IMG/VR virus record: IMGVR_UViG_3300031787_007614
Location: 1-64,000 of that record
Reading direction: 5' to 3' (one strand)
Length of the DNA: 64,000 nucleotides
Part shown: one piece after another, positions 1 through 64,000 of the stretch
How positions within the stretch are numbered: the first letter of the stretch is position 1
Layout of the letters: every line of letters starts with the position of its first letter
Program-made: the position numbers and the translations under genes
The notes under the pieces: generated by a model
What the model was told of the DNA's origin: nothing
The model's input: the letters and a program-made list of their open reading frames with translations, nothing else
Database searches by the model: none

Positions 1-3
1 TTC

Positions 4-153
4 TATAGTCAAGCACCGAGAGATGCTCAATTTATGCGTCCTCCGCTAAGAGTGCAATAGCCGATAGCAGTTATATTAGGATCCGTTCCCGGCCGGTTGG
101 ACCCGAATAGCGTAAGCGTCCTTACACGATACCTTTATCGGTGCTTGACTATA
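4..153 (-). ncRNA. Unassigned structured RNA (A) closed by a 16-bp stem
   Basis: TATAGTCAAGCACCGA (4-19) is the perfect inverted repeat of 138-153. Internal hairpins (GTAAG/CTTAC, GGGTCC/GGATCC) and G-U pairs mostly favour the minus strand. No ORF; lies in the tRNA operon. Confidence 0.6.
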
Positions 154-183
154 AAAACTAAAAGTTCGGATTTGAAAATCAAA

Positions 184-325
184 TCCTCCCACTGCTAACT
201 ACTGCTTCCCAATTTATCGTCCATCGGCACCCGTGGTAGGGCTTGCGATGCTCATCGGCCCTGAGTTCTGGCTCAGGTGATCCTTGGGATAGGACTGCTG
301 GGCCTTGTCCTGCCCAGCATCAGGA
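184..325 (-). ncRNA. Unassigned structured RNA (B) with H-type pseudoknot
   Basis: Minus strand TGCTGGGC/GCCCAGCA stem whose loop AGGAC can pair with the following GTCCT; further hairpins CCTGAG/CTCAGG and CGATG/CATCG; GC-rich. Confidence 0.55.
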
Positions 326-331
326 AAATTA

Positions 332-530
332 GTTGCTCTGCATCCCCCGGCGGTAATTGTAGTGCATCATCTCTTGGGTTGCCCCGCAATTCTCACACAC
401 CTTCCACCCGCTTCCCGACAGGGACCGCTATCGTGTTGCTAACGGCCTTTCGGTAAGAAGACTACCACCCTTGAGAGTCACCTCACTTCTTATCCTGCGG
501 GTCACAGTATCCGCTAACCAAGCGGAACGT
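332..530 (-). ncRNA. Unassigned structured RNA (C), about 200 nt
   Basis: Minus-strand stems CCGCT/AGCGG, TAAGAAG/CTTCTTA enclosing TGAG/CTCA, and CGGT/ACCG; GC-rich, within the tRNA operon. Confidence 0.5.
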
Positions 531-535
531 CGGGG

Positions 536-595
536 AGAAGCCACGGTTGCAGGACCTAGTGCTCTTGCGAGGAAGTGTCCAGGCGATGTGGCTTC
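536..595 (-). ncRNA. Small bulged hairpin RNA (D)
   Basis: GAAGCCAC/GTGGCTTC outer stem, GCCTGG/CTAGGT middle stem, CTC-GCAA-GAG GNRA tetraloop. Confidence 0.45.
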
Positions 596-600
596 AAACT

Positions 601-693
601 TGAGGCATCATGTGGGATTCGAACCCACGCAAGAAAACCTTGATGATCATTCAAGGTTGAAGCAAACCACACTCCGTTACATCCTATGACGCC
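601..693 (-). ncRNA. Non-canonical tRNA-like RNA 1
   Basis: 8-bp acceptor GGCGTCAT/ATGATGCC, T-arm GTGGG-TTCGAAT-CCCAC, 8-bp hairpin with loop ATGATCA, no clear D-stem, ends TCA. Confidence 0.6.
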
Positions 694-700
694 ATAAACT

Positions 701-791
701 TGGTGGACAACAATGGGAATCTAACCCACTTCTTCCTCGTATGCTATTACGAAGTTTCATACCAGCCTCAGGTAATTGACACATCATGTCC
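701..791 (-). ncRNA. Non-canonical tRNA-like RNA 2
   Basis: GGACA.../...TGTCC acceptor ending ACCA, T-arm GTGGG-TTAGATT-CCCAT, hairpin CTTCGTA/TACGAGG, no canonical D or anticodon arm. Confidence 0.6.
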
Positions 792-798
792 ATAAACT

Positions 799-873
799 TG
801 GCGGTCCCAGGGGGTAACGATCCCCCTCCTCAGCAGTGACAGTGCTGTGTGCGTCCATGAACACCTTGAGACC
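799..873 (-). tRNA. tRNA-Asp(GTC)
   Basis: Full cloverleaf, anticodon loop CT-GTC-AC, G73 and encoded CCA; atypical T-loop ATCGTTA. Confidence 0.9.
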
Positions 874-879
874 AAATTA

Positions 880-1075
880 GGATAAGCTACTGGGTTCCAC
901 GCCAGCCCTTAATTGAGCAGTTACTCTGTCCATCTCATTTATTCAAAGTCTGTGTGCAGTGAGATTCTGCCTATCAGAGTCTGTAAGGGTAGTCTCCATC
1001 CTTACGCTTACGGTCTTCTGCCACCGGATCTCTATCGCTAATCAAACGCTACTTTAACGAAAGTAGTAACGGGAT
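880..1075 (-). ncRNA. Unassigned multi-hairpin RNA (G), about 195 nt
   Basis: Between tRNA-Glu and tRNA-Asp; stems CTACTTT/AAAGTAG, CGGT/ACCG, GTAAGG/CCTTAC, AGACTCTG/CAGAATCT, CTGG/CCAG; no ORF. Confidence 0.55.
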
Positions 1076-1076
1076 T

Positions 1077-1151
1077 TGGTAGAGCGTAGGGGAATCGAAC
1101 CCCTCTTACAGGCGTGAAAGGCTTGTGTCCTAACCGATAGACGAACGCTCC
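1077..1151 (-). tRNA. tRNA-Glu(TTC)
   Basis: Cloverleaf, anticodon loop CT-TTC-AC, T-loop TTCGATT, CCA end. Confidence 0.93.
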
Positions 1152-1157
1152 ATAGTT

Positions 1158-1392
1158 CACTATATGAAAACACATTAGGGAAGTTCTTGACACGCATCAC
1201 CAACTTGCATCAAGACCTCATTACAGGCCCAGTAGTTCCGCCGCCTTCCTGGAGTTTGGTGTAGCCTTATCCCTCACGCTCGATGGTGTCTCGCGCTACT
1301 CTTAGGCCCTCCTGCTTCATGGGTATCCGGCTCGAATCAGCCTTTGTTCACCCCTAACGGACTAGGTAACCCTAATGTGTTTACATATAGTG
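1158..1392 (-). ncRNA. Unassigned structured RNA (H) closed by a 23-bp stem
   Basis: 1158-1180 and 1370-1392 are inverted repeats with one mismatch; GC-rich interior with TCTTGA/TCAAGA and GTAGC/GCTAC stems. Confidence 0.6.
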
Positions 1393-1486
1393 CCCAGAAC
1401 TTAATCTGGGGCACTATACAAAATTAAATTTTTAACGAACTTCAAAGTAGTTTCGATCAACTGCCTTTGTTTTCTAACTAGTCTCT

Positions 1487-1515
1487 AGTATAGCATCTCC
1501 TGCTTTACTGGTCAA
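1487..1515 (-). promoter_or_regulatory. sigma70 promoter, RNA operon (proximal)
   Basis: TTGACC-17-TATACT with extended TG. Confidence 0.75.
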
Positions 1516-1584
1516 CTTGTTTTGTAAATGCCCCGCCTTGTTGCAGGGTCTTTACAAACTTCGCTGTTTTTCTAACTTGTGTCT

Positions 1585-1613
1585 AGTATAGCACCAATCC
1601 AATTATTGGTCTA
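1585..1613 (-). promoter_or_regulatory. sigma70 promoter, RNA operon (distal)
   Basis: TAGACC-17-TATACT with extended TG; downstream sequence duplicated relative to the proximal promoter. Confidence 0.7.
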
Positions 1614-1620
1614 CTGCCAT

Positions 1621-1650
1621 AAAAAAACCCGCCTACTTGGCGGGTTTTTT
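1621..1650. terminator. Rho-independent terminator after porin (bidirectional)
   Basis: A7-CCCGCC-loop-GGCGGG-T6. Confidence 0.85.
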
Positions 1651-1669
1651 GGTTTGTACTACTTCTGTT

Positions 1670-2560
1670 TTAGAACTGTACGACCAACCCGCCTGCTACT
1701 TGTTTGACATCAGTGGCTGCTGAGGTTCCCTCAACTGTACGATACAAAACTTGTGCATAGGTCTTTTTGCTGAAAGCATACTCAGCACCTACGTTGTAAC
1801 TCTTGATGCCATTTTCAATGCGACCATAGCTGGCCTTCACTGTGACTGGTCCACCAAGTTTGTGTGCCACGCCGACCAACTGAGCACGGTTGGTGTTGGC
1901 AGCAACGCCTTTGTTGTCGCTTGCGCTGGCAAACACAGTGGTTGCACCAAATTTAGCACGAGCAGCCAACACGTCACTGGTTTCTGCGCCAGCTTCGTAA
2001 CGAGCATAAGTCAACACAGCAGGTCCAACTGCGGCAATCACGGATGCGGCATAAGGATCAGCGGCAGTGCCAACAGCACCAGTGCTACGATCAAAGTTAG
2101 CAGAGACATTGCCAAAGTTCACAGAAGTGAAAGCGGCATTGCTCAAACGCAAACCACGCAGGTTATGCACGTCGGCAGCTGAGCTACCAATCAATGTGCC
2201 AAATGGATCATTGTCGCTGATGGCCAAGAAGTGAGTGTGAACATTGCGACCAAGATCAACGCTACCCATTTTGTGAGCAATACCCACGGTGCTTTGGCGA
2301 TCGCCAAGTCTAGTGTCAGTACCAGTGTCTGGGCTGTTGGCTTGGATGCCGGTCTCGTATGTGGCACGAGCTGTTAATCCGCCACCTAAGTTTTCAGTAG
2401 CACGAATGCCAAAGTGACTCAAGTCATTGGCCATGCCTTGCACGGTGGAAGCACCAGTTTTGGTGTTGTCAAGGTAAGTGCCAACACGACCATAGATACC
2501 AACTTGTGCGCTTGCAACACCAGCAACTGCCAGGGTCAACGCAATTAGAACTTTCTTCAT
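1670..2560 (-). CDS. Gram-negative general porin (Betaproteobacteria-type)
   Basis: Signal peptide, N-terminal V.IYGRV, S.FGIR..E.LGGGL, Y.FSKKT, C-terminal Phe. Confidence 0.9.
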   Translation of the reverse strand: MKKVLIALTLAVAGVASAQVGIYGRVGTYLDNTKTGASTVQGMANDLSHFGIRATENLGGGLTARATYETGIQANSPDTGTDTRLGDRQSTVGIAHKMGSVDLGRNVHTHFLAISDNDPFGTLIGSSAADVHNLRGLRLSNAAFTSVNFGNVSANFDRSTGAVGTAADPYAASVIAAVGPAVLTYARYEAGAETSDVLAARAKFGATTVFASASDNKGVAANTNRAQLVGVAHKLGGPVTVKASYGRIENGIKSYNVGAEYAFSKKTYAQVLYRTVEGTSAATDVKQVAGGLVVQF

Positions 2561-2608
2561 AAGTAATTTTTCCTTGTTAATGAAATGATCAAATGTCGAT
2601 CATAGAGT

Positions 2609-2638
2609 ATTATATAGCACAAACACTGAGAATGTCAA
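2609..2638 (-). promoter_or_regulatory. sigma70 promoter of porin
   Basis: TTGACA with downstream TATAAT-like box. Confidence 0.6.
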
Positions 2639-2640
2639 AG

Positions 2641-2666
2641 AAAATGGCTACTTTCGCAGCCATTTT
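2641..2666 (-). terminator. Terminator after tmRNA
   Basis: AAAATGGCT-GCGAAAGT-AGCCATTTT. Confidence 0.75.
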
Positions 2667-2826
2667 GGTGGTTTCTGTTACGAGGTATTTCCTACCCTAG
2701 ACGACCTTAAGCGGCCATCAAGAATTTTTCATCATTTGCAGATAAAAGTTTTGCTTGATTTACGGTCATCGCCTACCGTGCTGTCCACTCTGTTACTCTT
2801 TGCCCTGTCGAATCTAGGTCAGGCCC
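2666..2826 (-). ncRNA. ssrA: tmRNA, two-piece: piece with 5' acceptor strand and tag ORF ANDEKFLMAA* (2707-2739)
   Basis: Starts GGGCCTGA-CCTAGATTCGAC; tag reading frame ends in AA-stop. Confidence 0.92.
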
Positions 2827-2839
2827 ATCATAAAGAAAC

Positions 2840-2917
2840 TTAATCTACGCTTAATGTTGTTAACAACAAGCATAATATTGGAAAAACAATTAATAAAAAT
2901 TTTGCTAAATTTTCCAT
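2840..2917 (-). CDS. 25-aa hydrophobic micropeptide in tmRNA intervening segment
   Basis: MENLAKFLLIVFPILCLLLTTLSVD*; start is 1 nt after the upstream micro-ORF stop. Confidence 0.45.
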   Translation of the reverse strand: MENLAKFLLIVFPILCLLLTTLSVD

Positions 2918-2918
2918 A

Positions 2919-3029
2919 TTACCATAACTCACAGTTTTTTATTTTCTCTTCGTCCAATGTGGTATCACGTGTAAAATAAAATACACCAAACACTAACCAA
3001 AATAACAAAAATAAAACATAACCTATCAT
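2919..3029 (-). CDS. 36-aa single-TM micropeptide in tmRNA intervening segment
   Basis: MIGYVLFLLFWLVFGVFYFTRDTTLDEEKIKNCELW*; RBS AAGGAAG just upstream. Confidence 0.55.
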   Translation of the reverse strand: MIGYVLFLLFWLVFGVFYFTRDTTLDEEKIKNCELW

Positions 3030-3041
3030 TAAACTTCCTTA

Positions 3042-3108
3042 TGGTGGACCTGGGGGGATTCGCACCCCCGTCCAGAACACTTTTCTCTCGGCTTCATACA
3101 GCAATAAC
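3042..3108 (-). ncRNA. ssrA: tmRNA, two-piece: piece with T-arm and ACCA end (transcribed first)
   Basis: GGAC-GGGGG-TGCGAAT-CCCCC-CAGGTCC-ACCA; pairs with GGGCCTG giving the G3-U70 Ala identity. Confidence 0.92.
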
Positions 3109-3112
3109 TCGC

Positions 3113-3141
3113 AGTATATATTTATTCTTTGGGCTTGTCAA
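3113..3141 (-). promoter_or_regulatory. sigma70 promoter of tmRNA
   Basis: TTGACA-17-TATACT. Confidence 0.8.
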
Positions 3142-3283
3142 CTGCTTTGGAGATGATGTCATACACTTGTGCGTATGCATCAGTAATTTTGTCTAGTTGT
3201 TGTTCCGACACCAAGTCTGTGTCCTCCAGACTGACCAAGTCTCGGGCTAGATTTTCTTGTAGTTTTTTTATGGGATTGAGCAC
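3122..3283 (-). CDS. Hypothetical protein, 53 aa (GTG start)
   Basis: Manual translation VLNPIKKLQENLARDL...; ATAAATA motif upstream. Confidence 0.5.
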   Translation of the reverse strand: MLNPIKKLQENLARDLVSLEDTDLVSEQQLDKITDAYAQVYDIISKAVDKPKE

Positions 3284-3291
3284 ATACCTAT

Positions 3292-3825
3292 TTATTCATC
3301 CCCGCTATCTACTGGGATCCAGCCCAACTTAAAAAAGTCTTCCTGGATTTCTTCTGTGACATGTCCTTCGGGTACATATCTTTTAACACCGTCAGCATCA
3401 CCATTGCCCAGTCCATCGCCTATGCCCGAACAGTACCAATCAATATAGTCACCTTGTTCACGCATGTCGGCAACAATACCCCCGGCATAGCGCCACGAAC
3501 AACTGTAGGTCTCTCCCTTTAGCAAAGGCCATACTTCGTTGCGTTGCCAGTCTTGATTGCACAAGGCTGCGTAGATGTTTTGAGCGTAGGTATCGCTGGC
3601 CTTGGCTTTGTCGCAAACCCACTTGGTGCTACGCAAATCATATTCAAGATTGTTTTCTCGCCACCGTTCGTCGGCTTCGCGTTGAGCCTGATGTTCGTTG
3701 ATCATGCGTTCAAGATCTAAAGCTCGTTGAACATCTTCGTCAGTGGCAGGATCTCCTCCTTCCGCAATGACATCTTCAATTCTGCATTGACTGTGAAAGG
3801 TTCCGCGAGTAGGACTTTTGTTCAT
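3292..3825 (-). CDS. Hypothetical phage protein
   Basis: Start moved to MNKSP to avoid overlap with tRNA-Leu. Confidence 0.75.
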   Translation of the reverse strand: MNKSPTRGTFHSQCRIEDVIAEGGDPATDEDVQRALDLERMINEHQAQREADERWRENNLEYDLRSTKWVCDKAKASDTYAQNIYAALCNQDWQRNEVWPLLKGETYSCSWRYAGGIVADMREQGDYIDWYCSGIGDGLGNGDADGVKRYVPEGHVTEEIQEDFFKLGWIPVDSGDE

Positions 3826-3831
3826 AATGTT

Positions 3832-3917
3832 TGGTACCAGAGACGGGACTCGAACCCGTATGCCCTTGCAAGCGGCAGATTTTAAGTCTGCTGTGTATAC
3901 CATTCCACCACTCTGGC
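3832..3917 (-). tRNA. tRNA-Leu(TAA)
   Basis: Long variable arm, anticodon loop CT-TAA-AA, ACCA. Confidence 0.95.
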
Positions 3918-3935
3918 TTTGCGTTATTTAATACA

Positions 3936-4010
3936 TGGTCCGGCGTAGAGGAATCGAACCTCTATAATGACTTTAGAAGAATCATGTCCTATCCGTTGAA
4001 CGAACGCCAG
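3936..4010 (-). tRNA. tRNA-Arg(TCT)
   Basis: Cloverleaf, anticodon loop CT-TCT-AA, CCA. Confidence 0.93.
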
Positions 4011-4015
4011 ATGTT

Positions 4016-4090
4016 TGGTGGGCCAACTTGGAATTGAACCAAGACTCGACCGATTATGAGTCGGTTGCTTTACCATTAAGCTATTGGCCC
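4016..4090 (-). tRNA. tRNA-CAT (probably Ile2, otherwise elongator Met)
   Basis: Cloverleaf, loop CT-CAT-AA; G1-C72 paired so not initiator. Confidence 0.9.
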
Positions 4091-4098
4091 TGTGCTAC

Positions 4099-4127
4099 AT
4101 TGTAGCAGGAAAACTATTTAGTGTCAA
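4099..4127 (-). promoter_or_regulatory. sigma70 promoter for the tRNA trio
   Basis: TTGACA-17-TACAAT with extended TG. Confidence 0.75.
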
Positions 4128-4494
4128 CTGTTCCGTCGGCCAGGTGGTCATGTTTGATTTCTTTTACAGGATGCCCTAAAATGCTGGCAACAGAATTTTT
4201 GTAAGCAATACGTTTGTTGTTATGATCTCTAATGGCAATGGCTCGGCGACCAATCTCCTGAAGGCTCAACATTTGCTCCACGCCTGATTTGAGCTGCCAT
4301 TCTAGATCCCAGATAGCATGATGGATGTCGGTCATTGCTTGAATGTCCTCATCTAGTTCTGCGCTTTGTGGTAGTTGTCGAAACTTGTCCTCGTACCAAT
4401 CAAGTTCAACTTGGTTGGCGCCTTTGGTTCGTGCATGTTTTACTCTGGCAATGCAGAGTCGATCAATTAGTTCTAATACTGGAAGAAATTCCAT
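4114..4494 (-). CDS. Hypothetical helical phage protein (DUF6165-like)
   Basis: ELIDRL.I..VK ... IWDLE ... N.KR pattern; own promoter TTGACA-17-TATAAT at 4524-4552. Confidence 0.65.
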   Translation of the reverse strand: MEFLPVLELIDRLCIARVKHARTKGANQVELDWYEDKFRQLPQSAELDEDIQAMTDIHHAIWDLEWQLKSGVEQMLSLQEIGRRAIAIRDHNNKRIAYKNSVASILGHPVKEIKHDHLADGTVDTK

Positions 4495-4548
4495 AGCATA
4501 CCCTTTCTATTTTGTATAGAATTATTATACAAAAATGCTAAGTGTTTG

Positions 4549-5313
4549 TCAACGGTCTTTGTCAGTTCTTACCAATTGAATTAAGCGGTATCCAGGATCA
4601 AATTCCCACCATTTTTTGCCAAACTGTGGATCTGCGGCAGCGGCGTGATGATTGTTGTGCCAGCCCTCTCCACCAGTCAAATATCCTACCAGCAGGTTAT
4701 TTGAACTTTGATCACGTGTGTCAAAATTTCTATATCCTGATGGACTGTGAGTGAGAGAGTTGGTCAGTGAACTGGCATGTTGCAACAATAGTGACGGAAC
4801 CAAATAAGCATACACTACTGCATAAGGATCTATCATGTAAACTGCCACCCCGACCAAGATAGTGTACAACCAATGATTGTAGTACATGTGCATGTGAAAT
4901 TTGGATTTCACAATCTCTGGAGCATAACTTAATTTTGGAGTAGCAGGTGTGAGTCTAAATTGCACGGCTAGATAACCGTATACCGCAGGTGAGTGCGGAT
5001 CATCTTTTGTGTCAGAGTGTCTATGATGCGCTCGATGTATTGCTACCCAATACAACATTGGTAAAGTTGTGCCAGGAATAGCAATCAATGTTCCTAGATA
5101 TTCAAACCATTTTGGTGCTTGAAAAGAACGATGGGTGATCAGCCGATGAACTGTTACAGTTCCGACTACCATCTTGATATAGTAGACCAACAGACATATT
5201 GCCCACTGCCATGCTTCACTGTTGAAGATAAAGTAGACCAGGATCACATGTAGACAGGCACTGTATGCAATCATTTCGTTGTGCGAAGGCACAAACCAGT
5301 TTTTCTTTTTCAT
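4549..5313 (-). CDS. Membrane fatty-acid (delta-9-type) desaturase
   Basis: Three His boxes HRLITH, HRAHH, WHNNHH; TM segments; WWEFD. Confidence 0.92.
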   Translation of the reverse strand: MKKKNWFVPSHNEMIAYSACLHVILVYFIFNSEAWQWAICLLVYYIKMVVGTVTVHRLITHRSFQAPKWFEYLGTLIAIPGTTLPMLYWVAIHRAHHRHSDTKDDPHSPAVYGYLAVQFRLTPATPKLSYAPEIVKSKFHMHMYYNHWLYTILVGVAVYMIDPYAVVYAYLVPSLLLQHASSLTNSLTHSPSGYRNFDTRDQSSNNLLVGYLTGGEGWHNNHHAAAADPQFGKKWWEFDPGYRLIQLVRTDKDR

Positions 5314-5321
5314 GCAGATAC

Positions 5322-5480
5322 TTATGCATCTACTTGCAGTAGGTCAGCCTCTTGATCCATTTCCATTTCGGTAATCAGCAGGTCAGCAAATTGCTGACAG
5401 AAGATAGCAAACCAAAGTTGGTCCATCGCTTCTTCGGGTGCGCCAGCGGCCCGCACCAGGCGTTCAAGTTCAGTATTCAT
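5322..5480 (-). CDS. Hypothetical protein, 52 aa
   Basis: MNTELERLVRAAG...QFADLLI, resembles the 7204/7798 paralog family. Confidence 0.55.
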   Translation of the reverse strand: MNTELERLVRAAGAPEEAMDQLWFAIFCQQFADLLITEMEMDQEADLLQVDA

Positions 5481-5773
5481 AGCCTGGAATCATAAGTGAA
5501 GGCAGCAAGATATCGCATGCTGGCACGGCTGGGAATGTGCTGATTACAGAACCGTTGGTATGCCGCACGCCAACGCTTTTGGACAGGTGCTGGCGCATGG
5601 CAAGCAAGATAATGCAAGTGGCCAAATCTGCGCCCAATGCTGATGTGATTGGGCTTCCAGCCTGCAGGATACCATTTGTCGCGAGTTTGCCAATTGTAGT
5701 TTACCCAGACACCCATTCGGCGTTCTTGCATGATATACTTTTTAGATATATCTTGTGGTCTAAATCGGTTCAT
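5477..5773 (-). CDS. Hypothetical protein
   Basis: ATGA overlaps with neighbours. Confidence 0.6.
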   Translation of the reverse strand: MNRFRPQDISKKYIMQERRMGVWVNYNWQTRDKWYPAGWKPNHISIGRRFGHLHYLACHAPAPVQKRWRAAYQRFCNQHIPSRASMRYLAAFTYDSRL

Positions 5774-6564
5774 TTTTGCATCATCAGCGCATTGAAGTTT
5801 GCAGGAACAACAATTGTTTGCACACGACCGTTCTTGATACCTTCTGAGATATTCATCATAGCCTGCGCTTGCATGTAAGCAATTGACTGAGCACCTTGAT
5901 TACTCAATGCTTGCATACGTTCTGCTTCCATCTTAGCAGTCTTAACTTCAACTTCTTTTTGTTTCAATTCATTCTTGGCACGAACCAACTCATTTGCACT
6001 CGCAACCACAGAATCTGCAGGTACAATATTCCGAATCAACACTTGACCAACAACCAAACTACCATCAAGTTTTTCATCAGCCAAACTCTTTTGAATTTGT
6101 TCTTTAATTGCTTGTTCCATCACTTGGCGATTATCAGCCATGTCTAGTGCCTCGTACTTTCGGGCTTCTTTGTAGATGGCATTACGAGTGGTTTGAACCA
6201 TATAGTTGTACATCAAGTAGATGTCGCCGTTGTGCCGAGCATGGAATGCTTGACTCTTTTGGCTATACAACTCGGCTACCTGTGCTTGATTGATGTTATA
6301 GATAACCACTGCATCAAAGTCTTTCATTGTTGAGTTATCTTTAGCAACAGGTGTCATGTCCTCCAGTTTGACATTAACGTCCTTGATTGGGAATGTAAGA
6401 ACATCACCCCAAAAGGTTTGATTAAACGAGCCAGGCATTAATTCACCTTGCTGGACTTGTTTATCAAAGCCAACACGTACACCAACTTCACCTGTTTCGA
6501 TACGAGTACAACCTGTTGCCAGCACAGCCGCGGCAAGAACGGAGAGAGTCAAAATACGTTTCAT
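5770..6564 (-). CDS. SPFH/band-7 (prohibitin-like) lipoprotein
   Basis: Lipobox LATGC, IETGEVGV, C-terminal coiled coil. Confidence 0.88.
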   Translation of the reverse strand: MKRILTLSVLAAAVLATGCTRIETGEVGVRVGFDKQVQQGELMPGSFNQTFWGDVLTFPIKDVNVKLEDMTPVAKDNSTMKDFDAVVIYNINQAQVAELYSQKSQAFHARHNGDIYLMYNYMVQTTRNAIYKEARKYEALDMADNRQVMEQAIKEQIQKSLADEKLDGSLVVGQVLIRNIVPADSVVASANELVRAKNELKQKEVEVKTAKMEAERMQALSNQGAQSIAYMQAQAMMNISEGIKNGRVQTIVVPANFNALMMQK

Positions 6565-6573
6565 TTTATTTCC

Positions 6574-6762
6574 TTAAAAAAGTACCACAAGGGCAAGTAG
6601 ACTACCAAAAGTAAGTATAGCACAAAATGCACTGTAAGTCAAGAGTTTTACCAAACTCCACGATTCTTTTCCGGACATGTTCCGTAGGTACTGAATGCCG
6701 AAAAAGAACATGCCAAACACAACAACAAAAGCCAATAGGATTCTAATCATCACACTCTCCAA
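6574..6762 (-). CDS. Small two-TM membrane protein
   Basis: Two hydrophobic segments. Confidence 0.65.
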   Translation of the reverse strand: MESVMIRILLAFVVVFGMFFFGIQYLRNMSGKESWSLVKLLTYSAFCAILTFGSLLALVVLF

Positions 6763-7223
6763 ATTTCTTCAAAACCTTCCGACAAGTCTGGCTCTTCCCA
6801 GTCCCGAATCATGCGAGCAATCACCTCAGATGGGATTGTTTTGCCCGGACGGCCGGCCAATCGTCTAGCCAATTCTTCAGGCTCGGGCGTTCGAAATACC
6901 ACAGCAATGGCCGAGTATTCCGGCAACATGCGAAACTTTTTGGCCCGGCTTGCCCGTGTGGTGCTGGTCTGATCCCAGATGATGTCGTTGTTGTTAGCCT
7001 GTGCAGTCAACGCATGGTTGGTCATCAGGCGAACAGCAATAGGCATGTATTCTTCAAACACTTCTGAATAGGTCTTGCCTTGGCTCCGGGCATAATCTTC
7101 CACCCAGGGGTCTGTGCTGACCACACTCAAGCCCAAGGCCCAGACCTGGTCTTTGATCCAGGTGCTTTTGCCTGATCCTGGCACTCCTACCAACATGTAC
7201 AATTTAGGCACTTTCAACTCCAA
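6750..7223 (-). CDS. P-loop kinase (AAA_33/PNK kinase-like)
   Basis: GVPGSGKST, IIWDQT. Confidence 0.85.
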   Translation of the reverse strand: MELKVPKLYMLVGVPGSGKSTWIKDQVWALGLSVVSTDPWVEDYARSQGKTYSEVFEEYMPIAVRLMTNHALTAQANNNDIIWDQTSTTRASRAKKFRMLPEYSAIAVVFRTPEPEELARRLAGRPGKTIPSEVIARMIRDWEEPDLSEGFEEIWRV

Positions 7224-7431
7224 AATGTTCTTTGATATTCTTTGCAGAAAAGGTCAACGCTCTATCCCATTGATTATTACCGTGCCCGTTACCAATGCTT
7301 GCTTGTTCAATACATTCTCTCACAATCAACTCGGCGAATTTTTTACACTCTGGCATATCCCAGTGTCCAATGCCAAACATATCTTTTTCGTAGCCAGCCT
7401 GTTCAGCAAGTTGTCGAATTCGTTCGTTCAT
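7204..7431 (-). CDS. Small phage protein, MNERI...KFAELIVREC family
   Basis: Paralog of 7798-8091. Confidence 0.75.
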   Translation of the reverse strand: MNERIRQLAEQAGYEKDMFGIGHWDMPECKKFAELIVRECIEQASIGNGHGNNQWDRALTFSAKNIKEHFGVESA

Positions 7432-7637
7432 ATCATACCCTCAAACAATTTTTTAACCGATATCGCCTGACCTGTAGTATAAACAATATCAAAACTATCA
7501 TTCTCAATGTGATACCGATTGCGGTTGCAATTTACATACTCACCCTTGTCATCAGTATACACTTGTCGCATCTGTGTATAGGTTTTATCCACAGCACCAT
7601 CAAAGATAACCCGTGTAGTGATTTTACGCTTGTTCAT
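7428..7637 (-). CDS. Hypothetical protein
   Basis: ATGA-coupled in the gene string. Confidence 0.65.
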   Translation of the reverse strand: MNKRKITTRVIFDGAVDKTYTQMRQVYTDDKGEYVNCNRNRYHIENDSFDIVYTTGQAISVKKLFEGMI

Positions 7638-7801
7638 TCTTCAACCTCTGTTTCAAAAGTAGAAATTTCTTGATCTTCTGTCAGATCCAGACTTTCTAGT
7701 GCGTATTCTAAATTGTTCCTGGATGCAAACACACGGACACTCACATCGGGCACTTCACTGTCTTTGTCAAATGTTTGAACAGCATAGCCGTAGACTTTCA
7801 T
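7634..7801 (-). CDS. Hypothetical acidic protein, 55 aa
   Basis: MKVYGYAVQTFDKD...EVEE*; ATGA-coupled at both ends. Confidence 0.6.
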   Translation of the reverse strand: MKVYGYAVQTFDKDSEVPDVSVRVFASRNNLEYALESLDLTEDQEISTFETEVEE

Positions 7802-8091
7802 TCTTCAACTCCAAATTTCTTTTTCGCTAATTCTTGTTCGCATTGAGCAATGGAGGCGTCAAGCATAGCAGTTGTGATTTCTTTGGGATTCATTCCAAAA
7901 TGCAATTTAATCAAATCTACTCCCTGACCGCGACTGATCATGTCACGCAACATGGGATTCAATGCTATGCAACATTCCCGCACAATCAACTCGGCGAACT
8001 TTTCAATTTCGTCATCTAACAATGAAACAGCATGGTCATTGCTGTATACTGCGCCAGCCTCAACCGCAAGTAGTTTAATTTGTTCGTTCAT
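7798..8091 (-). CDS. Small phage protein, MNEQI...KFAELIVREC family
   Basis: Paralog of 7204-7431. Confidence 0.75.
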   Translation of the reverse strand: MNEQIKLLAVEAGAVYSNDHAVSLLDDEIEKFAELIVRECCIALNPMLRDMISRGQGVDLIKLHFGMNPKEITTAMLDASIAQCEQELAKKKFGVEE

Positions 8092-8298
8092 TTTACATCC
8101 TTATATAACCATCGGCGGAATCTTGTTGATACTGTTGTTAGCACATTTATGCCAATAATAACAACGACTGCAATAACAATAACAATTTCAATCATTCTTT
8201 AACTCCAAAATGTTTTTTACATTTGTGAAATGGCATAATACGACCAAGCCATCCAATCAGTTCACCGCAATTTTGGCAACAGTATGATGGGTATTTCT

Positions 8299-8577
8299 TC
8301 ATTTCAAATCGCCACGCAGGGTGTGCCACATTTTGGGATCGGTGCCCAAGTAGATGCGATACTTTTGATAATTGCGCCACTGGCTCAGTCGGTTCACACC
8401 ACGCTCGACCCAGTCAAACATGGCACTGCGGAACCACAAGGGATTCACAATGGCCACAATCAGTGCTGCCGCCACAGGCACAATCAGCACAGCCACAACC
8501 ACCCAATGAAATGTCATGGCACGGTAGTAACGGCCACCACCAGGCACCAGTTCAATTTCTTTACTCATATTTGCCAT
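8299..8577 (-). CDS. Hypothetical membrane protein
   Basis: One long hydrophobic segment. Confidence 0.65.
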   Translation of the reverse strand: MANMSKEIELVPGGGRYYRAMTFHWVVVAVLIVPVAAALIVAIVNPLWFRSAMFDWVERGVNRLSQWRNYQKYRIYLGTDPKMWHTLRGDLK

Positions 8578-8978
8578 TCCTTTTTTGTTTTGCGTTTGAA
8601 AGTTGTTGGGTCAATCACTGCCGACAGGGCTTGCGTGACATCTTCCGCAGTGTCTGGGTCAGTGCTCTTTTTGAGTCCTAGTGCAACCTTTTCTTCTGCT
8701 GTGAGTTTACGCAGGGCCGCACGCCGCAGGCGCAGACGCTCTTGTTTGCGTTCTTCCTTTTCGCGGGCCTTGCGGTCTGCTTCTTTGTGTTTAGCCCACC
8801 ATTCACGCACCTCGTCATCACGGAGCAACAACAGATCTTCAATCTTGTTGTTTTCCAGTTCAGTCATGGCCTTGCAGGCAATGCGAGCCAGCATGTCAGC
8901 ACGGTCTTTGAGATCGCGATACTGCCAACTGTCAGTGGGGCTGGAATAACTGTCTGATGCATAATCTCTACAGGGCAT
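8565..8978 (-). CDS. Hypothetical protein (MPCRD family)
   Basis: RBS GGAG; WW..H..AD and ALRKLT.EE motifs. Confidence 0.7.
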   Translation of the reverse strand: MPCRDYASDSYSSPTDSWQYRDLKDRADMLARIACKAMTELENNKIEDLLLLRDDEVREWWAKHKEADRKAREKEERKQERLRLRRAALRKLTAEEKVALGLKKSTDPDTAEDVTQALSAVIDPTTFKRKTKKEWQI

Positions 8979-8979
8979 G

Positions 8980-9372
8980 TTACTCTCCTTGTGTCTGCAG
9001 GGCTTTCAAAAACTCCACACATGCGGCCTCGGTGCGCTTGGTCACTACCACCCGGCCACCCCAGAAGCCCACATACAGACTGCGGTGCTCCACAAACTTC
9101 ACTTCACCGTCAGCACCAGTATGCTTTTGACGAGCCGCTGGCTTTGCAGGCACTGCCTTTTTTGCAGGTGCTTTAGGCACTGCGGCCACCACAGGCTTTG
9201 CTGTCACTGCCTTTGCAGGTGCAGGCACTGCAAGCGGACGATGCTCAAAGCCATGTTTCTTATCATACTTGGCAATGGCTTTTTCATCCATGCCCCATGT
9301 GGCCAGTAGTCGGCGAACTTCAGTGCCGGGCAGTTGATTCCAGTGTATGATAGGGTCAGTCCAGTTGGTCAT
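8980..9372 (-). CDS. Hypothetical protein with AKP-rich linker
   Basis: RBS AAGGAG. Confidence 0.7.
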   Translation of the reverse strand: MTNWTDPIIHWNQLPGTEVRRLLATWGMDEKAIAKYDKKHGFEHRPLAVPAPAKAVTAKPVVAAVPKAPAKKAVPAKPAARQKHTGADGEVKFVEHRSLYVGFWGGRVVVTKRTEAACVEFLKALQTQGE

Positions 9373-9382
9373 GTTGGGCTCC

Positions 9383-9583
9383 TTAATAAGATTGATGTGA
9401 ATGTCCGATACGATACACGGGTGCGCCTGGCGTCAAATCATTTTCCGGAGTATACACTTCCGGCAACATGATATCCGCAAACTCACCGTAGGAGTAATAA
9501 CCAGACTCGGTCACTACCAAGCGAGCATCAGCGGGCAGGGCACGGAGTGCCTCAATCATTTGTGCTACAGTTATAGTGGTCAT
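9383..9583 (-). CDS. Hypothetical early protein
   Basis: Start MTTITV after AAGGAG and an early promoter. Confidence 0.7.
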   Translation of the reverse strand: MTTITVAQMIEALRALPADARLVVTESGYYSYGEFADIMLPEVYTPENDLTPGAPVYRIGHSHQSY

Positions 9584-9602
9584 CTCAAGCTCCTTAGTGT
9601 CT

Positions 9603-9640
9603 ATGTGTGTATTATAGCAAATTGGGAATTTTTGGTCAAC
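9603..9640 (-). promoter_or_regulatory. Early sigma70 promoter (repeat 1)
   Basis: TTGACC-17-TATAAT, TG extension, followed by ACACACAT. Confidence 0.85.
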
Positions 9641-9836
9641 CGTGCAGAGCAGTCCAGGTTTCCCAGGGCTGATCGCGAATGTATTGTATTGCCTTAACAC
9701 CACCTTTAACCCTGCAGGCATACTGCATGGCTGTGGCAAATTTGCCACGCTGACGATGTGTTTTGCGAGCTAATCCTACCGGATTGAGCTTCCATTTCCA
9801 CAGCGAGTCATATTTGCCGCGAATCATCTTGTGCAT
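9636..9836 (-). CDS. Hypothetical basic protein
   Basis: RBS GAGGAG after a promoter. Confidence 0.55.
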   Translation of the reverse strand: MHKMIRGKYDSLWKWKLNPVGLARKTHRQRGKFATAMQYACRVKGGVKAIQYIRDQPWETWTALHG

Positions 9837-9855
9837 GGTGGCTCCTCTGTTGTCT

Positions 9856-9893
9856 ATGTGTGTATTATAGCAAAACGGTGATTTGGTGTCAAC
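9856..9893 (-). promoter_or_regulatory. Early sigma70 promoter (repeat 2)
   Basis: TTGACA-17-TATAAT, TG extension, followed by ACACACAT. Confidence 0.85.
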
Positions 9894-10218
9894 CGTTTTG
9901 CTTCACGCGAACGTCCGTGTTCAGCGCAGGTGCATACTTTTGTATTAACTCGCGCTCCAACTTATGTGCGGCATCTTTGCCACGCACAATGTCCACGATA
10001 GCCACGTTCATTGCTTCAGTACCGTTTGCGCGAATTGCTTCGTACAAGTTCCAGCCTTTGTCTTCTGTGCGGCTACGGTAGATGTGCTTGTTCACACGGC
10101 TACGGAGCGACATGTTGATTGTGCGCTGGGTTTTTGCGGTAATACCAATGTAGTACTCAAATCCAATTTGGATCATGTACACTATGTGGCTGCGATCAGT
10201 ACGTTTCTTTCTCATCAT
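9889..10218 (-). CDS. Small GIY-YIG-like nuclease domain protein
   Basis: VYMI....YYIGIT, R...H, E..LI, LN motifs; probably leaderless. Confidence 0.7.
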
Positions 10219-10254
10219 GTGTGTATTATAGCATTTTGGGCATTTTTGGTCAAC
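10218..10254 (-). promoter_or_regulatory. Early sigma70 promoter (repeat 3)
   Basis: TTGACC-17-TATAAT, TG extension, followed by ACACACAT. Confidence 0.85.
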
Positions 10255-10263
10255 CGAAATGCC

Positions 10264-10320
10264 TGTTGCAAAAATACAACAAAAGTACTACTTTTTTTAG
10301 CCCTAAAAGTAGTACTTTTT
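10264..10320. repeat. Nested palindromes at the strand switch
   Basis: TGTTGCAAAAATACAACA, then AAAAGTACTACTTTT and AAAAGTAGTACTTTT. Confidence 0.7.
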
Positions 10321-10372
10321 TCAGCAAAAATTGAATATTTGGTCAACCAAAGTGTGGGCTATAAGTAACAGC

Positions 10373-11446
10373 ATGGACACTGATCTTTACCACGACATTT
10401 ACACTAGCGAAATTTTTGACACCAGCCAATGCATATGGCACGAAAATAATACCATGAATTTCTTTCACAGTTTGTTGATCAAACTGGGATATGAGCCTGT
10501 GCAAGATGGACACAAAACATGGCGCCGTGGAGACCGTACTGTGGTGCTGTGTCTGGTAGACGACTACATCTCTACCACATACGACTATGACACACCAGTG
10601 GCATATCGATTTGATCGCAATACCACAGTGATCACAGACAACTATGTTACCAGTCCAACCTTGTACAAGGTGTTTCAACTGCCATCCAGTTTCTTTGGCA
10701 TCTATCATTATGAACCCAAGCTGACCAATTTCAATCCCACACGCAGATTTAATTTTTCAGTCAATCGCATTGATTCCAAACGCATGTTGACCATGCTGGA
10801 AATTGCGTTGCGTTGTGAAAAGTATCCAGATGCTGAAACGTTGGACTTTATCAATTTCAACTGCTGGAGTTGGGAAGGTGACAATTCCACAGCTGAAGGA
10901 TGCAATCAAAATTTCAGAGATGCCTACGAAAAACTAGAGCCACAATACAAAGCAGTGTATGGTGACACTTTTGAACGCATTGCTCAAACCATGCCATTTA
11001 AAAATCATGACATGTCAGTTGAGCAGGCACACCTCAGTGCTTATGTGAACATGGTAATTGAAACCTACTCCAGTGACAGTTCAATTGCTCTCAGCGAGAA
11101 GATATTCCGTGCATTGGTCACTCCGGCACCCTGGCAAGTGTATGCTGGCCGCCATGCAGTGGCCTATCTGGAAAGTCTAGGATTTGACACACTCAAAGAC
11201 ATTGTCAATCACAGTTACGATGTCATGATGGAAAACAAAACTGCTGCCTATGGTGACAAACTGGTTGAATACATCTTTGCTGGCGCAGATACATTTACCA
11301 AACTCAGTGCTATGGATCGCACAGAACTGCGACATCGTTGCCTTACTGCCAGCAGACAAAATCAAAAGGTGCTCAAAGACATGAGTGCTCGTTGGCCTGC
11401 AGAGTTTGCCGCTTGGTTGCCGGCTGTTATAGACCATATCAAATAA
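10373..11446 (+). CDS. Putative glycosyltransferase, GT10-like paralog 1
   Basis: IET....LSEK..RAL...P.......L..LGF...D..NHSYD motif; TATAAGTA at 10360-10367. Confidence 0.6.
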   Translation: MDTDLYHDIYTSEIFDTSQCIWHENNTMNFFHSLLIKLGYEPVQDGHKTWRRGDRTVVLCLVDDYISTTYDYDTPVAYRFDRNTTVITDNYVTSPTLYKVFQLPSSFFGIYHYEPKLTNFNPTRRFNFSVNRIDSKRMLTMLEIALRCEKYPDAETLDFINFNCWSWEGDNSTAEGCNQNFRDAYEKLEPQYKAVYGDTFERIAQTMPFKNHDMSVEQAHLSAYVNMVIETYSSDSSIALSEKIFRALVTPAPWQVYAGRHAVAYLESLGFDTLKDIVNHSYDVMMENKTAAYGDKLVEYIFAGADTFTKLSAMDRTELRHRCLTASRQNQKVLKDMSARWPAEFAAWLPAVIDHIK

Positions 11447-11447
11447 C

Positions 11448-12989
11448 ATGTGTGGTGTTCTATACGTAAAAAGCACCACTGATATACCGCTAGAAAAGCA
11501 CAACCAAGCTCTAGAAATTTTAAAAGATCGCGGTCCAGATTTTACCTGTTACCAACATCATGGTCGTGTGTTCTGTGCGCAAACAGTTCTGCACATCACT
11601 GGCAACACACAATTTTACAATCGACAGTCAGATGATTTTTTTGCATTCAATGGCGAAATCTACAACTATCGCTGGTTTGGTTCCTACAGCAACGACACTG
11701 AGCTGATGTATCGTGCTGTAAAAGACGCACCAGTAAAAAAACTCAAATACTTTGAAGGACCGTGGGCGTGGGTGTATGCTCAAGGCGACCAAGTGATATA
11801 TGCCACTGATCCACAAGGCGAAAGATGCCTGTACAGATATCAAGACAACAACATACTGATTGTGAGTTCTGAGGTGGCAGCTATTTTGGTATACATCCGA
11901 CCAAAATTACAAGACATTGATTACACAACCAAACACTATCCAATTTGGCAAAACACGCCTTGGCAAGGAATTGAACGATGTGTGCCAGGTGTGATGTATG
12001 ATCAGTCGGGCAACACCACAGTGATTGACAGTATCTTTTCATGGGCCAAACCCAGTAGTATTCAAACATTGGACCAGGCCTGGGAAGAATATCAACCCTT
12101 GTGGGAACGGGTAATCACTGACATGCGGCCAGAAACATCTTATGCCTGCACATTCAGTGGTGGGCTTGATTCTGGCGTGGTTGCAAAAAGTCTTCCACAA
12201 AGTCAGCACTATTATACCACCAACATGCTGGGCAAAGACCCAGTGAGTGAACAATCTCAACGTATGTTGGAAGGCAGTCAACGAGACAAAATCATCAACA
12301 TTGGTGTTACAGAACAGCAATGGGCCGATGCATTTGAGCAAGTGTGTCGTCGCACACTGATGCCAGTTCAAAGCTACAGTTTTGTTGGCCAGTGGATAAT
12401 TGCTCAACACTGCAAAGAACGTGTGTTGTTTACTGGTGTAGGCGCTGATGAACTGTTTGGTGGCTATGGCGTTTACTCACAGCTTGAATACACCACACAA
12501 ACAAGTGCAAGTCCTTACAGTTCATTTGGCAATGACACTCACGCTCAACAACTGTGGCAACAATGTTTGCATGCACATCAAGGTCAAGCAGAGCCAGCCA
12601 CTCTGTTGATGGATTATATCACTCAAATTTGTGCAATAGACATGCGTGGCATTGACGTTTGTACCATGGCACATGGCATTGAACCACGCTCGCCATTTGT
12701 GCATCCTAAGATCATTCGGTTTGCACTTGGCCTTCCCATGCACCTGAGGCGCGGCAAACCTTTGATTCGTCGACAGTTTTTGGCCTCCTGGCCTGAAGAA
12801 ATGATACTTCCCAAAAAAGGATTCACTGGACATTGCAATGATTCATTGCCTTGGATGAAATTCACTGTGCCAGATCAGGCTCGGGCACCACAGTGGAAGC
12901 AAATTGTCAAAACTGGATTTAGATATTATGCCAATCAATATCTTGATCAAACCACTCAGGACTTATCCGCACATGCGGATGTTGCTTGA
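11448..12989 (+). CDS. asnB: Asparagine synthetase-like glutamine amidotransferase
   Basis: MCG N-terminus, RGPD, NGEIYN, SGGLDS, G.GADELFGGY, E.RSPF. Confidence 0.9.
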   Translation: MCGVLYVKSTTDIPLEKHNQALEILKDRGPDFTCYQHHGRVFCAQTVLHITGNTQFYNRQSDDFFAFNGEIYNYRWFGSYSNDTELMYRAVKDAPVKKLKYFEGPWAWVYAQGDQVIYATDPQGERCLYRYQDNNILIVSSEVAAILVYIRPKLQDIDYTTKHYPIWQNTPWQGIERCVPGVMYDQSGNTTVIDSIFSWAKPSSIQTLDQAWEEYQPLWERVITDMRPETSYACTFSGGLDSGVVAKSLPQSQHYYTTNMLGKDPVSEQSQRMLEGSQRDKIINIGVTEQQWADAFEQVCRRTLMPVQSYSFVGQWIIAQHCKERVLFTGVGADELFGGYGVYSQLEYTTQTSASPYSSFGNDTHAQQLWQQCLHAHQGQAEPATLLMDYITQICAIDMRGIDVCTMAHGIEPRSPFVHPKIIRFALGLPMHLRRGKPLIRRQFLASWPEEMILPKKGFTGHCNDSLPWMKFTVPDQARAPQWKQIVKTGFRYYANQYLDQTTQDLSAHADVA

Positions 12990-13611
12990 AATATTTTTCA
13001 ACCCAATCCAAGCATTGTGATTCGCTAGGAGTCACTGACCTAGTGCGAGAACTGTTGAATTCATACCAGTACAACCCGTATGGTGCCTGAGAATCTGTAA
13101 ATCTAAAAGTAAACAACTGTCCGGGATCTGCTCCGCACAGTTTGGCAAATCTATCAAAAGTTGTGATTGGTTCAAAGTCTGAATACAAGTGTGCTCGACT
13201 GTGATGTGTGGTAATAAATCCTGGCACAGTTTGTATTTCGGGCAATCGTTCTAGACATCGCAATCGTGAATCTCCATTGCCAGCAAGATATGTGCCATCA
13301 CCCTGATCTAACACCAAAAATGGTTTTATAATGCCCTGTGCTCGTATGTCTCGTATCCACATGTTGAGCTTGACAAGATTGGCAATGTCATAGTGATTGC
13401 GCGGCTCAGCTAGAAACCCTGCTGGCCCATCATGATCTAGCCACTGATTGGCCCATTCGCAAAGATCATTCAGTCGTTGGTTGGTTGAAAAGTGTCGAAA
13501 TTCGCAACTGGGATTCCAGAACAAGCAATGCATGCCTTGATTTGAACTGATCTGAATGGGATCTTGTTTGCTGGGCCAGTGAAATTCCACAAGAGGATTA
13601 TTCCAATACAT
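12919..13611 (-). CDS. Hypothetical protein with ParB/Srx-like motif
   Basis: I..QGIIKPFLV.....Y...NGDSRL. Confidence 0.55.
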   Translation of the reverse strand: MYWNNPLVEFHWPSKQDPIQISSNQGMHCLFWNPSCEFRHFSTNQRLNDLCEWANQWLDHDGPAGFLAEPRNHYDIANLVKLNMWIRDIRAQGIIKPFLVLDQGDGTYLAGNGDSRLRCLERLPEIQTVPGFITTHHSRAHLYSDFEPITTFDRFAKLCGADPGQLFTFRFTDSQAPYGLYWYEFNSSRTRSVTPSESQCLDWVEKYFKQHPHVRISPEWFDQDIDWHNI

Positions 13612-13633
13612 AGATCTACTTAGTAAATAGGTC

Positions 13634-14593
13634 ATGGACTATACATCTTTGTTTGCCAACACACTCTCTGGCTTGGGGTTTGATCTGCATGCAGTTTACA
13701 ACTGCTTTGATCCGCCATATCGTCCAGAAACTGGTTGGCCGTTAAAGTTGCCCAACATTGAATTCAAACACAACACACTGCTGTTGTTGCATTTTCAAGA
13801 TTTCATAACACCATGTCAGGGTCGCATACTTGAACTGGAACAAGTAGAACGCCACTATGGCGCCAATGCACATCGTGTGCTGGTAACTTATTGGAGTCAT
13901 AATTTACAAAAATACTATCAAGGACCAGTGAACCTTATCGAATTCAGCAATCACAACATGGCCACTGTGACTGCTATCCAAGCTCGTGAGTCACAATGGA
14001 CCAATTCAATAAATGCAAAAACTTCAGCATGGCAATGCCTCAATGGTCGCATGTGCTTGCATCGTCGACGTGCTGTGGACATCTTGCAACATTGGCCTAA
14101 TGGTGTGTTAAGTTACGGCAACGACATTCCACTTGATGCTTGGGCTTATGACACCTATCGCGGCACAGAAAACGAAGATAACTTCATGCGACTGTTGCCG
14201 GTATATGCAAAATGTCAAGTGAACATTGTGACTGAAACACAGTATGATGAGCCGCCAGGCATTGTGAGCGAAAAAACATTGATGGCGATGATTGCACAGC
14301 AGGTACCCATTGTGATTGGTCACCAAGGTATTGTGCAAGACTGTAGAGAGCTTGGGTTTGACATGTTTGACGACCTGGTGGACACCAGCTATGATAGCAT
14401 GTCCAATGACGTTCGAGTCGAACAAGCCATAATGAAAAATCAAGATCTCATACTGGGAAAAATTAACCTTGCGCCATACCAAGAGCGACTGCAAAAACAA
14501 AGAAGTTTTTTGCTTGATGAATTTATAACTGGCACACAACAACGGTACATTCAAGACGTTGAACAGTTGGCTAAAAAACTAAGTGCGATTTAA
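13634..14593 (+). CDS. Putative glycosyltransferase, GT10-like paralog 2
   Basis: NIVTET....VSEKT...P......LGFDMFDD..D.SYD. Confidence 0.6.
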   Translation: MDYTSLFANTLSGLGFDLHAVYNCFDPPYRPETGWPLKLPNIEFKHNTLLLLHFQDFITPCQGRILELEQVERHYGANAHRVLVTYWSHNLQKYYQGPVNLIEFSNHNMATVTAIQARESQWTNSINAKTSAWQCLNGRMCLHRRRAVDILQHWPNGVLSYGNDIPLDAWAYDTYRGTENEDNFMRLLPVYAKCQVNIVTETQYDEPPGIVSEKTLMAMIAQQVPIVIGHQGIVQDCRELGFDMFDDLVDTSYDSMSNDVRVEQAIMKNQDLILGKINLAPYQERLQKQRSFLLDEFITGTQQRYIQDVEQLAKKLSAI

Positions 14594-14944
14594 AAACTTC
14601 AACCACTTTTCTAGATCGCCGTACATGGCCAACATCACTGCCTGCTGACTGCCAAACAAAACAATTTGCGGATGCTTGCCAATTTTAATGTAGTAAGGGC
14701 AATCTAACTTTTTATCCAAGGTCAGTAAATGTTTGGGTTTAGCAACCAAGTCAGAAGGAGCATCAAATGCGTATGTTTCTAAGTCACAAGTACCAATTGC
14801 TGTATATCCAGCATTGGTCAGTCTGAATCCGCCGCCATCTCTAAAGTTCATCCACCATGACTTGCAGGCTTCGTCGTAGGTCAGTTGGTCTTCCGACGGA
14901 AGACCTGTCAGTATGCGTTCGGTAATCTGTTGTTTAGTTAACAT
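14579..14944 (-). CDS. Hypothetical protein
   Basis: GG.RLT..G and PYYI motifs. Confidence 0.7.
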   Translation of the reverse strand: MLTKQQITERILTGLPSEDQLTYDEACKSWWMNFRDGGGFRLTNAGYTAIGTCDLETYAFDAPSDLVAKPKHLLTLDKKLDCPYYIKIGKHPQIVLFGSQQAVMLAMYGDLEKWLKFLNRT

Positions 14945-15230
14945 TGGGGTACACTTGTTCCCCTTGTGTTAACAGCATGACTGTGAATTTGTCAGTCTTG
15001 AACTGTGCATTTAATTTTTTTGCCAAATTTTTAGCATGCCCTGGATTTGAGAAACTGACTTTTTTGTACTTGGGTCCGGGGTATTGCGTAAGCATGTTAC
15101 CAGTCTTGAGATTGATTGGCTTTTGATCGTAAAAGACCGCCCACACACCTTCAGAGGCCAATACTTGTTCGGTCTTATAGGTTTGTTTCTCAGTGTGCTC
15201 AATTAGAACTAGCGGTTTGGGTCTACTCAT
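14934..15230 (-). CDS. Hypothetical protein
   Basis: MSRPKP start after GGAG; ATAAATA upstream. Confidence 0.75.
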   Translation of the reverse strand: MSRPKPLVLIEHTEKQTYKTEQVLASEGVWAVFYDQKPINLKTGNMLTQYPGPKYKKVSFSNPGHAKNLAKKLNAQFKTDKFTVMLLTQGEQVYPNVN

Positions 15231-15260
15231 ATTTTCTCCCAAGTTTATTTATCTAATAAA

Positions 15261-15476
15261 CTAGGTGTTTTTGAAGCTTCCGCCTGCGAGTTCTACCGTA
15301 ATCACTTCATTGGAATTTGTAGCAGTGTTTGACCGTAGTTCTTCCAAAGTTACCAATAGCTTGGTAATGTCTGCATGCAGATCCTTAGCGTCACGAAGTG
15401 TCATGATAAAATCACGTTGGTTGCGTGACTCATGCGCCTTGATAGAATCAACAAATCGGTGTATGTGTAAACTCAT
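15261..15476 (-). CDS. Hypothetical protein
   Basis: ATGA-coupled. Confidence 0.65.
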   Translation of the reverse strand: MSLHIHRFVDSIKAHESRNQRDFIMTLRDAKDLHADITKLLVTLEELRSNTATNSNEVITVELAGGSFKNT

Positions 15477-15841
15477 TTTTTAAGATATGGGTTGAGATCA
15501 GGTGGCGTCCAGCCTACAGGTTTGAGTACCTTACCATCTTCGCGCTTGCGAACCTTGCCGGTGTCTCGATCAATCTTGGCAAAGTTAGTTTTCATGACTT
15601 CTTTCCAAGCACCTTCGGCATCTGCGCCCATACTGTGTAATGCACCAATAGTAACAACCAAAATGTCAATAAGTGCATCAACAGTTTCGACTTGGTCGTG
15701 TGCTGTGATTGCATCAGCCAATTCGTTGGCTTCTTCTTCAATCAATGTAACATACAAGTTAAATTGATCTTTGTTAAACTCGTTGACACTTTGGTCGCAA
15801 GCCTTCATAAATTTTTCTTGATCTCTAAACGGATTGGTCAT
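15473..15841 (-). CDS. MazG-like NTP pyrophosphohydrolase
   Basis: LIEEEANEL, DALIDI, N.AK, DGKVLKP. Confidence 0.88.
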   Translation of the reverse strand: MTNPFRDQEKFMKACDQSVNEFNKDQFNLYVTLIEEEANELADAITAHDQVETVDALIDILVVTIGALHSMGADAEGAWKEVMKTNFAKIDRDTGKVRKREDGKVLKPVGWTPPDLNPYLKK

Positions 15842-16464
15842 AAGTTCTCCCGAAGTTCCCAAAGTGCTACCCAGCCATTAGATTTTGGAAAATAACTGGT
15901 TTGTAATTTATGTGATATTTTTAAATCATATCCCATATTTGACAGTGATTGATTAATAATAAAGAAGGGAGTTTTAAAATTGACCCCACAATGCTTCCAA
16001 GATTTTCGAAGTTGTCTCGACCCGCTGATATTAATATCTTCTGGTAGATAAGCTAACGGATGCTCGGCAGTTACACAATCAAGCATTATGTATTTTGGTG
16101 TATTATAATTTACAAATAGTTCCAACAGATGCAATGAACTATGATGATGATACAACACACCAAAACAAATTACAACATCAAATGGTTTAGCATCTCTCAT
16201 AAGCCAAACATCATCAACCACAACTTTGTCTACTCCAGGAATATCTTCTAATGTAGATTGGTGAACTATATTCCCTTCAATGCATTCTAAGTAACATGGT
16301 GCATGTTTTGCAATTAATTTAGTGTGTTTTCCAACATGCGGCCCTACTTCAAGTACTCGAGCATTAGCACATACCTTCAAATAGTTTTCATCTATAAAAT
16401 TATAATATTCAGTCTCATTACCAGTAACAGTTTTTACATCTTCTTTAAAGTCATAAGGATGCAT
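15838..16464 (-). CDS. Class I SAM-dependent methyltransferase
   Basis: VLEVGP..G, FDVVICFGVLYH; AT-rich. Confidence 0.85.
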   Translation of the reverse strand: MHPYDFKEDVKTVTGNETEYYNFIDENYLKVCANARVLEVGPHVGKHTKLIAKHAPCYLECIEGNIVHQSTLEDIPGVDKVVVDDVWLMRDAKPFDVVICFGVLYHHHSSLHLLELFVNYNTPKYIMLDCVTAEHPLAYLPEDINISGSRQLRKSWKHCGVNFKTPFFIINQSLSNMGYDLKISHKLQTSYFPKSNGWVALWELRENL

Positions 16465-16894
16465 TTGCTTGCTCCTCGGTGTAAAATGGTCCTTGATAGG
16501 TATAACGTTCTAGCACAATTAGTTTGGGATTCTGTAGCACTTTCCAACTGCGATGTTGTTTGATCGAATACCATCCGGCAGCAAACCATGATTTGCTTTT
16601 GGTTGTTTTGGTAAACAACGGCAATTTTAACTGCACATTCCACATGCCATTGTGTGTTCGGCAACCTGTAGGATAACCATGCACACAATCTTTTGGAATA
16701 GGCGTGACATGTTCTGGTTCAGCAAATTCAATGTTGGCCTGTCGGCGCAACATTCGAATGGTTTTAAATTTAGCAACCTTGTTGCGGATGGTAAGAGCAA
16801 ACCCACCATCTACAGCTTGAACGTTGCCAATTTTTTCATCGTCTTGTTTGAGTATCCAGTATTGATTGTCAATTACCGGTTTTGCTACTATCAT
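16451..16894 (-). CDS. Hypothetical protein
   Basis: LPLFTK...S.S..AAGWY; coupled to exonuclease. Confidence 0.7.
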   Translation of the reverse strand: MIVAKPVIDNQYWILKQDDEKIGNVQAVDGGFALTIRNKVAKFKTIRMLRRQANIEFAEPEHVTPIPKDCVHGYPTGCRTHNGMWNVQLKLPLFTKTTKSKSWFAAGWYSIKQHRSWKVLQNPKLIVLERYTYQGPFYTEEQANASL

Positions 16895-17925
16895 TTTAAC
16901 ACTCCTTGATATGTTTGATTCAGCCAGCGACCAATTGGTTCGGCTTGGTCACTCAGCTTGGTAAGCTCATACTTGCCACAGAACTTGAGAAAGTGTGCGC
17001 CCACCATCCCTATGTCTTTGTTACTGACTTGTTCACCAATCACAGCATCCACAGTATCTTTTACTTCTTGTGGTTGTGCAGTAAGGTCAATTAGTGTGAC
17101 ATTGCGTTCGTAGTCTTCGAGCACCTTGTGTTCTTTTTCTTCGTGGTCGGTCCAACGTTGCAACATGAGATTGTTCCAATTGTAGCCTTTTTTGTTGCGA
17201 TCTTCAAATGCTTCTGTAATGCCTACACGATTCTTTGTGCCTTTTACTGGTGCACCAGGGTATGCTGAGAACACATTGTCGCCGGGATCACCGCGCACAC
17301 ATTTCAAGAACAGCACCCATTTCTGATAGTCAGTTGGGGCCACAAAGCTCCGGTCGGCTTTGCCTACTTTGATCTTTGAATTGCTTTCGATTGTGAAACT
17401 CAATTTGTTGCCTTTGGCATCAGTTACGCCATCAATACTGAACAGGTGGTCGTTTATGCCATTGTACAATTGCACATTTGGTGCAACCAACTGAACGAAG
17501 TCTGAATCACTGCTGACAATAATATGTTCATCTTGGGGGTGTAGTGCAATCCAGCGGCCTATGATATCGTCCGCTTCTGCTGTTGCGCAACGAATCACGC
17601 TACAATTTGTTTTCTCAGACAAGTATTTAGTCAGCTCATCATAGGTTTCCCAAAACAACTTGTCCTCTTCTGCTTCAGTTTCACTCATGGCACCACGGGC
17701 CACAGCACGATTAGCTTTGTAGGGCTTGTAGTGATCTTTACGCCAGCTACGCCCTTCTAGTGCAAAAACCACATGGTCTACACCAAAACGCCTAGCTACT
17801 TTATTTGCACTCATCATGGTCAAGTGCAGTGCAAAGCCTAATTTAGTCCATGTGTCGCTGGCCCTGTGTGCTGAATGGCGGGCACGGAAAAACATGTTAG
17901 CAGTATCAATCAGTAGATATTTCAT
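16891..17925 (-). CDS. rnh: 5'-3' exonuclease / RNase H (T4 Rnh/FEN-like)
   Basis: LLID, WRK...YKANR, EADD, SSDSDF.QL, GD..DN. Confidence 0.92.
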   Translation of the reverse strand: MKYLLIDTANMFFRARHSAHRASDTWTKLGFALHLTMMSANKVARRFGVDHVVFALEGRSWRKDHYKPYKANRAVARGAMSETEAEEDKLFWETYDELTKYLSEKTNCSVIRCATAEADDIIGRWIALHPQDEHIIVSSDSDFVQLVAPNVQLYNGINDHLFSIDGVTDAKGNKLSFTIESNSKIKVGKADRSFVAPTDYQKWVLFLKCVRGDPGDNVFSAYPGAPVKGTKNRVGITEAFEDRNKKGYNWNNLMLQRWTDHEEKEHKVLEDYERNVTLIDLTAQPQEVKDTVDAVIGEQVSNKDIGMVGAHFLKFCGKYELTKLSDQAEPIGRWLNQTYQGVLK

Positions 17926-18634
17926 TAGGGCGGTCCAGAAGTTTGTGTTCCTTCAAGTATTGTAACACATATTCCGACCAAAATCTATGACCATCGGCTC
18001 CAAAGTGATAACTTTTGGGATTCACATGCTCAAATCCGTTGTTTTTTAGTATGGCATTCCAACTGTGGTCTCTTGAATATGGCTCAATGTAATGCCCTTG
18101 CCAATCTCTTAGATTAAATAAATCACTAAATGTACTGTTGCCACTGTAGAATAAATGTCGTACATTTAGATCTTTCAACCGACAATGCAGGTGCCATATT
18201 TTGTTATGCCATTCATCTGTTTTTTGAGTCCAGTTGACATCCAAAATGTACTGACGATACCTATCTTCAAGCTCTGGTGGTACCATGTCCACACCACTGG
18301 CGTTTACTTGATAGCATCGGCCTTCATACTCCCATTCTTCTCGTTCCCAAGTGGTCCATTGGATTACCATCACAGTGTCATACAAACGGCTATAGTTCTC
18401 ATGAATCCACTTGTTAGTGGTACGCAGTATGCGGTCATTGCTGGCTGCTGACTCAGCATCACAGTAAAATTCAGTGTTGAGCATTCGGCTCAATTGCTTG
18501 CCCCAGCTGGCTTCCAAGTTGATTGGATGAGGTCTACGGTCAATGCCATATCTACCATCATCCACAGCAAAGCAATCAGGCACCACTGCTTCGGCAGCCG
18601 CTGTATGGCTGCATCCATTTACATACAAGATCAT
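17906..18634 (-). CDS. SGNH/GDSL-like protein, paralog 1
   Basis: NGCSHT, SN.RI, HF...GH. Confidence 0.65.
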   Translation of the reverse strand: MILYVNGCSHTAAAEAVVPDCFAVDDGRYGIDRRPHPINLEASWGKQLSRMLNTEFYCDAESAASNDRILRTTNKWIHENYSRLYDTVMVIQWTTWEREEWEYEGRCYQVNASGVDMVPPELEDRYRQYILDVNWTQKTDEWHNKIWHLHCRLKDLNVRHLFYSGNSTFSDLFNLRDWQGHYIEPYSRDHSWNAILKNNGFEHVNPKSYHFGADGHRFWSEYVLQYLKEHKLLDRPNEISTD

Positions 18635-19107
18635 TTTTGTAGCAGTACTTTTTCGGTCTCTGCGGCAACCACACGCTTGCGCAGGCTACTGGATGAGAAT
18701 GAGTGATCTCGGCCGTTGAATACTAGTTCAATCCCGCGGTCATAGCATTCGTCGCGACCGGTAAAGTCTTTGTGTTCGTATTCTACTCCCAGTACTCGAA
18801 CATCTAATGGCAGAATTAGTAGAAGGTCACGTAGATCTTGTTCGGTTTGGTACACAACAACTTCATCAACGTAACGGCATGCAGCCAGCTGTATCTGTCT
18901 CTCCACAATACTTTGTATCGGACGATTCTTAGTCTCAGGCCTATCGATAGTTGGGTCCGTTTGGAGCCCACAGATGAGGTAGTCACAGTGATTTTTTGCT
19001 TCAGAAAGCATGGCAATGTGGCCTGCGTGGAGCATGTCAAAGGTTGAGAAAGTGATGCCAATTTTTTTGCCTTCTGCTTTGAGTTGTTTGATGTGATTGA
19101 ATATCAT
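18631..19107 (-). CDS. Cytidylyltransferase (TagD-like)
   Basis: FDMLHAGH, ER..QL, VDEV, SSS.LR. Confidence 0.88.
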   Translation of the reverse strand: MIFNHIKQLKAEGKKIGITFSTFDMLHAGHIAMLSEAKNHCDYLICGLQTDPTIDRPETKNRPIQSIVERQIQLAACRYVDEVVVYQTEQDLRDLLLILPLDVRVLGVEYEHKDFTGRDECYDRGIELVFNGRDHSFSSSSLRKRVVAAETEKVLLQK

Positions 19108-19505
19108 GATACCTCGCTCCTGCCATCGCCAAGATCTCGCTTTTGAACATACATGCCGGAGTTCTTGATGGCTTGTTCTTGTTCCCATGTTTCCATCACA
19201 ACATGGCGGCATACATTTTGAAACCAACGGTCAACAATGTCCCCATCAGTGTCTGTAGGTTTCATCATATAGCCAGCCTTTACCAGTCGAGCCACAAAGA
19301 TTTCATTCCAATCCAACTCAAATGCACCTTGATGCAGATTGTCAGGATCCACATCCATACTGAGCACAGCCACGTAAGGTTCTCCCTTTTCAGTAGCAAG
19401 TTGTTTTTCAGTTTTAGCTGGTGGTTCGGCAACTCTAGGCTTAGTGACTTTTTCTACCACAGGTGGTGGTTTCTTTTGAGATTTTTTAAACCAATCAAAC
19501 ATCAA
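19104..19505 (-). CDS. Hypothetical protein
   Basis: FELDWN..FV..L...GY motif. Confidence 0.72.
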   Translation of the reverse strand: MMFDWFKKSQKKPPPVVEKVTKPRVAEPPAKTEKQLATEKGEPYVAVLSMDVDPDNLHQGAFELDWNEIFVARLVKAGYMMKPTDTDGDIVDRWFQNVCRHVVMETWEQEQAIKNSGMYVQKRDLGDGRSEVS

Positions 19506-19677
19506 TCCTACCCCATTTAATTTTTAACCAAATACGTTCCATACTGTATTGCAAGAATGCTAACACAATATGGATTGCAACTGCATCACCCAGTCCGGTC
19601 CACAATGCAGTAATCAGCAATGCAGCAATTCGATAAGTTAGAGTTCGGATCCATGTTCTTGTATGAGTTTCTGACAT
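19495..19677 (-). CDS. Small membrane protein (DUF2061-like)
   Basis: ET..RT...T..YR and ERIW..I.WG. Confidence 0.7.
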   Translation of the reverse strand: MSETHTRTWIRTLTYRIAALLITALWTGLGDAVAIHIVLAFLQYSMERIWLKIKWGRIDV

Positions 19678-19678
19678 G

Positions 19679-20524
19679 TTATTTGCCCCATCCATTACCC
19701 CAGAGGTCCACATGCAATCGTGGGCTGTACCAATAACCTCGTTTGAGTGCTTCGTCGGCAACGTGAATTCTATTGCCATCATACACACTCACAACACCGC
19801 CAACAGGCATCACAAAAACTGGTCCGCTAAATCCACGGGTTCGATAGTCGTCAACTACTAGATCAAGCTCTTTGAAATCATCAATGTGACCAACAACAAA
19901 CTTCAAATAGGTAACACCGTGAGTTTCGTAATCCCAAATAATGTCAGGTTTGATAGCATCTTCATACTTTTCACCACTGACACTAAGTTTAGGACTTACT
20001 GAGAATGTGATCTCGCCAAACCATTCAGACAGATACTGTTTGAATTCTCTTGTGAGTTCTTGAGTACCATTGGTTTCAAATGTAATGTGTCGCAGTCCAC
20101 GTTCGTGCAACAGATTCAACAGTTCAGGATATGCACGTTGCCAACCTAGCAATGGCTCGCCACCTGTGATCACAAGATGCACTGAATTGCCGTTTGGTTG
20201 TTGCCAGTGGCCATTGGGCAACAGCGCAGCCATTTTGTCAACTAACTCTTGTGCTGTGTATGTGGGACTTAGATGTTTAAAGTCAGGATGCCAACTTGCA
20301 TACGAATCGCATCCTGTATTAACCAACGGGAGCTCTTCAAAAGTCTTGTAGAGATGAACGCTCTTTGCGACGTCATCTGCCTCAGTGCTCTTATCACCGG
20401 GTTGGCATCCAAATCCCGAACACGTAAAGTTGCAACCGAAGGTTCGTAAGAAGATAGAAGGAACTCCAATATAGCGTCCTTCGCCCTGAGCAGAATAAAA
20501 TAGTTCACTTACTTTTAATTTCAT
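19679..20524 (-). CDS. queE: 7-carboxy-7-deazaguanine synthase
   Basis: E.FYS.QGEG, FLR..GCN..C, CDS, ITGGEP, ETNG, SPK, RLH. Confidence 0.95.
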   Translation of the reverse strand: MKLKVSELFYSAQGEGRYIGVPSIFLRTFGCNFTCSGFGCQPGDKSTEADDVAKSVHLYKTFEELPLVNTGCDSYASWHPDFKHLSPTYTAQELVDKMAALLPNGHWQQPNGNSVHLVITGGEPLLGWQRAYPELLNLLHERGLRHITFETNGTQELTREFKQYLSEWFGEITFSVSPKLSVSGEKYEDAIKPDIIWDYETHGVTYLKFVVGHIDDFKELDLVVDDYRTRGFSGPVFVMPVGGVVSVYDGNRIHVADEALKRGYWYSPRLHVDLWGNGWGK

Positions 20525-20527
20525 TGT

Positions 20528-21238
20528 TTATAACCTTGTTACCTTTGACATTCCCGACTTGCGGGGATTCTTATTTAGATTGATACTTTCATCATGCATT
20601 TTAACACGAGTAGATTGTTTTGTCACCCAACCCGGTAATACTGCATCTAAATAGGCCAAATGTTCTTCGGGGCTGGGATGTGGGTCACCGTTTCTATTAG
20701 GATATCCAGTGTTTTTAAATACAGTTTTGTCATACCCTGGTTTGATACTTAAAACCACATTTTCGTACAATCGCATGACATCTCTGTGTTTGCTAACATT
20801 GTCGGACGGAAATGGCATGGCCATTAATTCTACCATACTCAAAAATTCCCATTTTAGATTGTGTCGAGATTCCAGTAGAGTTTTAACTGCTTTGATGCAT
20901 GCCAGATCTCTAATTAGGAATCCTCTTTCATCCATGTGTGTTTTAAGGTATTCTTTGTTAAACACATTGGTTGCGAAGTGTGCATTTCCGGGTGTGTGCC
21001 ATCGACCGTCAACATATCGATCCTCTCGATCTAAACTGGTCCAGCATACAACAACAGTATCTCCGTCACCAAAACAATGCCTTTGATCAGCCTCCATGAC
21101 TGAATTGAAAATATATTGATTTCCTCCTCCTGCCTGGCCCCAATTTTCAAAGTGATCAAATTCTGGAGCAAGACAATCTGCCCAGGTGCTCCAGCGATAG
21201 TTTGTAAAACTACAACCAAACGTAAACAGTCGGCGCAT
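20528..21238 (-). CDS. SGNH/GDSL-like protein, paralog 2
   Basis: FGCSFT, G.GN, D.HP...H. Confidence 0.65.
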   Translation of the reverse strand: MRRLFTFGCSFTNYRWSTWADCLAPEFDHFENWGQAGGGNQYIFNSVMEADQRHCFGDGDTVVVCWTSLDREDRYVDGRWHTPGNAHFATNVFNKEYLKTHMDERGFLIRDLACIKAVKTLLESRHNLKWEFLSMVELMAMPFPSDNVSKHRDVMRLYENVVLSIKPGYDKTVFKNTGYPNRNGDPHPSPEEHLAYLDAVLPGWVTKQSTRVKMHDESINLNKNPRKSGMSKVTRL

Positions 21239-21240
21239 TG

Positions 21241-23223
21241 TTAGGCTGCTAGTTTTGCCCTGGCGCCAGCATCTCCGCGTTTGGCAACGTCTACCTGCGT
21301 GTCAGCGTTCAAGCATTCAACTGTGGCTTTTCCAAAATTTCTACGTCTAGCAAAATAAAATAGTTCTAAGAAACGTGGAAAGCTCATAGTTTTATCTTCT
21401 GGAAACTCCAGTTGATATTCTCTTGGCGCATGTACAAGTTTGTGATCAAAGCTGAGATATTCCCAGATGTTGTAGTCTAATTCTAAAACCTCAGGATAAG
21501 TGTTCATAGCATCGTAAGCCACATGGTATCTGCGTTGGAATCGCATGATGTTCTCCAACAACACAGGCGGTAAATCATAACGACTCATGAACTTTTCTAA
21601 CATGTCAAAGATATTGTGATTTTGTTTTTCCACATGCATGTTCAACACAGTTCTGTGTATGAGGTTCCATCCGTGAATTTCAATGCCAATCTTGGGATGA
21701 TTGATTCGGCCATTGGTCATCCAACTGCGATAGTACTCGCGAACTTCTTCTTGTTCGCGGTGGATCCATTCATGACCTTGCACGTATTCAAACAGGTCTG
21801 CATAAAACTCGCTGTAGGGCACACCCTGATACTTGAACACCAATCGACTCAACAGTGTGCTGATGCCATTGATGTGGAAGGTATTGATAAACCATGAAAA
21901 AATATGTGCTTCCATCATGACATCAAACGGCATGTCTTTGGTGCCAGTGATAATGTCAATGGCTTCTTCAATGTGTTCGTTGGAGTATGATCCAGAAAAA
22001 TAGTCTGTTACACTTTGATTGGTAATCTTAAACAACTTCTTCTGCAACAGGTTCATTTCGGCATTTTCCAACAACTGAGCCTGGAACACCGTGAGACCAG
22101 TATGATTGCCCATTTCAAACAAAGTCCAAAAGTTTTTCTTCCAAGACTCAAGACTTTCACCAGGTAGGCCCAAGATAAGTTCAGTGTAGGTTGGAATGTT
22201 ACGTTGCTCACACAGCTCAAATACTTCGTTGAGCTTGTTCATTTCCATGTTTTTGCGACGAATGTTTTCCAATACATCCAAGTCAAGACTTTGCACACTC
22301 AGCGTTAGACCTTGATTGAAGCCTCGGGCATCCAGCAATTTTTTAACAATGTCCACAACTTCTTTCTTTTGATTCTTGGCCCAGGCCACAGAGAAAGTTC
22401 TCGGAGAACCATACTTTTCTTGACATTCAATAATCTTGTCTGCAATCAAACTGTCACGTTCGGCAAACATGCCAAAGTTAGCGTCAGTAATTGATATGAA
22501 ATCAAAGTTGTGCTTAGCCATCCATTCCAACTCATGGTACACACGTTCTAAACCAAACTTCTTGACCTTGTTGTATGTCAAGCTACCCCAGTCACAAAAC
22601 GTACAAGCAAATGGGCAACCACGAGAAGTTTCTAGTGTGCCTTGCCACATGATGTCAGGATTTGCAGCCATTAGGTCATCAAATACACCTGCCAGATACG
22701 GGCTAGGAATATCTTCAAGAGTTTCAATGCGCTTGGCATCACCTGTGCTTATAGCTTCGCCGTCTCGATTGATCAGCAAGCCAGGTATTGACTCCCAGTC
22801 TTTGCTGTCATATGCCAGCATGAGATTTCTAAATGTGATTTCACCTTCGTAGCAAATCACAATGTCCATGAATGGTTCTTTGCGAAACAGATCTTTGTCT
22901 GTGATTGCAGGTTCGGGACCGCCAAATATGGTCAACACGCCAGGATTGATCTCCTTGAGCCTGCGAGCCAATGCATAGTTGAAATTGTGATTCCACACAT
23001 AAGTGCTAAAAGTCACAACATCATTTTCAGCCAGTCGTTGTGCAATTGGCTCTATGTTGTCCCGGCGCCACACCCATTCAGTCACTTGCCATGCATCACG
23101 TATGCTGGGTTCCGCAACTGCATAACTCCAAATCACACCTGCTGAGTATGGCAGGTAGTAGGCATTGAGTTCTTTAGGACCTTGTTGGAAGTTTGGTTGT
23201 ACCCAGGCAATTTTTCTTTTCAT
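21241..23223 (-). CDS. B12-binding radical SAM enzyme
   Basis: STYVWN/GGP cobalamin domain, ETSRGCPFACTFC, DANFG, ILGLPGE. Confidence 0.92.
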   Translation of the reverse strand: MKRKIAWVQPNFQQGPKELNAYYLPYSAGVIWSYAVAEPSIRDAWQVTEWVWRRDNIEPIAQRLAENDVVTFSTYVWNHNFNYALARRLKEINPGVLTIFGGPEPAITDKDLFRKEPFMDIVICYEGEITFRNLMLAYDSKDWESIPGLLINRDGEAISTGDAKRIETLEDIPSPYLAGVFDDLMAANPDIMWQGTLETSRGCPFACTFCDWGSLTYNKVKKFGLERVYHELEWMAKHNFDFISITDANFGMFAERDSLIADKIIECQEKYGSPRTFSVAWAKNQKKEVVDIVKKLLDARGFNQGLTLSVQSLDLDVLENIRRKNMEMNKLNEVFELCEQRNIPTYTELILGLPGESLESWKKNFWTLFEMGNHTGLTVFQAQLLENAEMNLLQKKLFKITNQSVTDYFSGSYSNEHIEEAIDIITGTKDMPFDVMMEAHIFSWFINTFHINGISTLLSRLVFKYQGVPYSEFYADLFEYVQGHEWIHREQEEVREYYRSWMTNGRINHPKIGIEIHGWNLIHRTVLNMHVEKQNHNIFDMLEKFMSRYDLPPVLLENIMRFQRRYHVAYDAMNTYPEVLELDYNIWEYLSFDHKLVHAPREYQLEFPEDKTMSFPRFLELFYFARRRNFGKATVECLNADTQVDVAKRGDAGARAKLAA

Positions 23224-24089
23224 GCATTATTTACTTGTTTTTGATCAGTATCTTTTTTTGCAAAATGTGTATGCGGGTTGGCAAATTGAACCATTTGACT
23301 GTTTACATCATTCTGTGCTAGTTTTTCCCAGGGATCTTGACTGCCGTTGAACACGTTGGTAAAGAATGAAAGATCCATACCTAATTCACTGCGCATGTAT
23401 GTGGCCAATTTTGCACAGTCTCGGTGTCGCAGGTCCATTTGCTGAACGCTGTGAAAGTCCAACGGATCATCGGGGCGACCTTCTAGCATGGCACGATTTT
23501 TAAATGTTTCATCGCCGTTGTTGCCAGTCAAGTCGTGGCGATCATGTTCTACCCATACTGGAATTCTTTCCCAAATGTCCAGCATGTATGCCTGTTGACT
23601 CAACCACCCATCTTGTGTGGGATGGGGACTGATGTATCCCAACAGTTCATACCATTTGCGTGGAACTATTGGAAAAATTGAGTAGGGGTGGTCGTTGTGA
23701 GTATGGAATGCCAGCAATCTAAACTTGCCATTGTATTTCAAAATCTCACTGTCCCACCCCTGGGTTTGCATGATGGCATCATCATTCCAAATAACAAACC
23801 AAGGAGCCAGGGCTTTCTCAGCCATCTTGTTGTTGTAGATATGCAATCTGATATATCCCAATGGGTCAAACAACATGGCGGTATAGTGATAACCGTGTGA
23901 GTCTAACCAAGGCTGCAATTCAGTTTGGAAGTACGTTTTGCCTTTGTCATCGTCTTTGTCAAATCCAAACATGATTTGCAAACGATGAGGATTGTCAGCC
24001 AGTTCAAACAAACTGCGAACACTTTTGCCCAACGCTTCTGTACGACCTCGAGTGGCCAACAGTAAAGATATATCAAATTCTTGTGCCAT
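23220..24089 (-). CDS. Glycosyltransferase (GT-A/GT2-like)
   Basis: SLLLATRGR, WNDD. Confidence 0.75.
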   Translation of the reverse strand: MAQEFDISLLLATRGRTEALGKSVRSLFELADNPHRLQIMFGFDKDDDKGKTYFQTELQPWLDSHGYHYTAMLFDPLGYIRLHIYNNKMAEKALAPWFVIWNDDAIMQTQGWDSEILKYNGKFRLLAFHTHNDHPYSIFPIVPRKWYELLGYISPHPTQDGWLSQQAYMLDIWERIPVWVEHDRHDLTGNNGDETFKNRAMLEGRPDDPLDFHSVQQMDLRHRDCAKLATYMRSELGMDLSFFTNVFNGSQDPWEKLAQNDVNSQMVQFANPHTHFAKKDTDQKQVNNA

Positions 24090-24112
24090 AAATTCCTACC
24101 AATTTGATGTAA

Positions 24113-24733
24113 TTATGCTTGATTGTCTGCAGCCAGCTTTTTCTGCAAGTGATTCAACAAGAAACCATACGCAGGCAGAATAACCAACAGACTCACAATG
24201 ATCTTACTGATTGAATTGTTGGTTGCAACAATGTGCCAGTTAGCAGCCATGAACTCATTTGCGCCACCAGCAAAGGCAGTAAAGAAGAACACATAGGTAT
24301 CAAAGAATGTGCTCACAATTGAACTCAATGCAGGAGCAATCCACCAAGTGGCGTACTTTTCACGAATGTATTGGAACACGTACACATCAAGCAAGTTGCT
24401 CACAAAGTATGCAACACCCGAGCCAAGACCAATGCGGAAAGCAACTGAGTCAGGAGCACCGCCCAGTTTGACCACTGCCATTGACACAATGATAGCAGGG
24501 ATGAATGCCAATGCAATCACCGCACGACCAGTTTGTTTGCCTAACATTCGCACAGTCAAGTCGGTCAACACAACCACTAGTGGGAATGTGAATGCGGCTG
24601 CTGCCAATGGTGCACCAAACACTGAGAATTTGAATTGCACAATGTAGTTGCTGATAGCAATGATAATGATATGTGCCAGCATGAGCTTGTAGGCCAATGC
24701 ACGGTCAACGCCACTTAAGATTCGATCTAACAT
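24113..24733 (-). CDS. yhhQ: preQ0/preQ1 transporter (VUT family)
   Basis: SN..VQ, FTFP....TDLTVR, RI..GS..AY, DT..FF. Confidence 0.9.
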   Translation of the reverse strand: MLDRILSGVDRALAYKLMLAHIIIIAISNYIVQFKFSVFGAPLAAAAFTFPLVVVLTDLTVRMLGKQTGRAVIALAFIPAIIVSMAVVKLGGAPDSVAFRIGLGSGVAYFVSNLLDVYVFQYIREKYATWWIAPALSSIVSTFFDTYVFFFTAFAGGANEFMAANWHIVATNNSISKIIVSLLVILPAYGFLLNHLQKKLAADNQA

Positions 24734-24750
24734 GATTTTTCCTTGTTATA

Positions 24751-25257
24751 TTAAACGAATAGATCTTCCATCCACTCGCGATGGCCTTCTCTAAAAGCCA
24801 TATTGCTCTGTGTTTCGCGCACTTCCACACGATAGCACCAGAGACGCTCTGCTTCACCCGGTCCCCACAGGTCCGGAATGTAAACACCGTTCACATACTT
24901 GTACAGCATGTCTGCCAAGCCTTCACACCCTAAGCGTGGCAGGATTGTGAGTTTGGCCATTTTTTTCTCTTGCAAGAGCTTGTATGTCGCCAGCTCTGGA
25001 TCATCTGCAGACACCAGCAAGGTATGATCAAATTGATCTTCTAATGTCTTTTTAAGTTCTTTGAGACCGCCATAGTCAGCGGCCCAGTTACGCACATCCA
25101 GGTTGTCTGTGCCAAAGTAGAACTTCATTGAGAATGAGTAACCGTGAATTAGATTGCAGTGGCTGTCGGCACGCCATTGACGGTATGCGCAGGGAAAAGC
25201 ATCATGATACTCTTTGGTGCTGGTGTACTTGTATTGTACTGGTTGATTTGTTGCCAT
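24751..25257 (-). CDS. queD: 6-carboxytetrahydropterin synthase
   Basis: C..IHGY, DYG.LK, FDH, E.LA, V.ET. Confidence 0.88.
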   Translation of the reverse strand: MATNQPVQYKYTSTKEYHDAFPCAYRQWRADSHCNLIHGYSFSMKFYFGTDNLDVRNWAADYGGLKELKKTLEDQFDHTLLVSADDPELATYKLLQEKKMAKLTILPRLGCEGLADMLYKYVNGVYIPDLWGPGEAERLWCYRVEVRETQSNMAFREGHREWMEDLFV

Positions 25258-25283
25258 ATTGTCCTCCTATGTATTATAGCATA

Positions 25284-25326
25284 GGCAGCAGAGTTTGTAT
25301 AGCGGGATGATGCCGGACAGGCCGCT
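25284..25326 (-). promoter_or_regulatory. Candidate preQ1-I-like pseudoknot riboswitch in queD leader
   Basis: AGCGG-CCTGTCCGGCATCATC-CCGCT-ATACAAACT-CTGCTGCC; begins 9 nt after TATAAGTA (25335-25342). Confidence 0.55.
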
Positions 25327-25359
25327 TAGAGAAATACTTATATTAAATATCAACAGAGG

Positions 25360-26016
25360 TTAAGGTTCACGCCAGGTTTCTATTGAAAGAAACTCTTTAG
25401 ACCAAGTTTCTCGATCATATGTGACATCGCCCCATTGGCACGATCCGTGCCATTGGAAACTTTCAAACGCAATTAGATCACCAGGTGACTCCCATTTTAT
25501 GATTTTTCTTACACTGAAATTTCTTGCTTCTTCAGTGTATTGGTCAGAATACGCTGGCAAGATGTTTGGCATATCTGTATATAATGGTTCATTCAAATTG
25601 GCTGGACAACTATAAAATGCAGTACCAGGAGTATGACCGTCTTTCCACCACAAAGGAATTAAAAAAGTAAGACCTTCTTTGAAACCTTTGCTTTTATTTT
25701 CTTTGAGCCAATCGACTCCTCTAATGTCGCTATGTGGCAAAATTGGTGCTGACAAATATCGGATACTGGAATCGTGGATGATAAACTCACCAAAGTCTGT
25801 TTTTAACTGGTTGACTATTTTATGAATAGGACTTCGGGGCAGTTCATAGTGCAACTGACGATCCCAACAACTTGCCCATCCCAGTTTAGATTTTGGATTA
25901 GGATAAGGTCCAGCTGAGTCTAACAATGAATCATTTATTTTTTCATAGTATGATTTTATATCATTGACAACGCTCAATGAAATATACTTTTTTTTGTATA
26001 TAATTTTTTTTTGCAT
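25360..26016 (-). CDS. 2OG-Fe(II) oxygenase-like protein
   Basis: PHSD ... WHGS; AT-rich. Confidence 0.55.
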   Translation of the reverse strand: MQKKIIYKKKYISLSVVNDIKSYYEKINDSLLDSAGPYPNPKSKLGWASCWDRQLHYELPRSPIHKIVNQLKTDFGEFIIHDSSIRYLSAPILPHSDIRGVDWLKENKSKGFKEGLTFLIPLWWKDGHTPGTAFYSCPANLNEPLYTDMPNILPAYSDQYTEEARNFSVRKIIKWESPGDLIAFESFQWHGSCQWGDVTYDRETWSKEFLSIETWREP

Positions 26017-26021
26017 GTTAA

Positions 26022-26426
26022 TTATGGTTTTTGGTAACTACCTGTTTTGTAGTTAGCTTGTCCAATAATAACCCCACGTACTCCGCCCACTGGGTCAGCA
26101 CAGTCACCTGCTCGGCGTGGAATCAAATGCACATGTGGATACATCACAGTTTGACCTGCTTCACGACCCATGTTGATGCCGATATTAAATGCATCACATT
26201 CGCCATTGACAACCATTCTGCGACCATGCAGCATGGCTGATTCAAAACAGTCCATGATTACCGCATCGTTATTGTACTGTGGCACAAACAACAAATGACC
26301 GGGTGTGACAGGATAACGATCACGAAACACAGCCACGTGATAGTCTGACAGTTCTGTCACACGGTCGTCCCAGGGTGCAATATCTTGTTGATATGCAATT
26401 TCTAAATCAGTCATAATAGTTTTCAT
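26022..26426 (-). CDS. HIT family hydrolase
   Basis: D.YPVT.GH.L..P, AGQTV..PHVHLIPR. Confidence 0.92.
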   Translation of the reverse strand: MKTIMTDLEIAYQQDIAPWDDRVTELSDYHVAVFRDRYPVTPGHLLFVPQYNNDAVIMDCFESAMLHGRRMVVNGECDAFNIGINMGREAGQTVMYPHVHLIPRRAGDCADPVGGVRGVIIGQANYKTGSYQKP

Positions 26427-26869
26427 TCAATTGGTAACGGAAAAACTCTTCCAGTCAAGCTGAATCTAGTATGTCCAGATTCTATGCCTTCTACACTATG
26501 ATATCTGCTGGCATGCAATATGTGCCATTGATGTGTTGGAATAACAAAACTGTGTGTTATGGTAGTTTTATCATCTTCAAAAAAATTGGTCCTAACATTG
26601 CTTCCACCAGCGTCAATCAAATACGTTAATTTTACTTCAGTACCAACATCTTTGTGTGCAATGATATCGTTGTTCATAAACTGAAATCCCCAATGCATAG
26701 TGTCACAAATATTTTGCTTGCACCATGTATCTATCTGTTGGGTAAAATCGTCTGACCACTTGTAAGCACCGTTAAGATAGTTGGCCTTAAACGAGTATTG
26801 ATCAAAATTGTAATTGAGGCTGTCTAAAATCTCAACTGGAATTTTAGGCAGATTCAGATATCTAATCAC
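26423..26869 (-). CDS. 2OG-Fe(II) oxygenase-like protein
   Basis: HKD ... YHSV ... R.SL. Confidence 0.6.
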   Translation of the reverse strand: MIRYLNLPKIPVEILDSLNYNFDQYSFKANYLNGAYKWSDDFTQQIDTWCKQNICDTMHWGFQFMNNDIIAHKDVGTEVKLTYLIDAGGSNVRTNFFEDDKTTITHSFVIPTHQWHILHASRYHSVEGIESGHTRFSLTGRVFPLPIE

Positions 26870-27039
26870 TCTTGATCCAAGGCCTCAATAGCATTGTCAT
26901 ATCCACGTTGGAAGTCGTCAGCATCTGCTTCGGCATCTTCCAGTTTCAAATAGGGGTTGAGGCATTTTTCGCCGGCCTTGGCCTGCTCATAGCCTTGTTG
27001 ATAAGGCGCTTGTTCATAAGGAGTGATTTTCTTAGCCAT
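26866..27039 (-). CDS. Small protein, 57 aa, RMF/CrpP-like motif
   Basis: YQQGY..A..G....NPY......F.RGY. Confidence 0.55.
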   Translation of the reverse strand: MAKKITPYEQAPYQQGYEQAKAGEKCLNPYLKLEDAEADADDFQRGYDNAIEALDQE

Positions 27040-27377
27040 TATTCTGCCCTTTCAATTTCAGTTGCTTCACGAACCAACACCAACAGTTCGTCTACAGTGT
27101 CAACGATGATCTTGGAAGTTTTCCAGTTGTCTTCATCGTCCCTACCGCTTACTTCAATCATGTAGCCATTGTCATACATGTTGATGCTAAAGTTTTCGTT
27201 AACTTTGACCAGCTTGTCGCTGAGTTTTTTTACAGACCCTTCAGTCTTTGTTTTTGCTTTTGATTTTGCCATTTGATTTTCCTCTGTAGTAAATGTAGTT
27301 AGTGCTTCAAATTCCAGTTTTAACTCTTCAAGAGCTAATAGTTCTGCTTTGGACACCATTGGTTTTCGTCCGGCCAT
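27039..27377 (-). CDS. Hypothetical protein (alternative start at 27272)
   Basis: YDNG..IEV.G motif; both ATGs have an RBS. Confidence 0.7.
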   Translation of the reverse strand: MAGRKPMVSKAELLALEELKLEFEALTTFTTEENQMAKSKAKTKTEGSVKKLSDKLVKVNENFSINMYDNGYMIEVSGRDDEDNWKTSKIIVDTVDELLVLVREATEIERAE

Positions 27378-27491
27378 TTAGATCTCCTCCAAATGGTATT
27401 GTGAGTAGGGATAGTTCGCTTGCAACCATTCCAACAATCCTTCTTCAACTGGAAATTGAATGTTGCCAGTATAATTAGTAATAATTATCAT
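27378..27491 (-). CDS. Hypothetical protein, 37 aa
   Basis: MIIITNYTGNIQFPVEEGLLEWLQANYP...; fills the gap with ATGA coupling. Confidence 0.5.
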   Translation of the reverse strand: MIIITNYTGNIQFPVEEGLLEWLQANYPYSQYHLEEI

Positions 27492-27898
27492 ACGCAAACT
27501 TCCTCTTTGAGATATCGTTTGAGTTCTTTGTCATTGGGTTCTACAGTATAGTTCTTCTTGAAAAAAATTTCATAACTATCACTGCCGTATTTGCCAATGC
27601 CGTACAAATCGGTAGCATCATCACCATTCCAAGTCATGTAGTCTTGACTCATTTTTTTCAATCTGGTGTATCTTACATTAGCCATACCTAATGGTGCAAT
27701 AATGCTTTTTACAAAATCTTCATCGGCTGCGATCAATGCTTCCGGCGTTGGGAACCAGTATAAAAATTCTGGCAAGGTTGTTTTTACAGATTTGCGGCCT
27801 GTTTGATTCAACATGATCACTCCAACCATGTGTTCCCATGAGTTAGAGATTTGTTGTTGAACCATCAGATCATCTCGTAATGCATGAAAAAATATCAT
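27488..27898 (-). CDS. HhH DNA glycosylase (MBD4/endonuclease III-like)
   Basis: W...V..I.LNQT, PLG....R, LYGIGKYG.DSY.IF. Confidence 0.85.
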   Translation of the reverse strand: MIFFHALRDDLMVQQQISNSWEHMVGVIMLNQTGRKSVKTTLPEFLYWFPTPEALIAADEDFVKSIIAPLGMANVRYTRLKKMSQDYMTWNGDDATDLYGIGKYGSDSYEIFFKKNYTVEPNDKELKRYLKEEVCV

Positions 27899-28587
27899 CG
27901 TGGTGCAAAGTCCTGTTGTAGTTTGATGTTGTCAAAGAATTCTTTTTTTACACTTTGGTCTGATTTAAACGCACCGTGTAAAACTGTTGTTTGGGTGAGA
28001 CTAGAGTGAGCCATGATACCGCGATTCTCACAACAACCATGGGTAGCTTGTATATAAACTGCAACATCCTTGGACCCGGTCGCGAATTCAATTTCGCGAG
28101 CAATATCCATACATAGCTCTTCTTGGAGAGTGCCTCGACGGGCACACCATTGCGCAATCCTGGTATACTTGGATAGACCAATAAGTTTGGGGCCAGCAAT
28201 GATTCCAATATAAGCCACACCCGTAACAGGCTGGTGATGATGCGAACACATGCTCTTAAGCTCTGAACGCACCACAAGCATACCTTCGTATGCTCCGTCC
28301 GTATCGTTTGGGAAAGCCGTAGCATTAGGGCTCGTCTCATAGCGACCAGCCATAATTTCATTGAAGTACATTTTTGCAAGGCGTTGCGCCGTGCCTTGTG
28401 AGTTAGGATCATTTTCCCTGTCAATTAGTAGTGTATCGAGAACTTGTTCAAATGCTTGAGTGGCCTCCATAATCAAATGTTCACGATCTGACTCAGCAAC
28501 ATAATCACTGATGTTGTCACCAGCCCAGAATCTCTTGCCGTCTGCCTTCATGCGTTCGCGAAGGACTTGTGATAGATTTTTTTCCAA
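27895..28587 (-). CDS. folE: GTP cyclohydrolase I
   Basis: SMCSHH, GLSK..R, LQE, H.C...RG; TTG start. Confidence 0.95.
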   Translation of the reverse strand: MEKNLSQVLRERMKADGKRFWAGDNISDYVAESDREHLIMEATQAFEQVLDTLLIDRENDPNSQGTAQRLAKMYFNEIMAGRYETSPNATAFPNDTDGAYEGMLVVRSELKSMCSHHHQPVTGVAYIGIIAGPKLIGLSKYTRIAQWCARRGTLQEELCMDIAREIEFATGSKDVAVYIQATHGCCENRGIMAHSSLTQTTVLHGAFKSDQSVKKEFFDNIKLQQDFAPR

Positions 28588-28594
28588 TTGTTAT

Positions 28595-28621
28595 TCTCCG
28601 AGTTATAAGACGTGGATGTCT
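28595..28621 (-). promoter_or_regulatory. Candidate mini-pseudoknot over the folE RBS
   Basis: AGAC-ATCCAC-GTCT-TATAACTC-GGAG; promoter TTGACA-17-TACAAT at 28630-28658. Confidence 0.35.
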
Positions 28622-28654
28622 ATGTGTTAATTGTAAACTATTTAGATTGACTTG

Positions 28655-29326
28655 TCAATAGATTAATTGATTTGTGACCCATCTAATTAACCTATCTGCT
28701 ATAACTTGATGGCCCAGTTGATTGGGATGGCCACCACTACTGCTAAACAATTCATGTCCTCGTTCCATACTGGTAAATTTCACTCCCAGTATGTCAGCAC
28801 AAGTTACCTTGCCATTCTCATACATGTATCTAGTGTCTACTTCAGACCAAAATTTTATCTTTTGCCAGCCAGCAACAAATAGTGCATTTACCCTGGCTTC
28901 TCTGCAAATTCCTTGCACAGTCAAGATAGCAGTGTTCACAGCATAATCGTGTGCGGCATCGCTAGAAAAATACTTGTAATACAATTCGTTTAGATTGTGT
29001 TCTGTGGGATTGGCATTGGGCACAGCCACTCCGTTGGGTTGCAAATGTACCAGCCGATCATGCCAGGTCATGTGACGTTGTTGAGAAGTCAAAAACACCA
29101 ATACAGTGTACCTATTGTCTGGATTTTCTCTTTCAGTGCGGTACTTGTCTAAAAAGCCTTTGAGTTGCAACACTGTGTGAGGAATGCTGGATCCAGGTAC
29201 TGCAACATTATCCACACTGGTCACATTCAAACGGTCACCAATGATCTGGCCAAATGATTTTTCGCCTGGCTCAAGTTCTGCACCATATGCCCAACTGTCT
29301 CCTAAAATAGCAAGTCTATGAATCAT
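28655..29326 (-). CDS. SGNH/GDSL-like protein, paralog 3
   Basis: LGDSWAYG, N.A.PG, HPN..GH. Confidence 0.75.
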   Translation of the reverse strand: MIHRLAILGDSWAYGAELEPGEKSFGQIIGDRLNVTSVDNVAVPGSSIPHTVLQLKGFLDKYRTERENPDNRYTVLVFLTSQQRHMTWHDRLVHLQPNGVAVPNANPTEHNLNELYYKYFSSDAAHDYAVNTAILTVQGICREARVNALFVAGWQKIKFWSEVDTRYMYENGKVTCADILGVKFTSMERGHELFSSSGGHPNQLGHQVIADRLIRWVTNQLIY

Positions 29327-30317
29327 TCTTATCAAACTCTGTTTCCACGCGGCTGTACCAAGCATCTACGTCTCGTGCATATTCTCTCAACAGATTATAG
29401 TTGTTTTCAATGCGTGTGGACAACTGTTGTTTTAACTCACAACATTGTCCCACAGTCAATTGATCTAGCCTGTGTATTTCTTTCAGCACAGCATGTAATC
29501 TCTGATCTTCATCTGTGATGTTGTCATAACTGTGTGTGACAATGTCATCAAACACATCAAACCCCAGTTTACGCACTTCAGCAACCAGACCAGGAACTGC
29601 AAACCAAATTGGAATTTGTCTCAAGCCAAATGCCTTGAATGTTTTTTCACTGATAAAATGACTGCGCCACACGCCAACATCAGACTGACTGCCAGACTCT
29701 GCAACAATATTGAACATGCAGGTTTTGAACATGCTGTTGGTTTGGTCATGTTCTAGCCCAGTTGATCGTTCCACAATCCCATCCAACAACAGCGGCAATT
29801 CTCTTGGTATAATTTCTCGGTATTCGTTGGTAATGTTATTGGCACCCATGCTACCAAAGCTGAGTCTGACACTAGAGATGTCCGTCAACCCAGCAGCAAG
29901 TCTAGCACGACTTATACTGGGCCTACGAATCAAACACAAAAACTTTGTGTCAATGCCAGTAGCGGCACCAGACGCATCAAGACGATCAAACCAACCGGCA
30001 AAATTTGTTAGAAAAGTAGGTTGCGACAGTGCTTTGTACGAAAGGCCATCAACGTCAACCACAGCGTTGAATACCACCAGGATATCTTCAACTGGTAGTG
30101 TTTGCAAATACGTAATTAGATTGCCGATCACTTTGTCACACTGGCCTTCGGCTCTAAAATCTACTATGAGTTTTTTGCCGTGCAAGTCGGCTCGTGACAT
30201 TCCGCTGGTTGCTAAATCTTGTTCTACTCTAGGACCAGGGTTATCAAGATACCATTGTGCCATGTGCAATGCACCATAATGCACAAGATTGCGTCTTGAA
30301 AAACTAAACCACTTCAT
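29316..30317 (-). CDS. Putative glycosyltransferase, GT10-like paralog 3
   Basis: FNIVAES....ISEKTFK...P......LGFDVFDD...SYD. Confidence 0.6.
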   Translation of the reverse strand: MKWFSFSRRNLVHYGALHMAQWYLDNPGPRVEQDLATSGMSRADLHGKKLIVDFRAEGQCDKVIGNLITYLQTLPVEDILVVFNAVVDVDGLSYKALSQPTFLTNFAGWFDRLDASGAATGIDTKFLCLIRRPSISRARLAAGLTDISSVRLSFGSMGANNITNEYREIIPRELPLLLDGIVERSTGLEHDQTNSMFKTCMFNIVAESGSQSDVGVWRSHFISEKTFKAFGLRQIPIWFAVPGLVAEVRKLGFDVFDDIVTHSYDNITDEDQRLHAVLKEIHRLDQLTVGQCCELKQQLSTRIENNYNLLREYARDVDAWYSRVETEFDKNDS

Positions 30318-30910
30318 TCAACAATCTTGATATTTCTTAGATCAGGATATGGCACATACACAGGTTTAGGATTGTGTTCCTTGACACCTTGTAGCAATGC
30401 CACACCTTGAATGGCATCTTCAATACTGGGCTTGTAGTGATAGCCCACATGAAATGTCTTTTGGTCCTGCCAAGGTGCCACAGTCAAGTCTCTGCCATCA
30501 TAGCGTTGGCGCAATATGGTTTCATATGCTTTTTTATCATCCAACAATATAGCACCACCATGCCCAATAGCCAATGGCTTTGTATGTCCAAAACTCAAAC
30601 ACTGCATGGTGCCTGGCCGATACATATCCTGTTCCAATCTGCGAGCTGAGTCCCAAATTCTAGTGTAAGTGAATTCATACTCGCCTTCCCAATGCTGCCA
30701 GTCAATATCGTGATAGACATAGTGAATGCCTAACTTGTGCATGGTCATAGGAATGCTCAAATAAGTGTAAGGTGTAAACTTACAAGCTCGTACTCGATCA
30801 TATCGCAAGCAAAGTTCAATGGCATGTGTACAGCAATCAGTCATGATTGCATACGGTGCTCCTGTGAACTCTGCTAGTTCTTCTTCAAACTTTTTTATCT
30901 TGTCGAACAT
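30314..30910 (-). CDS. DegT/DnrJ-type PLP aminotransferase (short)
   Basis: FE..LA, T.A..L, DSA, SF...K.L..G.GG. Confidence 0.82.
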   Translation of the reverse strand: MFDKIKKFEEELAEFTGAPYAIMTDCCTHAIELCLRYDRVRACKFTPYTYLSIPMTMHKLGIHYVYHDIDWQHWEGEYEFTYTRIWDSARRLEQDMYRPGTMQCLSFGHTKPLAIGHGGAILLDDKKAYETILRQRYDGRDLTVAPWQDQKTFHVGYHYKPSIEDAIQGVALLQGVKEHNPKPVYVPYPDLRNIKIVE

Positions 30911-31847
30911 ACCAGTTCCATGCGTGTTGAATCATGTCATCTAGCTCATAATGACGCCATGCTCCTGCTATCAAATTAAACTTTTCTGAACTGGCAGTAA
31001 GTACAGGAGGGTCACCGGCTCTACGCTTGCCAACAACAACATTCAATGGTTGTTGTGTTTCATCAAGTGCGGCTTCAATAATGCCGTGATTGCTTGTGCC
31101 CATGCTGGAGCCAAGATTGTAAACGCCCGCAGGGATTTTGTGATATAACGCCAGAACGTGGGCCCGGGCAATATCATCCACATGCACGTAATCACGCACA
31201 CATGTACCATCCTCAGTGGGGAAATCGTTTCCGTTTAACACAAAATCTTTTTGATCCCTTATGCTTTCAAGCACTCTAGCAATAATATGTGTGGCACCAG
31301 GCTCTTGACCATGCCTGCCTTTGGGGTCTGCACCACATGCATTGAAATAGCGAAAACTAACATAGTCAAGACCGTATGCCCGGTGATAGCTTTCCAGCAT
31401 CATGTCAATCATCAGTTTAGATTCGCCATAAGGACTAACAGGTTCGTTGGGATCCACTTCATGTATGGGATTCATGACGGGCTCACCGTATGTGGCTGCT
31501 GAACTTGAAAACACCAATCTACAACGAGGCATGCTTTGTTTAACAATATCCAACAACTTCAATGTTTTGGCCACATTGTTGTTGTAGTATTCTGAAGGGT
31601 TCTGTACTGAAGGCCCCACAAGGCTGGTGCCAGCACAATGAATGATAGCATTGGGTTGCTTTTGTATGATCCAACTCAGTGCTACATCACTTGCAAAGTC
31701 CTGATACAAGAATCCATCGGGCACACCTCTAAGATGTTCAGGAGGCTGTCTGCGATCAATGCCGTATACTTCATGCCCGGCATCTTTCAATGCCAGCATG
31801 GTCTGACCACCAATGTACCCGGCTGATCCAGTTACAATTACAATCAT
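30885..31847 (-). CDS. galE: UDP-glucose 4-epimerase
   Basis: G.AGYIG, SSAA.YG, PYG.SK, RYFN, DGT.VRDY.HV.D. Confidence 0.93.
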   Translation of the reverse strand: MIVIVTGSAGYIGGQTMLALKDAGHEVYGIDRRQPPEHLRGVPDGFLYQDFASDVALSWIIQKQPNAIIHCAGTSLVGPSVQNPSEYYNNNVAKTLKLLDIVKQSMPRCRLVFSSSAATYGEPVMNPIHEVDPNEPVSPYGESKLMIDMMLESYHRAYGLDYVSFRYFNACGADPKGRHGQEPGATHIIARVLESIRDQKDFVLNGNDFPTEDGTCVRDYVHVDDIARAHVLALYHKIPAGVYNLGSSMGTSNHGIIEAALDETQQPLNVVVGKRRAGDPPVLTASSEKFNLIAGAWRHYELDDMIQHAWNWYVRQDKKV

Positions 31848-33058
31848 TTTTCAATCTTTACAACTTGATATTTTTCGTGAGAAGCGTGGTCACGATAGCG
31901 GTTGCCCGCTCTATTCCATTGCTCACCGCTACCACTAATAATATCAATAACGCGATCCACAGTGGCATTGTTCCAATCTGAAATAAGTCCCATGTTGTGG
32001 TGCGGCTCGCGAAGTAGGTTTTGCATTTTGTGATAAGCATCATCTATGCTCCAGGGAATATACAGTCTATTGGGATCGTTCGCGAAGGTTTCAGGAAAAC
32101 TGCGATACGCTGGATATAGCACATTGCATCCAACAGTATCGGCCTCTGATACGGTGTTTGAAACCCAATCTTGTAAAGCACAATTAAACAACACACGAGT
32201 ATTGTTGAGATGACTATAGTATTCATTCTTGCTTATATTGTCGTAGATCTTGAGCTTGCCTTCTGCCTCCATACGGAGGGCACGTTCAATATAGTCTGGA
32301 TTGTTGGATCGGAGAGGTCCGCCACTGTATATTGCAAACTCACACGGTTCGGAGGTAAGCTCACCATACATCTCAATAAGGTCCATGAAGAATCCAGGTT
32401 GTTTTTCCTGATCGAAACGGGCTGCAAAACCCACTCGTCTCGGTCTTTCAGCAAACGGCGTGATATTCTCTGTACCGCCAATTCTTTCCAGAACCTCTGA
32501 TTTTCCAAATGCCAGACCGGAAATGTTGTAGATTGGAGCAGTCCATCCAGCGATGCGCATGTGCGCGACCATTTCTTCATTGGTAGCCAATACTGCACCC
32601 CCCGAGAAAGCCACCATCTCATTGACCATTTGTTCATACAAGTTCATCCACTTTGCCATACCCCACACATGCACAAAGTCATCAGGATCAATGGCCTGTG
32701 CCAAACAACGAACATAAATCTTTGGACATTGTTCTTGTGGAATCTGATTCATGATGTAACCAAGGCTTTCAAAGCCCGGCTGGAACATGTCTTCAAAGTA
32801 GATCACATCGTCACCGGTAACATCGCCGTTCTTCATGAGCTGAACCAAGTTCATCATTTGGCTCATGGCAAAGAAACTGCGTCCGTGTGCGTCTAACACT
32901 TGACCTACTGAGATAGCTTGTGTGTTGTCAATTGTAGTGCCAGGCACATACACAACATCAAGACCTCTGCGGTCAAACACACGTCGATTCCACTCTGTGA
33001 GTTGTAGTGTGTAGCGGGCTTCATAACTTTCCAAGCCCATGTAAAATAGTTTTCTCAT
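31844..33058 (-). CDS. GT-B fold glycosyltransferase
   Basis: R.DQEK, N..SEA...G, YP..RSFPE. Confidence 0.7.
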   Translation of the reverse strand: MRKLFYMGLESYEARYTLQLTEWNRRVFDRRGLDVVYVPGTTIDNTQAISVGQVLDAHGRSFFAMSQMMNLVQLMKNGDVTGDDVIYFEDMFQPGFESLGYIMNQIPQEQCPKIYVRCLAQAIDPDDFVHVWGMAKWMNLYEQMVNEMVAFSGGAVLATNEEMVAHMRIAGWTAPIYNISGLAFGKSEVLERIGGTENITPFAERPRRVGFAARFDQEKQPGFFMDLIEMYGELTSEPCEFAIYSGGPLRSNNPDYIERALRMEAEGKLKIYDNISKNEYYSHLNNTRVLFNCALQDWVSNTVSEADTVGCNVLYPAYRSFPETFANDPNRLYIPWSIDDAYHKMQNLLREPHHNMGLISDWNNATVDRVIDIISGSGEQWNRAGNRYRDHASHEKYQVVKIEK

Positions 33059-33762
33059 TGATGTTCCTGTAAAAATTTTATCACTGTGGGTTTTAAATGT
33101 TCTGCAAACAGTACATTGCCTTTGAAGTTTGGATGAACATTGTTGAACAAATCTTGTGTTTCAAGTTGTTTCCAAAAAAAGAATGTGTCCCACACACTGT
33201 CTACCAAACTTGGTTCTGGATCGATGTTAGGGGTTTCGTGCATGAACCTGTGTATAACTTCAGCACCCCAACAATGATGCATATCAAATTCTGTGCCATC
33301 GTTTAGTATAACACAAACCGACCCATTATTAATAGTCATTCCGGCTTTGTCTGCTAGAAATTTTTGCCAGGAAAGATGTCCTATAGTAATGTTTGGATAA
33401 TTGCAATTAACAATGTCACTGTGTGCTCCAATTAACAACACAGGTTTATTTAAACTGTTGATTTTGTTCAGACAAAATTGATTGCATTCTTCCCAAATAT
33501 CTTTCCAGTCTGAACGCTGAATAAATTCTTTGAAAGTTAACTTAGTTGCATCTTGTAAACACAAAATAGGTTCATTATAGATCCAAATTACAGGTACATT
33601 AGGCGATCGTACCAATCTAATATAACTTCCCAACACACTAGTTCCAGATTGAGCATGGTCATAGAACTCAAACCCCCATTCCTTGGCAAGATTAGTTGTT
33701 GGTACATCCAGCGGCCAACTAGATGCCGCCCAACTTGGTCCAGTGTATGTAAATTTTTTCAT
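33055..33762 (-). CDS. SGNH/GDSL-like protein, paralog 4
   Basis: GPSW, A.SG.S, HPN..G; AT-rich. Confidence 0.55.
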   Translation of the reverse strand: MKKFTYTGPSWAASSWPLDVPTTNLAKEWGFEFYDHAQSGTSVLGSYIRLVRSPNVPVIWIYNEPILCLQDATKLTFKEFIQRSDWKDIWEECNQFCLNKINSLNKPVLLIGAHSDIVNCNYPNITIGHLSWQKFLADKAGMTINNGSVCVILNDGTEFDMHHCWGAEVIHRFMHETPNIDPEPSLVDSVWDTFFFWKQLETQDLFNNVHPNFKGNVLFAEHLKPTVIKFLQEHQ

Positions 33763-33769
33763 CAGCCAC

Positions 33770-33997
33770 TTAGTTACGAAATGCTCCGGCAAAGCGACGA
33801 GTGTCTTCGTCCCACATGTTCTTGGCATTCTTGCCTTGTGAAAACTTGTTGAACTGCTGCCAGGCATAACTCTTAAAGTTATACAAATCGGCTTCGTTGT
33901 AACGATAACCGTAGTCTTGGCAGAACTCCTGGAAGTGCTCAAGATGCTCAAAGAGCTCGGCCACACGTGGGTTAGATTTAATAGCGATTTTTGCCAT
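33770..33997 (-). CDS. Hypothetical protein
   Basis: RBS AGGA; FC..YGY.Y.E..LY. Confidence 0.7.
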   Translation of the reverse strand: MAKIAIKSNPRVAELFEHLEHFQEFCQDYGYRYNEADLYNFKSYAWQQFNKFSQGKNAKNMWDEDTRRFAGAFRN

Positions 33998-34008
33998 TTT
34001 GTTTCCTA

Positions 34009-34452
34009 TTAGATAGCAATGTTAATACTAGGGCGGTGAGTTTCATACTTAATAAGAGCTCCGTTTTCACCATCTTCGGAGACCTCAATCCAGACTGAGC
34101 GTTCTGGATACCGTGCGGCAATTTGCAAATACAAATCGTCTGACATCATTTCACATGACTTGTAGTCGAGTTGGACGGTTCCTGACTCGTAGAGTTTTTG
34201 TAGCCATCGTTTGAACTGGATGAATTCAATGTCTCGATCATTGTGTACAACATCAATCCACACCCGGAAGTGGAAGATATGACGGTGAGGAGTACCAAGG
34301 AAACTAACATCATACTCATCGCCCGTCTTAAGGGCTGGATCTGTTGCGGCTGCGGGGTAGAAGTGGATGCCTTCTTTTTGGAAGGTAACCCAGATTCTTC
34401 TTTGTGCGGCATATTTGATTCTTTCAATTTGTTCACGTTCATCTTGTATCAT
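34009..34452 (-). CDS. Second QueD-like T-fold protein (DpdL-type, putative CDG decarboxylase)
   Basis: H..P, LGTPHRHIF (LxxxHRHxF), RDIEF, SCE, V.EDGE. Confidence 0.72.
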   Translation of the reverse strand: MIQDEREQIERIKYAAQRRIWVTFQKEGIHFYPAAATDPALKTGDEYDVSFLGTPHRHIFHFRVWIDVVHNDRDIEFIQFKRWLQKLYESGTVQLDYKSCEMMSDDLYLQIAARYPERSVWIEVSEDGENGALIKYETHRPSINIAI

Positions 34453-34982
34453 TTGATTACTTCATCCTTTGTGTATTGGTCCCAAGAGGTAAATGTTTTT
34501 CTATCCAGCAAGTCATGCAGGCTGTGACACCATACTCCTGGGTTGGTTGCTTTGAAATCTTTGTCGTCTAGCTTGATAGTGGCATTGTAGCCTAGCAGTT
34601 TAATATAAGGCAGTTTCACTGAAATCATAGGAACAAATTGTGCTTGTTCGCACAAGCTACCTTCGCACAATCCTTCCACAGCACTTGAATCAAGATCCAA
34701 GGTACACCAGTATCCTCGATCCAGCCACGGTTGAATCATCTGTTCCCAGGCAGTCCAGACTCCAGCATCGTTCATAGTGGGGTTTGGAAAACTTTGATTG
34801 GCGCCAAAGTAGATGTGTGTGATTGGATTTTTACTCTTGTGGTCTGACTCACCCAGTTGCCACATGATTTGATCTGCATCTTGCAGTCCGACCACAAACA
34901 ATGTACGGTGACCGGCTACAGGACTGGCCTCAACTTCTGTACCTACAAAGAAATTGGTATCTTCGTGTCCGGGTCTATTCAT
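34449..34982 (-). CDS. Hypothetical protein coupled to the DpdL-like gene
   Basis: G.EVE....G..TLFV, HIYFGAN, K.DD..F..TNPGVW. Confidence 0.75.
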   Translation of the reverse strand: MNRPGHEDTNFFVGTEVEASPVAGHRTLFVVGLQDADQIMWQLGESDHKSKNPITHIYFGANQSFPNPTMNDAGVWTAWEQMIQPWLDRGYWCTLDLDSSAVEGLCEGSLCEQAQFVPMISVKLPYIKLLGYNATIKLDDKDFKATNPGVWCHSLHDLLDRKTFTSWDQYTKDEVIK

Positions 34983-35956
34983 AATGTAATCTCAAATAAG
35001 TTAGATAAATGTTTGTTGTTTGCTTTTTTGTCTGTCTTAGTTTTTTTCATGCCAGGGTGTACCTTTTTATTTTTAAATTCAGTAGCATCAAAAATTGATC
35101 TTGGCACAAAGAAACGATCCATAACTCCAGATACTTTGGTATAACTTTTACCAAGGTCATTGCCGTTAAAATCACACATCACATAATCACCTAACCCCAT
35201 CATAAGATTGATAATATCATTGCAAGTGTACCCAAATCGTTTACAATGTGTATCTCGCAGTTCGACCTGAACCACGGGTTGATACTTAGCAATGGTTTGT
35301 GTTGCACCTTCTAATGCAAACAGTTCAGAACCTTCAATATCAATCTTAATAAGATCAACATTTTCAAACCCAAAACTGTCAAGTGTGCGTTGCTCTGCAG
35401 TCTGTGTGGGATTGTTGGTAGTTTTGCCATCAAGTAACACAGCATCACCGCGACTGCACTCGTTGGTTTTTTGTTCCATGGTAATAATTCCAGCGACTTT
35501 ACCTAATGCATATTCAAAAAACTCAATCTCTCCTATCAAGTCAAGACTGGCAAATGTGCCATTGGGGAACTTGAACCAGCCATCTGGACGATCCGGCTGA
35601 TGTCTTACTTGTTGCAGTTTGCTATCCCAATAACGACCTTGAAGTTTTGCATTTTTTGCAATGTCTACATTGAGTTTCATTAGTTCCATGCTAGACTGCA
35701 TGGGCTCAAAGGTTTTTACATGTTGGCACCAGGTGGCATATTCAATTGCGTTCATGCCAATGTTGCCACCAATGTCAATTACAGTTCTTGCATTAGGTAG
35801 CAAGCGACGATTCATTACCAAATTGCGAGCCTGGTATGGACCGTTTTCTCTTGCCATACGCTGTTCATAAAGTTTGTCATTGTCCCAGATCCAATATTGC
35901 CTGCCTATGCGGTTTGTTACTAGTTTTTTGTTGTTGATATCAAATAGTTGTGCCAT
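34979..35956 (-). CDS. FkbM-family methyltransferase
   Basis: IDIGGNIG, FEP, TLD....DLIKIDIEG.E. Confidence 0.9.
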   Translation of the reverse strand: MAQLFDINNKKLVTNRIGRQYWIWDNDKLYEQRMARENGPYQARNLVMNRRLLPNARTVIDIGGNIGMNAIEYATWCQHVKTFEPMQSSMELMKLNVDIAKNAKLQGRYWDSKLQQVRHQPDRPDGWFKFPNGTFASLDLIGEIEFFEYALGKVAGIITMEQKTNECSRGDAVLLDGKTTNNPTQTAEQRTLDSFGFENVDLIKIDIEGSELFALEGATQTIAKYQPVVQVELRDTHCKRFGYTCNDIINLMMGLGDYVMCDFNGNDLGKSYTKVSGVMDRFFVPRSIFDATEFKNKKVHPGMKKTKTDKKANNKHLSNLFEITL

Positions 35957-36027
35957 GTTGTTGCCTTATAAAGAAATCCTGCATACATATTTAACAGTAT
36001 ACAGGATCACGAGAGAGAAAGCAAGAG

Positions 36028-36951
36028 TTACTTCTTCTTTTTCCAACGATCTTTGAAGGCATCAGGGCACCATCTGGTTGCAATTTCCATTGGATCATTT
36101 TGAGCCAATACATCTAATGCTTCAGGAGTCAAATCGATTAACTTGCGTTCTGTCGAACCAGGAGTTATATTGTAGAGACTCTGCTTTGTTTCTTCCCTAA
36201 CATCTTCAAAATTTGAATCAGGAAGATCTTCAAACAAGCAAATAAATTCCTTGTAGTAAGAATTACGATTCCATCTATTATAGGTTACTTCTTGTATTGT
36301 TGCATTGGTTACGTCAATGAATCTTCCGTCAACATACTGTAACACTCCGTCGTTATATTTTTCAAACGGACGTAAATTTTCGTTAGTAGTGGGACCACCG
36401 TGTGTTCTTTCTGACGTATGAACGGTCGTTGCTAAAGCATGATTCATTGCATATCTAGCCATGTCTTTAGGGCTGACTCTCCTGCTGTTTTCGATCACTT
36501 CTCGAATTAAATCTTTTTCAATTTGTTTAATAGGATATGTGTGCTCGCAATGCCATTCATTGGCAAAGTTATCACCTGATAAACCGGCCAACCCTAGCTC
36601 ATGCATTCTTCCAATGGCCTTGCCAGTGATTAGATCTGTACCGCTATTGCCGGTAGCATGTTGTAATCCCATAACATCTGAATGAAATTTTCTGATACCG
36701 CCATTACTCCAATGCACAGTGTCACCAGAAATGCTCGCCTGGTTATATTCAGGTCCTGCGGCAAAACCACCATTGAAAAATCTTTTGTAATAGCAATATT
36801 CTTTGAGTTCTTCGATTGTGCGGGCTTTAACATGATTAGCAAATTTTCGCAAGTCGCCGGCCATAAATGCTAATCTTACACCGGCCGTTATAGCCTTTAG
36901 AACGGCTTTGTTGGGATCTTGTGCAAGTAGTTTCTGAATATTCAAAACCAA
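36028..36951 (-). CDS. Hypothetical protein with EHxxP motif
   Basis: 307 aa; own promoter TTGACT-17-TATAGT at 36976-37004. Confidence 0.7.
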   Translation of the reverse strand: MVLNIQKLLAQDPNKAVLKAITAGVRLAFMAGDLRKFANHVKARTIEELKEYCYYKRFFNGGFAAGPEYNQASISGDTVHWSNGGIRKFHSDVMGLQHATGNSGTDLITGKAIGRMHELGLAGLSGDNFANEWHCEHTYPIKQIEKDLIREVIENSRRVSPKDMARYAMNHALATTVHTSERTHGGPTTNENLRPFEKYNDGVLQYVDGRFIDVTNATIQEVTYNRWNRNSYYKEFICLFEDLPDSNFEDVREETKQSLYNITPGSTERKLIDLTPEALDVLAQNDPMEIATRWCPDAFKDRWKKKK

Positions 36952-37026
36952 CTCCTAAGTTGTTACAATGCACACACTATAACACAAGAACAATTTTGAG
37001 TCAATCAAATTGTTAAAATAAAAGTA

Positions 37027-38565
37027 TTATATTTCTGTGCTCAGGTTGTCCAATTTGTCACTGTCCAAATCTACTTCGTCGGGCTCCGACTCACTGTCCT
37101 CATATTCAAACAATGCATTGAATTGAGTAGTAGCATTCACAGTCTTCTTGCCCTTAAAGCCTCGTGTGCCCACAATCTCCATCCAATATGTACTGTATTT
37201 CTCAACAATAGATTCGGCTTGTTCTCTTGTGGGTGCAGTGAAAATATCTTCCACAATGTCTTCAAAGTAAGCATAGTCACCAGTGCTACGACGCATCATG
37301 GCAGGATGTTCTCCTGCATCAAAACGTCTATTGGCTTCTTGTACTGCGGTCAAGTGCATCCAGACATTATGGCCCATGAGTAAAGCATATGAGAAACTGT
37401 CCCACGATGTCTTGCCTTCTTTACCATTTTTATTTAGGTCGCCTGGCTTGTAGATACAGATGTCTTTCATCTTGAGAAGTTTGCTTATGGGGCTATCTTC
37501 CCAACGTGGTACTACTCCATCGGCAACTATACTTGTACCCCAGGCACGTGTGTCAGTGGCGTACTTTTTGTCGTCGGCTGTAGGAGCCATGCGATACGAC
37601 CATTTTGAGTTGTTTTCAAAGACATTTTCAAAGTAGACCTGTCCGTTTGCTGTTGCAAGGAACGGACTGGCGCAGTCAAACGAGATTGTGAAGTTTGGAT
37701 TGACATATTTTCTCACGGCCCTTTGGATTACAGTTAATAAAACAGCCCACTCCAGTTTGGAGGTTCCCAAGAAGTGCATCCAATCATGGACACCTTCTTG
37801 AAGTAAATTGTCATAGCGCAATGCCACAATACGTTTGAGTACCAAGTGAACATCACACATGTTTTGTCCGCCCATGGCCCAGCCATTGAAATGCGTATCT
37901 GGATATTTTTGTGGATCGCAATAATCCTTCATCATCTGATACCATTCTTCTGCATGAGTATGGTTACCACCTTGCAACACATTCAAGAACTTGGTACCAC
38001 CGTTTGCCACACCCTTGCGATGTTTCATGAAGTATTCGTTGTTGTAATGTGTTGCCTTGACTGCCTCATCCAAAGTGCTAATGCCAGACTTCCATCCATT
38101 CTTTTCATTGATAACAAAACTTGGAATATCAAGTGTCATAGCATAGTCTGCTATACCATCTAACCAGGCTAGTGCTTGTTCTCGTTTGGCCTGAGCCTTG
38201 GCACAACCTGAGTTGGCTCGCCAATCACCTTCCCACACACCTTTAGCAATCTGGAAACCACCAGAGTCGCCCAGCATGATTGTGCCAGGCTCTCTGTTCC
38301 GTACCATGTCTTCTGACCAGTCTTGTTTAGCAAGATCGAGATTTGCATGCCCTCCAGAGTATAGGGACCAACGGTAAGGGAAAAGTGCTTTGGTAGAGTT
38401 AAGCCAATTAAGTTGCTCCATGTCACTAAGGCCCTGAGGCAATCTCGCCGGATCCACATATGGTTCATTCCTTTGCTTGCCTATGAACGTGGCATAGAAC
38501 CCGCTGATGGCCGGAAGGAACACAGCGTAGTCCGATTGCTTGGCAGTTAAGTCGTCTTGGGTCAT
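37027..38565 (-). CDS. TGT-fold guanine transglycosylase (DpdA-like)
   Basis: DSGGFQ, LDIP, VLQG, GWAMGG, HFLG, SFD; no CxCxxC zinc site seen. Confidence 0.85.
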   Translation of the reverse strand: MTQDDLTAKQSDYAVFLPAISGFYATFIGKQRNEPYVDPARLPQGLSDMEQLNWLNSTKALFPYRWSLYSGGHANLDLAKQDWSEDMVRNREPGTIMLGDSGGFQIAKGVWEGDWRANSGCAKAQAKREQALAWLDGIADYAMTLDIPSFVINEKNGWKSGISTLDEAVKATHYNNEYFMKHRKGVANGGTKFLNVLQGGNHTHAEEWYQMMKDYCDPQKYPDTHFNGWAMGGQNMCDVHLVLKRIVALRYDNLLQEGVHDWMHFLGTSKLEWAVLLTVIQRAVRKYVNPNFTISFDCASPFLATANGQVYFENVFENNSKWSYRMAPTADDKKYATDTRAWGTSIVADGVVPRWEDSPISKLLKMKDICIYKPGDLNKNGKEGKTSWDSFSYALLMGHNVWMHLTAVQEANRRFDAGEHPAMMRRSTGDYAYFEDIVEDIFTAPTREQAESIVEKYSTYWMEIVGTRGFKGKKTVNATTQFNALFEYEDSESEPDEVDLDSDKLDNLSTEI

Positions 38566-39320
38566 GCTTGGTAAAAGTTTACTGTTTCAAATAGTTCACA
38601 GTCCTCTTTATAGAAACTGCGAAGTCTATTTAGATAGTCTGGATTGCTTGAAAGTTTTTCATTGATACGATCTACTATATTTTGTTGTAACTCTGTAGTG
38701 AACAATTCTGTCACTGTGGGGTTGATCTTTTTAGTAATATTAAACACATTGGTAGGATCTTGATCTTCTGTTGTGAGATTAAACGGTGTACCAGTAAACT
38801 GTTCCATCATCTTGCCAAAGTTTTTGGCCAGCTCATCATCACACCGTAACCAAGTGATCTTAGAATGATCGATACCTTTAATAAAATCACATTGTGGTTG
38901 AGTGTGACTGTCGAACATTACAGTATCGAATATCATATCCCAATCAACATTGTTTATATGCAATGGATGTTCTGGATCCCATCCTTGCAGATACTGTGCT
39001 AGTCCAGTCACCCACCGATTGATAGGATCTCTAAGTATCACAGCATACTGGGCATTCTGTAAATGTTCTGACCATGTTGAAACGTTGATATTGTATTGTG
39101 TTGGAATATCTTCGTAAAATTTTTGTGTACGGTAGTTAAACAAATATCCCGGTGTATGATGCTTGGTCCAGCTGCTGGCATTTTTAGGAATGTGAACGTA
39201 AATCAAACATCTTGATGGATTATCTTTGACAATGCAATAGCTTTGTCCATTCCCAGCTTGGTTAGGTCCTGCCGGATCACCATCATCAACAAATTTAGGT
39301 CCTGTTGGTTTTTTAAACAT
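38562..39320 (-). CDS. Sulfotransferase-family protein
   Basis: HIPKNASS, LRDP..R, H..PQ, FY..D. Confidence 0.75.
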   Translation of the reverse strand: MFKKPTGPKFVDDGDPAGPNQAGNGQSYCIVKDNPSRCLIYVHIPKNASSWTKHHTPGYLFNYRTQKFYEDIPTQYNINVSTWSEHLQNAQYAVILRDPINRWVTGLAQYLQGWDPEHPLHINNVDWDMIFDTVMFDSHTQPQCDFIKGIDHSKITWLRCDDELAKNFGKMMEQFTGTPFNLTTEDQDPTNVFNITKKINPTVTELFTTELQQNIVDRINEKLSSNPDYLNRLRSFYKEDCELFETVNFYQA

Positions 39321-39321
39321 A

Positions 39322-40044
39322 TCACTTGCTTTGTGCTGGTAAGATATAATTGTAAACAGCAATGCCACTATCCACCGTGATCTTGGCAGCACCATCATCA
39401 CTGATACGAACGGTCTTGTCCCCAGTCAATGACAGGATACTCATGACTTGTTGAGCAGGCCACGACCAAGCACGTTTCAATTGACCATTTACACCTGGGT
39501 GGAACACAAAGTTACCAGCATGTGTGCTATGATCACCAAAGAAAAACTTCAAGTCTCCGTTTTCAGTCTTGGCCTGGAAATGTGGTTCTTCAGCATTGGC
39601 CTGTGCTTGCATACGCAGGCGTTGGATGGCAGCCACAGTGGGTTCAAATTCAATGTGCCAGTTTACACCTTTGAACTTGGGCGTCTTGAGTTTTTCAGTC
39701 ACAATGGCTTCGGCCATGAAACGATAGTTGTTTTGAAAATCGCCTGCGGCATTTTCAAACTTGATGCCATCTGGCTCGCCGCCTGCTCGGCGACTCAAGC
39801 TGAGTTTGGCGTTTTCTTTGTACTCCTGCAAGTTCAACAGAATTTTGATCTTGGCCAAGTTTGGCATGCCAAATGTGCCCACAAAGTCTGGATGTGGATT
39901 TTTGAATTCACCTTCCACAACCACGCTCATGTCTTCAGCAAGGCCTACAATTTGTGTGGCTTTGTCATCGCCTACAATCTTGATCAAATCAATGCAGCCA
40001 AGATCGTGTGTGTGTTGTACTAAGTCTAATAGATAATCTCTCAT
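39322..40044 (-). CDS. Putative DNA polymerase sliding clamp
   Basis: 240 aa, beta-rich, C-terminal Y.YILP, next to the polymerase. Confidence 0.6.
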   Translation of the reverse strand: MRDYLLDLVQHTHDLGCIDLIKIVGDDKATQIVGLAEDMSVVVEGEFKNPHPDFVGTFGMPNLAKIKILLNLQEYKENAKLSLSRRAGGEPDGIKFENAAGDFQNNYRFMAEAIVTEKLKTPKFKGVNWHIEFEPTVAAIQRLRMQAQANAEEPHFQAKTENGDLKFFFGDHSTHAGNFVFHPGVNGQLKRAWSWPAQQVMSILSLTGDKTVRISDDGAAKITVDSGIAVYNYILPAQSK

Positions 40045-40077
40045 TTTGTATACTCCTAATGTTTAAGTTTAACAGGT

Positions 40078-41022
40078 TTATTTAGAATTTGCAACTATTC
40101 TGGCTAATGTTTGTCCGCCTCTAAGCGAATCTATTTCTCCAGGTTTTTGGAACTCAAACCATGCAACGTCAGCAGGGCCATTGTGACGATGCATGAGCTC
40201 AAATCCCAATGTTTCAGCATGTTCTTGAATCAACGATCCTGGAGTGTAGCACATGTAACTGCGCTCGGCCAATGCAACTCCGTGAGCACGATCACAGTCG
40301 TTGTAGGTAAAAAACACCACTCCGCCAGGCCGAAGTTTTTTCCACAGCTCATCCAAGTACTGACATATCAATTCCAATGGTTTGTAATTGAAGTAATTGT
40401 AAGCAAAGCAATATCCAAACTGAGCATCTGGCAACAGTGCAAGTATTGGTTTGCCTAGAATCTCTTCAGCTGTGTATAATCTCAGTCTACGTCGATATTC
40501 TTCAGTAAATCCTTGACAGGCAGGTTCTAGCAATTCAAGATTGTTGTCAATCATGTACAACGGGTCCAATGGTACCAATTGCTCCACGTGTTGTTCCAGT
40601 GCTGGTCTGAAAATCAATCCAGGCACACGCCAATCTGTGTAGCGTAAAATTCTACCTTGTAGTAGTTCAGCACTTTCGGGATCGCAACGTAGCCTACGAT
40701 TAAGAATGTGTTCGGTAGTGTCATAACACATTTCATGCTGGAACAATCTCAAACTTTCACGCAAGTATTCTGGATGCTGTGCAGTCATAGCGTCAATCAC
40801 GTGACTGCGTATAGCGTCAATGGTATGATTGAATTGCTGGAAACTTTCATTAATTTTGTTACCATTGGCAATGATGCCTTGTGTAAATTTGTTAAATTGC
40901 ACATTGTGGTTGGCAATTTTGTGTATCACAGCATCAAGTCTGTGACGGGCTTCTTGATGAATTTGACCTAACTCAAATTCATCAATGTGGTTCAAGTAAT
41001 CAACAAGTTCGCTCAGTTTCAT
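40078..41022 (-). CDS. Protein with C-terminal SAM methyltransferase-like domain
   Basis: LP..QF, L...LRPGG...FT. Confidence 0.6.
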   Translation of the reverse strand: MKLSELVDYLNHIDEFELGQIHQEARHRLDAVIHKIANHNVQFNKFTQGIIANGNKINESFQQFNHTIDAIRSHVIDAMTAQHPEYLRESLRLFQHEMCYDTTEHILNRRLRCDPESAELLQGRILRYTDWRVPGLIFRPALEQHVEQLVPLDPLYMIDNNLELLEPACQGFTEEYRRRLRLYTAEEILGKPILALLPDAQFGYCFAYNYFNYKPLELICQYLDELWKKLRPGGVVFFTYNDCDRAHGVALAERSYMCYTPGSLIQEHAETLGFELMHRHNGPADVAWFEFQKPGEIDSLRGGQTLARIVANSK

Positions 41023-43679
41023 TCGAATGAAAATAGTGATGTAAAAGTATTTTCTGTGTTGGTAGCAGACGCAAGGTCCCATTCCAACACACCCAGCAAG
41101 TTGTCGACCTTTTGATCCACAACAGTTGCTTCCATTAGCCCATCGTCAAACGGCAGTTCAGTAAACCATGCAGGCAATCTTTGCTCATCTGTAGGATAGC
41201 CAATTGATGTCCATCCAAGTGCATTTGATTTGAGTTTGCACACAATGGTTTTCATACCATCCACAACCTGCATTGAGTAGTTGTCTGAATTCATTCTACG
41301 CATTTGATTCCAATTCATTGCGGCACGAACGTGTCCTGGCATGTTTGCTTTGCCCAGGCGTGCTTCCTCTGCCGCATATTTGGTCAAGTTGTTCACACGC
41401 TTAGGCGATCCTTTTTCCCAGCCTGGACGCTCTTTAAACTCATACTTGAATTCTCTAATGCGTTCAATGATCTCATCTCGTTGTGTACCTGCCAGTACTT
41501 TATTTAGAATTTCTAACAGGAAGTCTTGAATTACTTTGGGGGTATCTGAACGCTTGAGATCCAAGCCCATGGCCTTGGTCTTGCCAATCTTGCCGTCTAC
41601 ATCCAGTCGCTTGCCTTCCAAGTCAATGATGTTCACAGCATAACGCTTCTTGGTAATGAACAAACTGCGGTCAGCAACCAGTTCACGACCTGCTTTGATC
41701 AACGCACCCATGTCTCGGGGACAATGGAACGCCTGTTCCATAAACGCTGGAAAGCTCTCATTCACTTGATCAGCAATTGAGTCGTACAGTTGGATGCAGA
41801 TTTCTTTTGACCATTCCATCCGTCCTTCTGCAACTTCTTTTTCCAGTATGGGCCACGCAGAAAAATAGCATGAGTCTGTATCACCATAGATGATGGCCTT
41901 GCCTGTGTGATCATATTCGCCTGTGATGCACTCATTGATGTGAGCATCCATGTGCTTGGCAATACTTCGACCTGCCAGTGTGGTTGACTGCCCAATACGC
42001 TTGTCAAAGAATCTACAGCCTGGATTCAAAATAGCACCATACAAGCTATTCAAGTTAATCTTCTTGACCAATTGACGTTTGTCCCAGAACGCAATCTCTT
42101 TGGGATCCTTGGTCTGCTTCTTCTTGGCTTGCAGTTCTTGTCGTTCACGATACCAGCGTTCCAGCAGGCCAGGGATGATACCTTTCTTCTCGTAAGTGAG
42201 AATGGTACCATTGGCAGTAAGGATCCAAGGTTGATTTGAGTCAAAGATCATGTGCCAGATTTCCATAGCAGAGTGTACTGACTCTTCGCCACCTTCCCAG
42301 TCAATGGTAATTTCTGTACCACGTTGCTGTTCCATCACAGCAGTATACTCTAAACTGGCAAACAAGCCTTCCCATGCAGCCGCAAAACTTTGTCCCTTGG
42401 CCATGTTGGATTTGATCAACTGATCAGTCATGGTTTGCCGCAATTGGCCCACCACAGTTTCTGGACCCATGTTCATGGCACGAATTGCAGATGGATATAG
42501 ACTGTTGATGTCCACTGACCCAATCCACATGTGCAGGCCCTTTTTAGGATATGCCACATAAGCACCTGCGGCCTGGGTGTCATCATCTGTAAGGCGTTGC
42601 TTACGATTGGGCACAACCATTCCACGCTCGTGTGCTTCATTGATAATGGCCTGTTCAGTCACTGCCACAGCACCCATTGTGGTTTGTAGCAACACAGTAT
42701 TGGCGTGTGCCAGTTCATTGGCTAGGTCCAAGAAACGCAATTTCTTGTCTAACTTGGCAATGATCATGGTGTCTTGGCGGTTGTACTCAATAAACTTTTT
42801 GAAGTGCTGGTTGTACAACTGATCCAGTGTGCCTTCAAATTGTGTTTTGCGTTCACCCAGCTCGTACTCGCCGATAGCATCCAAACTATATGAGTGGCGT
42901 TCCTCGTATGTGTACTTGCGATACAACTGCATGTAGTCCATATGCACACGACCGACTAAGTCGTAAGTTTGATTCTCTGCGCCAAAGCGTTCAAACATTC
43001 TTTGCTTGGGAAACTGTCCCCACAAACAAAAGCGTCGTGTGTCATCCTTGCTGAGTATTCTTGTGGTACGATTTACTGTGTAAGGAATGTCGTAACCTTC
43101 TGAGTTCCAACCTGTAAGTACATCCGCACCTTCAATCACATCCAAGAACATTTTGATCATGTCTTCTTCACGCTCAAACAAGATGGTATTTTCAAACTCG
43201 GCCACCAGCTCTTGTGCAGTATCCCAGCTTAGATGTTTAGGCGGCACCGCCAGTGTGATCATCTGATCCAGCCAATCTAAATATACAGATATAGCAGTGA
43301 TAGGATTGAAGGGATCTGCCACAGGCGAGAATCCACGCTCTGCATCAAACGCAACTTCGATGTCAAAAAATGCTGTGTGCAGTTCTGGAGCATCTTGGTC
43401 TTTGTAGTTCTCTTCCAAACATCTAAAGATAGGATTGATGTCTGATTCATACAACTGCTTGCCCGACTGGCTGCGAACTTCCTTGCGAAATTCTTTGTTG
43501 TTGCGCGATGAGAATCTATTTACAGGTGTGCCGTAGATGCTTTGAAACTTGCCTCTAGGATCGTCATAATAGAAAATGTAGTTGGCAGGATATTCCTTGT
43601 AGACTCGTTCGCCATCGCGGCGTTCTACTACATGTATGCGATCGTGTTCACGATCAAAAAGTGCGTCGATATAACTCAT
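41019..43679 (-). CDS. DNA polymerase family B
   Basis: DIE exonuclease, DINSLYPS, K...NS.YG, YGDTDS, KKRY. Confidence 0.97.
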   Translation of the reverse strand: MSYIDALFDREHDRIHVVERRDGERVYKEYPANYIFYYDDPRGKFQSIYGTPVNRFSSRNNKEFRKEVRSQSGKQLYESDINPIFRCLEENYKDQDAPELHTAFFDIEVAFDAERGFSPVADPFNPITAISVYLDWLDQMITLAVPPKHLSWDTAQELVAEFENTILFEREEDMIKMFLDVIEGADVLTGWNSEGYDIPYTVNRTTRILSKDDTRRFCLWGQFPKQRMFERFGAENQTYDLVGRVHMDYMQLYRKYTYEERHSYSLDAIGEYELGERKTQFEGTLDQLYNQHFKKFIEYNRQDTMIIAKLDKKLRFLDLANELAHANTVLLQTTMGAVAVTEQAIINEAHERGMVVPNRKQRLTDDDTQAAGAYVAYPKKGLHMWIGSVDINSLYPSAIRAMNMGPETVVGQLRQTMTDQLIKSNMAKGQSFAAAWEGLFASLEYTAVMEQQRGTEITIDWEGGEESVHSAMEIWHMIFDSNQPWILTANGTILTYEKKGIIPGLLERWYRERQELQAKKKQTKDPKEIAFWDKRQLVKKINLNSLYGAILNPGCRFFDKRIGQSTTLAGRSIAKHMDAHINECITGEYDHTGKAIIYGDTDSCYFSAWPILEKEVAEGRMEWSKEICIQLYDSIADQVNESFPAFMEQAFHCPRDMGALIKAGRELVADRSLFITKKRYAVNIIDLEGKRLDVDGKIGKTKAMGLDLKRSDTPKVIQDFLLEILNKVLAGTQRDEIIERIREFKYEFKERPGWEKGSPKRVNNLTKYAAEEARLGKANMPGHVRAAMNWNQMRRMNSDNYSMQVVDGMKTIVCKLKSNALGWTSIGYPTDEQRLPAWFTELPFDDGLMEATVVDQKVDNLLGVLEWDLASATNTENTFTSLFSFE

Positions 43680-43682
43680 TGT

Positions 43683-43747
43683 TCTCCGTTTGTGGCCGGT
43701 AAGCCATGATTCATGCTCGTAACGAGAGCGACTCGCAGATATTTATA
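43683..43747 (-). promoter_or_regulatory. Late-type promoter and structured leader of the polymerase gene
   Basis: TATAAATA (43740-43747); TGGC-TTACCG-GCCA-CAAA-CGG-AG pseudoknot reaching the RBS. Confidence 0.5.
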
Positions 43748-43775
43748 TTAGACAGTGTGTTGACAGGAAATCTTA

Positions 43776-44840
43776 TCATGCTCGACTCAAGTCGTTTGTG
43801 ATACAGTGTATACCAGCGTCCCAAAAATAACGATGCCTAAACGGCGACACATGAACTTCAATACCGTGTCTAGCACAGGCTTTTTCAACTTGATCATTGT
43901 GGCTGGATACCACAATGTTCTTTTGATCTATCACAAGTATGTTGACATCAAACACAGTTTCACTAGCATTGCCTACCCAAGACTCAAAGTAATGTTCAAC
44001 CATGTGTACAAGATTAGGATCTGATTCAAAGCCCGGAATGTTCCAGCGGCCTCGATTGTGCTTCATGCTGGCTCGAAATTCCGCAGTGTCTGCATAATCA
44101 CTTGGTGGCAAGTACACCACTTCCCATCCAGGAAAAGTGTCTGCGTAAGTTGGCACATCTCGTAGGCTAATGATCAATCCAGGAGTAACTGGGCAATAGG
44201 TAGCATCTCCGTGACCGCCAGCATTCACAATGCGATTGCGTGTGCGCGGGAACAGTTGATTGACTTTGGCCAACAGTTGTGTTTGATCTTCATCATAACT
44301 TTGAGTGGCAAAATACAAGTCTTGACCAATGCGACTCACAAAGCATCCTGACACTACATCAAGATCTGTATGTCGTACTGTGTTGCCTTGTGACAACACA
44401 TGCTCAACGACGTTTTGATAACAACTCAATTTAGCACGATGTTGTGCAAGATCTCTATGTTGAAATTCTGTCCAAGTCAGTTCAGTTTGATTGGCGTATG
44501 CTCTTTGAGCATGTGAGCTGTTTGGCTGTTGCGGAACCCACAGTTCATCATGAATCATGATGAAATAATCTCTTGGAGTTACAGGCGGTGGCACCCAATG
44601 ATCATGAATTTTCAAAGCACTGAGATCCTCAGGCAGTTGAGGCCGCAACACACGGATTCCGAACCGGCTTTGCAATAGTGCAATAAGGGCTTGATAATCT
44701 TGTTCAGTTTCTTCTGCCAACGTTTGGAAACGTTGGCGTGTGTTGCGATCTTGGATCCAATAGTAATAATCCGGCGGGTACGTCATACCGACCACGCATA
44801 CCTGTAATGGATCCCAGTGTTGAAAAACTTGATAGCTCAA
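43776..44840 (-). CDS. Amidinotransferase-family protein
   Basis: WD.L...VVG, PRD, H.D, N.L, G.HC.T. Confidence 0.82.
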   Translation of the reverse strand: MSYQVFQHWDPLQVCVVGMTYPPDYYYWIQDRNTRQRFQTLAEETEQDYQALIALLQSRFGIRVLRPQLPEDLSALKIHDHWVPPPVTPRDYFIMIHDELWVPQQPNSSHAQRAYANQTELTWTEFQHRDLAQHRAKLSCYQNVVEHVLSQGNTVRHTDLDVVSGCFVSRIGQDLYFATQSYDEDQTQLLAKVNQLFPRTRNRIVNAGGHGDATYCPVTPGLIISLRDVPTYADTFPGWEVVYLPPSDYADTAEFRASMKHNRGRWNIPGFESDPNLVHMVEHYFESWVGNASETVFDVNILVIDQKNIVVSSHNDQVEKACARHGIEVHVSPFRHRYFWDAGIHCITNDLSRA

Positions 44841-45097
44841 AGAGTTTTACCAACTGTTTCTAAAATAGTTTCCAGGGTTTCGTGATCCTGTTTGGCTTTG
44901 CCAAATTCAGCTTTGTGTGCCAGCTTGATTGCTTTTTTAAGTACAGCAGGCTTGATTTCCAGTTCTTCAGCCACAGCCTTGATGGTGTCAGTAAGTCCGC
45001 CGTTGAGAGTTTCAATTTCGTGCATGACTTGCATGCCTTCGTTGATGATCTGAGTGAGTTTGAGTTTTTGCTCGCCGTTAAATGTTTTGCCGCTCAT
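44837..45097 (-). CDS. Small helical dsDNA-binding protein (T4 DsbA/GapR-like)
   Basis: Coiled-coil pattern; promoter TTGACT-17-TATACT at 45116-45144. Confidence 0.55.
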   Translation of the reverse strand: MSGKTFNGEQKLKLTQIINEGMQVMHEIETLNGGLTDTIKAVAEELEIKPAVLKKAIKLAHKAEFGKAKQDHETLETILETVGKTL

Positions 45098-45153
45098 AGA
45101 GCCTCCTAAAACAATAGTATATAGATTTATTTAAAGAAAGTCAATGTATGGTT

Positions 45154-45227
45154 GCTCGTTTTGGATCATTGGGTAGCGAATCCAATGACCCGGGCAGAAG
45201 CCGCCCACTCGGTCCTAAGGCCAGAGT
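45154..45227 (-). ncRNA. Structured intergenic RNA with three stems and a pseudoknot
   Basis: ACTC-TGG/CC-GAGT, GGGCGG/CTGCCC, GGGTCATTGG/CCAATGATCC with loop TTCG pairing to 3' CGAG. Confidence 0.5.
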
Positions 45228-45229
45228 TC

Positions 45230-46762
45230 TTATGTACGACGGATTTGTTTGATTAGGTGGCGGCTTGGATCAAAGTTTTTGCTCCAAGTCAAAGTTTCTG
45301 CAACAATCTTCTCTCTTAGTTTTTTCTTTTTAGTCTTTGTGGGCAGAGTTTTTGTTTGCTTTGTAGGCAGTTTGACCTTGCGACCTGTGTATCCAGGAAC
45401 CTTGCCGGCTGCTCCTGAGCCAGAGGCGTCTGCTGGAGCAGGTGCGGGTGGTCTACTAGCTCTTTTTGCTATCTCAGCATCAAGAACTGCTTTCATTTTT
45501 GGATGTAAATCTGTTCTTGCGGCAAATCTGGATAATACTTCATCAGGTCCTTTCTGAACATCTCTAACTAAATTAGCTATTTGAACATCACTTGGTTCAT
45601 GTGCTGTCGCTCCTGGTGCTGGCGCTGGTGCTGGAGCAGGCTCTGCTGCTGTGACTCCCAGTTGATTTACAAAACTCAACAATGCTTTGGCATCTTCTAC
45701 TGACAGATTGGCCAATTCAACTTGTATATCGTCCCAGCTCAATTCGCCTTGCCCTACATACTTGGTACCAGCTTGTTTGCCTTTAGCGTATGCTTGTGAC
45801 ATTCCAGTGAATGCACCTCTTGTGGCACCAGCAGCAGTTGAAAGCGCACGTGGTGTTGCAGCAATTGCTGAACCTGTGGTTTTTAGAGCTTGTTTGCCCA
45901 TGTCGTATGCTTGGCTCATTCTGCTTTTGTTTGGTACCACAGGTGCGACTGTAGGAGGCAAACGTTCTTCCAATGCACCAGCGGCCTTTTTAGACAATAT
46001 CTGTTTGACTATTTCCAACTGCTTGGCGTCAAGAGCTTGAATGGATTGCACTAGAGGTTTGTTTTGCATCACTTGTGATGCGGCAATTTTGGCATACAAC
46101 GGATCGCTTGGAGAAATCTTTTGTCCACCAATGCTGACTGTTTCAGGCTTGCCACCAGTTGGGGTTCCTGCAATTGCTGATCCCAATGCACCGGTTGCGG
46201 GTTCTGCAGTAGGTTCTGTGCCAGCATCACCAGCAGGTGTTGATGACAGTGCTTCAAGTTCTTTGTTTAGCGCATTGCGTCTTGTTTTGTAGGCTGCATC
46301 TAAATTGCGCAGTTCTGTTTTGACTGTGTCAGCATCTCGTGTGGCTGCTGCGCCACCGCCACCGCCAGAAGCAGCAGGTGCAGGTGTTGCTGTTGCACTA
46401 CCACCTGACGGCCCAGAAAAATCACTAGGCACATAGGGCTTGCCGGTACGAGGATTAATCGTATTAGATCCAATTGGCATTTCTGCTTTACCGCCGGCCT
46501 TGGCGCCAGATGTGTCACCATAGGCTGCGCCGGGCACTGTGCTGCCAGCATCATCTTCGCCACCAATGCCTTTTACTGATCCACGATAACCTTTTTTAAT
46601 TGCTCGACCCAGGCCTTGCGGAATACCTGCCACAGCGCCTGCTGTTTTACCAATGCCGCCGACAAGGCCGCCAATGCCTCGACCAACCTGGTCCAGGCTA
46701 ATTTCGTCAAGCTGTTGCTCGTTGATTGTGGTAGTTGGTTTGATTAGATCAGTGTATATCAT
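45230..46762 (-). CDS. Gly/Ala/Pro-rich putative internal virion protein
   Basis: Low complexity, LDE/LEE/LRE motifs. Confidence 0.7.
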   Translation of the reverse strand: MIYTDLIKPTTTINEQQLDEISLDQVGRGIGGLVGGIGKTAGAVAGIPQGLGRAIKKGYRGSVKGIGGEDDAGSTVPGAAYGDTSGAKAGGKAEMPIGSNTINPRTGKPYVPSDFSGPSGGSATATPAPAASGGGGGAAATRDADTVKTELRNLDAAYKTRRNALNKELEALSSTPAGDAGTEPTAEPATGALGSAIAGTPTGGKPETVSIGGQKISPSDPLYAKIAASQVMQNKPLVQSIQALDAKQLEIVKQILSKKAAGALEERLPPTVAPVVPNKSRMSQAYDMGKQALKTTGSAIAATPRALSTAAGATRGAFTGMSQAYAKGKQAGTKYVGQGELSWDDIQVELANLSVEDAKALLSFVNQLGVTAAEPAPAPAPAPGATAHEPSDVQIANLVRDVQKGPDEVLSRFAARTDLHPKMKAVLDAEIAKRASRPPAPAPADASGSGAAGKVPGYTGRKVKLPTKQTKTLPTKTKKKKLREKIVAETLTWSKNFDPSRHLIKQIRRT

Positions 46763-46763
46763 T

Positions 46764-47489
46764 TTAGCGTTCATCCAAATAATCTTGTTGGCTTGTTTGT
46801 TGAGCCTGTTGTTTCATTGCTCTGCGTTTTTGAAACAACTTTACTGCCATGTCAGCATGGTCTAGGTTTTTAAATTTGCTGGGCATGGATCTATTACCTT
46901 GCCGCAGTTCAAATCCATCCTTTTCGTTGCCATAACATTCAAAGGTAACACCATATTCCATGGCGTAACTTTTTACCGGAGCAGATGATGTTTCTGACAT
47001 GTCATTGATAGGCTGTTGTGGGTTGCCTAGCTGAGTGTCTACTTTGTCCTCGATGCCATGCACTGTGCTGGGATCTGTCAACTCGTAGTCATCTTCTTCA
47101 ATTTCTTCTTCGGCTTGACCTTTTTCCACAGCGTCAACTGCTTTGTCTTTGAGTTCACGATCAACTCGAACTTTTTGTTCCAACTGATCAAGATATTGTG
47201 TAAGGTCCTTCTTGACCTTGCTCAACATATCTTCTTCAACTTCTTGCATGGCTTCTTCTAGTGCGGATTTTCTGGGCTCTACAGAATCACCCACCATGTA
47301 TCCATCCATTGGATGTGCTGGATCTTTTTTGGCACGCAACGCAGGACTGGCTGATTTAGGCTTGAACAGCGCAGGCAACTGTGGCACACCTTTTTGTTGT
47401 GTGTTAAGCCCATGCTTGACGCCTACTGGCGTAAGTTTACCTTCTACCGCCGCAAGGCGTTCCAGTATTGATCTAATGTCCGAACTCAT
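46764..47489 (-). CDS. Hypothetical acidic protein
   Basis: 241 aa, operon-coupled. Confidence 0.7.
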   Translation of the reverse strand: MSSDIRSILERLAAVEGKLTPVGVKHGLNTQQKGVPQLPALFKPKSASPALRAKKDPAHPMDGYMVGDSVEPRKSALEEAMQEVEEDMLSKVKKDLTQYLDQLEQKVRVDRELKDKAVDAVEKGQAEEEIEEDDYELTDPSTVHGIEDKVDTQLGNPQQPINDMSETSSAPVKSYAMEYGVTFECYGNEKDGFELRQGNRSMPSKFKNLDHADMAVKLFQKRRAMKQQAQQTSQQDYLDER

Positions 47490-47926
47490 GCTCTTTCTTC
47501 TTTCAGGTAACTTCTCAGCATCCAGCCATGCTTTTGATGAGCATCGATGCGTTCAGCAATGAAGTTAGCAATACCTTGTTGGTTTTCTTCAGTTGCTACT
47601 TGGAAGACTTGATTGAGAAGATCCAACATTTGGCCGTTGTTGGCCAAGAGTTCTTCTAGCATGAGTCGGGCACGTGGAATTTTTGTTTGGCCCTGTATTT
47701 TTGTTAATTCTACAAATCGTTCAAAACTACCAGGAGCATAGTCGCCCAGGGCACGTATGTATTCTGCTGTGGGATCTGTAGCACCATAAACATCGTCATG
47801 GATTGCGTCAAAGAAAGCGTGAAGCTGGCCAAAGTCTGGGCCTTCAACGTTCCAGTGGAACTGTTTGGCTTTGAGAGCAAAAGCCTCCTCAGTTGCCAGG
47901 AGTGTTTTTAAAGCGTCCGCTAACAT
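47486..47926 (-). CDS. dps: Dps/ferritin-like protein
   Basis: HWNV.G..F..LH, D..AE, K..WML. Confidence 0.92.
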   Translation of the reverse strand: MLADALKTLLATEEAFALKAKQFHWNVEGPDFGQLHAFFDAIHDDVYGATDPTAEYIRALGDYAPGSFERFVELTKIQGQTKIPRARLMLEELLANNGQMLDLLNQVFQVATEENQQGIANFIAERIDAHQKHGWMLRSYLKEERA

Positions 47927-48101
47927 TCTTATTCCTTTTGTATTCCTTGGGCGTGTTAGGCGTAGGATCAGTTGTATATTTACCACTCAACAAGGATCCG
48001 CCTGATCTTGACACCATGCCTAAGGCCTGGCTCACAGGTGCTATACTACCAGCACTGGTGCCGCCCACTGACGCATTTTCCATGATTTCTTGAATTTTCA
48101 T
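47889..48101 (-). CDS. Hypothetical protein (MKI.EI N-terminus)
   Basis: MKIQEIMEN..G.TSAG.IA. Confidence 0.65.
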   Translation of the reverse strand: MKIQEIMENASVGGTSAGSIAPVSQALGMVSRSGGSLLSGKYTTDPTPNTPKEYKRNKNVSGRFKNTPGN

Positions 48102-48385
48102 TATAGTATTTCCAACTCGCCGCCGCTGTCTATCATGCCCGGGCCATCAACCACACGCCAATTCAGCTGCTGTATTGACGCTAATGTTCCAGGCAATAAT
48201 TCATAGCGCAACTTGTACTTACCTGGTTCTGCGGCAATTTGAAAAGACTCTTCCAAATGCTGATCACGCCAAACCCAGGTGCGTTCGGTAAACAATTCAT
48301 TATTGACATAAGCTCGGTAGGTTGGAGGGTCAGTCCAACCTTGGCAATAAACTTCGCAAATTACCTTGACAAACTTTTTGTTCAT
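48101..48385 (-). CDS. Hypothetical protein
   Basis: YR.YVN.EL..ERTW; ATAAATA at 48391-48397. Confidence 0.7.
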   Translation of the reverse strand: MNKKFVKVICEVYCQGWTDPPTYRAYVNNELFTERTWVWRDQHLEESFQIAAEPGKYKLRYELLPGTLASIQQLNWRVVDGPGMIDSGGELEIL

Positions 48386-48422
48386 AAAGATATTTATCAT
48401 TAAGTGGGTCTATAAATATTGC

Positions 48423-49469
48423 ATGCTAAAATTGAATGATATACGCAAAGTGCATGTGGAATTGACCACTAGATGCAATGCCAGATGCCCCATGTGCATG
48501 AGAAACTATCGAGGGTATGATTACAATAGTGGATATCCGCTGTGTGAACTCAGTGTTGGAGATTTCAAGAAAATTCTAACTCCTAACGTTTTAGCACAAC
48601 TAATTCAGCCCGATCCGCCCATTGGAGATCGTGTGCCAATCATATATGAATTTAGAGGTGTGGCATTCAATGGAAATCTGGGTGATTTTGCTTCTGCACG
48701 TGATGCTGTTGAAATAGTAGAATACCTGGTAGAGCATCAGGTACCTGTTATTATCAATACCAATGGTTCTGTGCGCAGTCCAGAATGGTGGGCAAGACTG
48801 GCTCTACCCAAAGTTACAGTGGGTTTTGCCATTGATGGCCTAGCAGACACGCATCATTTGTATCGCCAAGACACAGACTGGCATAGAATAATTTCACATG
48901 CTCAAGCACTGATCAACGCTGGTGGACAAGCTGTATGGAGGTTTGTGCCGTTTGATCATAACCGTCATCAGGAACAGGCCTGCAGAGATATGGCTGCCCA
49001 AATGGGCTTTGCAAAGTTTGAAAATATCTATGATGGAAGAGATCGCACGTCGGTATACAATCGAGACGGCACATTCAGTCACAAGATTGGTCCAGACCCT
49101 GGCGGTCTTACCAATCAAACAGTGCATCCTTTTTTGGAAAGTCATATCACTTGGTACGATGCCAAAACAATCACACATCACAAAGATACTCCTGTGCTAG
49201 ACATGCAGTGTCATCACAAACGCAATCGAGAAATATACATAGCTGCCGACGGCTCTGTTTATCCCTGCTGCTTTTTGGGGTTTTATCCGCATACCATGAA
49301 TCATCCCGGCAATCAAGAACTGGCTCCATTAGTAACAGAAAACAATGCATTGGAATATCCTCTTGAACACTGTCTTGAATGGTTTGAACGTGTGGAACAA
49401 ACCTGGAATGAGTCTAGCATTGCGGCTGGCAGAACTTATCAATGTGTAGTAACTTGTAATCGAACATGA
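48423..49469 (+). CDS. Radical SAM protein with SPASM/twitch domain
   Basis: CNARCPMC, TNGS, G.V.PCC, C...C; TATAAATA at 48411-48418. Confidence 0.88.
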   Translation: MLKLNDIRKVHVELTTRCNARCPMCMRNYRGYDYNSGYPLCELSVGDFKKILTPNVLAQLIQPDPPIGDRVPIIYEFRGVAFNGNLGDFASARDAVEIVEYLVEHQVPVIINTNGSVRSPEWWARLALPKVTVGFAIDGLADTHHLYRQDTDWHRIISHAQALINAGGQAVWRFVPFDHNRHQEQACRDMAAQMGFAKFENIYDGRDRTSVYNRDGTFSHKIGPDPGGLTNQTVHPFLESHITWYDAKTITHHKDTPVLDMQCHHKRNREIYIAADGSVYPCCFLGFYPHTMNHPGNQELAPLVTENNALEYPLEHCLEWFERVEQTWNESSIAAGRTYQCVVTCNRT

Positions 49470-49512
49470 ATAAAGATCTACAACAATTCATGAATCAAAT
49501 TGTCAACTTGTT

Positions 49513-50382
49513 ATGACTGTAGCAAGAGTATTGTTCCTAGCAAGATATCGTGTGCCACATGCATGTTTTGCCATGCAGTGGGACCATAATTTACTGGGCA
49601 TAGATTACACCATAATAGCTTCGCCAGTGCCACAGCATGAACTATGGCCAGTGTTTGAACGCTATGGTATTGATACTTCACAGCTAAAGTACATGAATGA
49701 CAGTGTGATATACCAACGCTATCCTGAAGTCAACAACTGGGTGTTTGACCATGACTATCGGGGCTGGTGGTTGCGACAACAAGCAATCAAACTGGCCTAC
49801 CGAGACCTGTTGGAAGAAGATGTCATACTCATGCATGACTGTGACACTTTTATGATTGAACCTTATAGATGCTGGGATGGTGAACAACTGAATTATCTTG
49901 TGATACCTGACACCAAGCACGGCAGTTATCATGGGGTATTTGAAAGCATTACTGGATTGCCAGAGGCCAGCCCGCATTGTTTTGTGTCAGAGCTTGTGCC
50001 TGTACTGCGCACACACTGGCTTGAATTGCGCAAACTGCTGGCCCAACGTTGGCCCAACAAACTGTGGCTGGACGCTATTATTGACGCTGTTCCTGGCATG
50101 CCCACAATACCTCCCTGGGGCACAGGCGAAATAATCAAATGGTTTTCAGAATATGAATTGATAGGAAACTGGGCAGCATGTTGTGATCCCATCAACTACA
50201 CTTTTCAGAAACGTTTTGAATACAATCAATTGGAGCTGTTGTCTACATTGAATGCCAAAGAGTTCAATGCAGTATGTGATGCTGTGCCGGACCTAAGTCA
50301 AAGCATGCAACTTGATTGGGACACATTGGACATACCTAATTTTGAACATTATCAACACATGGTGAAGCAATGTACACAATAA
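49513..50382 (+). CDS. GT-A-like protein (DUF6492-like), paralog 1
   Basis: W..QQ.IKL, DCD, SEY.L. Confidence 0.65.
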   Translation: MTVARVLFLARYRVPHACFAMQWDHNLLGIDYTIIASPVPQHELWPVFERYGIDTSQLKYMNDSVIYQRYPEVNNWVFDHDYRGWWLRQQAIKLAYRDLLEEDVILMHDCDTFMIEPYRCWDGEQLNYLVIPDTKHGSYHGVFESITGLPEASPHCFVSELVPVLRTHWLELRKLLAQRWPNKLWLDAIIDAVPGMPTIPPWGTGEIIKWFSEYELIGNWAACCDPINYTFQKRFEYNQLELLSTLNAKEFNAVCDAVPDLSQSMQLDWDTLDIPNFEHYQHMVKQCTQ

Positions 50383-51497
50383 CATACCCAGCAAAGTTCC
50401 GATATCCTGTGTATCAACCTGCATCACAAAGTATTGATGTCACAGCTGATTGGGGTCTGGGCAGATTTGAAACTACCAACGATCCTGCACTGGCGCTGAG
50501 TCAACCGTGGTCTGTAGCAGCATTTCGTGTGCTGTGCAACGAGCCCGGCGTGTTTGATTATGATCCAGCACTGGCTGACATGGATCTCAGTCAGTTTGAT
50601 TTGGTACTGCTGAGTGACATTGAATACTACAGTGTTAAAGAAATACGTGCCTGGATTGAAAAAAACAAAATTCAACGTTATGTGTTGGCAGTAGGCGGTC
50701 TTGTGCAAGGAGAAGAATTGGATCAATCCTGCATGGTGTATCGCCCTTGGTGGGCTTACAATCTCTTGCGACACAACGAATACCAAGACACCTACCAAGA
50801 TCAAAAACCCTACATGTTTGAAGCACTGTTAGGAGCACGTAGACCGCACCGTGACTATGTGATGATGGCCATGGACAAAACTGGGCTGTTGGATCGTAGC
50901 ATTGTGACCTACAGAGATTGCTTTGAAGGCAAATTGATTGACAGAAACTGTGATCAATTTCAGCAGACTTTTTATGACACTCCGCTAAAGTGGCCTTACG
51001 TGAGTGCAAACTTAAATCCTGCATGGGAAGTCACGGACAACATCACTCGCAGTATCAGTCCATATGTGCCCTGGAACATCTATCAACGCAGTCATTACAG
51101 CATTGTGTGTGAAACACTGGGCACTGGCACAACATTTTTCTGGAGTGAAAAAGTTACCAAGTGTTTGTTAGCCAGAAGAATTTTTGTGTTTTTTGGCGCA
51201 CAAGGATTTCTTGCTCGCATGCGCGAACTAGGGTTTGAAACATTTAGCAGTATCCTTGACGAAAGCTACGATGAACATCCTGTGGACAGCATACGATTTG
51301 AACGGGCCATGCATCAGGTATTGCAGTTGGCATATTTTGAAAATCCCAAAGTGTTGTATGAACGCATACAAGCCATACTGGATCACAACCAAGCTAGATT
51401 GCGCAGTTACCAGATTCAGTTTCAAGCCACAATGTCTGATCTACTGCATCAACACATTGAAGGTGGCCATTGGTTATGGGATGACGAAGTGGGTTGA
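50370..51497 (+). CDS. Putative glycosyltransferase, GT10-like paralog 4
   Basis: SIVCET....WSEK..K......LGFETF...DESYD. Confidence 0.6.
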   Translation: MYTITYPAKFRYPVYQPASQSIDVTADWGLGRFETTNDPALALSQPWSVAAFRVLCNEPGVFDYDPALADMDLSQFDLVLLSDIEYYSVKEIRAWIEKNKIQRYVLAVGGLVQGEELDQSCMVYRPWWAYNLLRHNEYQDTYQDQKPYMFEALLGARRPHRDYVMMAMDKTGLLDRSIVTYRDCFEGKLIDRNCDQFQQTFYDTPLKWPYVSANLNPAWEVTDNITRSISPYVPWNIYQRSHYSIVCETLGTGTTFFWSEKVTKCLLARRIFVFFGAQGFLARMRELGFETFSSILDESYDEHPVDSIRFERAMHQVLQLAYFENPKVLYERIQAILDHNQARLRSYQIQFQATMSDLLHQHIEGGHWLWDDEVG

Positions 51498-52289
51498 AAT
51501 GTGCTGATAGAAGTTTTCAGCAATTTTTTCCTGTCCTTCGGGACCAGAATGATATCCAGGGTCGTCTCCTGAAAATGGGTAACTGCCACATATGGCTTGA
51601 GGACTTTTAGTTGTGTCCAATTGTATGTAGTGATCAGGGATAAGTTTAGGAAACGCATCACGCCATAAGGTATGATTGTCAGGATCGAATGGCCACAGCA
51701 AGTTGGGTAGCACTAAAAACTTGATGTCATCCAAGAACATGGTAATCACACCTTCTCGGATCATCCACTCGTCCTGTTGCTTTTTCCAAGCATTGTCATA
51801 GATTGAATCAATCCAGTGACGTATGCCGTTCTGCGCTTGTTTGGTAATGCGGCCCTGTCTGTACGGATGATCAAAGTTTTCTGCAAGAGTAAAAATAGTT
51901 TCGCAGATCATGTTTGATGGCTCCCGACCATAATTTACATTGCGTATGCCATCTTGTCTGTTGTAGCCATTGCCCAGTTTTCTATTTTGTAGGTGTCGTT
52001 CTAGTGGAGGATTTTCCCCGGCGCTGGGTGCCTGTGACCAATCATATGGCACAGAGTTTGCAGGTATTTCCATACGATCCCAGAAGGTAGGACCAATCAC
52101 AGCAAAGTCTGGACGCTGTCTGCGTATCTCGTCTATTTGTATACGGATGCCGCCGTTTGAACAACCTTGGCGTGCTAGGTTAACCAACTCCCAGCCACCT
52201 AGTTTTTCGGCCAAGCGTTCACTCCAAGCAGTGCCTGGCAAAGTTTGACTCACTGCCGAAAACGAGCAGCCTGCTACCATTAATTTCAT
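51474..52289 (-). CDS. SGNH/GDSL-like protein, paralog 5
   Basis: AGCSFS, NLA..G.SN, YH...G. Confidence 0.65.
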   Translation of the reverse strand: MKLMVAGCSFSAVSQTLPGTAWSERLAEKLGGWELVNLARQGCSNGGIRIQIDEIRRQRPDFAVIGPTFWDRMEIPANSVPYDWSQAPSAGENPPLERHLQNRKLGNGYNRQDGIRNVNYGREPSNMICETIFTLAENFDHPYRQGRITKQAQNGIRHWIDSIYDNAWKKQQDEWMIREGVITMFLDDIKFLVLPNLLWPFDPDNHTLWRDAFPKLIPDHYIQLDTTKSPQAICGSYPFSGDDPGYHSGPEGQEKIAENFYQHISTHFVIP

Positions 52290-52798
52290 AGTGTTTCCTT
52301 GTAACTGTTTCGGTGTTCTTCGCTGTGAAAACTAGCAATAATTTCTTTGTGCATGGGCAATTCGTCTAAGTTGTATGTGCCAGGTGGAATTGTATGTGTA
52401 ACTCCTTCACCAGGCCGTGCAAAAGTTACCAGTCTAGGATGCCACTGCACTGCACGATGTACCAGCACATGATGTATGTGTCCATAGTCTCCTAGTTCGT
52501 CATGGGTGAGCACTAGATCATAATCACGAGCAAGGTGCCAGCAGGCACGGTCGGCAGATTCTTCAGCCCAGCGTGTGAATACTTTTTGCTCGTTGTCATG
52601 CCAGTGGTCTTCAAAGCCCAAAAACACACAGTCGATTCCCCGACGTTTCCAAAACGCCAAAAGTTCTTGGCCTCGGGGATCATGCTCAGTGTACGTTAAA
52701 TAGCCAATGGTCCATTTGTGCTCAGGGTGCGCATGAATATAACTGTAACCAAATATCACACAGTCATCTGGATGCGCTACCATACACAATGCGTTCAT
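52286..52798 (-). CDS. PIG-L/LmbE-family deacetylase
   Basis: AHPDD, TH...G.YGH.HH. Confidence 0.85.
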   Translation of the reverse strand: MNALCMVAHPDDCVIFGYSYIHAHPEHKWTIGYLTYTEHDPRGQELLAFWKRRGIDCVFLGFEDHWHDNEQKVFTRWAEESADRACWHLARDYDLVLTHDELGDYGHIHHVLVHRAVQWHPRLVTFARPGEGVTHTIPPGTYNLDELPMHKEIIASFHSEEHRNSYKETL

Positions 52799-53640
52799 TC
52801 AAGTTCCCAAGCAGCAAAATGGCCGCGATCAATCAACAACATCTTAAATGCAGTTTTTTGTTCTGGTAACATTTTTGACCAAGCATTTCGATGAATACTC
52901 ACTGTGAGAGCATTTTTATCACGCATGAGTTCAAGTTTCTTATCAAACTGGTCAACTTCGCTATGACAAACATTTACCACACCGCCAAGTGTGTTTTGTT
53001 TGGTATAAAAATGATCCAAATGTCCATACTTGTATTGACAAAATCCTGAGTACAACATGAATTCTGTCAGCATGCCTTGGCGCTGAAACCATGTGGGAAA
53101 ACTTTCATGTGTTTTGATTGTGGTATCAGCAATCATAAAGCGTACAGTGTCATTGTGGAAGAAAAATGGCACACCGCCAGGGCCAGCTTGTTTGGTCATG
53201 TTGATGTCAAACAGCTGATCCACAATGTTCTTACTGGGTTTAAAAACATCAAATATATCCAATTGTCCCACAGTAAGCTGACCTTGTTCGTTAACCAATT
53301 TGGATATTTCCAAGGGTCTAACAAATATAGTCTTGGCGTCTAATACCATGGTGTAGACATTGTAACTTATAGACGCGGTGAGAAGTTTTAGAATCTGCTG
53401 GCTTACCCAGCCGTTTGCTATCCAAGCACTGCTGAATGCTGTGCGCGGCACTACCAAGACAGAGCTTGCTAGATCACCCCACCATGCTGGATCAATTTTT
53501 TCCGCTAGGGTTTCGTAATCATTGAGCACCACATAGATATTTCTTATGCCTATGTTGCGACAATAATTGTTTATGCTTTGTGCCTGAATTTTAAGGATCG
53601 GCAGTTCCTGTTCAAATACTACTGTGCAGATATCAATCAT
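52795..53640 (-). CDS. GT-A-like protein (DUF6492-like), paralog 2
   Basis: GW..QQ.LKL, LDAK, TEF.LY. Confidence 0.65.
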   Translation of the reverse strand: MIDICTVVFEQELPILKIQAQSINNYCRNIGIRNIYVVLNDYETLAEKIDPAWWGDLASSVLVVPRTAFSSAWIANGWVSQQILKLLTASISYNVYTMVLDAKTIFVRPLEISKLVNEQGQLTVGQLDIFDVFKPSKNIVDQLFDINMTKQAGPGGVPFFFHNDTVRFMIADTTIKTHESFPTWFQRQGMLTEFMLYSGFCQYKYGHLDHFYTKQNTLGGVVNVCHSEVDQFDKKLELMRDKNALTVSIHRNAWSKMLPEQKTAFKMLLIDRGHFAAWELE

Positions 53641-53673
53641 GCAGTTATGTATTTGGGTTTTGGGGTGGCCTAA

Positions 53674-54030
53674 TTATTTTCCTGCTGCAAACAGTGCGGC
53701 ACCGCGATTGAAACTGTCGCTCCAACTTGCAGGTTGTCGGCCACCGCGCTTTTGACTCCAGGCATATCCTGCTCTGTGACCAGAACAGTCTTTGGTGCAT
53801 TGTGAACCTAGAAAACTTAATTCACGCAGTTGCTCGCGGGTCCACTTGTCTGGAATTGTGCCGTGTTTTTTCACAAACTCGTCGTGCAGTTGTTTGCCAG
53901 TAATGCCGTAGTCACGAGCAATGGTTTGCATCATGTGATCAATTGCGCTGTAGCTCTTGGGATCATCTAGATCTTTTTCCAAATCTTCTACAGCGCCTTC
54001 TTTCAACTGTGCAAACTCGTATGCTCTCAT
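53674..54030 (-). CDS. Two-module putative internal virion protein
   Basis: MRAYEF start; LKE/LRE junctions; CT.DCSGH.AGY.W module. Confidence 0.7.
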   Translation of the reverse strand: MRAYEFAQLKEGAVEDLEKDLDDPKSYSAIDHMMQTIARDYGITGKQLHDEFVKKHGTIPDKWTREQLRELSFLGSQCTKDCSGHRAGYAWSQKRGGRQPASWSDSFNRGAALFAAGK

Positions 54031-55862
54031 TTTTTAGGTTGCACCGCTGTGGGCATGTTGCGATACACACGCTTTTGGGGATCATACACAGTTTTAAGTG
54101 GGCCCAAGCCAGCCAGTTTCTTTACTCTAGCAATCATGTCTTGATAATCATCACCGTAGTCGGCTTCTTTTTCTTTGGGAGTTGATTTGCTTTCGTCAGC
54201 CTTTTTAGGCAAGTCTGCATAGTCCTGCTTGCGATCAGCACCGTGGAACTCTTGAGCAACGTCTTGGCTGATGCCAACTTTTTTTGCAAATTCAGGATTG
54301 TGTGCGGCTGCTGCCATGGTGCGGAATTGTGCTTGGCTGGTTGACTTTTCATTCAAGTCACCTTCTTGCATGTTCTTTAATAGTTCTTTTGCTTTTTCAA
54401 CACTAACCATTGGTCTTGGGTGCTTGCCGTCTATTACACTTTGTAAATATTCTTTGCTAAAGCCTTTTGGTGCTTCTGCAGCCGGTTTATTATCAGCAGG
54501 TGATGTCATTGTTGCACTTGGCTTGAATCCGCCAGTGAAACCGCCTTGGCCATCAGGAGTAACTCTAGCATTGGCACCACCTGCGCCCAGTGCCATTGCA
54601 CCTGCCAATGCCGCGCCACCTAATTTTTCTTTCCAGCCTTCGTCAAGATCACCTTCCGCTACACCTTGTTCTCTTACACTACTGCGGAAATGTCTGGCAT
54701 CATTTGCATCGTGTTTGCCGCGTTCTAATCCTTTGGCCCATTCGTCATTTTTACGGGCTTCTCTTGTGGCACTATATGGATTGTCTCTGATGGTCATACC
54801 TTGTTTGTATGCTCGACGACCCAGTTCGTATGCTACGCCAACACCTGCTAGTTCATACTCTTCCGCCATGCCTTTCTTCTTCAATGCTTCCTTATTTCTC
54901 ACCCAGCCTTTGCCACCGCATTCTGGGCACTCATCATCGTGTGTATCTATTCCAGTGCCATCGCAAGAACCACATTCATGCTTTTCACCAGTGTTACCGT
55001 AAGCATCTGACTCCGAGCCTTCCGCCATGCCTTGTCCTAGATTGGCTATGTAACCATCAGGGCCAGTCCATTGATCTTTATAGTCTTGCCATTCTTTTAG
55101 ACCCCAAGCTATAGGAAACTGATGCCAAGCCCACATTCCGTGGGTATTAAACTCGCTAGAAAATTCCTGTATGTCAGCCTGTGTAATGCCTGAGGTATTG
55201 GATTGTTTGGCGACCTCAATCAACCAGTGCGCCATAGTTTCGCCACCGTCGTCAAGATTACCTACTTTTTCTAATTTATTAAACCTATCTACACCTTGCC
55301 TTTCAAAGTTGCGGCAAATTTTTTCAAGCCAATTTATAAATTCCTGGCCCCATTTGGCCAATGCTGTTTCTGGGTCGCTGCCTGTTCTTGCAGTGAGAGA
55401 CTTATTCAAACTATCTACACTTTGCCTAGCAGTAGCACCACCTGTGATCTGACCCATCATTGAGTCAAACTTTTGATCGCCAGTTGCTTCCGCCACACCT
55501 TGCTTCTTGTTTAACTCTTTGTTTAGAATCTTTTCAGCATCCTTGGCTACTTTTTTAGCAGTGGTTGCTTTAGCAGTGTATTCTTTTTTGCCGCCTTCAT
55601 CGTTACTACCATCACGCCCTGGAGGTGTTTGTGATTTGTCCATTTCCATCACACCTTCAGACTTGTTGCCATAATTGCCAGCGCCTTTTTTGCGACACTG
55701 AACCAAGCGTCCAGATGCATAGGCTGATGGCCATACTTTTGCTGACGCTTTTACTTTGTAGTAGCAGGCGTCTTTCTTTTCCATCATCAGCATTTCACTG
55801 AACATGGGACCACCACAGTGTGGGCATGACTGTGAGGCTTCAAATAAGTCGTCTATAATCAT
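54027..55862 (-). CDS. Modular polyprotein with G-[VM]-A-E junctions
   Basis: QGVAE, QGMAE, KGMAE, QGVAE separate unrelated modules, including Zn-finger-like and RMF-like ones. Confidence 0.8.
   Translation of the reverse strand: MIIDDLFEASQSCPHCGGPMFSEMLMMEKKDACYYKVKASAKVWPSAYASGRLVQCRKKGAGNYGNKSEGVMEMDKSQTPPGRDGSNDEGGKKEYTAKATTAKKVAKDAEKILNKELNKKQGVAEATGDQKFDSMMGQITGGATARQSVDSLNKSLTARTGSDPETALAKWGQEFINWLEKICRNFERQGVDRFNKLEKVGNLDDGGETMAHWLIEVAKQSNTSGITQADIQEFSSEFNTHGMWAWHQFPIAWGLKEWQDYKDQWTGPDGYIANLGQGMAEGSESDAYGNTGEKHECGSCDGTGIDTHDDECPECGGKGWVRNKEALKKKGMAEEYELAGVGVAYELGRRAYKQGMTIRDNPYSATREARKNDEWAKGLERGKHDANDARHFRSSVREQGVAEGDLDEGWKEKLGGAALAGAMALGAGGANARVTPDGQGGFTGGFKPSATMTSPADNKPAAEAPKGFSKEYLQSVIDGKHPRPMVSVEKAKELLKNMQEGDLNEKSTSQAQFRTMAAAAHNPEFAKKVGISQDVAQEFHGADRKQDYADLPKKADESKSTPKEKEADYGDDYQDMIARVKKLAGLGPLKTVYDPQKRVYRNMPTAVQPKK
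54653..55502 (-). repeat. Dispersed 16-bp repeat (C/A)AAGG(T/C)(G/A)T(G/A)GCGGAAG
   Basis: Copies at 54653-54668, 54860-54875, 55019-55034, 55487-55502; variant at 56728-56743. Confidence 0.75.
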
Positions 55863-56212
55863 TTCTTTTTAGTGGCCACGTTGATGGCCTTTCCTGTGCG
55901 GTTGGGGTTGGGATCTTGTCTGCGTTTTCTTGCGGCTGCTGACGCACGACCTTTTTTGCCCAGGGCATGTGCTTTGGCTTGCGGCAAACACTTGGGCTTG
56001 CCTTCTTTTGAACTGCCTCTAGCACAATCACCACGGATCTTGCCGTCGGGCCCAAAGCGTACCCACTTGTCTTTGAACCAATCACGGAGATTTTCTTCCA
56101 ACTCGGTTTCGCTCACAGGCACACAATTGGGCACCTGACGACCACCTTTGTTTTTCATGCCTGCTTGGCGATAACCAGTCCAGCAGGCTTCAAGAATTTC
56201 TTTATATCTCAT
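55859..56212 (-). CDS. Basic two-module protein (CW.GY...VPNCV; L..WF..KW)
   Basis: MRYKEILE start. Confidence 0.75.
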   Translation of the reverse strand: MRYKEILEACWTGYRQAGMKNKGGRQVPNCVPVSETELEENLRDWFKDKWVRFGPDGKIRGDCARGSSKEGKPKCLPQAKAHALGKKGRASAAARKRRQDPNPNRTGKAINVATKKK

Positions 56213-56218
56213 GATGGG

Positions 56219-59200
56219 TTATTTATTGCGTTTGGCTCGAGCCCGTCCAGCCTTCATGTTGGCCATCCAGTGTGCCAATTGTCCTTTGCGACCGCCTTGT
56301 TTGGCCACTTTACGCAGGGTGCTTACTGATGCTTTGGTGGGCACGCCGTGTCGCTTTGAATCGCCTTTGTCTTGGGGATTCCGACCGTCAGCAAAGTTTT
56401 CACCTACGTTGTATGTGGGATCAGTTTTTTGACGCTTGATGCCAGCAGGTTGATTGGGATCTACAGGATCAATGTCAGTGGTGGTTAACCCTAGTTTTTC
56501 CAACTGCTTGATGTATTCATGTTCAAGATCTTCGTCGCCAAAACTCACAATAGTACTGGGTGGTCCTTTGCCAAAATCGTCAGTGTTATCTCTGTCTAAG
56601 TTAGCAATGTTCTTGCCCAACTTGTACCAGTCATACATGTCTGACACATCCACTCGCACAGTGCCCGCTGGCATTGTGGGTCGGCTTTCAGGACCAGGAG
56701 GATCAAAGTTTCCGTAGCGATCCTTGCCTTCGGCTACACCTTCTGTCATGATTGGCACAACTTCAAAGCCTTCGCCTGACACTCCCCGACCATTGTTTCG
56801 CAACCATTGAGCCGCTACACGGTTAGCATCGCCTTGATTGTTGCCCACGCCTGAAAATCTATGAACTTCTTCACCATTGACCAACACCTTCCATGCACCA
56901 GAGAATGTGCCTGGCGTGGCTCGCTGTTGTGCCAAGGCTGCTGTGCTTCCAGGGTAGACCACCTCTATATCTGGTTCAATGTCAATGATACCACCCGATG
57001 CTGCATCTGCAGGCCGATCCCATTGTTCAGTATCCACCACCATGTAGTCAGCAGCAACCACATTGTTTCTAGCAGCCCAGGCTTGGAGAACATATCTGCC
57101 TTGTGCCTGTTCCGCTGGATTGCCCATGTTAAATCTAAACTGATAGTCAGGTGCTGGGCCAGTAAAACTGCCATACAGGCCTGGATCCGAGCGTAGCACA
57201 ATGGCATAGCGACCGTTGGGGTCATTGGGGCGGCCACCACCTTGAGAACCTGGCGGTGCAGTAAAGGCACTAGCTGTGTCGTCGTCTTGTGTAGATTGTG
57301 CATCCAAATTATACGGACGCACAGGTTCAGCCACAATAGATTGTCGTGTGTTGGCCCAAGACGGATAGCCATCATCCCCCAAGGCTTTTTCAATGGCTTC
57401 TTCTCGAGAGGTGGCAACAACTTCTACACTGGCATAACTATTGCCAGGATTGGAAACGTTCCACCACATCTTTTCACCGCTTGTTTTATTACGCTCCGTC
57501 TTGCGTTGTAGTTGTGCTTGCTTGACAAAACTACGCAAGGCAGCCTTGGGAATCTTGCCAGCCACATAGTCAGCAAAGTATCGGATTGTGTCTGACCCTT
57601 TTTGATCCTGAGTCAACAGTTTGTATAGTTTCTTTTGATACTCTTCTCGATAGGCTTCAGGGTTAAGTGCTGCACTCATGGCCACTGTGAAACGCAACAG
57701 AGTGTTTTCAATCTTGTCAAAGTTGTCATCCAGCCAGTCACCACCCGGCGAACGGAATTCAATGTGTCCGCTCTTGGTGTTGATTGATGTGTACTTGTCT
57801 GTGCTGCCTGAATGGATGGCCTTGGAAGCCAGTTCACCCATTTGACCTTTCATCTTGTCCAGCAAACGCTGTGCGTCTTCGGGGTTGGACCGCACACGAT
57901 CACGCACCTTGCCTAGTGCTGATTTGGTGTAGGTATTGGAACTGCGACCAAATTGTTTGAGCACATACTCGTCGCCCAACAGCAAGGCCAGTTTTACATA
58001 GTCCAAACGATCTAAACTGTAGTCAGGCACTGATATGTTGATGTGCAGGCCAGTCGAACTGTTGGTATAAACGCCCATGCGTCCAGCCCAGGCCTTCACG
58101 GCATTTAAATCTTTCAGCAGTTCATCTATGGGCATGGGCGGGCTCACAAACTCCAAGCCTTCGTCGCCGTCATTGTCGCCTTCCAAACTGGCGTCTGGTT
58201 CTACTACATAGAATTGATTGTTGGGTCCAGGTCTGTCGCCGGACTGATGATATCTTGTGTTCACTCGCACTTCACGACCCACAGCCTGACTGAATTCGTC
58301 AGCCACTTGATCTGCGTCAATCTCGCCGCTGTTCATGCTAGTCCAGTAGGGCCAATTCATTCCATACATTTGCTCAACCTCACTCATTCTGTCAAGGTCT
58401 GTGGCGTCTAACCAGTCGCTTTCGTCATAATTTTCTTGGAATTCTTCCCGCCATTCATCAAAGGCTTCATTGTAGTAAGTACTCGAAGGATCAGCGTCTA
58501 CATTGGCTGCAAATTCATCAAATGCTTCGTTTCGTTCATCACCAGTTAACTCGTTAGGATTCCATTCATCTTCATTTACATTATTCCGAAGCCAGTCACG
58601 AATGTAATCTTGGCTTTCACCGCCCCAGTCATCGCGAAGTTTTTCATCCAGCCATTCCTGGAAATCGTCCTGCATTCTTTCACGCAGGCGTTCAACATCT
58701 CTACGGCCGTTGTAGTCGCCATCATGAAAGAATCGCACAGCATCATCAATGCTAACACAGCGTTCATCCTGATCATAGTCTGGTTCCATTTCAGGATCTT
58801 CGGATTCCATACCAGGCACAATCATTTCAAATTCCATGCCAGCAATGGCACCTGTTTTGGCAGCTTCCCTGCGCAAATTTTTGCTGCCCATGTTTATTTC
58901 AAACAGGTCTTGTTCTTCAAACAGTTCAAATTCTTGTGCTAGACTTTCTGCTAACTTTACCTTGCCATCTGCTCGCAACAGTTGTGGATGGCCTTGCGAA
59001 TCAGTGGCCAGTCGCATCTTGTTGGCTTCTGTGCCAGTTTGTCCTGGATGCACATCCACACTCAGTGCCATTTCAAATCGAGGATCGTTGCGTTCGGCCC
59101 AGGTGGGAATGTATCCAGATGACTCACGAATGTCTTCATGGTCAAACAGTTCTGGGTGTGCATCAGCAAAGTCTCGCATGATAATGCCAGCCACAGCGTT

Positions 59201-60388
59201 TGCTTCGTTCTCCACAGGAGAGCCTGTGTTGCCAGATGTGTGATCCAATTGTTCTAATTCCTGTTGGCGGCAGTGTGCCAGTTCGTGTGCCACAGTGCGA
59301 AGAATATCCATCACATGTCGATCGCGCAGATTCACATGCAAAACATGCAGCTCTGGTTGGTACATGCCAAATGAACGATTTTGTTCACTCCATCCGTCAT
59401 TGTCATGTAGTACAATTTCAGGCATGCGTTCAATGCCCAAGCGTTCAGCAGTGTCTTGAATAAACTGTTGCACCATGCTCTCAGTGTCATCTTCATTCAA
59501 GAACATTTGTGTGCTGGCAGCAACACCATCTTCTGAACTGTAGGGTTGTCCTTGATGGCCTTCGCGCATGCTTTCGCCACCACCACCGTCACCACCTTCG
59601 CCTGATTCTCCTCCGTAGCCAAATCCAGGAGACCAATAGCTGCCAAATCCATAACGCACTCGGGATTTCTTTTTTCGGCGTTCTTGTAGACTCAGCTCGT
59701 GATCTTGTGCGGCTGTTCTAGCTGTGCGCAAATCCTTGATGCAACCTTTGTTACGCAGGATTTTGAACACAATGTTTTCACACCCAAACTCGCCGTGAGC
59801 ATCCAAGCCACTTTGGCGCATGGCCTTGATCTTGTCCCACAGTCTGCTCATGGATTCAGCGTTGCCAGATTCAATTGCTGAATGTATTCTAGCATCCAAA
59901 TCTTCGACCTTGGCTCGCACACAGGTGTCGTCAATTCTGGCACGTTTTCTGCGTGGCACTTGAATCCATTCGTCACGTGGGATAGAATACTCACCTTGAC
60001 TCACAGGAGACTCGGCTGCATTTTGCACATACAGTTCCACAGGCACGCCGCCGATGCTCAACTTGTGTTCATCGTTATATTGGTATTTTTTGGCATTGAA
60101 CAGTTCCTGATAAACTTCGTCGTCAGCAGGAAACTCCACCACAAGGTGTAGATCAATGTCGGAATATGGGGTATAGCTGTAGGCAGCATTACTGCCTGAG
60201 ATGGTTATGTCACGGACGTCAAGGTCACCTACGCCAAGAAATTCGCGAAAATTGTCAGCAATGGCCAACAGCTTTTCGCGTACTTCGGGTAACAATTGCT
60301 CGTCCCTGCCCCAGATTTTAGGGTTGAGACGATTGTGAAACTTTACAGCATCACTCAGCTTGAAGGAATCCAGTTCGTTGATGTTCAT
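56219..60388 (-). CDS. Polyvalent protein: nucleotidyltransferase + zincin + putative amidoligase + variable modules
   Basis: GS...SDIDLH; HELAH; G.EFE, EFVSPP, GLHIN, KY.SIN, IEFR. Confidence 0.82.
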   Translation of the reverse strand: MNINELDSFKLSDAVKFHNRLNPKIWGRDEQLLPEVREKLLAIADNFREFLGVGDLDVRDITISGSNAAYSYTPYSDIDLHLVVEFPADDEVYQELFNAKKYQYNDEHKLSIGGVPVELYVQNAAESPVSQGEYSIPRDEWIQVPRRKRARIDDTCVRAKVEDLDARIHSAIESGNAESMSRLWDKIKAMRQSGLDAHGEFGCENIVFKILRNKGCIKDLRTARTAAQDHELSLQERRKKKSRVRYGFGSYWSPGFGYGGESGEGGDGGGGESMREGHQGQPYSSEDGVAASTQMFLNEDDTESMVQQFIQDTAERLGIERMPEIVLHDNDGWSEQNRSFGMYQPELHVLHVNLRDRHVMDILRTVAHELAHCRQQELEQLDHTSGNTGSPVENEANAVAGIIMRDFADAHPELFDHEDIRESSGYIPTWAERNDPRFEMALSVDVHPGQTGTEANKMRLATDSQGHPQLLRADGKVKLAESLAQEFELFEEQDLFEINMGSKNLRREAAKTGAIAGMEFEMIVPGMESEDPEMEPDYDQDERCVSIDDAVRFFHDGDYNGRRDVERLRERMQDDFQEWLDEKLRDDWGGESQDYIRDWLRNNVNEDEWNPNELTGDERNEAFDEFAANVDADPSSTYYNEAFDEWREEFQENYDESDWLDATDLDRMSEVEQMYGMNWPYWTSMNSGEIDADQVADEFSQAVGREVRVNTRYHQSGDRPGPNNQFYVVEPDASLEGDNDGDEGLEFVSPPMPIDELLKDLNAVKAWAGRMGVYTNSSTGLHINISVPDYSLDRLDYVKLALLLGDEYVLKQFGRSSNTYTKSALGKVRDRVRSNPEDAQRLLDKMKGQMGELASKAIHSGSTDKYTSINTKSGHIEFRSPGGDWLDDNFDKIENTLLRFTVAMSAALNPEAYREEYQKKLYKLLTQDQKGSDTIRYFADYVAGKIPKAALRSFVKQAQLQRKTERNKTSGEKMWWNVSNPGNSYASVEVVATSREEAIEKALGDDGYPSWANTRQSIVAEPVRPYNLDAQSTQDDDTASAFTAPPGSQGGGRPNDPNGRYAIVLRSDPGLYGSFTGPAPDYQFRFNMGNPAEQAQGRYVLQAWAARNNVVAADYMVVDTEQWDRPADAASGGIIDIEPDIEVVYPGSTAALAQQRATPGTFSGAWKVLVNGEEVHRFSGVGNNQGDANRVAAQWLRNNGRGVSGEGFEVVPIMTEGVAEGKDRYGNFDPPGPESRPTMPAGTVRVDVSDMYDWYKLGKNIANLDRDNTDDFGKGPPSTIVSFGDEDLEHEYIKQLEKLGLTTTDIDPVDPNQPAGIKRQKTDPTYNVGENFADGRNPQDKGDSKRHGVPTKASVSTLRKVAKQGGRKGQLAHWMANMKAGRARAKRNK

Positions 60389-60405
60389 ACGAACTGTATT
60401 TACCG

Positions 60406-61266
60406 TTACTTGGCTGTAGCTGGTTCTTCCACGGGCACAACATCCACAGGGGTGCTGGATGCCATGATTTCAGGCTCAGTTATATCAACTGGTTGCTTGG
60501 CTGCATCATGTGCATTGGCAATCTTAGGAGCAGCAATAGCATGCAAGTCTTGGTACAACTTGTCCTGTGTTTGCGCATCAAACACATAGGTGCCCACGTG
60601 TTTCAACAACACACGTTTGTCGATATACACTTTGCCGCCTAGATCACGCCAGTTTTCGCAGAATGTCCAGTCTTCTGAATAGTAGCGGTTTTCACGCACA
60701 GCAGTGTCAAAGTAGGTTTTCATGTACTTGTCCAGCGCAGGATCTAGACCAATGTCATTGTTGAAATGACGCACAGCAGGGTGTGCATTCAGTTTGTCAA
60801 ACACATCTTTCTTGATCAACAAGAATCCTGTGCCAGTCTTGGTAACTTCTACCAAGTTGTCCACGCCTTCTTCTTGACCTGGAATGCCATTCACACACCA
60901 TTTAACTGGCAGTGATTTCATGGGATACAATCCACCAATCACATCCACTTGGCGATTTAGCAACACCAACAAATGCCAGGGTTCCCAGCCAATGTCCGCG
61001 TCAATAAACATCAAGTGTGTTGAACCTTCTGTATTCAAAAACTTTGCAGTCAGAGTGTTTCTAGCACGACTAATCAAACTTTCATTAGTCATGGTTTCTA
61101 CAGTCCAATCAATGCCTAGTTGTCGGCAGGTATTGCCCCATTTGATAAAACTCATGAATGTTGCTTCTGTCAGCTGGCCCCCATAACAGGGCATACAGAT
61201 GTGAACACGAGTGGTTTTTAGATATTCAAGGTCGACTTGAATTTGAACTTGTTGTGGCTCTGCCAT
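60406..61266 (-). CDS. GT-A-like glycosyltransferase
   Basis: SLI.RARN, FIDAD, TGF.LI, SED..FC. Confidence 0.75.
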   Translation of the reverse strand: MAEPQQVQIQVDLEYLKTTRVHICMPCYGGQLTEATFMSFIKWGNTCRQLGIDWTVETMTNESLISRARNTLTAKFLNTEGSTHLMFIDADIGWEPWHLLVLLNRQVDVIGGLYPMKSLPVKWCVNGIPGQEEGVDNLVEVTKTGTGFLLIKKDVFDKLNAHPAVRHFNNDIGLDPALDKYMKTYFDTAVRENRYYSEDWTFCENWRDLGGKVYIDKRVLLKHVGTYVFDAQTQDKLYQDLHAIAAPKIANAHDAAKQPVDITEPEIMASSTPVDVVPVEEPATAK

Positions 61267-61322
61267 TTAGATCTCCGTAAAAAAGTGTAGTATTTACGGA
61301 TTATACAGCCAAGGCAAAATTT

Positions 61323-62039
61323 TTACGACCTAGACTCTTCCATGTAGTCAATAACGGGCTGATTTTCTCTAGCTTGATAGCCTGCCTTCATGCCACCCAC
61401 ACTCAGTTGATTCTCGCTGGTAAATGTCGCGGCCCAGCCTTGATTCTCAGCCACAGTACCAATGGCAGTGTCCAACAGTTTGACAACATTAGCAGCCAAT
61501 TTGGGATTCTTTTGTGTTGCTGGATACAAGCTCATCACAAGAGCTGTTTTGCGTTTTTCGTTTAGTGTGGGCCATGCGCCACGAATCTCTGTGGCCGACG
61601 TCATGCCTGGACCAAACTCCACTGTGGGTAGGTAGGCCATGTAGGCATGTTTTGCAAATGGCTCTAATCGCTTTGCACCTATCAGTGGTTGCAAGTATGC
61701 AGGATTGCCATCTTTCTTTATGCCGCCTGCTTGTGGAGGTTTGTTGGCGTCTTTATCAGAACGCACAAAAATTAATGTGTCTGTAGCAGGGTTAAATTGC
61801 GCAGTAATTTCTTCAGCACGAAACGGTGATTTGACCTGCACAAAATGTCCAGCATCTACTCCAGCCAGCTTGGCCAACTTTTCTTTTACTGCAAATGGAA
61901 ATGGTCTAGCTGAGGTATCGTTTGTGGCCGCAACAAAAACTTCAGCATCAGGGAATGCCCGTTGTGCGGATTGATAAAGTGCTAGGTGCCCTGCATGGAA
62001 AGGATGAAATCCCCCGGGCATGATTACTACAGTGCTCAT
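61323..62039 (-). CDS. HxGH nucleotidyltransferase (cytidylyltransferase-like)
   Basis: PGGFHPFHAGH, SAT.IR. Confidence 0.8.
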   Translation of the reverse strand: MSTVVIMPGGFHPFHAGHLALYQSAQRAFPDAEVFVAATNDTSARPFPFAVKEKLAKLAGVDAGHFVQVKSPFRAEEITAQFNPATDTLIFVRSDKDANKPPQAGGIKKDGNPAYLQPLIGAKRLEPFAKHAYMAYLPTVEFGPGMTSATEIRGAWPTLNEKRKTALVMSLYPATQKNPKLAANVVKLLDTAIGTVAENQGWAATFTSENQLSVGGMKAGYQARENQPVIDYMEESRS

Positions 62040-62055
62040 ACACTGTATTTAGTGC

Positions 62056-62496
62056 TTACATGTGTTCCAGCAACCACAGATAAAATGGTGTGGTAAATTC
62101 AAGTGTTATTGAGCCGTTACAGCCCATGGCTCCATAGAACTTGTCTTTTATGGGATCTTGTGTGCCATTGAAATCGTGTGCATAATCTGCTGTTTCATTC
62201 AACAACTGAGTGATATCAACTCCGTCAATTGACACAGTATCAATGGTCAACATGGCATCAGCAGTGATATTGCCCTGATCATCAACTTGTGTGTGTTCTG
62301 TAGTTTTGCCTGACATCACCAGTTGTAGTTTTTGTTCAGTGTCATCTGTATCTGGAATGTCAAATGTTACCTGACAGTTATCAGTCACATGATCTAACTT
62401 AAAAACACTTTGGCCATTTAGTAAAGCTTCAAAACTCAGTGGTGCAGCGGACGAGGTGGTGCCTAACGTACACTGAAATTTAACAACTTCTGACAT
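62056..62496 (-). CDS. Hypothetical beta-rich protein
   Basis: NG...L.F..P.Y.WLLE C-terminus. Confidence 0.72.
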   Translation of the reverse strand: MSEVVKFQCTLGTTSSAAPLSFEALLNGQSVFKLDHVTDNCQVTFDIPDTDDTEQKLQLVMSGKTTEHTQVDDQGNITADAMLTIDTVSIDGVDITQLLNETADYAHDFNGTQDPIKDKFYGAMGCNGSITLEFTTPFYLWLLEHM

Positions 62497-62504
62497 GGAT
62501 TTCC

Positions 62505-62867
62505 TTAGTAAGTGGCGGTGACAGAATTTATAGTGCCACCAGAAAAGTTTTCAATTCTGCAACGCAGCCACACAAAATTACCAGTTATTGTTGCAGGATG
62601 GTAATCAGTTATTGGTATAGTAGACCCATCATCAAAAATAAATGTGTTAAACCAAGTGGCTGATTCTGGTAGTGTATCCAGCGTGGCGTCAAGATAAATG
62701 GTACCTTCAAAATTTTCAACACTAAAAGTCACAGTTTGCAAGCCGCCACGGCCGCGATAATAACTGGCTGCTGGCACAGCGTCTGATGCCCAGTCTTGAC
62801 TTGACCCGTCGTAGTTGCCCGAAGGTTCTCCGTAAACTGTGGTGCCAAGAATGATTTCAGTGGTCAT
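62505..62867 (-). CDS. Hypothetical beta-rich (possibly structural) protein
   Basis: GNF.W.R motif. Confidence 0.72.
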   Translation of the reverse strand: MTTEIILGTTVYGEPSGNYDGSSQDWASDAVPAASYYRGRGGLQTVTFSVENFEGTIYLDATLDTLPESATWFNTFIFDDGSTIPITDYHPATITGNFVWLRCRIENFSGGTINSVTATY

Positions 62868-63031
62868 TATGCGCGATCAGCTTCCACAACAACACCGCTG
62901 CCGGCTAGTTCTTCTGCAACTGATTGCAGGGCTGCCACAATGTCATCAGTGGCAATTGCTTCTGCTGTTGCATCGTCTTTGACCAATTTTGATAGTTTGA
63001 TCACAACTATTTCTTCATGTATTTTTGCCAT
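62867..63031 (-). CDS. Hypothetical protein, 54 aa
   Basis: MAKIHEEIVVIKLSKLVKD...; ATAAATA upstream. Confidence 0.65.
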   Translation of the reverse strand: MAKIHEEIVVIKLSKLVKDDATAEAIATDDIVAALQSVAEELAGSGVVVEADRA

Positions 63032-63041
63032 AGTGTGTTAT

Positions 63042-63737
63042 TTATTGTTTTTTCACTATGGGCAGAGTTTTCCTAACCATGCCCGGGCATACCATACTCA
63101 GCATGGTTTCATATTGTAGGCTATTGTGCTCGATGTAGTAATAGCTTTCAGTAACATCATTGCGCCACCAATACACCCGTGTTGGCCTAATTTCAATATC
63201 TAAAAATTCTCGCAAACTCTTGCTGGCTGCAACGTCATTGCCCTGGGTGGTTATCCATGCAGCCAGTCGAGACTTTTGTGTTTTGCCAAGTGATCGCCCA
63301 CGGAAATAAGTGCGGTATTGATACTGTGGATTTTTTAATAAAATTGTATCAGGTGGCAAATTGAGTTCTGCTCGTTTGAGATCTACAGACTCAATCCAAT
63401 CGCATGCCATCAATCGACCATGCAAGCCAAGATTGTTTGTGTACACTGTGAGATAATTGTTGAAAAACACCATTTTCTTTGGGGGAGTTTCTGCTGCCAA
63501 CAGTGCTCGCATGCCTTCTAAATTGTCACAACAGCGTGTGGTAAATTTGCTTATAAATTTTTCGCCATAGCGTTGGTAATGAGAATTTCTACTAGCTTCG
63601 TACTCCATTCTCACGCGAATGTGTGACTGCATTTTCTTTTGATCAAGACTGCGAATACACCCAATTTCGTCCTGCTGCCAGGTCATGGCATATTCATATG
63701 CGTTGTAGTACAACGAACTACGCGATTCACTTCTCAT
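63042..63737 (-). CDS. Hypothetical protein
   Basis: 231-aa ORF. Confidence 0.7.
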   Translation of the reverse strand: MRSESRSSLYYNAYEYAMTWQQDEIGCIRSLDQKKMQSHIRVRMEYEASRNSHYQRYGEKFISKFTTRCCDNLEGMRALLAAETPPKKMVFFNNYLTVYTNNLGLHGRLMACDWIESVDLKRAELNLPPDTILLKNPQYQYRTYFRGRSLGKTQKSRLAAWITTQGNDVAASKSLREFLDIEIRPTRVYWWRNDVTESYYYIEHNSLQYETMLSMVCPGMVRKTLPIVKKQ

Positions 63738-64000
63738 TGTCCACCACTATAATTCCATCAACATTTACACTTGCAATCACTTCCACAGGTGCGTCCGCTT
63801 GAACATCAAACACAATTTTGTCCGCCACAACATCCGCAGTGATAGTACAATCACGCAAGCGATCAAACAGGATCTTCTTGCTCAACGGCACACGAATCAG
63901 TTCATCAATCTTCCTCGAGAGTGGTCGCGCACCCAGCTTCGAATCATAGCCCTTGTCAGCAAGCAGGTCAACTGCGCCTTCGGATAAGTTGAGACGTATA
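63727..64000 (-). CDS. ClpA/ClpB-type ATPase, C-terminal fragment (continues beyond window)
   Basis: GYDSKLGARPLSRKI...I..PL...IL. Confidence 0.85.
   Translation of the reverse strand, partial: IRLNLSEGAVDLLADKGYDSKLGARPLSRKIDELIRVPLSKKILFDRLRDCTITADVVADKIVFDVQADAPVEVIASVNVDGIIVVDNEK

What the first reader, a model, noticed from the sequence alone, without database searches (positions are those of the whole stretch)
53674..60388. Capsid-cargo polyprotein system with DNA-repeat-delimited, protease-cleavable modules
Seen: a 16-bp repeat encoding [QKE]G[VM]AE occurs four times in 54027-55862 and once in 56219-60388, each time between unrelated mini-domains. Other junctions read L.E. Neighbouring genes begin with M-[KRNI]-x-x-[ED]-[ILF]. 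Known: T4 prohead protease cuts after [ILV]-x-E and internal proteins have N-terminal targeting peptides. Inference: the repeat is both a recombination joint and a cleavage site, letting the phage swap small effectors that are packaged, released and injected.
Basis: partly seen in the sequence, partly recalled or inferred. Interest (0 to 1): 0.78.

Follow-up and report, generated by a model that had tools for sequence, protein, structure and literature searches.

The report
Phage cassette polyproteins with conserved linkers
A giant T4-related freshwater phage strings unrelated small protein modules into long proteins, joining them with one short linker conserved as both peptide and DNA. That linker marks exactly where modules are swapped between phages and looks like a cutting site for the phage's head protease, so it may be how the phage reshuffles proteins it carries into its host.

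Summary
The window holds five in-frame copies of a 15-nt unit encoding [QKE]G[VM]AE, against 0.03 expected. All four genes in the operon start with M-x-x-x-[DE]-[ILF].

The window is the start of a 364-kb freshwater jumbo phage. It has a T4-type head module, including an S77 prohead protease.

In more than 200 relatives the motif is about 100-fold enriched and cuts the proteins into modules of fixed length that recur in different orders. One 485-nt cassette is 98.8% identical between two phages, and the identity starts and stops exactly inside two linker copies. Synonymous sites of the linker are conserved: Ala GCG is 70-82% there against 7% in the background.

So the recombination-joint role is well supported. 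Cleavage is supported only indirectly:
- [VMI]-A-E matches the T4 gp21 rule L/I-x-E.
- All 13 Tat signals are internal, and 12 start 3-7 residues after a linker.
- Some genes read MRAQEFTQGVAE, which parallels the T4 leader MKTYQEFIAE.

Packaging and injection rest on analogy with T4. I found no published description. I rate it a new variant of T4 internal proteins and polyvalent proteins.

The parts
56219..60388 (-). 1389-aa multidomain protein, first gene of the operon. Leader MNINELDSF, nucleotidyltransferase (aa 14-233), M78-like HExxH zincin (59093-59353), Amidoligase_2 (aa 691-885), then one linker and a C-terminal module.
56729..56743 (-). Linker copy 5 (E-G-V-A-E, aa 1216-1220). The C-terminal module (56222-56728) is appended here. 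The G003 orthologue stops 11 aa after this point, and the G005 orthologue lacks exactly the 12 nt encoding GVAE.
55859..56212 (-). 117-aa protein with leader MRYKEILEA. It carries two basic Cys/Trp mini-domains shared with cyanophage proteins such as P-SSM2 gp114.
54027..55862 (-). 611-aa cassette polyprotein with leader MIIDDLFEA (55836-55862). Modules: aa 1-73, 74-125, 126-281, 282-334 (DnaJ-like zinc finger/DUF7129), 335-403 (weak RMF-like), 404-611.
55644..55658 (-). Degenerate linker E-G-V-M-E (aa 69-73). Homologues read EGVAE here, and the 75%-identity match to L060 ends here.
55488..55502 (-). Linker copy 1 (Q-G-V-A-E, aa 121-125). It is the left breakpoint of the 485-nt cassette shared at 98.8% with L060. 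Metagenome contigs diverge here (loose ends at 55487 and 55505).
55020..55034 (-). Linker copy 2 (Q-G-M-A-E, aa 277-281). It is the right breakpoint of the same cassette.
54861..54875 (-). Linker copy 3 (K-G-M-A-E, aa 330-334).
54654..54668 (-). Linker copy 4 (Q-G-V-A-E, aa 399-403).
54567..54653 (-). Signal-peptide-like segment (charged n-region, Ala/Gly/Leu-rich hydrophobic run, A-N-A) that starts right after linker copy 4. Read by eye only; no predictor was available.
   Evidence: sequence; by analogy with the Tat modules
54348..54365 (-). Degenerate junction E-G-D-L-N-E (aa 500-505). Relatives carry NMQEGMAE|... here. It is followed by a DUF3008-like mini-domain (aa 507-559) that also begins 121Q gp51, annotated 'virion structural protein'.
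53674..54030 (-). 118-aa protein, last gene of the operon. It begins MRAYEFAQLKEGAVE|D, a T4-CTS-like leader followed by a degenerate linker.

Best explanation
The four genes encode cargo proteins of a T4-related jumbo phage, built from interchangeable in-frame cassettes.

Anatomy. Each protein begins with a short leader (consensus M-R-A/I-x-E-F/L/I-I/L/F-x-E) that resembles the T4 capsid targeting sequence. Modules are joined by a six-residue linker, [QEK]-G-[VM]-A-E-[GEA].

Shown. The linker is the exact place where modules are gained, lost and exchanged between phages and between loci. Its DNA (consensus CAA GGT GTG GCG GAA GGC) is conserved at synonymous sites. Every junction therefore offers 15-18 bp of identity for homologous recombination that keeps the reading frame.

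Inferred. The leader takes the precursor into the prohead core. The phage's gp21-type S77 protease (genome 262533-263171) cuts after the Glu of [VMI]-A-E and of the leader's [ILF]-x-E, which frees modules of 35-230 aa. These leave the capsid with the DNA at the next infection. Some carry Tat or Sec-like signals and would be exported to the periplasm. Others would act in the cytoplasm: a sigma-70 region 4 module, a zinc finger, an RMF-like module, and the nucleotidyltransferase, zincin, amidoligase and deaminase domains.
For: Genome context. 364-kb virus record with terminal repeats and T4 head synteny: portal, two small core proteins, S77 protease, scaffold, gp23-type capsid protein. The protease is 32% identical to T4 gp21 and keeps the HP and GVSSRG motifs.

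Motif enrichment. 374 motifs in 120 homologues (70.8 k aa) and 228 in 122 further cluster representatives; about 3 would be expected in each set.

Modularity.
- Segments of fixed length recur with up to 22 different left neighbours.
- BLAST break points peak at the motif's Glu.
- The 485-nt cassette at window 55501-55017 is 98.8% identical to L060 3434-3918, with identity starting and ending inside two linker copies.
- The G003 orthologue of the 1389-aa protein lacks the module behind the linker, and the G005 orthologue lacks exactly the GVAE codons.

DNA-level constraint.
- In 47 junctions that share no flank, Ala is GCG 70% (background 7%). Over all 71 motif copies Val is GTG 81% (background 23%). 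Flanks fall to about 0 bits at once.
- Unrelated junctions have identical codons in 71% of comparisons, against about 44% expected.

Cleavage.
- The T4 gp21 motif is L/I-x-E, and the T4 CTS is processed at residues 8 and 10 (PMC9026906).
- T4 IPII and IPIII start MKTYQEFIAE|A, and T4 gp22 starts MLKEQLIAE|A.
- P1 is Glu 366 times, Asp 2 times; P3 is V, M or I.
- Of the 13 Tat signals, all internal, 10 begin 3-7 aa after the motif and 2 after a degenerate DVAE.
- Two genes start MRAQEFTQGVAE|G with the canonical DNA.
- 70% of leader ORFs have [LIVMF]-x-E ending at residues 8-12, against 9% of other ORFs.
- Leader and motif co-occur (odds ratio 4.5, p = 2.5e-4).
- In the AF2 model of one module the linker-bearing ends have pLDDT below 50, around a helical core of 65-86.
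Against: - No proteomic or experimental evidence shows that these proteins are in virions or are cut.
- No canonical QGVAE occurs in the head proteins of G000 or G002. They have only looser sites: ALLE|G in the capsid protein, ALAE and AVME/AVLE in the scaffold.
- The near-invariant P4 Gly, P2 Ala and P5 Gln are not explained by the T4 rule.
- [LIVM]-x-E is not depleted inside modules (observed/expected 1.19, against 1.15 in other proteins). Specificity would have to come from accessibility or from the extended motif.
- The operon lies among sugar-modifying and replication genes, not head genes, and no T4-type late promoter is nearby. The T4 ip genes are also scattered.
- The nearest cultured relatives by capsid protein, plus cyanophage P-SSM2, show neither the linker nor enriched leaders, so their virion proteomes cannot help.
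- Other phage proteases exist: an M78-like zincin in the same operon and two ClpP-like genes.
- Tat-signal modules would have to refold after ejection before export.
Confidence: 0.55

Rival explanations
1. The linker is cut, but not by the prohead protease and not in the capsid. The polyproteins would be processed in the infected cell's cytoplasm by another protease: the M78-like zincin of the 1389-aa protein, a ClpP-like enzyme, or a host enzyme. The modules, including the Tat-exported ones, would then act in the producing cell.
For: A zincin (weak Peptidase_M78, phrog_87 'metallo-protease') sits in the same operon. Iyer et al. 2017 propose autoproteolytic metallopeptidase domains in polyvalent proteins (PMC5512222). 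Tat signals make immediate sense in the producing cell. The operon is not in the head module.
Against: The motif's P3-P1 pattern and strict Glu at P1 match the S77/gp21 rule, and the tools gave no specificity information for M78 or ClpP enzymes. T4-CTS-like leaders, including one fused directly to the motif, have no role in this model. The G002 fragment (167 kb) carries motif polyproteins, S77 and the capsid gene but gave no zincin hit. That record is only about 47% complete, so this point is weak.
Confidence: 0.2
2. The linker is not cut at all. It would be only a flexible, recombination-friendly spacer, an in-frame cassette joint, and the proteins would work as intact multidomain chains.
For: Breakpoints and synonymous conservation show a DNA-level role. 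The linker ends are disordered in the model. There is no direct evidence of cleavage.
Against: Internal Tat signal peptides placed 3-7 aa after the motif would be useless without a new N-terminus. V, M and I alternate at P3 by non-synonymous changes while Glu stays fixed and Asp is avoided, which indicates peptide-level selection. Degenerate junctions keep [LVM]-x-E after the DNA motif is lost.
Confidence: 0.15
3. The peptide is a protease site, but the DNA-level conservation is a by-product and not selected as a recombination site. It could come from recent common descent or repeated gene conversion of the linker, or from an RNA or translation effect such as pausing at rare GCG or SD-like AAGG...GAAGG.
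For: The linker contains rare codons and two AAGG repeats. Modules are 78-100% identical across different contexts, which suggests recent spread.
Against: Flanks on both sides are unrelated while the linker's synonymous sites stay fixed in 47 independent junctions. Observed exchanges begin and end inside the linker. Gene conversion between linkers is itself recombination at the linker.
Confidence: 0.1

Closest known systems
T4 internal proteins IPI, IPII, IPIII with capsid targeting sequence (CTS), cut by prohead protease gp21
   Same: Short N-terminal leader of the same style: T4 reads MKTYQEFIAE|A, and here we see MRATEFITEA, MRAQEFIVE and MRAYEF.... The cut would follow Glu with a hydrophobic residue at P3. 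The genome has a gp21-type S77 protease. The genes are scattered outside the head cluster. The cargo behind a conserved leader is hypervariable, and T-even IP loci carry conserved sequences implicated in shuffling (Repoila 1994, cited in PMC2839356).
   Different: T4 internal proteins are single small proteins cut once. Here up to 7 or more modules are chained by an internal linker that is conserved at P5-P1' and at synonymous DNA sites. The leader has one residue fewer before the acidic-aromatic pair. Encapsidation is not shown.
Polyvalent proteins of phages and conjugative elements (Iyer, Burroughs, Anand, de Souza, Aravind 2017; PMC5512222)
   Same: Many unrelated domains sit in one polypeptide and are proposed to be delivered with the DNA. 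The 1389-aa protein combines nucleotidyltransferase, zincin and amidoligase domains, and relatives add deaminase-like and sigma-70 region 4 modules.
   Different: A term search of that paper found no mention of a linker, of cyanophages or of amidoligase, so it describes no conserved inter-domain linker. The modules here are mostly tiny orphan domains. Exchange is cassette-like at one fixed motif.
Inner-body and ejection proteins of phiKZ, 201phi2-1 and SPN3US, processed by a gp21-related protease
   Same: Many head-internal proteins are cut after Glu at a three-residue motif, some at several sites (PMC5694885; PMC9026906).
   Different: Their P3 is small (S/A/G-x-E or A-x-E), not V, M or I. 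Their propeptides are long. No repeated linker or cassette shuffling is reported.
Glycine-rich motifs (GRMs) of T-even gp38 adhesins, and PeSL cassettes of T4-type phages
   Same: Short conserved sequences that separate hypervariable segments are where recombination swaps the segments (PMC3157838; PMC2839356).
   Different: GRMs are structural core elements of one folded domain, and PeSLs are intergenic promoter-terminator units. Here the joint is inside an ORF, lies between independent modules, and doubles as a probable protease site.

Membership tests
T4-type CTS-bearing internal (capsid cargo) proteins | N-terminal leader of about 10 aa with hydrophobic or aromatic targeting residues, followed by an L/I-x-E processing site | tested here: met
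   All four window genes start M-x-x-x-[DE]-[ILF], and three have [ILFV]-x-E within 15 aa. In relatives, 61 of 87 leader ORFs have [LIVMF]-x-E ending at residues 8-12, against 20 of 232 others. T4 reference sequences were read. The register differs from T4 by one residue.
T4-type CTS-bearing internal (capsid cargo) proteins | Genome encodes a gp21-type (S77) prohead protease with catalytic His and Ser, in a T4-like head module | tested here: met
   PF03420 hit at 83.9 bits, genome 262671-263129. Synteny is portal, two small core proteins, protease, scaffold, gp23-type capsid protein. Identity to T4 gp21 is 32%, with HP and GVSSRG kept.
T4-type CTS-bearing internal (capsid cargo) proteins | Protein is present in the virion and is cut by the prohead protease | not testable with these tools
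   No proteome is available. The only hint is a homologous mini-domain at the start of 121Q gp51, annotated 'virion structural protein'.
Polyvalent proteins (Iyer et al. 2017) | Two to 15 unrelated domains, several of them enzymatic or effector-like, in one phage or plasmid polypeptide | tested here: met
   The 1389-aa protein has NTP_transf_2-like, M78-like zincin and Amidoligase_2 domains. The 611-aa protein has 6 modules. Homologues carry Sigma70_r4, TAT_signal, DUF6321 and DUF5872.
Polyvalent proteins (Iyer et al. 2017) | Delivered into the recipient cell with the DNA | not testable with these tools
   Inference only.
phiKZ-type inner-body or ejection proteins | Cleavage motif S/A/G-x-E and long (over 100 aa) propeptides | tested here: not met
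   P3 here is V 317, M 49, I 7. Leaders are about 10 aa. The capsid protein is closest to PA5oct and Rak2-like phages, not to phiKZ.
In-frame recombination motifs (gp38 GRM type) | Conserved short motif flanking variable segments, with exchange break points inside the motif | tested here: met
   A cassette with 98.8% identity is bounded by two motif copies. HSP ends peak at the motif. Synonymous-site conservation is shown.

The most novel reading that the evidence does not exclude
This would be an integron-like cassette system that works inside an open reading frame. In this reading, the 15-18-nt linker is itself selected, and perhaps targeted by a phage nuclease or recombinase, as a universal in-frame recombination site. 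At the same time it encodes the prohead-protease site. A population of jumbo phages could then assemble, from a shared pool of thousands of cassettes, combinatorial sets of small proteins that are co-packaged, released in the capsid and injected. Some of these would be re-exported through the host Tat pathway.
Probability: 0.3. Interest if true: 0.9.

Novelty: new variant of a known kind. Interest (0 to 1): 0.8.

Why it matters
If correct, this shows how large phages keep a fast-evolving arsenal of injected proteins. One short sequence would solve two problems at once. It lets any module be swapped in frame by ordinary homologous recombination, and it lets the head protease release each module.

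The system also defines thousands of orphan mini-domains from lake and marine viromes as a coherent class of candidate host-takeover or anti-defence factors (3608 clusters at 50% identity). It gives their natural boundaries, which makes single modules directly clonable for screens.

It would extend the T4 CTS and gp21 model to polyproteins. It also offers a natural design for packaging several proteins in phage capsids.

Tried and rejected
- Whole-protein alignment for structure prediction. An alignment of the 611-aa protein with module fragments was misaligned by MAFFT, which anchored on the repeated linker (A1). I did not use it. Only one module with its flanks was modelled (A2). Its pLDDT of 60 was too low for a fold search.
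- Function of the modules. Pfam, PHROGs, NCBIfam, PADLOC, PDB sequence search and the ESM Atlas gave almost nothing beyond weak DnaJ zinc-finger, RMF, M78 and amidoligase hits.
- Timing of expression. The T4 late promoter TATAAATA occurs only 9 times in the genome, once in front of the gp67-like gene and never near the operon, so timing cannot be read.
- Co-occurrence of linker polyproteins with S77 or with the zincin. Inconclusive, because the related records are fragments. G003 and G005 lack both the capsid and protease genes.
- Cultured relatives. The capsid-closest isolates Vibrio phage 2.275.O, PA5oct and 121Q, plus cyanophage P-SSM2 (chosen for its shared mini-domains), carry neither the linker nor enriched leaders. 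P-SSM2 and S-SKS1 share mini-domains but join them without the linker. Published virion proteomes therefore cannot be transferred.
- Synonymous-rate test on strictly orthologous junctions. Only one such pair exists in the fetched loci. I replaced it with pairs sharing one flank, which are not independent.
- Depletion of [LIVM]-x-E inside modules. None found.
- Literature. Full-text searches for GVAE with phage, for polyprotein with prohead protease, and for cyanophage cleavage and proteome found no description of this system.
- Rejected readings. Chance or an assembly artefact is ruled out, because the stretch is held at 97-99% of sampled words in at least 14 runs from about 10 studies. Internal translation starts at the GTG/ATG codon are unlikely, because the AAGG lies too close and GTA is also used.

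Full report
WHAT IS THERE

The finding covers four tightly packed or overlapping genes on the minus strand:
- 56219-60388 (1389 aa)
- 55859-56212 (117 aa)
- 54027-55862 (611 aa)
- 53674-54030 (118 aa)

A 15-nt unit encoding [QKE]-G-[VM]-A-E occurs four times in the 611-aa gene and once in the 1389-aa gene. The degenerate DNA pattern gives 5 hits in the window against 0.03 expected, though I derived the pattern from the copies themselves.

An independent back-translated pattern finds 9 copies in the whole genome. All are in frame on the minus strand, and the reversed control finds none. They lie in only four proteins. The other two proteins are at genome 72191-73582 and 205329-207965.

The window's own copies differ at synonymous positions and are 81-94% identical. 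All four genes begin M-x-x-x-[DE]-[ILF]: MRAYEF, MIIDDLF, MRYKEIL, MNINEL.

GENOME

The window is the first 64 kb of a 364,404-bp virus record with direct terminal repeats. The record has a T4-type head module in T4 order: portal, two small core proteins, S77 prohead protease (262533-263171), scaffold, gp23-type capsid protein.
- The protease is 32% identical to T4 gp21 and keeps the HP and GVSSRG motifs.
- The capsid protein is closest (62-66% identity) to Vibrio phage 2.275.O, Pseudomonas phage PA5oct and the Rak2-like coliphages.
- The stretch is held nearly unchanged in at least 14 sequencing runs, mostly labelled freshwater or lake metagenomes (several are labelled fungus metagenome), from about ten studies. 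It is not an assembly artefact.

THE MOTIF IS A FAMILY-WIDE MODULE DELIMITER

The 611-aa protein has more than 2500 relatives in the word-indexed search and 3608 clusters at 50% identity in the exhaustive search.
- The best 120 relatives carry 374 G[VMIL]AE motifs in 70.8 k residues. Another 122 cluster representatives carry 228 G[VMI]AE motifs. About 3 would be expected by chance in each set.
- The logo is [QEK]-G-[VM]-A-E-[GEA]. The last position is Glu 366 times and Asp twice. The hydrophobic position is V 317, M 49, I 7.
- Cutting at the motif gives segments of exactly recurring length (156, 155, 69, 35, 106, 232 aa and others) that appear in many orders. The 69-aa module has 22 different left neighbours, and the 156-aa module has 18 left and 17 right neighbours.
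- Without using the motif, BLAST similarity between family members ends at the motif's Glu and begins at the motif's start. 29% of break points lie within 5 residues of a motif, against 6% at random.

NUCLEOTIDE-LEVEL EXCHANGE

The 156-aa module of the window, together with both flanking linkers (55501 down to 55017, 485 nt), is 98.8% identical to positions 3434-3918 of an unrelated contig (L060). The sequence to the right is unrelated. To the left it is unrelated for about 140 nt, and further upstream only 75% identical. Identity starts at AAGGTGTGGCGGAAG and stops directly after CAAGGCATGGCGGAAGGC.

The 1389-aa protein behaves the same way. Its G003 orthologue ends 11 residues after ...VVPIMTE and so lacks the module behind the linker. 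The G005 orthologue reads ...YPIMTE|GKDRYGNF, an exact loss of the 12 nt encoding GVAE. In lake metagenomes, contigs diverge from the window at 55487 and 55505, which is linker copy 1.

DNA-LEVEL CONSERVATION

I collected 47 junctions from G000 and 30 IMG/VR loci that share neither flank. Their consensus is CAA GGT GTG GCG GAA GGC.

| Codon | In linker | Background in the same genes |
|---|---|---|
| Ala GCG | 70% (47 flank-independent junctions); 82% (all 71 copies) | 7% |
| Val GTG | 81% (all 71 copies) | 23% |
| Gly GGT | 77% (47 junctions); 83% (all 71 copies) | 43% |

Information content falls to background one codon outside the core. Unrelated junctions use identical codons in 71% of comparisons, against about 44% expected. 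In pairs that share only one flank, the linker has fewer synonymous differences than the shared flank (14.7% against 24.4%). Those pairs are not independent.

EVIDENCE FOR CLEAVAGE (INDIRECT)

1. T4 gp21 cuts after Glu at L/I-x-E, and the T4 capsid targeting sequence is processed at its residues 8 and 10 (PMC9026906). I read the T4 sequences directly. IPII and IPIII start MKTYQEFIAE|A, IPI has ...ITE|A, gp22 starts MLKEQLIAE|A, and gp23 has ...FLTE|AEIGG. The linker's [VMI]-A-E fits this rule.
2. All 13 twin-arginine (Tat) signal peptides in the first 120 proteins are internal. Ten begin 3-7 residues after the motif and two begin after a degenerate DVAE. Pfam recognises one at residues 78-98, directly behind a motif at 70-73. 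A Tat signal needs a free N-terminus. The window's own 611-aa protein has a signal-like hydrophobic stretch right after its fourth linker (read by eye).
3. In related loci, 87 of 319 distinct ORFs carry the leader, against about 3% expected. Typical leaders are MRAQEFIVE, MRAREFITE and MRATEFITEA. 70% of them have [LIVMF]-x-E ending at residues 8-12, against 9% of other ORFs. Two genes start MRAQEFTQGVAE|G with the canonical DNA, so the linker sits where T4 has its CTS cleavage site. Leader and linker co-occur (odds ratio 4.5).
4. Degenerate junctions that have lost the DNA motif still end in [LVM]-x-E: EGVME, DLNE, PIMTE, SSVRE.
5. In an AF2 model of one module with its flanks, the linker-bearing ends are below pLDDT 50, around a helical core of 65-86.

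WHAT IS NOT SHOWN

No data place these proteins in virions, and no data show processing.
- The head proteins of G000 and G002 have looser candidate sites (ALLE|G conserved in the capsid protein as in T4's PLLE|G; ALAE and AVME or AVLE in the scaffold). None has the canonical linker.
- [LIVM]-x-E is not depleted inside modules.
- The near-invariant Gly, Ala and Gln of the linker go beyond the T4 rule. They may reflect a narrower specificity or the DNA constraint.
- The genome also has an M78-like zincin in the same operon and two ClpP-like genes, which are possible alternative proteases.
- Co-occurrence tests were inconclusive because the related records are fragments.
- The capsid-closest isolates and cyanophage P-SSM2 lack the linker and the leader arrays. 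Cyanophages P-SSM2 and S-SKS1 join the same basic mini-domains without it, in genes beside the terminase genes.
- One mini-domain of the 611-aa protein begins 121Q gp51, annotated 'virion structural protein'.

COMPARISON AND NOVELTY

The system works like the T4 internal proteins: CTS, gp21, hypervariable cargo, and conserved sequences at the T-even IP loci implicated in shuffling (Repoila 1994, cited in PMC2839356). It also resembles the polyvalent proteins of Iyer et al. 2017 (PMC5512222). Its recombination logic resembles the glycine-rich motifs of gp38 adhesins (PMC3157838).

It differs in three ways. It chains many modules. It joins them with one linker conserved at both peptide and synonymous-DNA level. 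It exchanges cassettes exactly at that linker.

It does not fit the phiKZ-type motif S/A/G-x-E. Full-text searches found no description of it. I rate it a new variant of a known kind.

My confidence in each step is:

| Claim | Confidence |
|---|---|
| Recombination joint | about 0.85 |
| Cleavage at the linker | about 0.65 |
| Cleavage by the S77 protease inside the prohead, with injection | about 0.5 |

Noticed in passing
window 2664-3145 (-), with tRNA genes at 799-873, 1077-1151, 3832-3917, 3936-4010 and 4016-4090 (-): The phage encodes a permuted (two-piece) tmRNA. Rfam tmRNA_permuted scores 115 bits and alpha_tmRNA also passes its threshold. ARAGORN gives the tag ANDEKFLMAA. Five tRNA genes (Asp, Glu, Leu, Arg, Met) lie beside it. 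This may hint at the host lineage.
   Followed up: partly
window 1670-2560 (-): A phage-encoded Gram-negative porin (Pfam Porin_4, E = 2.8e-25) with a signal peptide-like start. This is an unusual auxiliary gene and a host hint (Gram-negative).
   Followed up: partly
window 47486-47926 (-) and 47889-48101 (-): A ferritin/Dps-like gene (Pfam Ferritin, E = 6e-24) overlaps a 70-aa leader-bearing gene (MKIQEIMENASVGG...). Both genes recur close together, beside the leader-gene arrays, in L029. In other related loci one or the other recurs there (Dps-like in L013, L038, L040; the 70-aa gene in L028, L032, L034-L036, L042).
   Followed up: partly
window 61323-62039 (-): A cytidylyltransferase/NMNAT-like gene. 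In relatives the same enzyme is extended at its C-terminus by linker-joined modules (P0082, P0086; L055 8360-9919, 519 aa). So ordinary enzymes can be recruited into the cassette system. The window copy ends with a degenerate ...GTVAEN....
   Followed up: partly
window 5770-6564 (-); 51474-53640 (-); 60406-61266 (-): An SPFH/Band 7 gene lies upstream. A block of sugar-modifying genes flanks the operon: PIG-L deacetylase, a DUF6492 protein, and a phrog_1574 protein. These suggest surface or DNA glycan modification genes around the cargo operon.
   Followed up: no
G000 genome 124885-125421 (-) and 127101-127628 (-), outside the window: Two ClpP-like protease genes (Pfam CLP_protease, E = 1.9e-82 and 3.5e-28) exist in addition to the S77 prohead protease.
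   Followed up: no
L029 2644-7650 (G005 orthologue of the 1389-aa protein): This orthologue has an extra insert with a cytidine/deoxycytidylate-deaminase-like zinc motif (H-A-E ... C-S-P-C) between the C-terminal mini-domains. This junction is not marked by the canonical linker.
   Followed up: no
window 55823-56407: Summed contig depth in four metagenomes rises 2-5 fold over the 117-aa gene and the end of the 1389-aa gene, with many variant contigs. These basic mini-domains are therefore shared by many co-occurring phages.
   Followed up: no
whole G000 genome: The T4 late-promoter octamer TATAAATA is under-represented (9 occurrences against about 26 expected from composition). One copy sits 13 nt upstream of the gp67-like head gene at 264368, so late promoters may differ from those of T4.
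   Followed up: partly
G000 genome 72191-73582 (-) and 205329-207965 (-), outside the window: Two further linker-bearing proteins. The 463-aa protein has a perfect T4-style leader (MKLNDVILE|A), hydrophobic segments and a C-terminal DUF6321, and it lies among small membrane proteins. The 878-aa protein has weak PHROG hits to 'virion structural protein' and tape-measure families, two QGMAE linkers, and no leader.
   Followed up: partly
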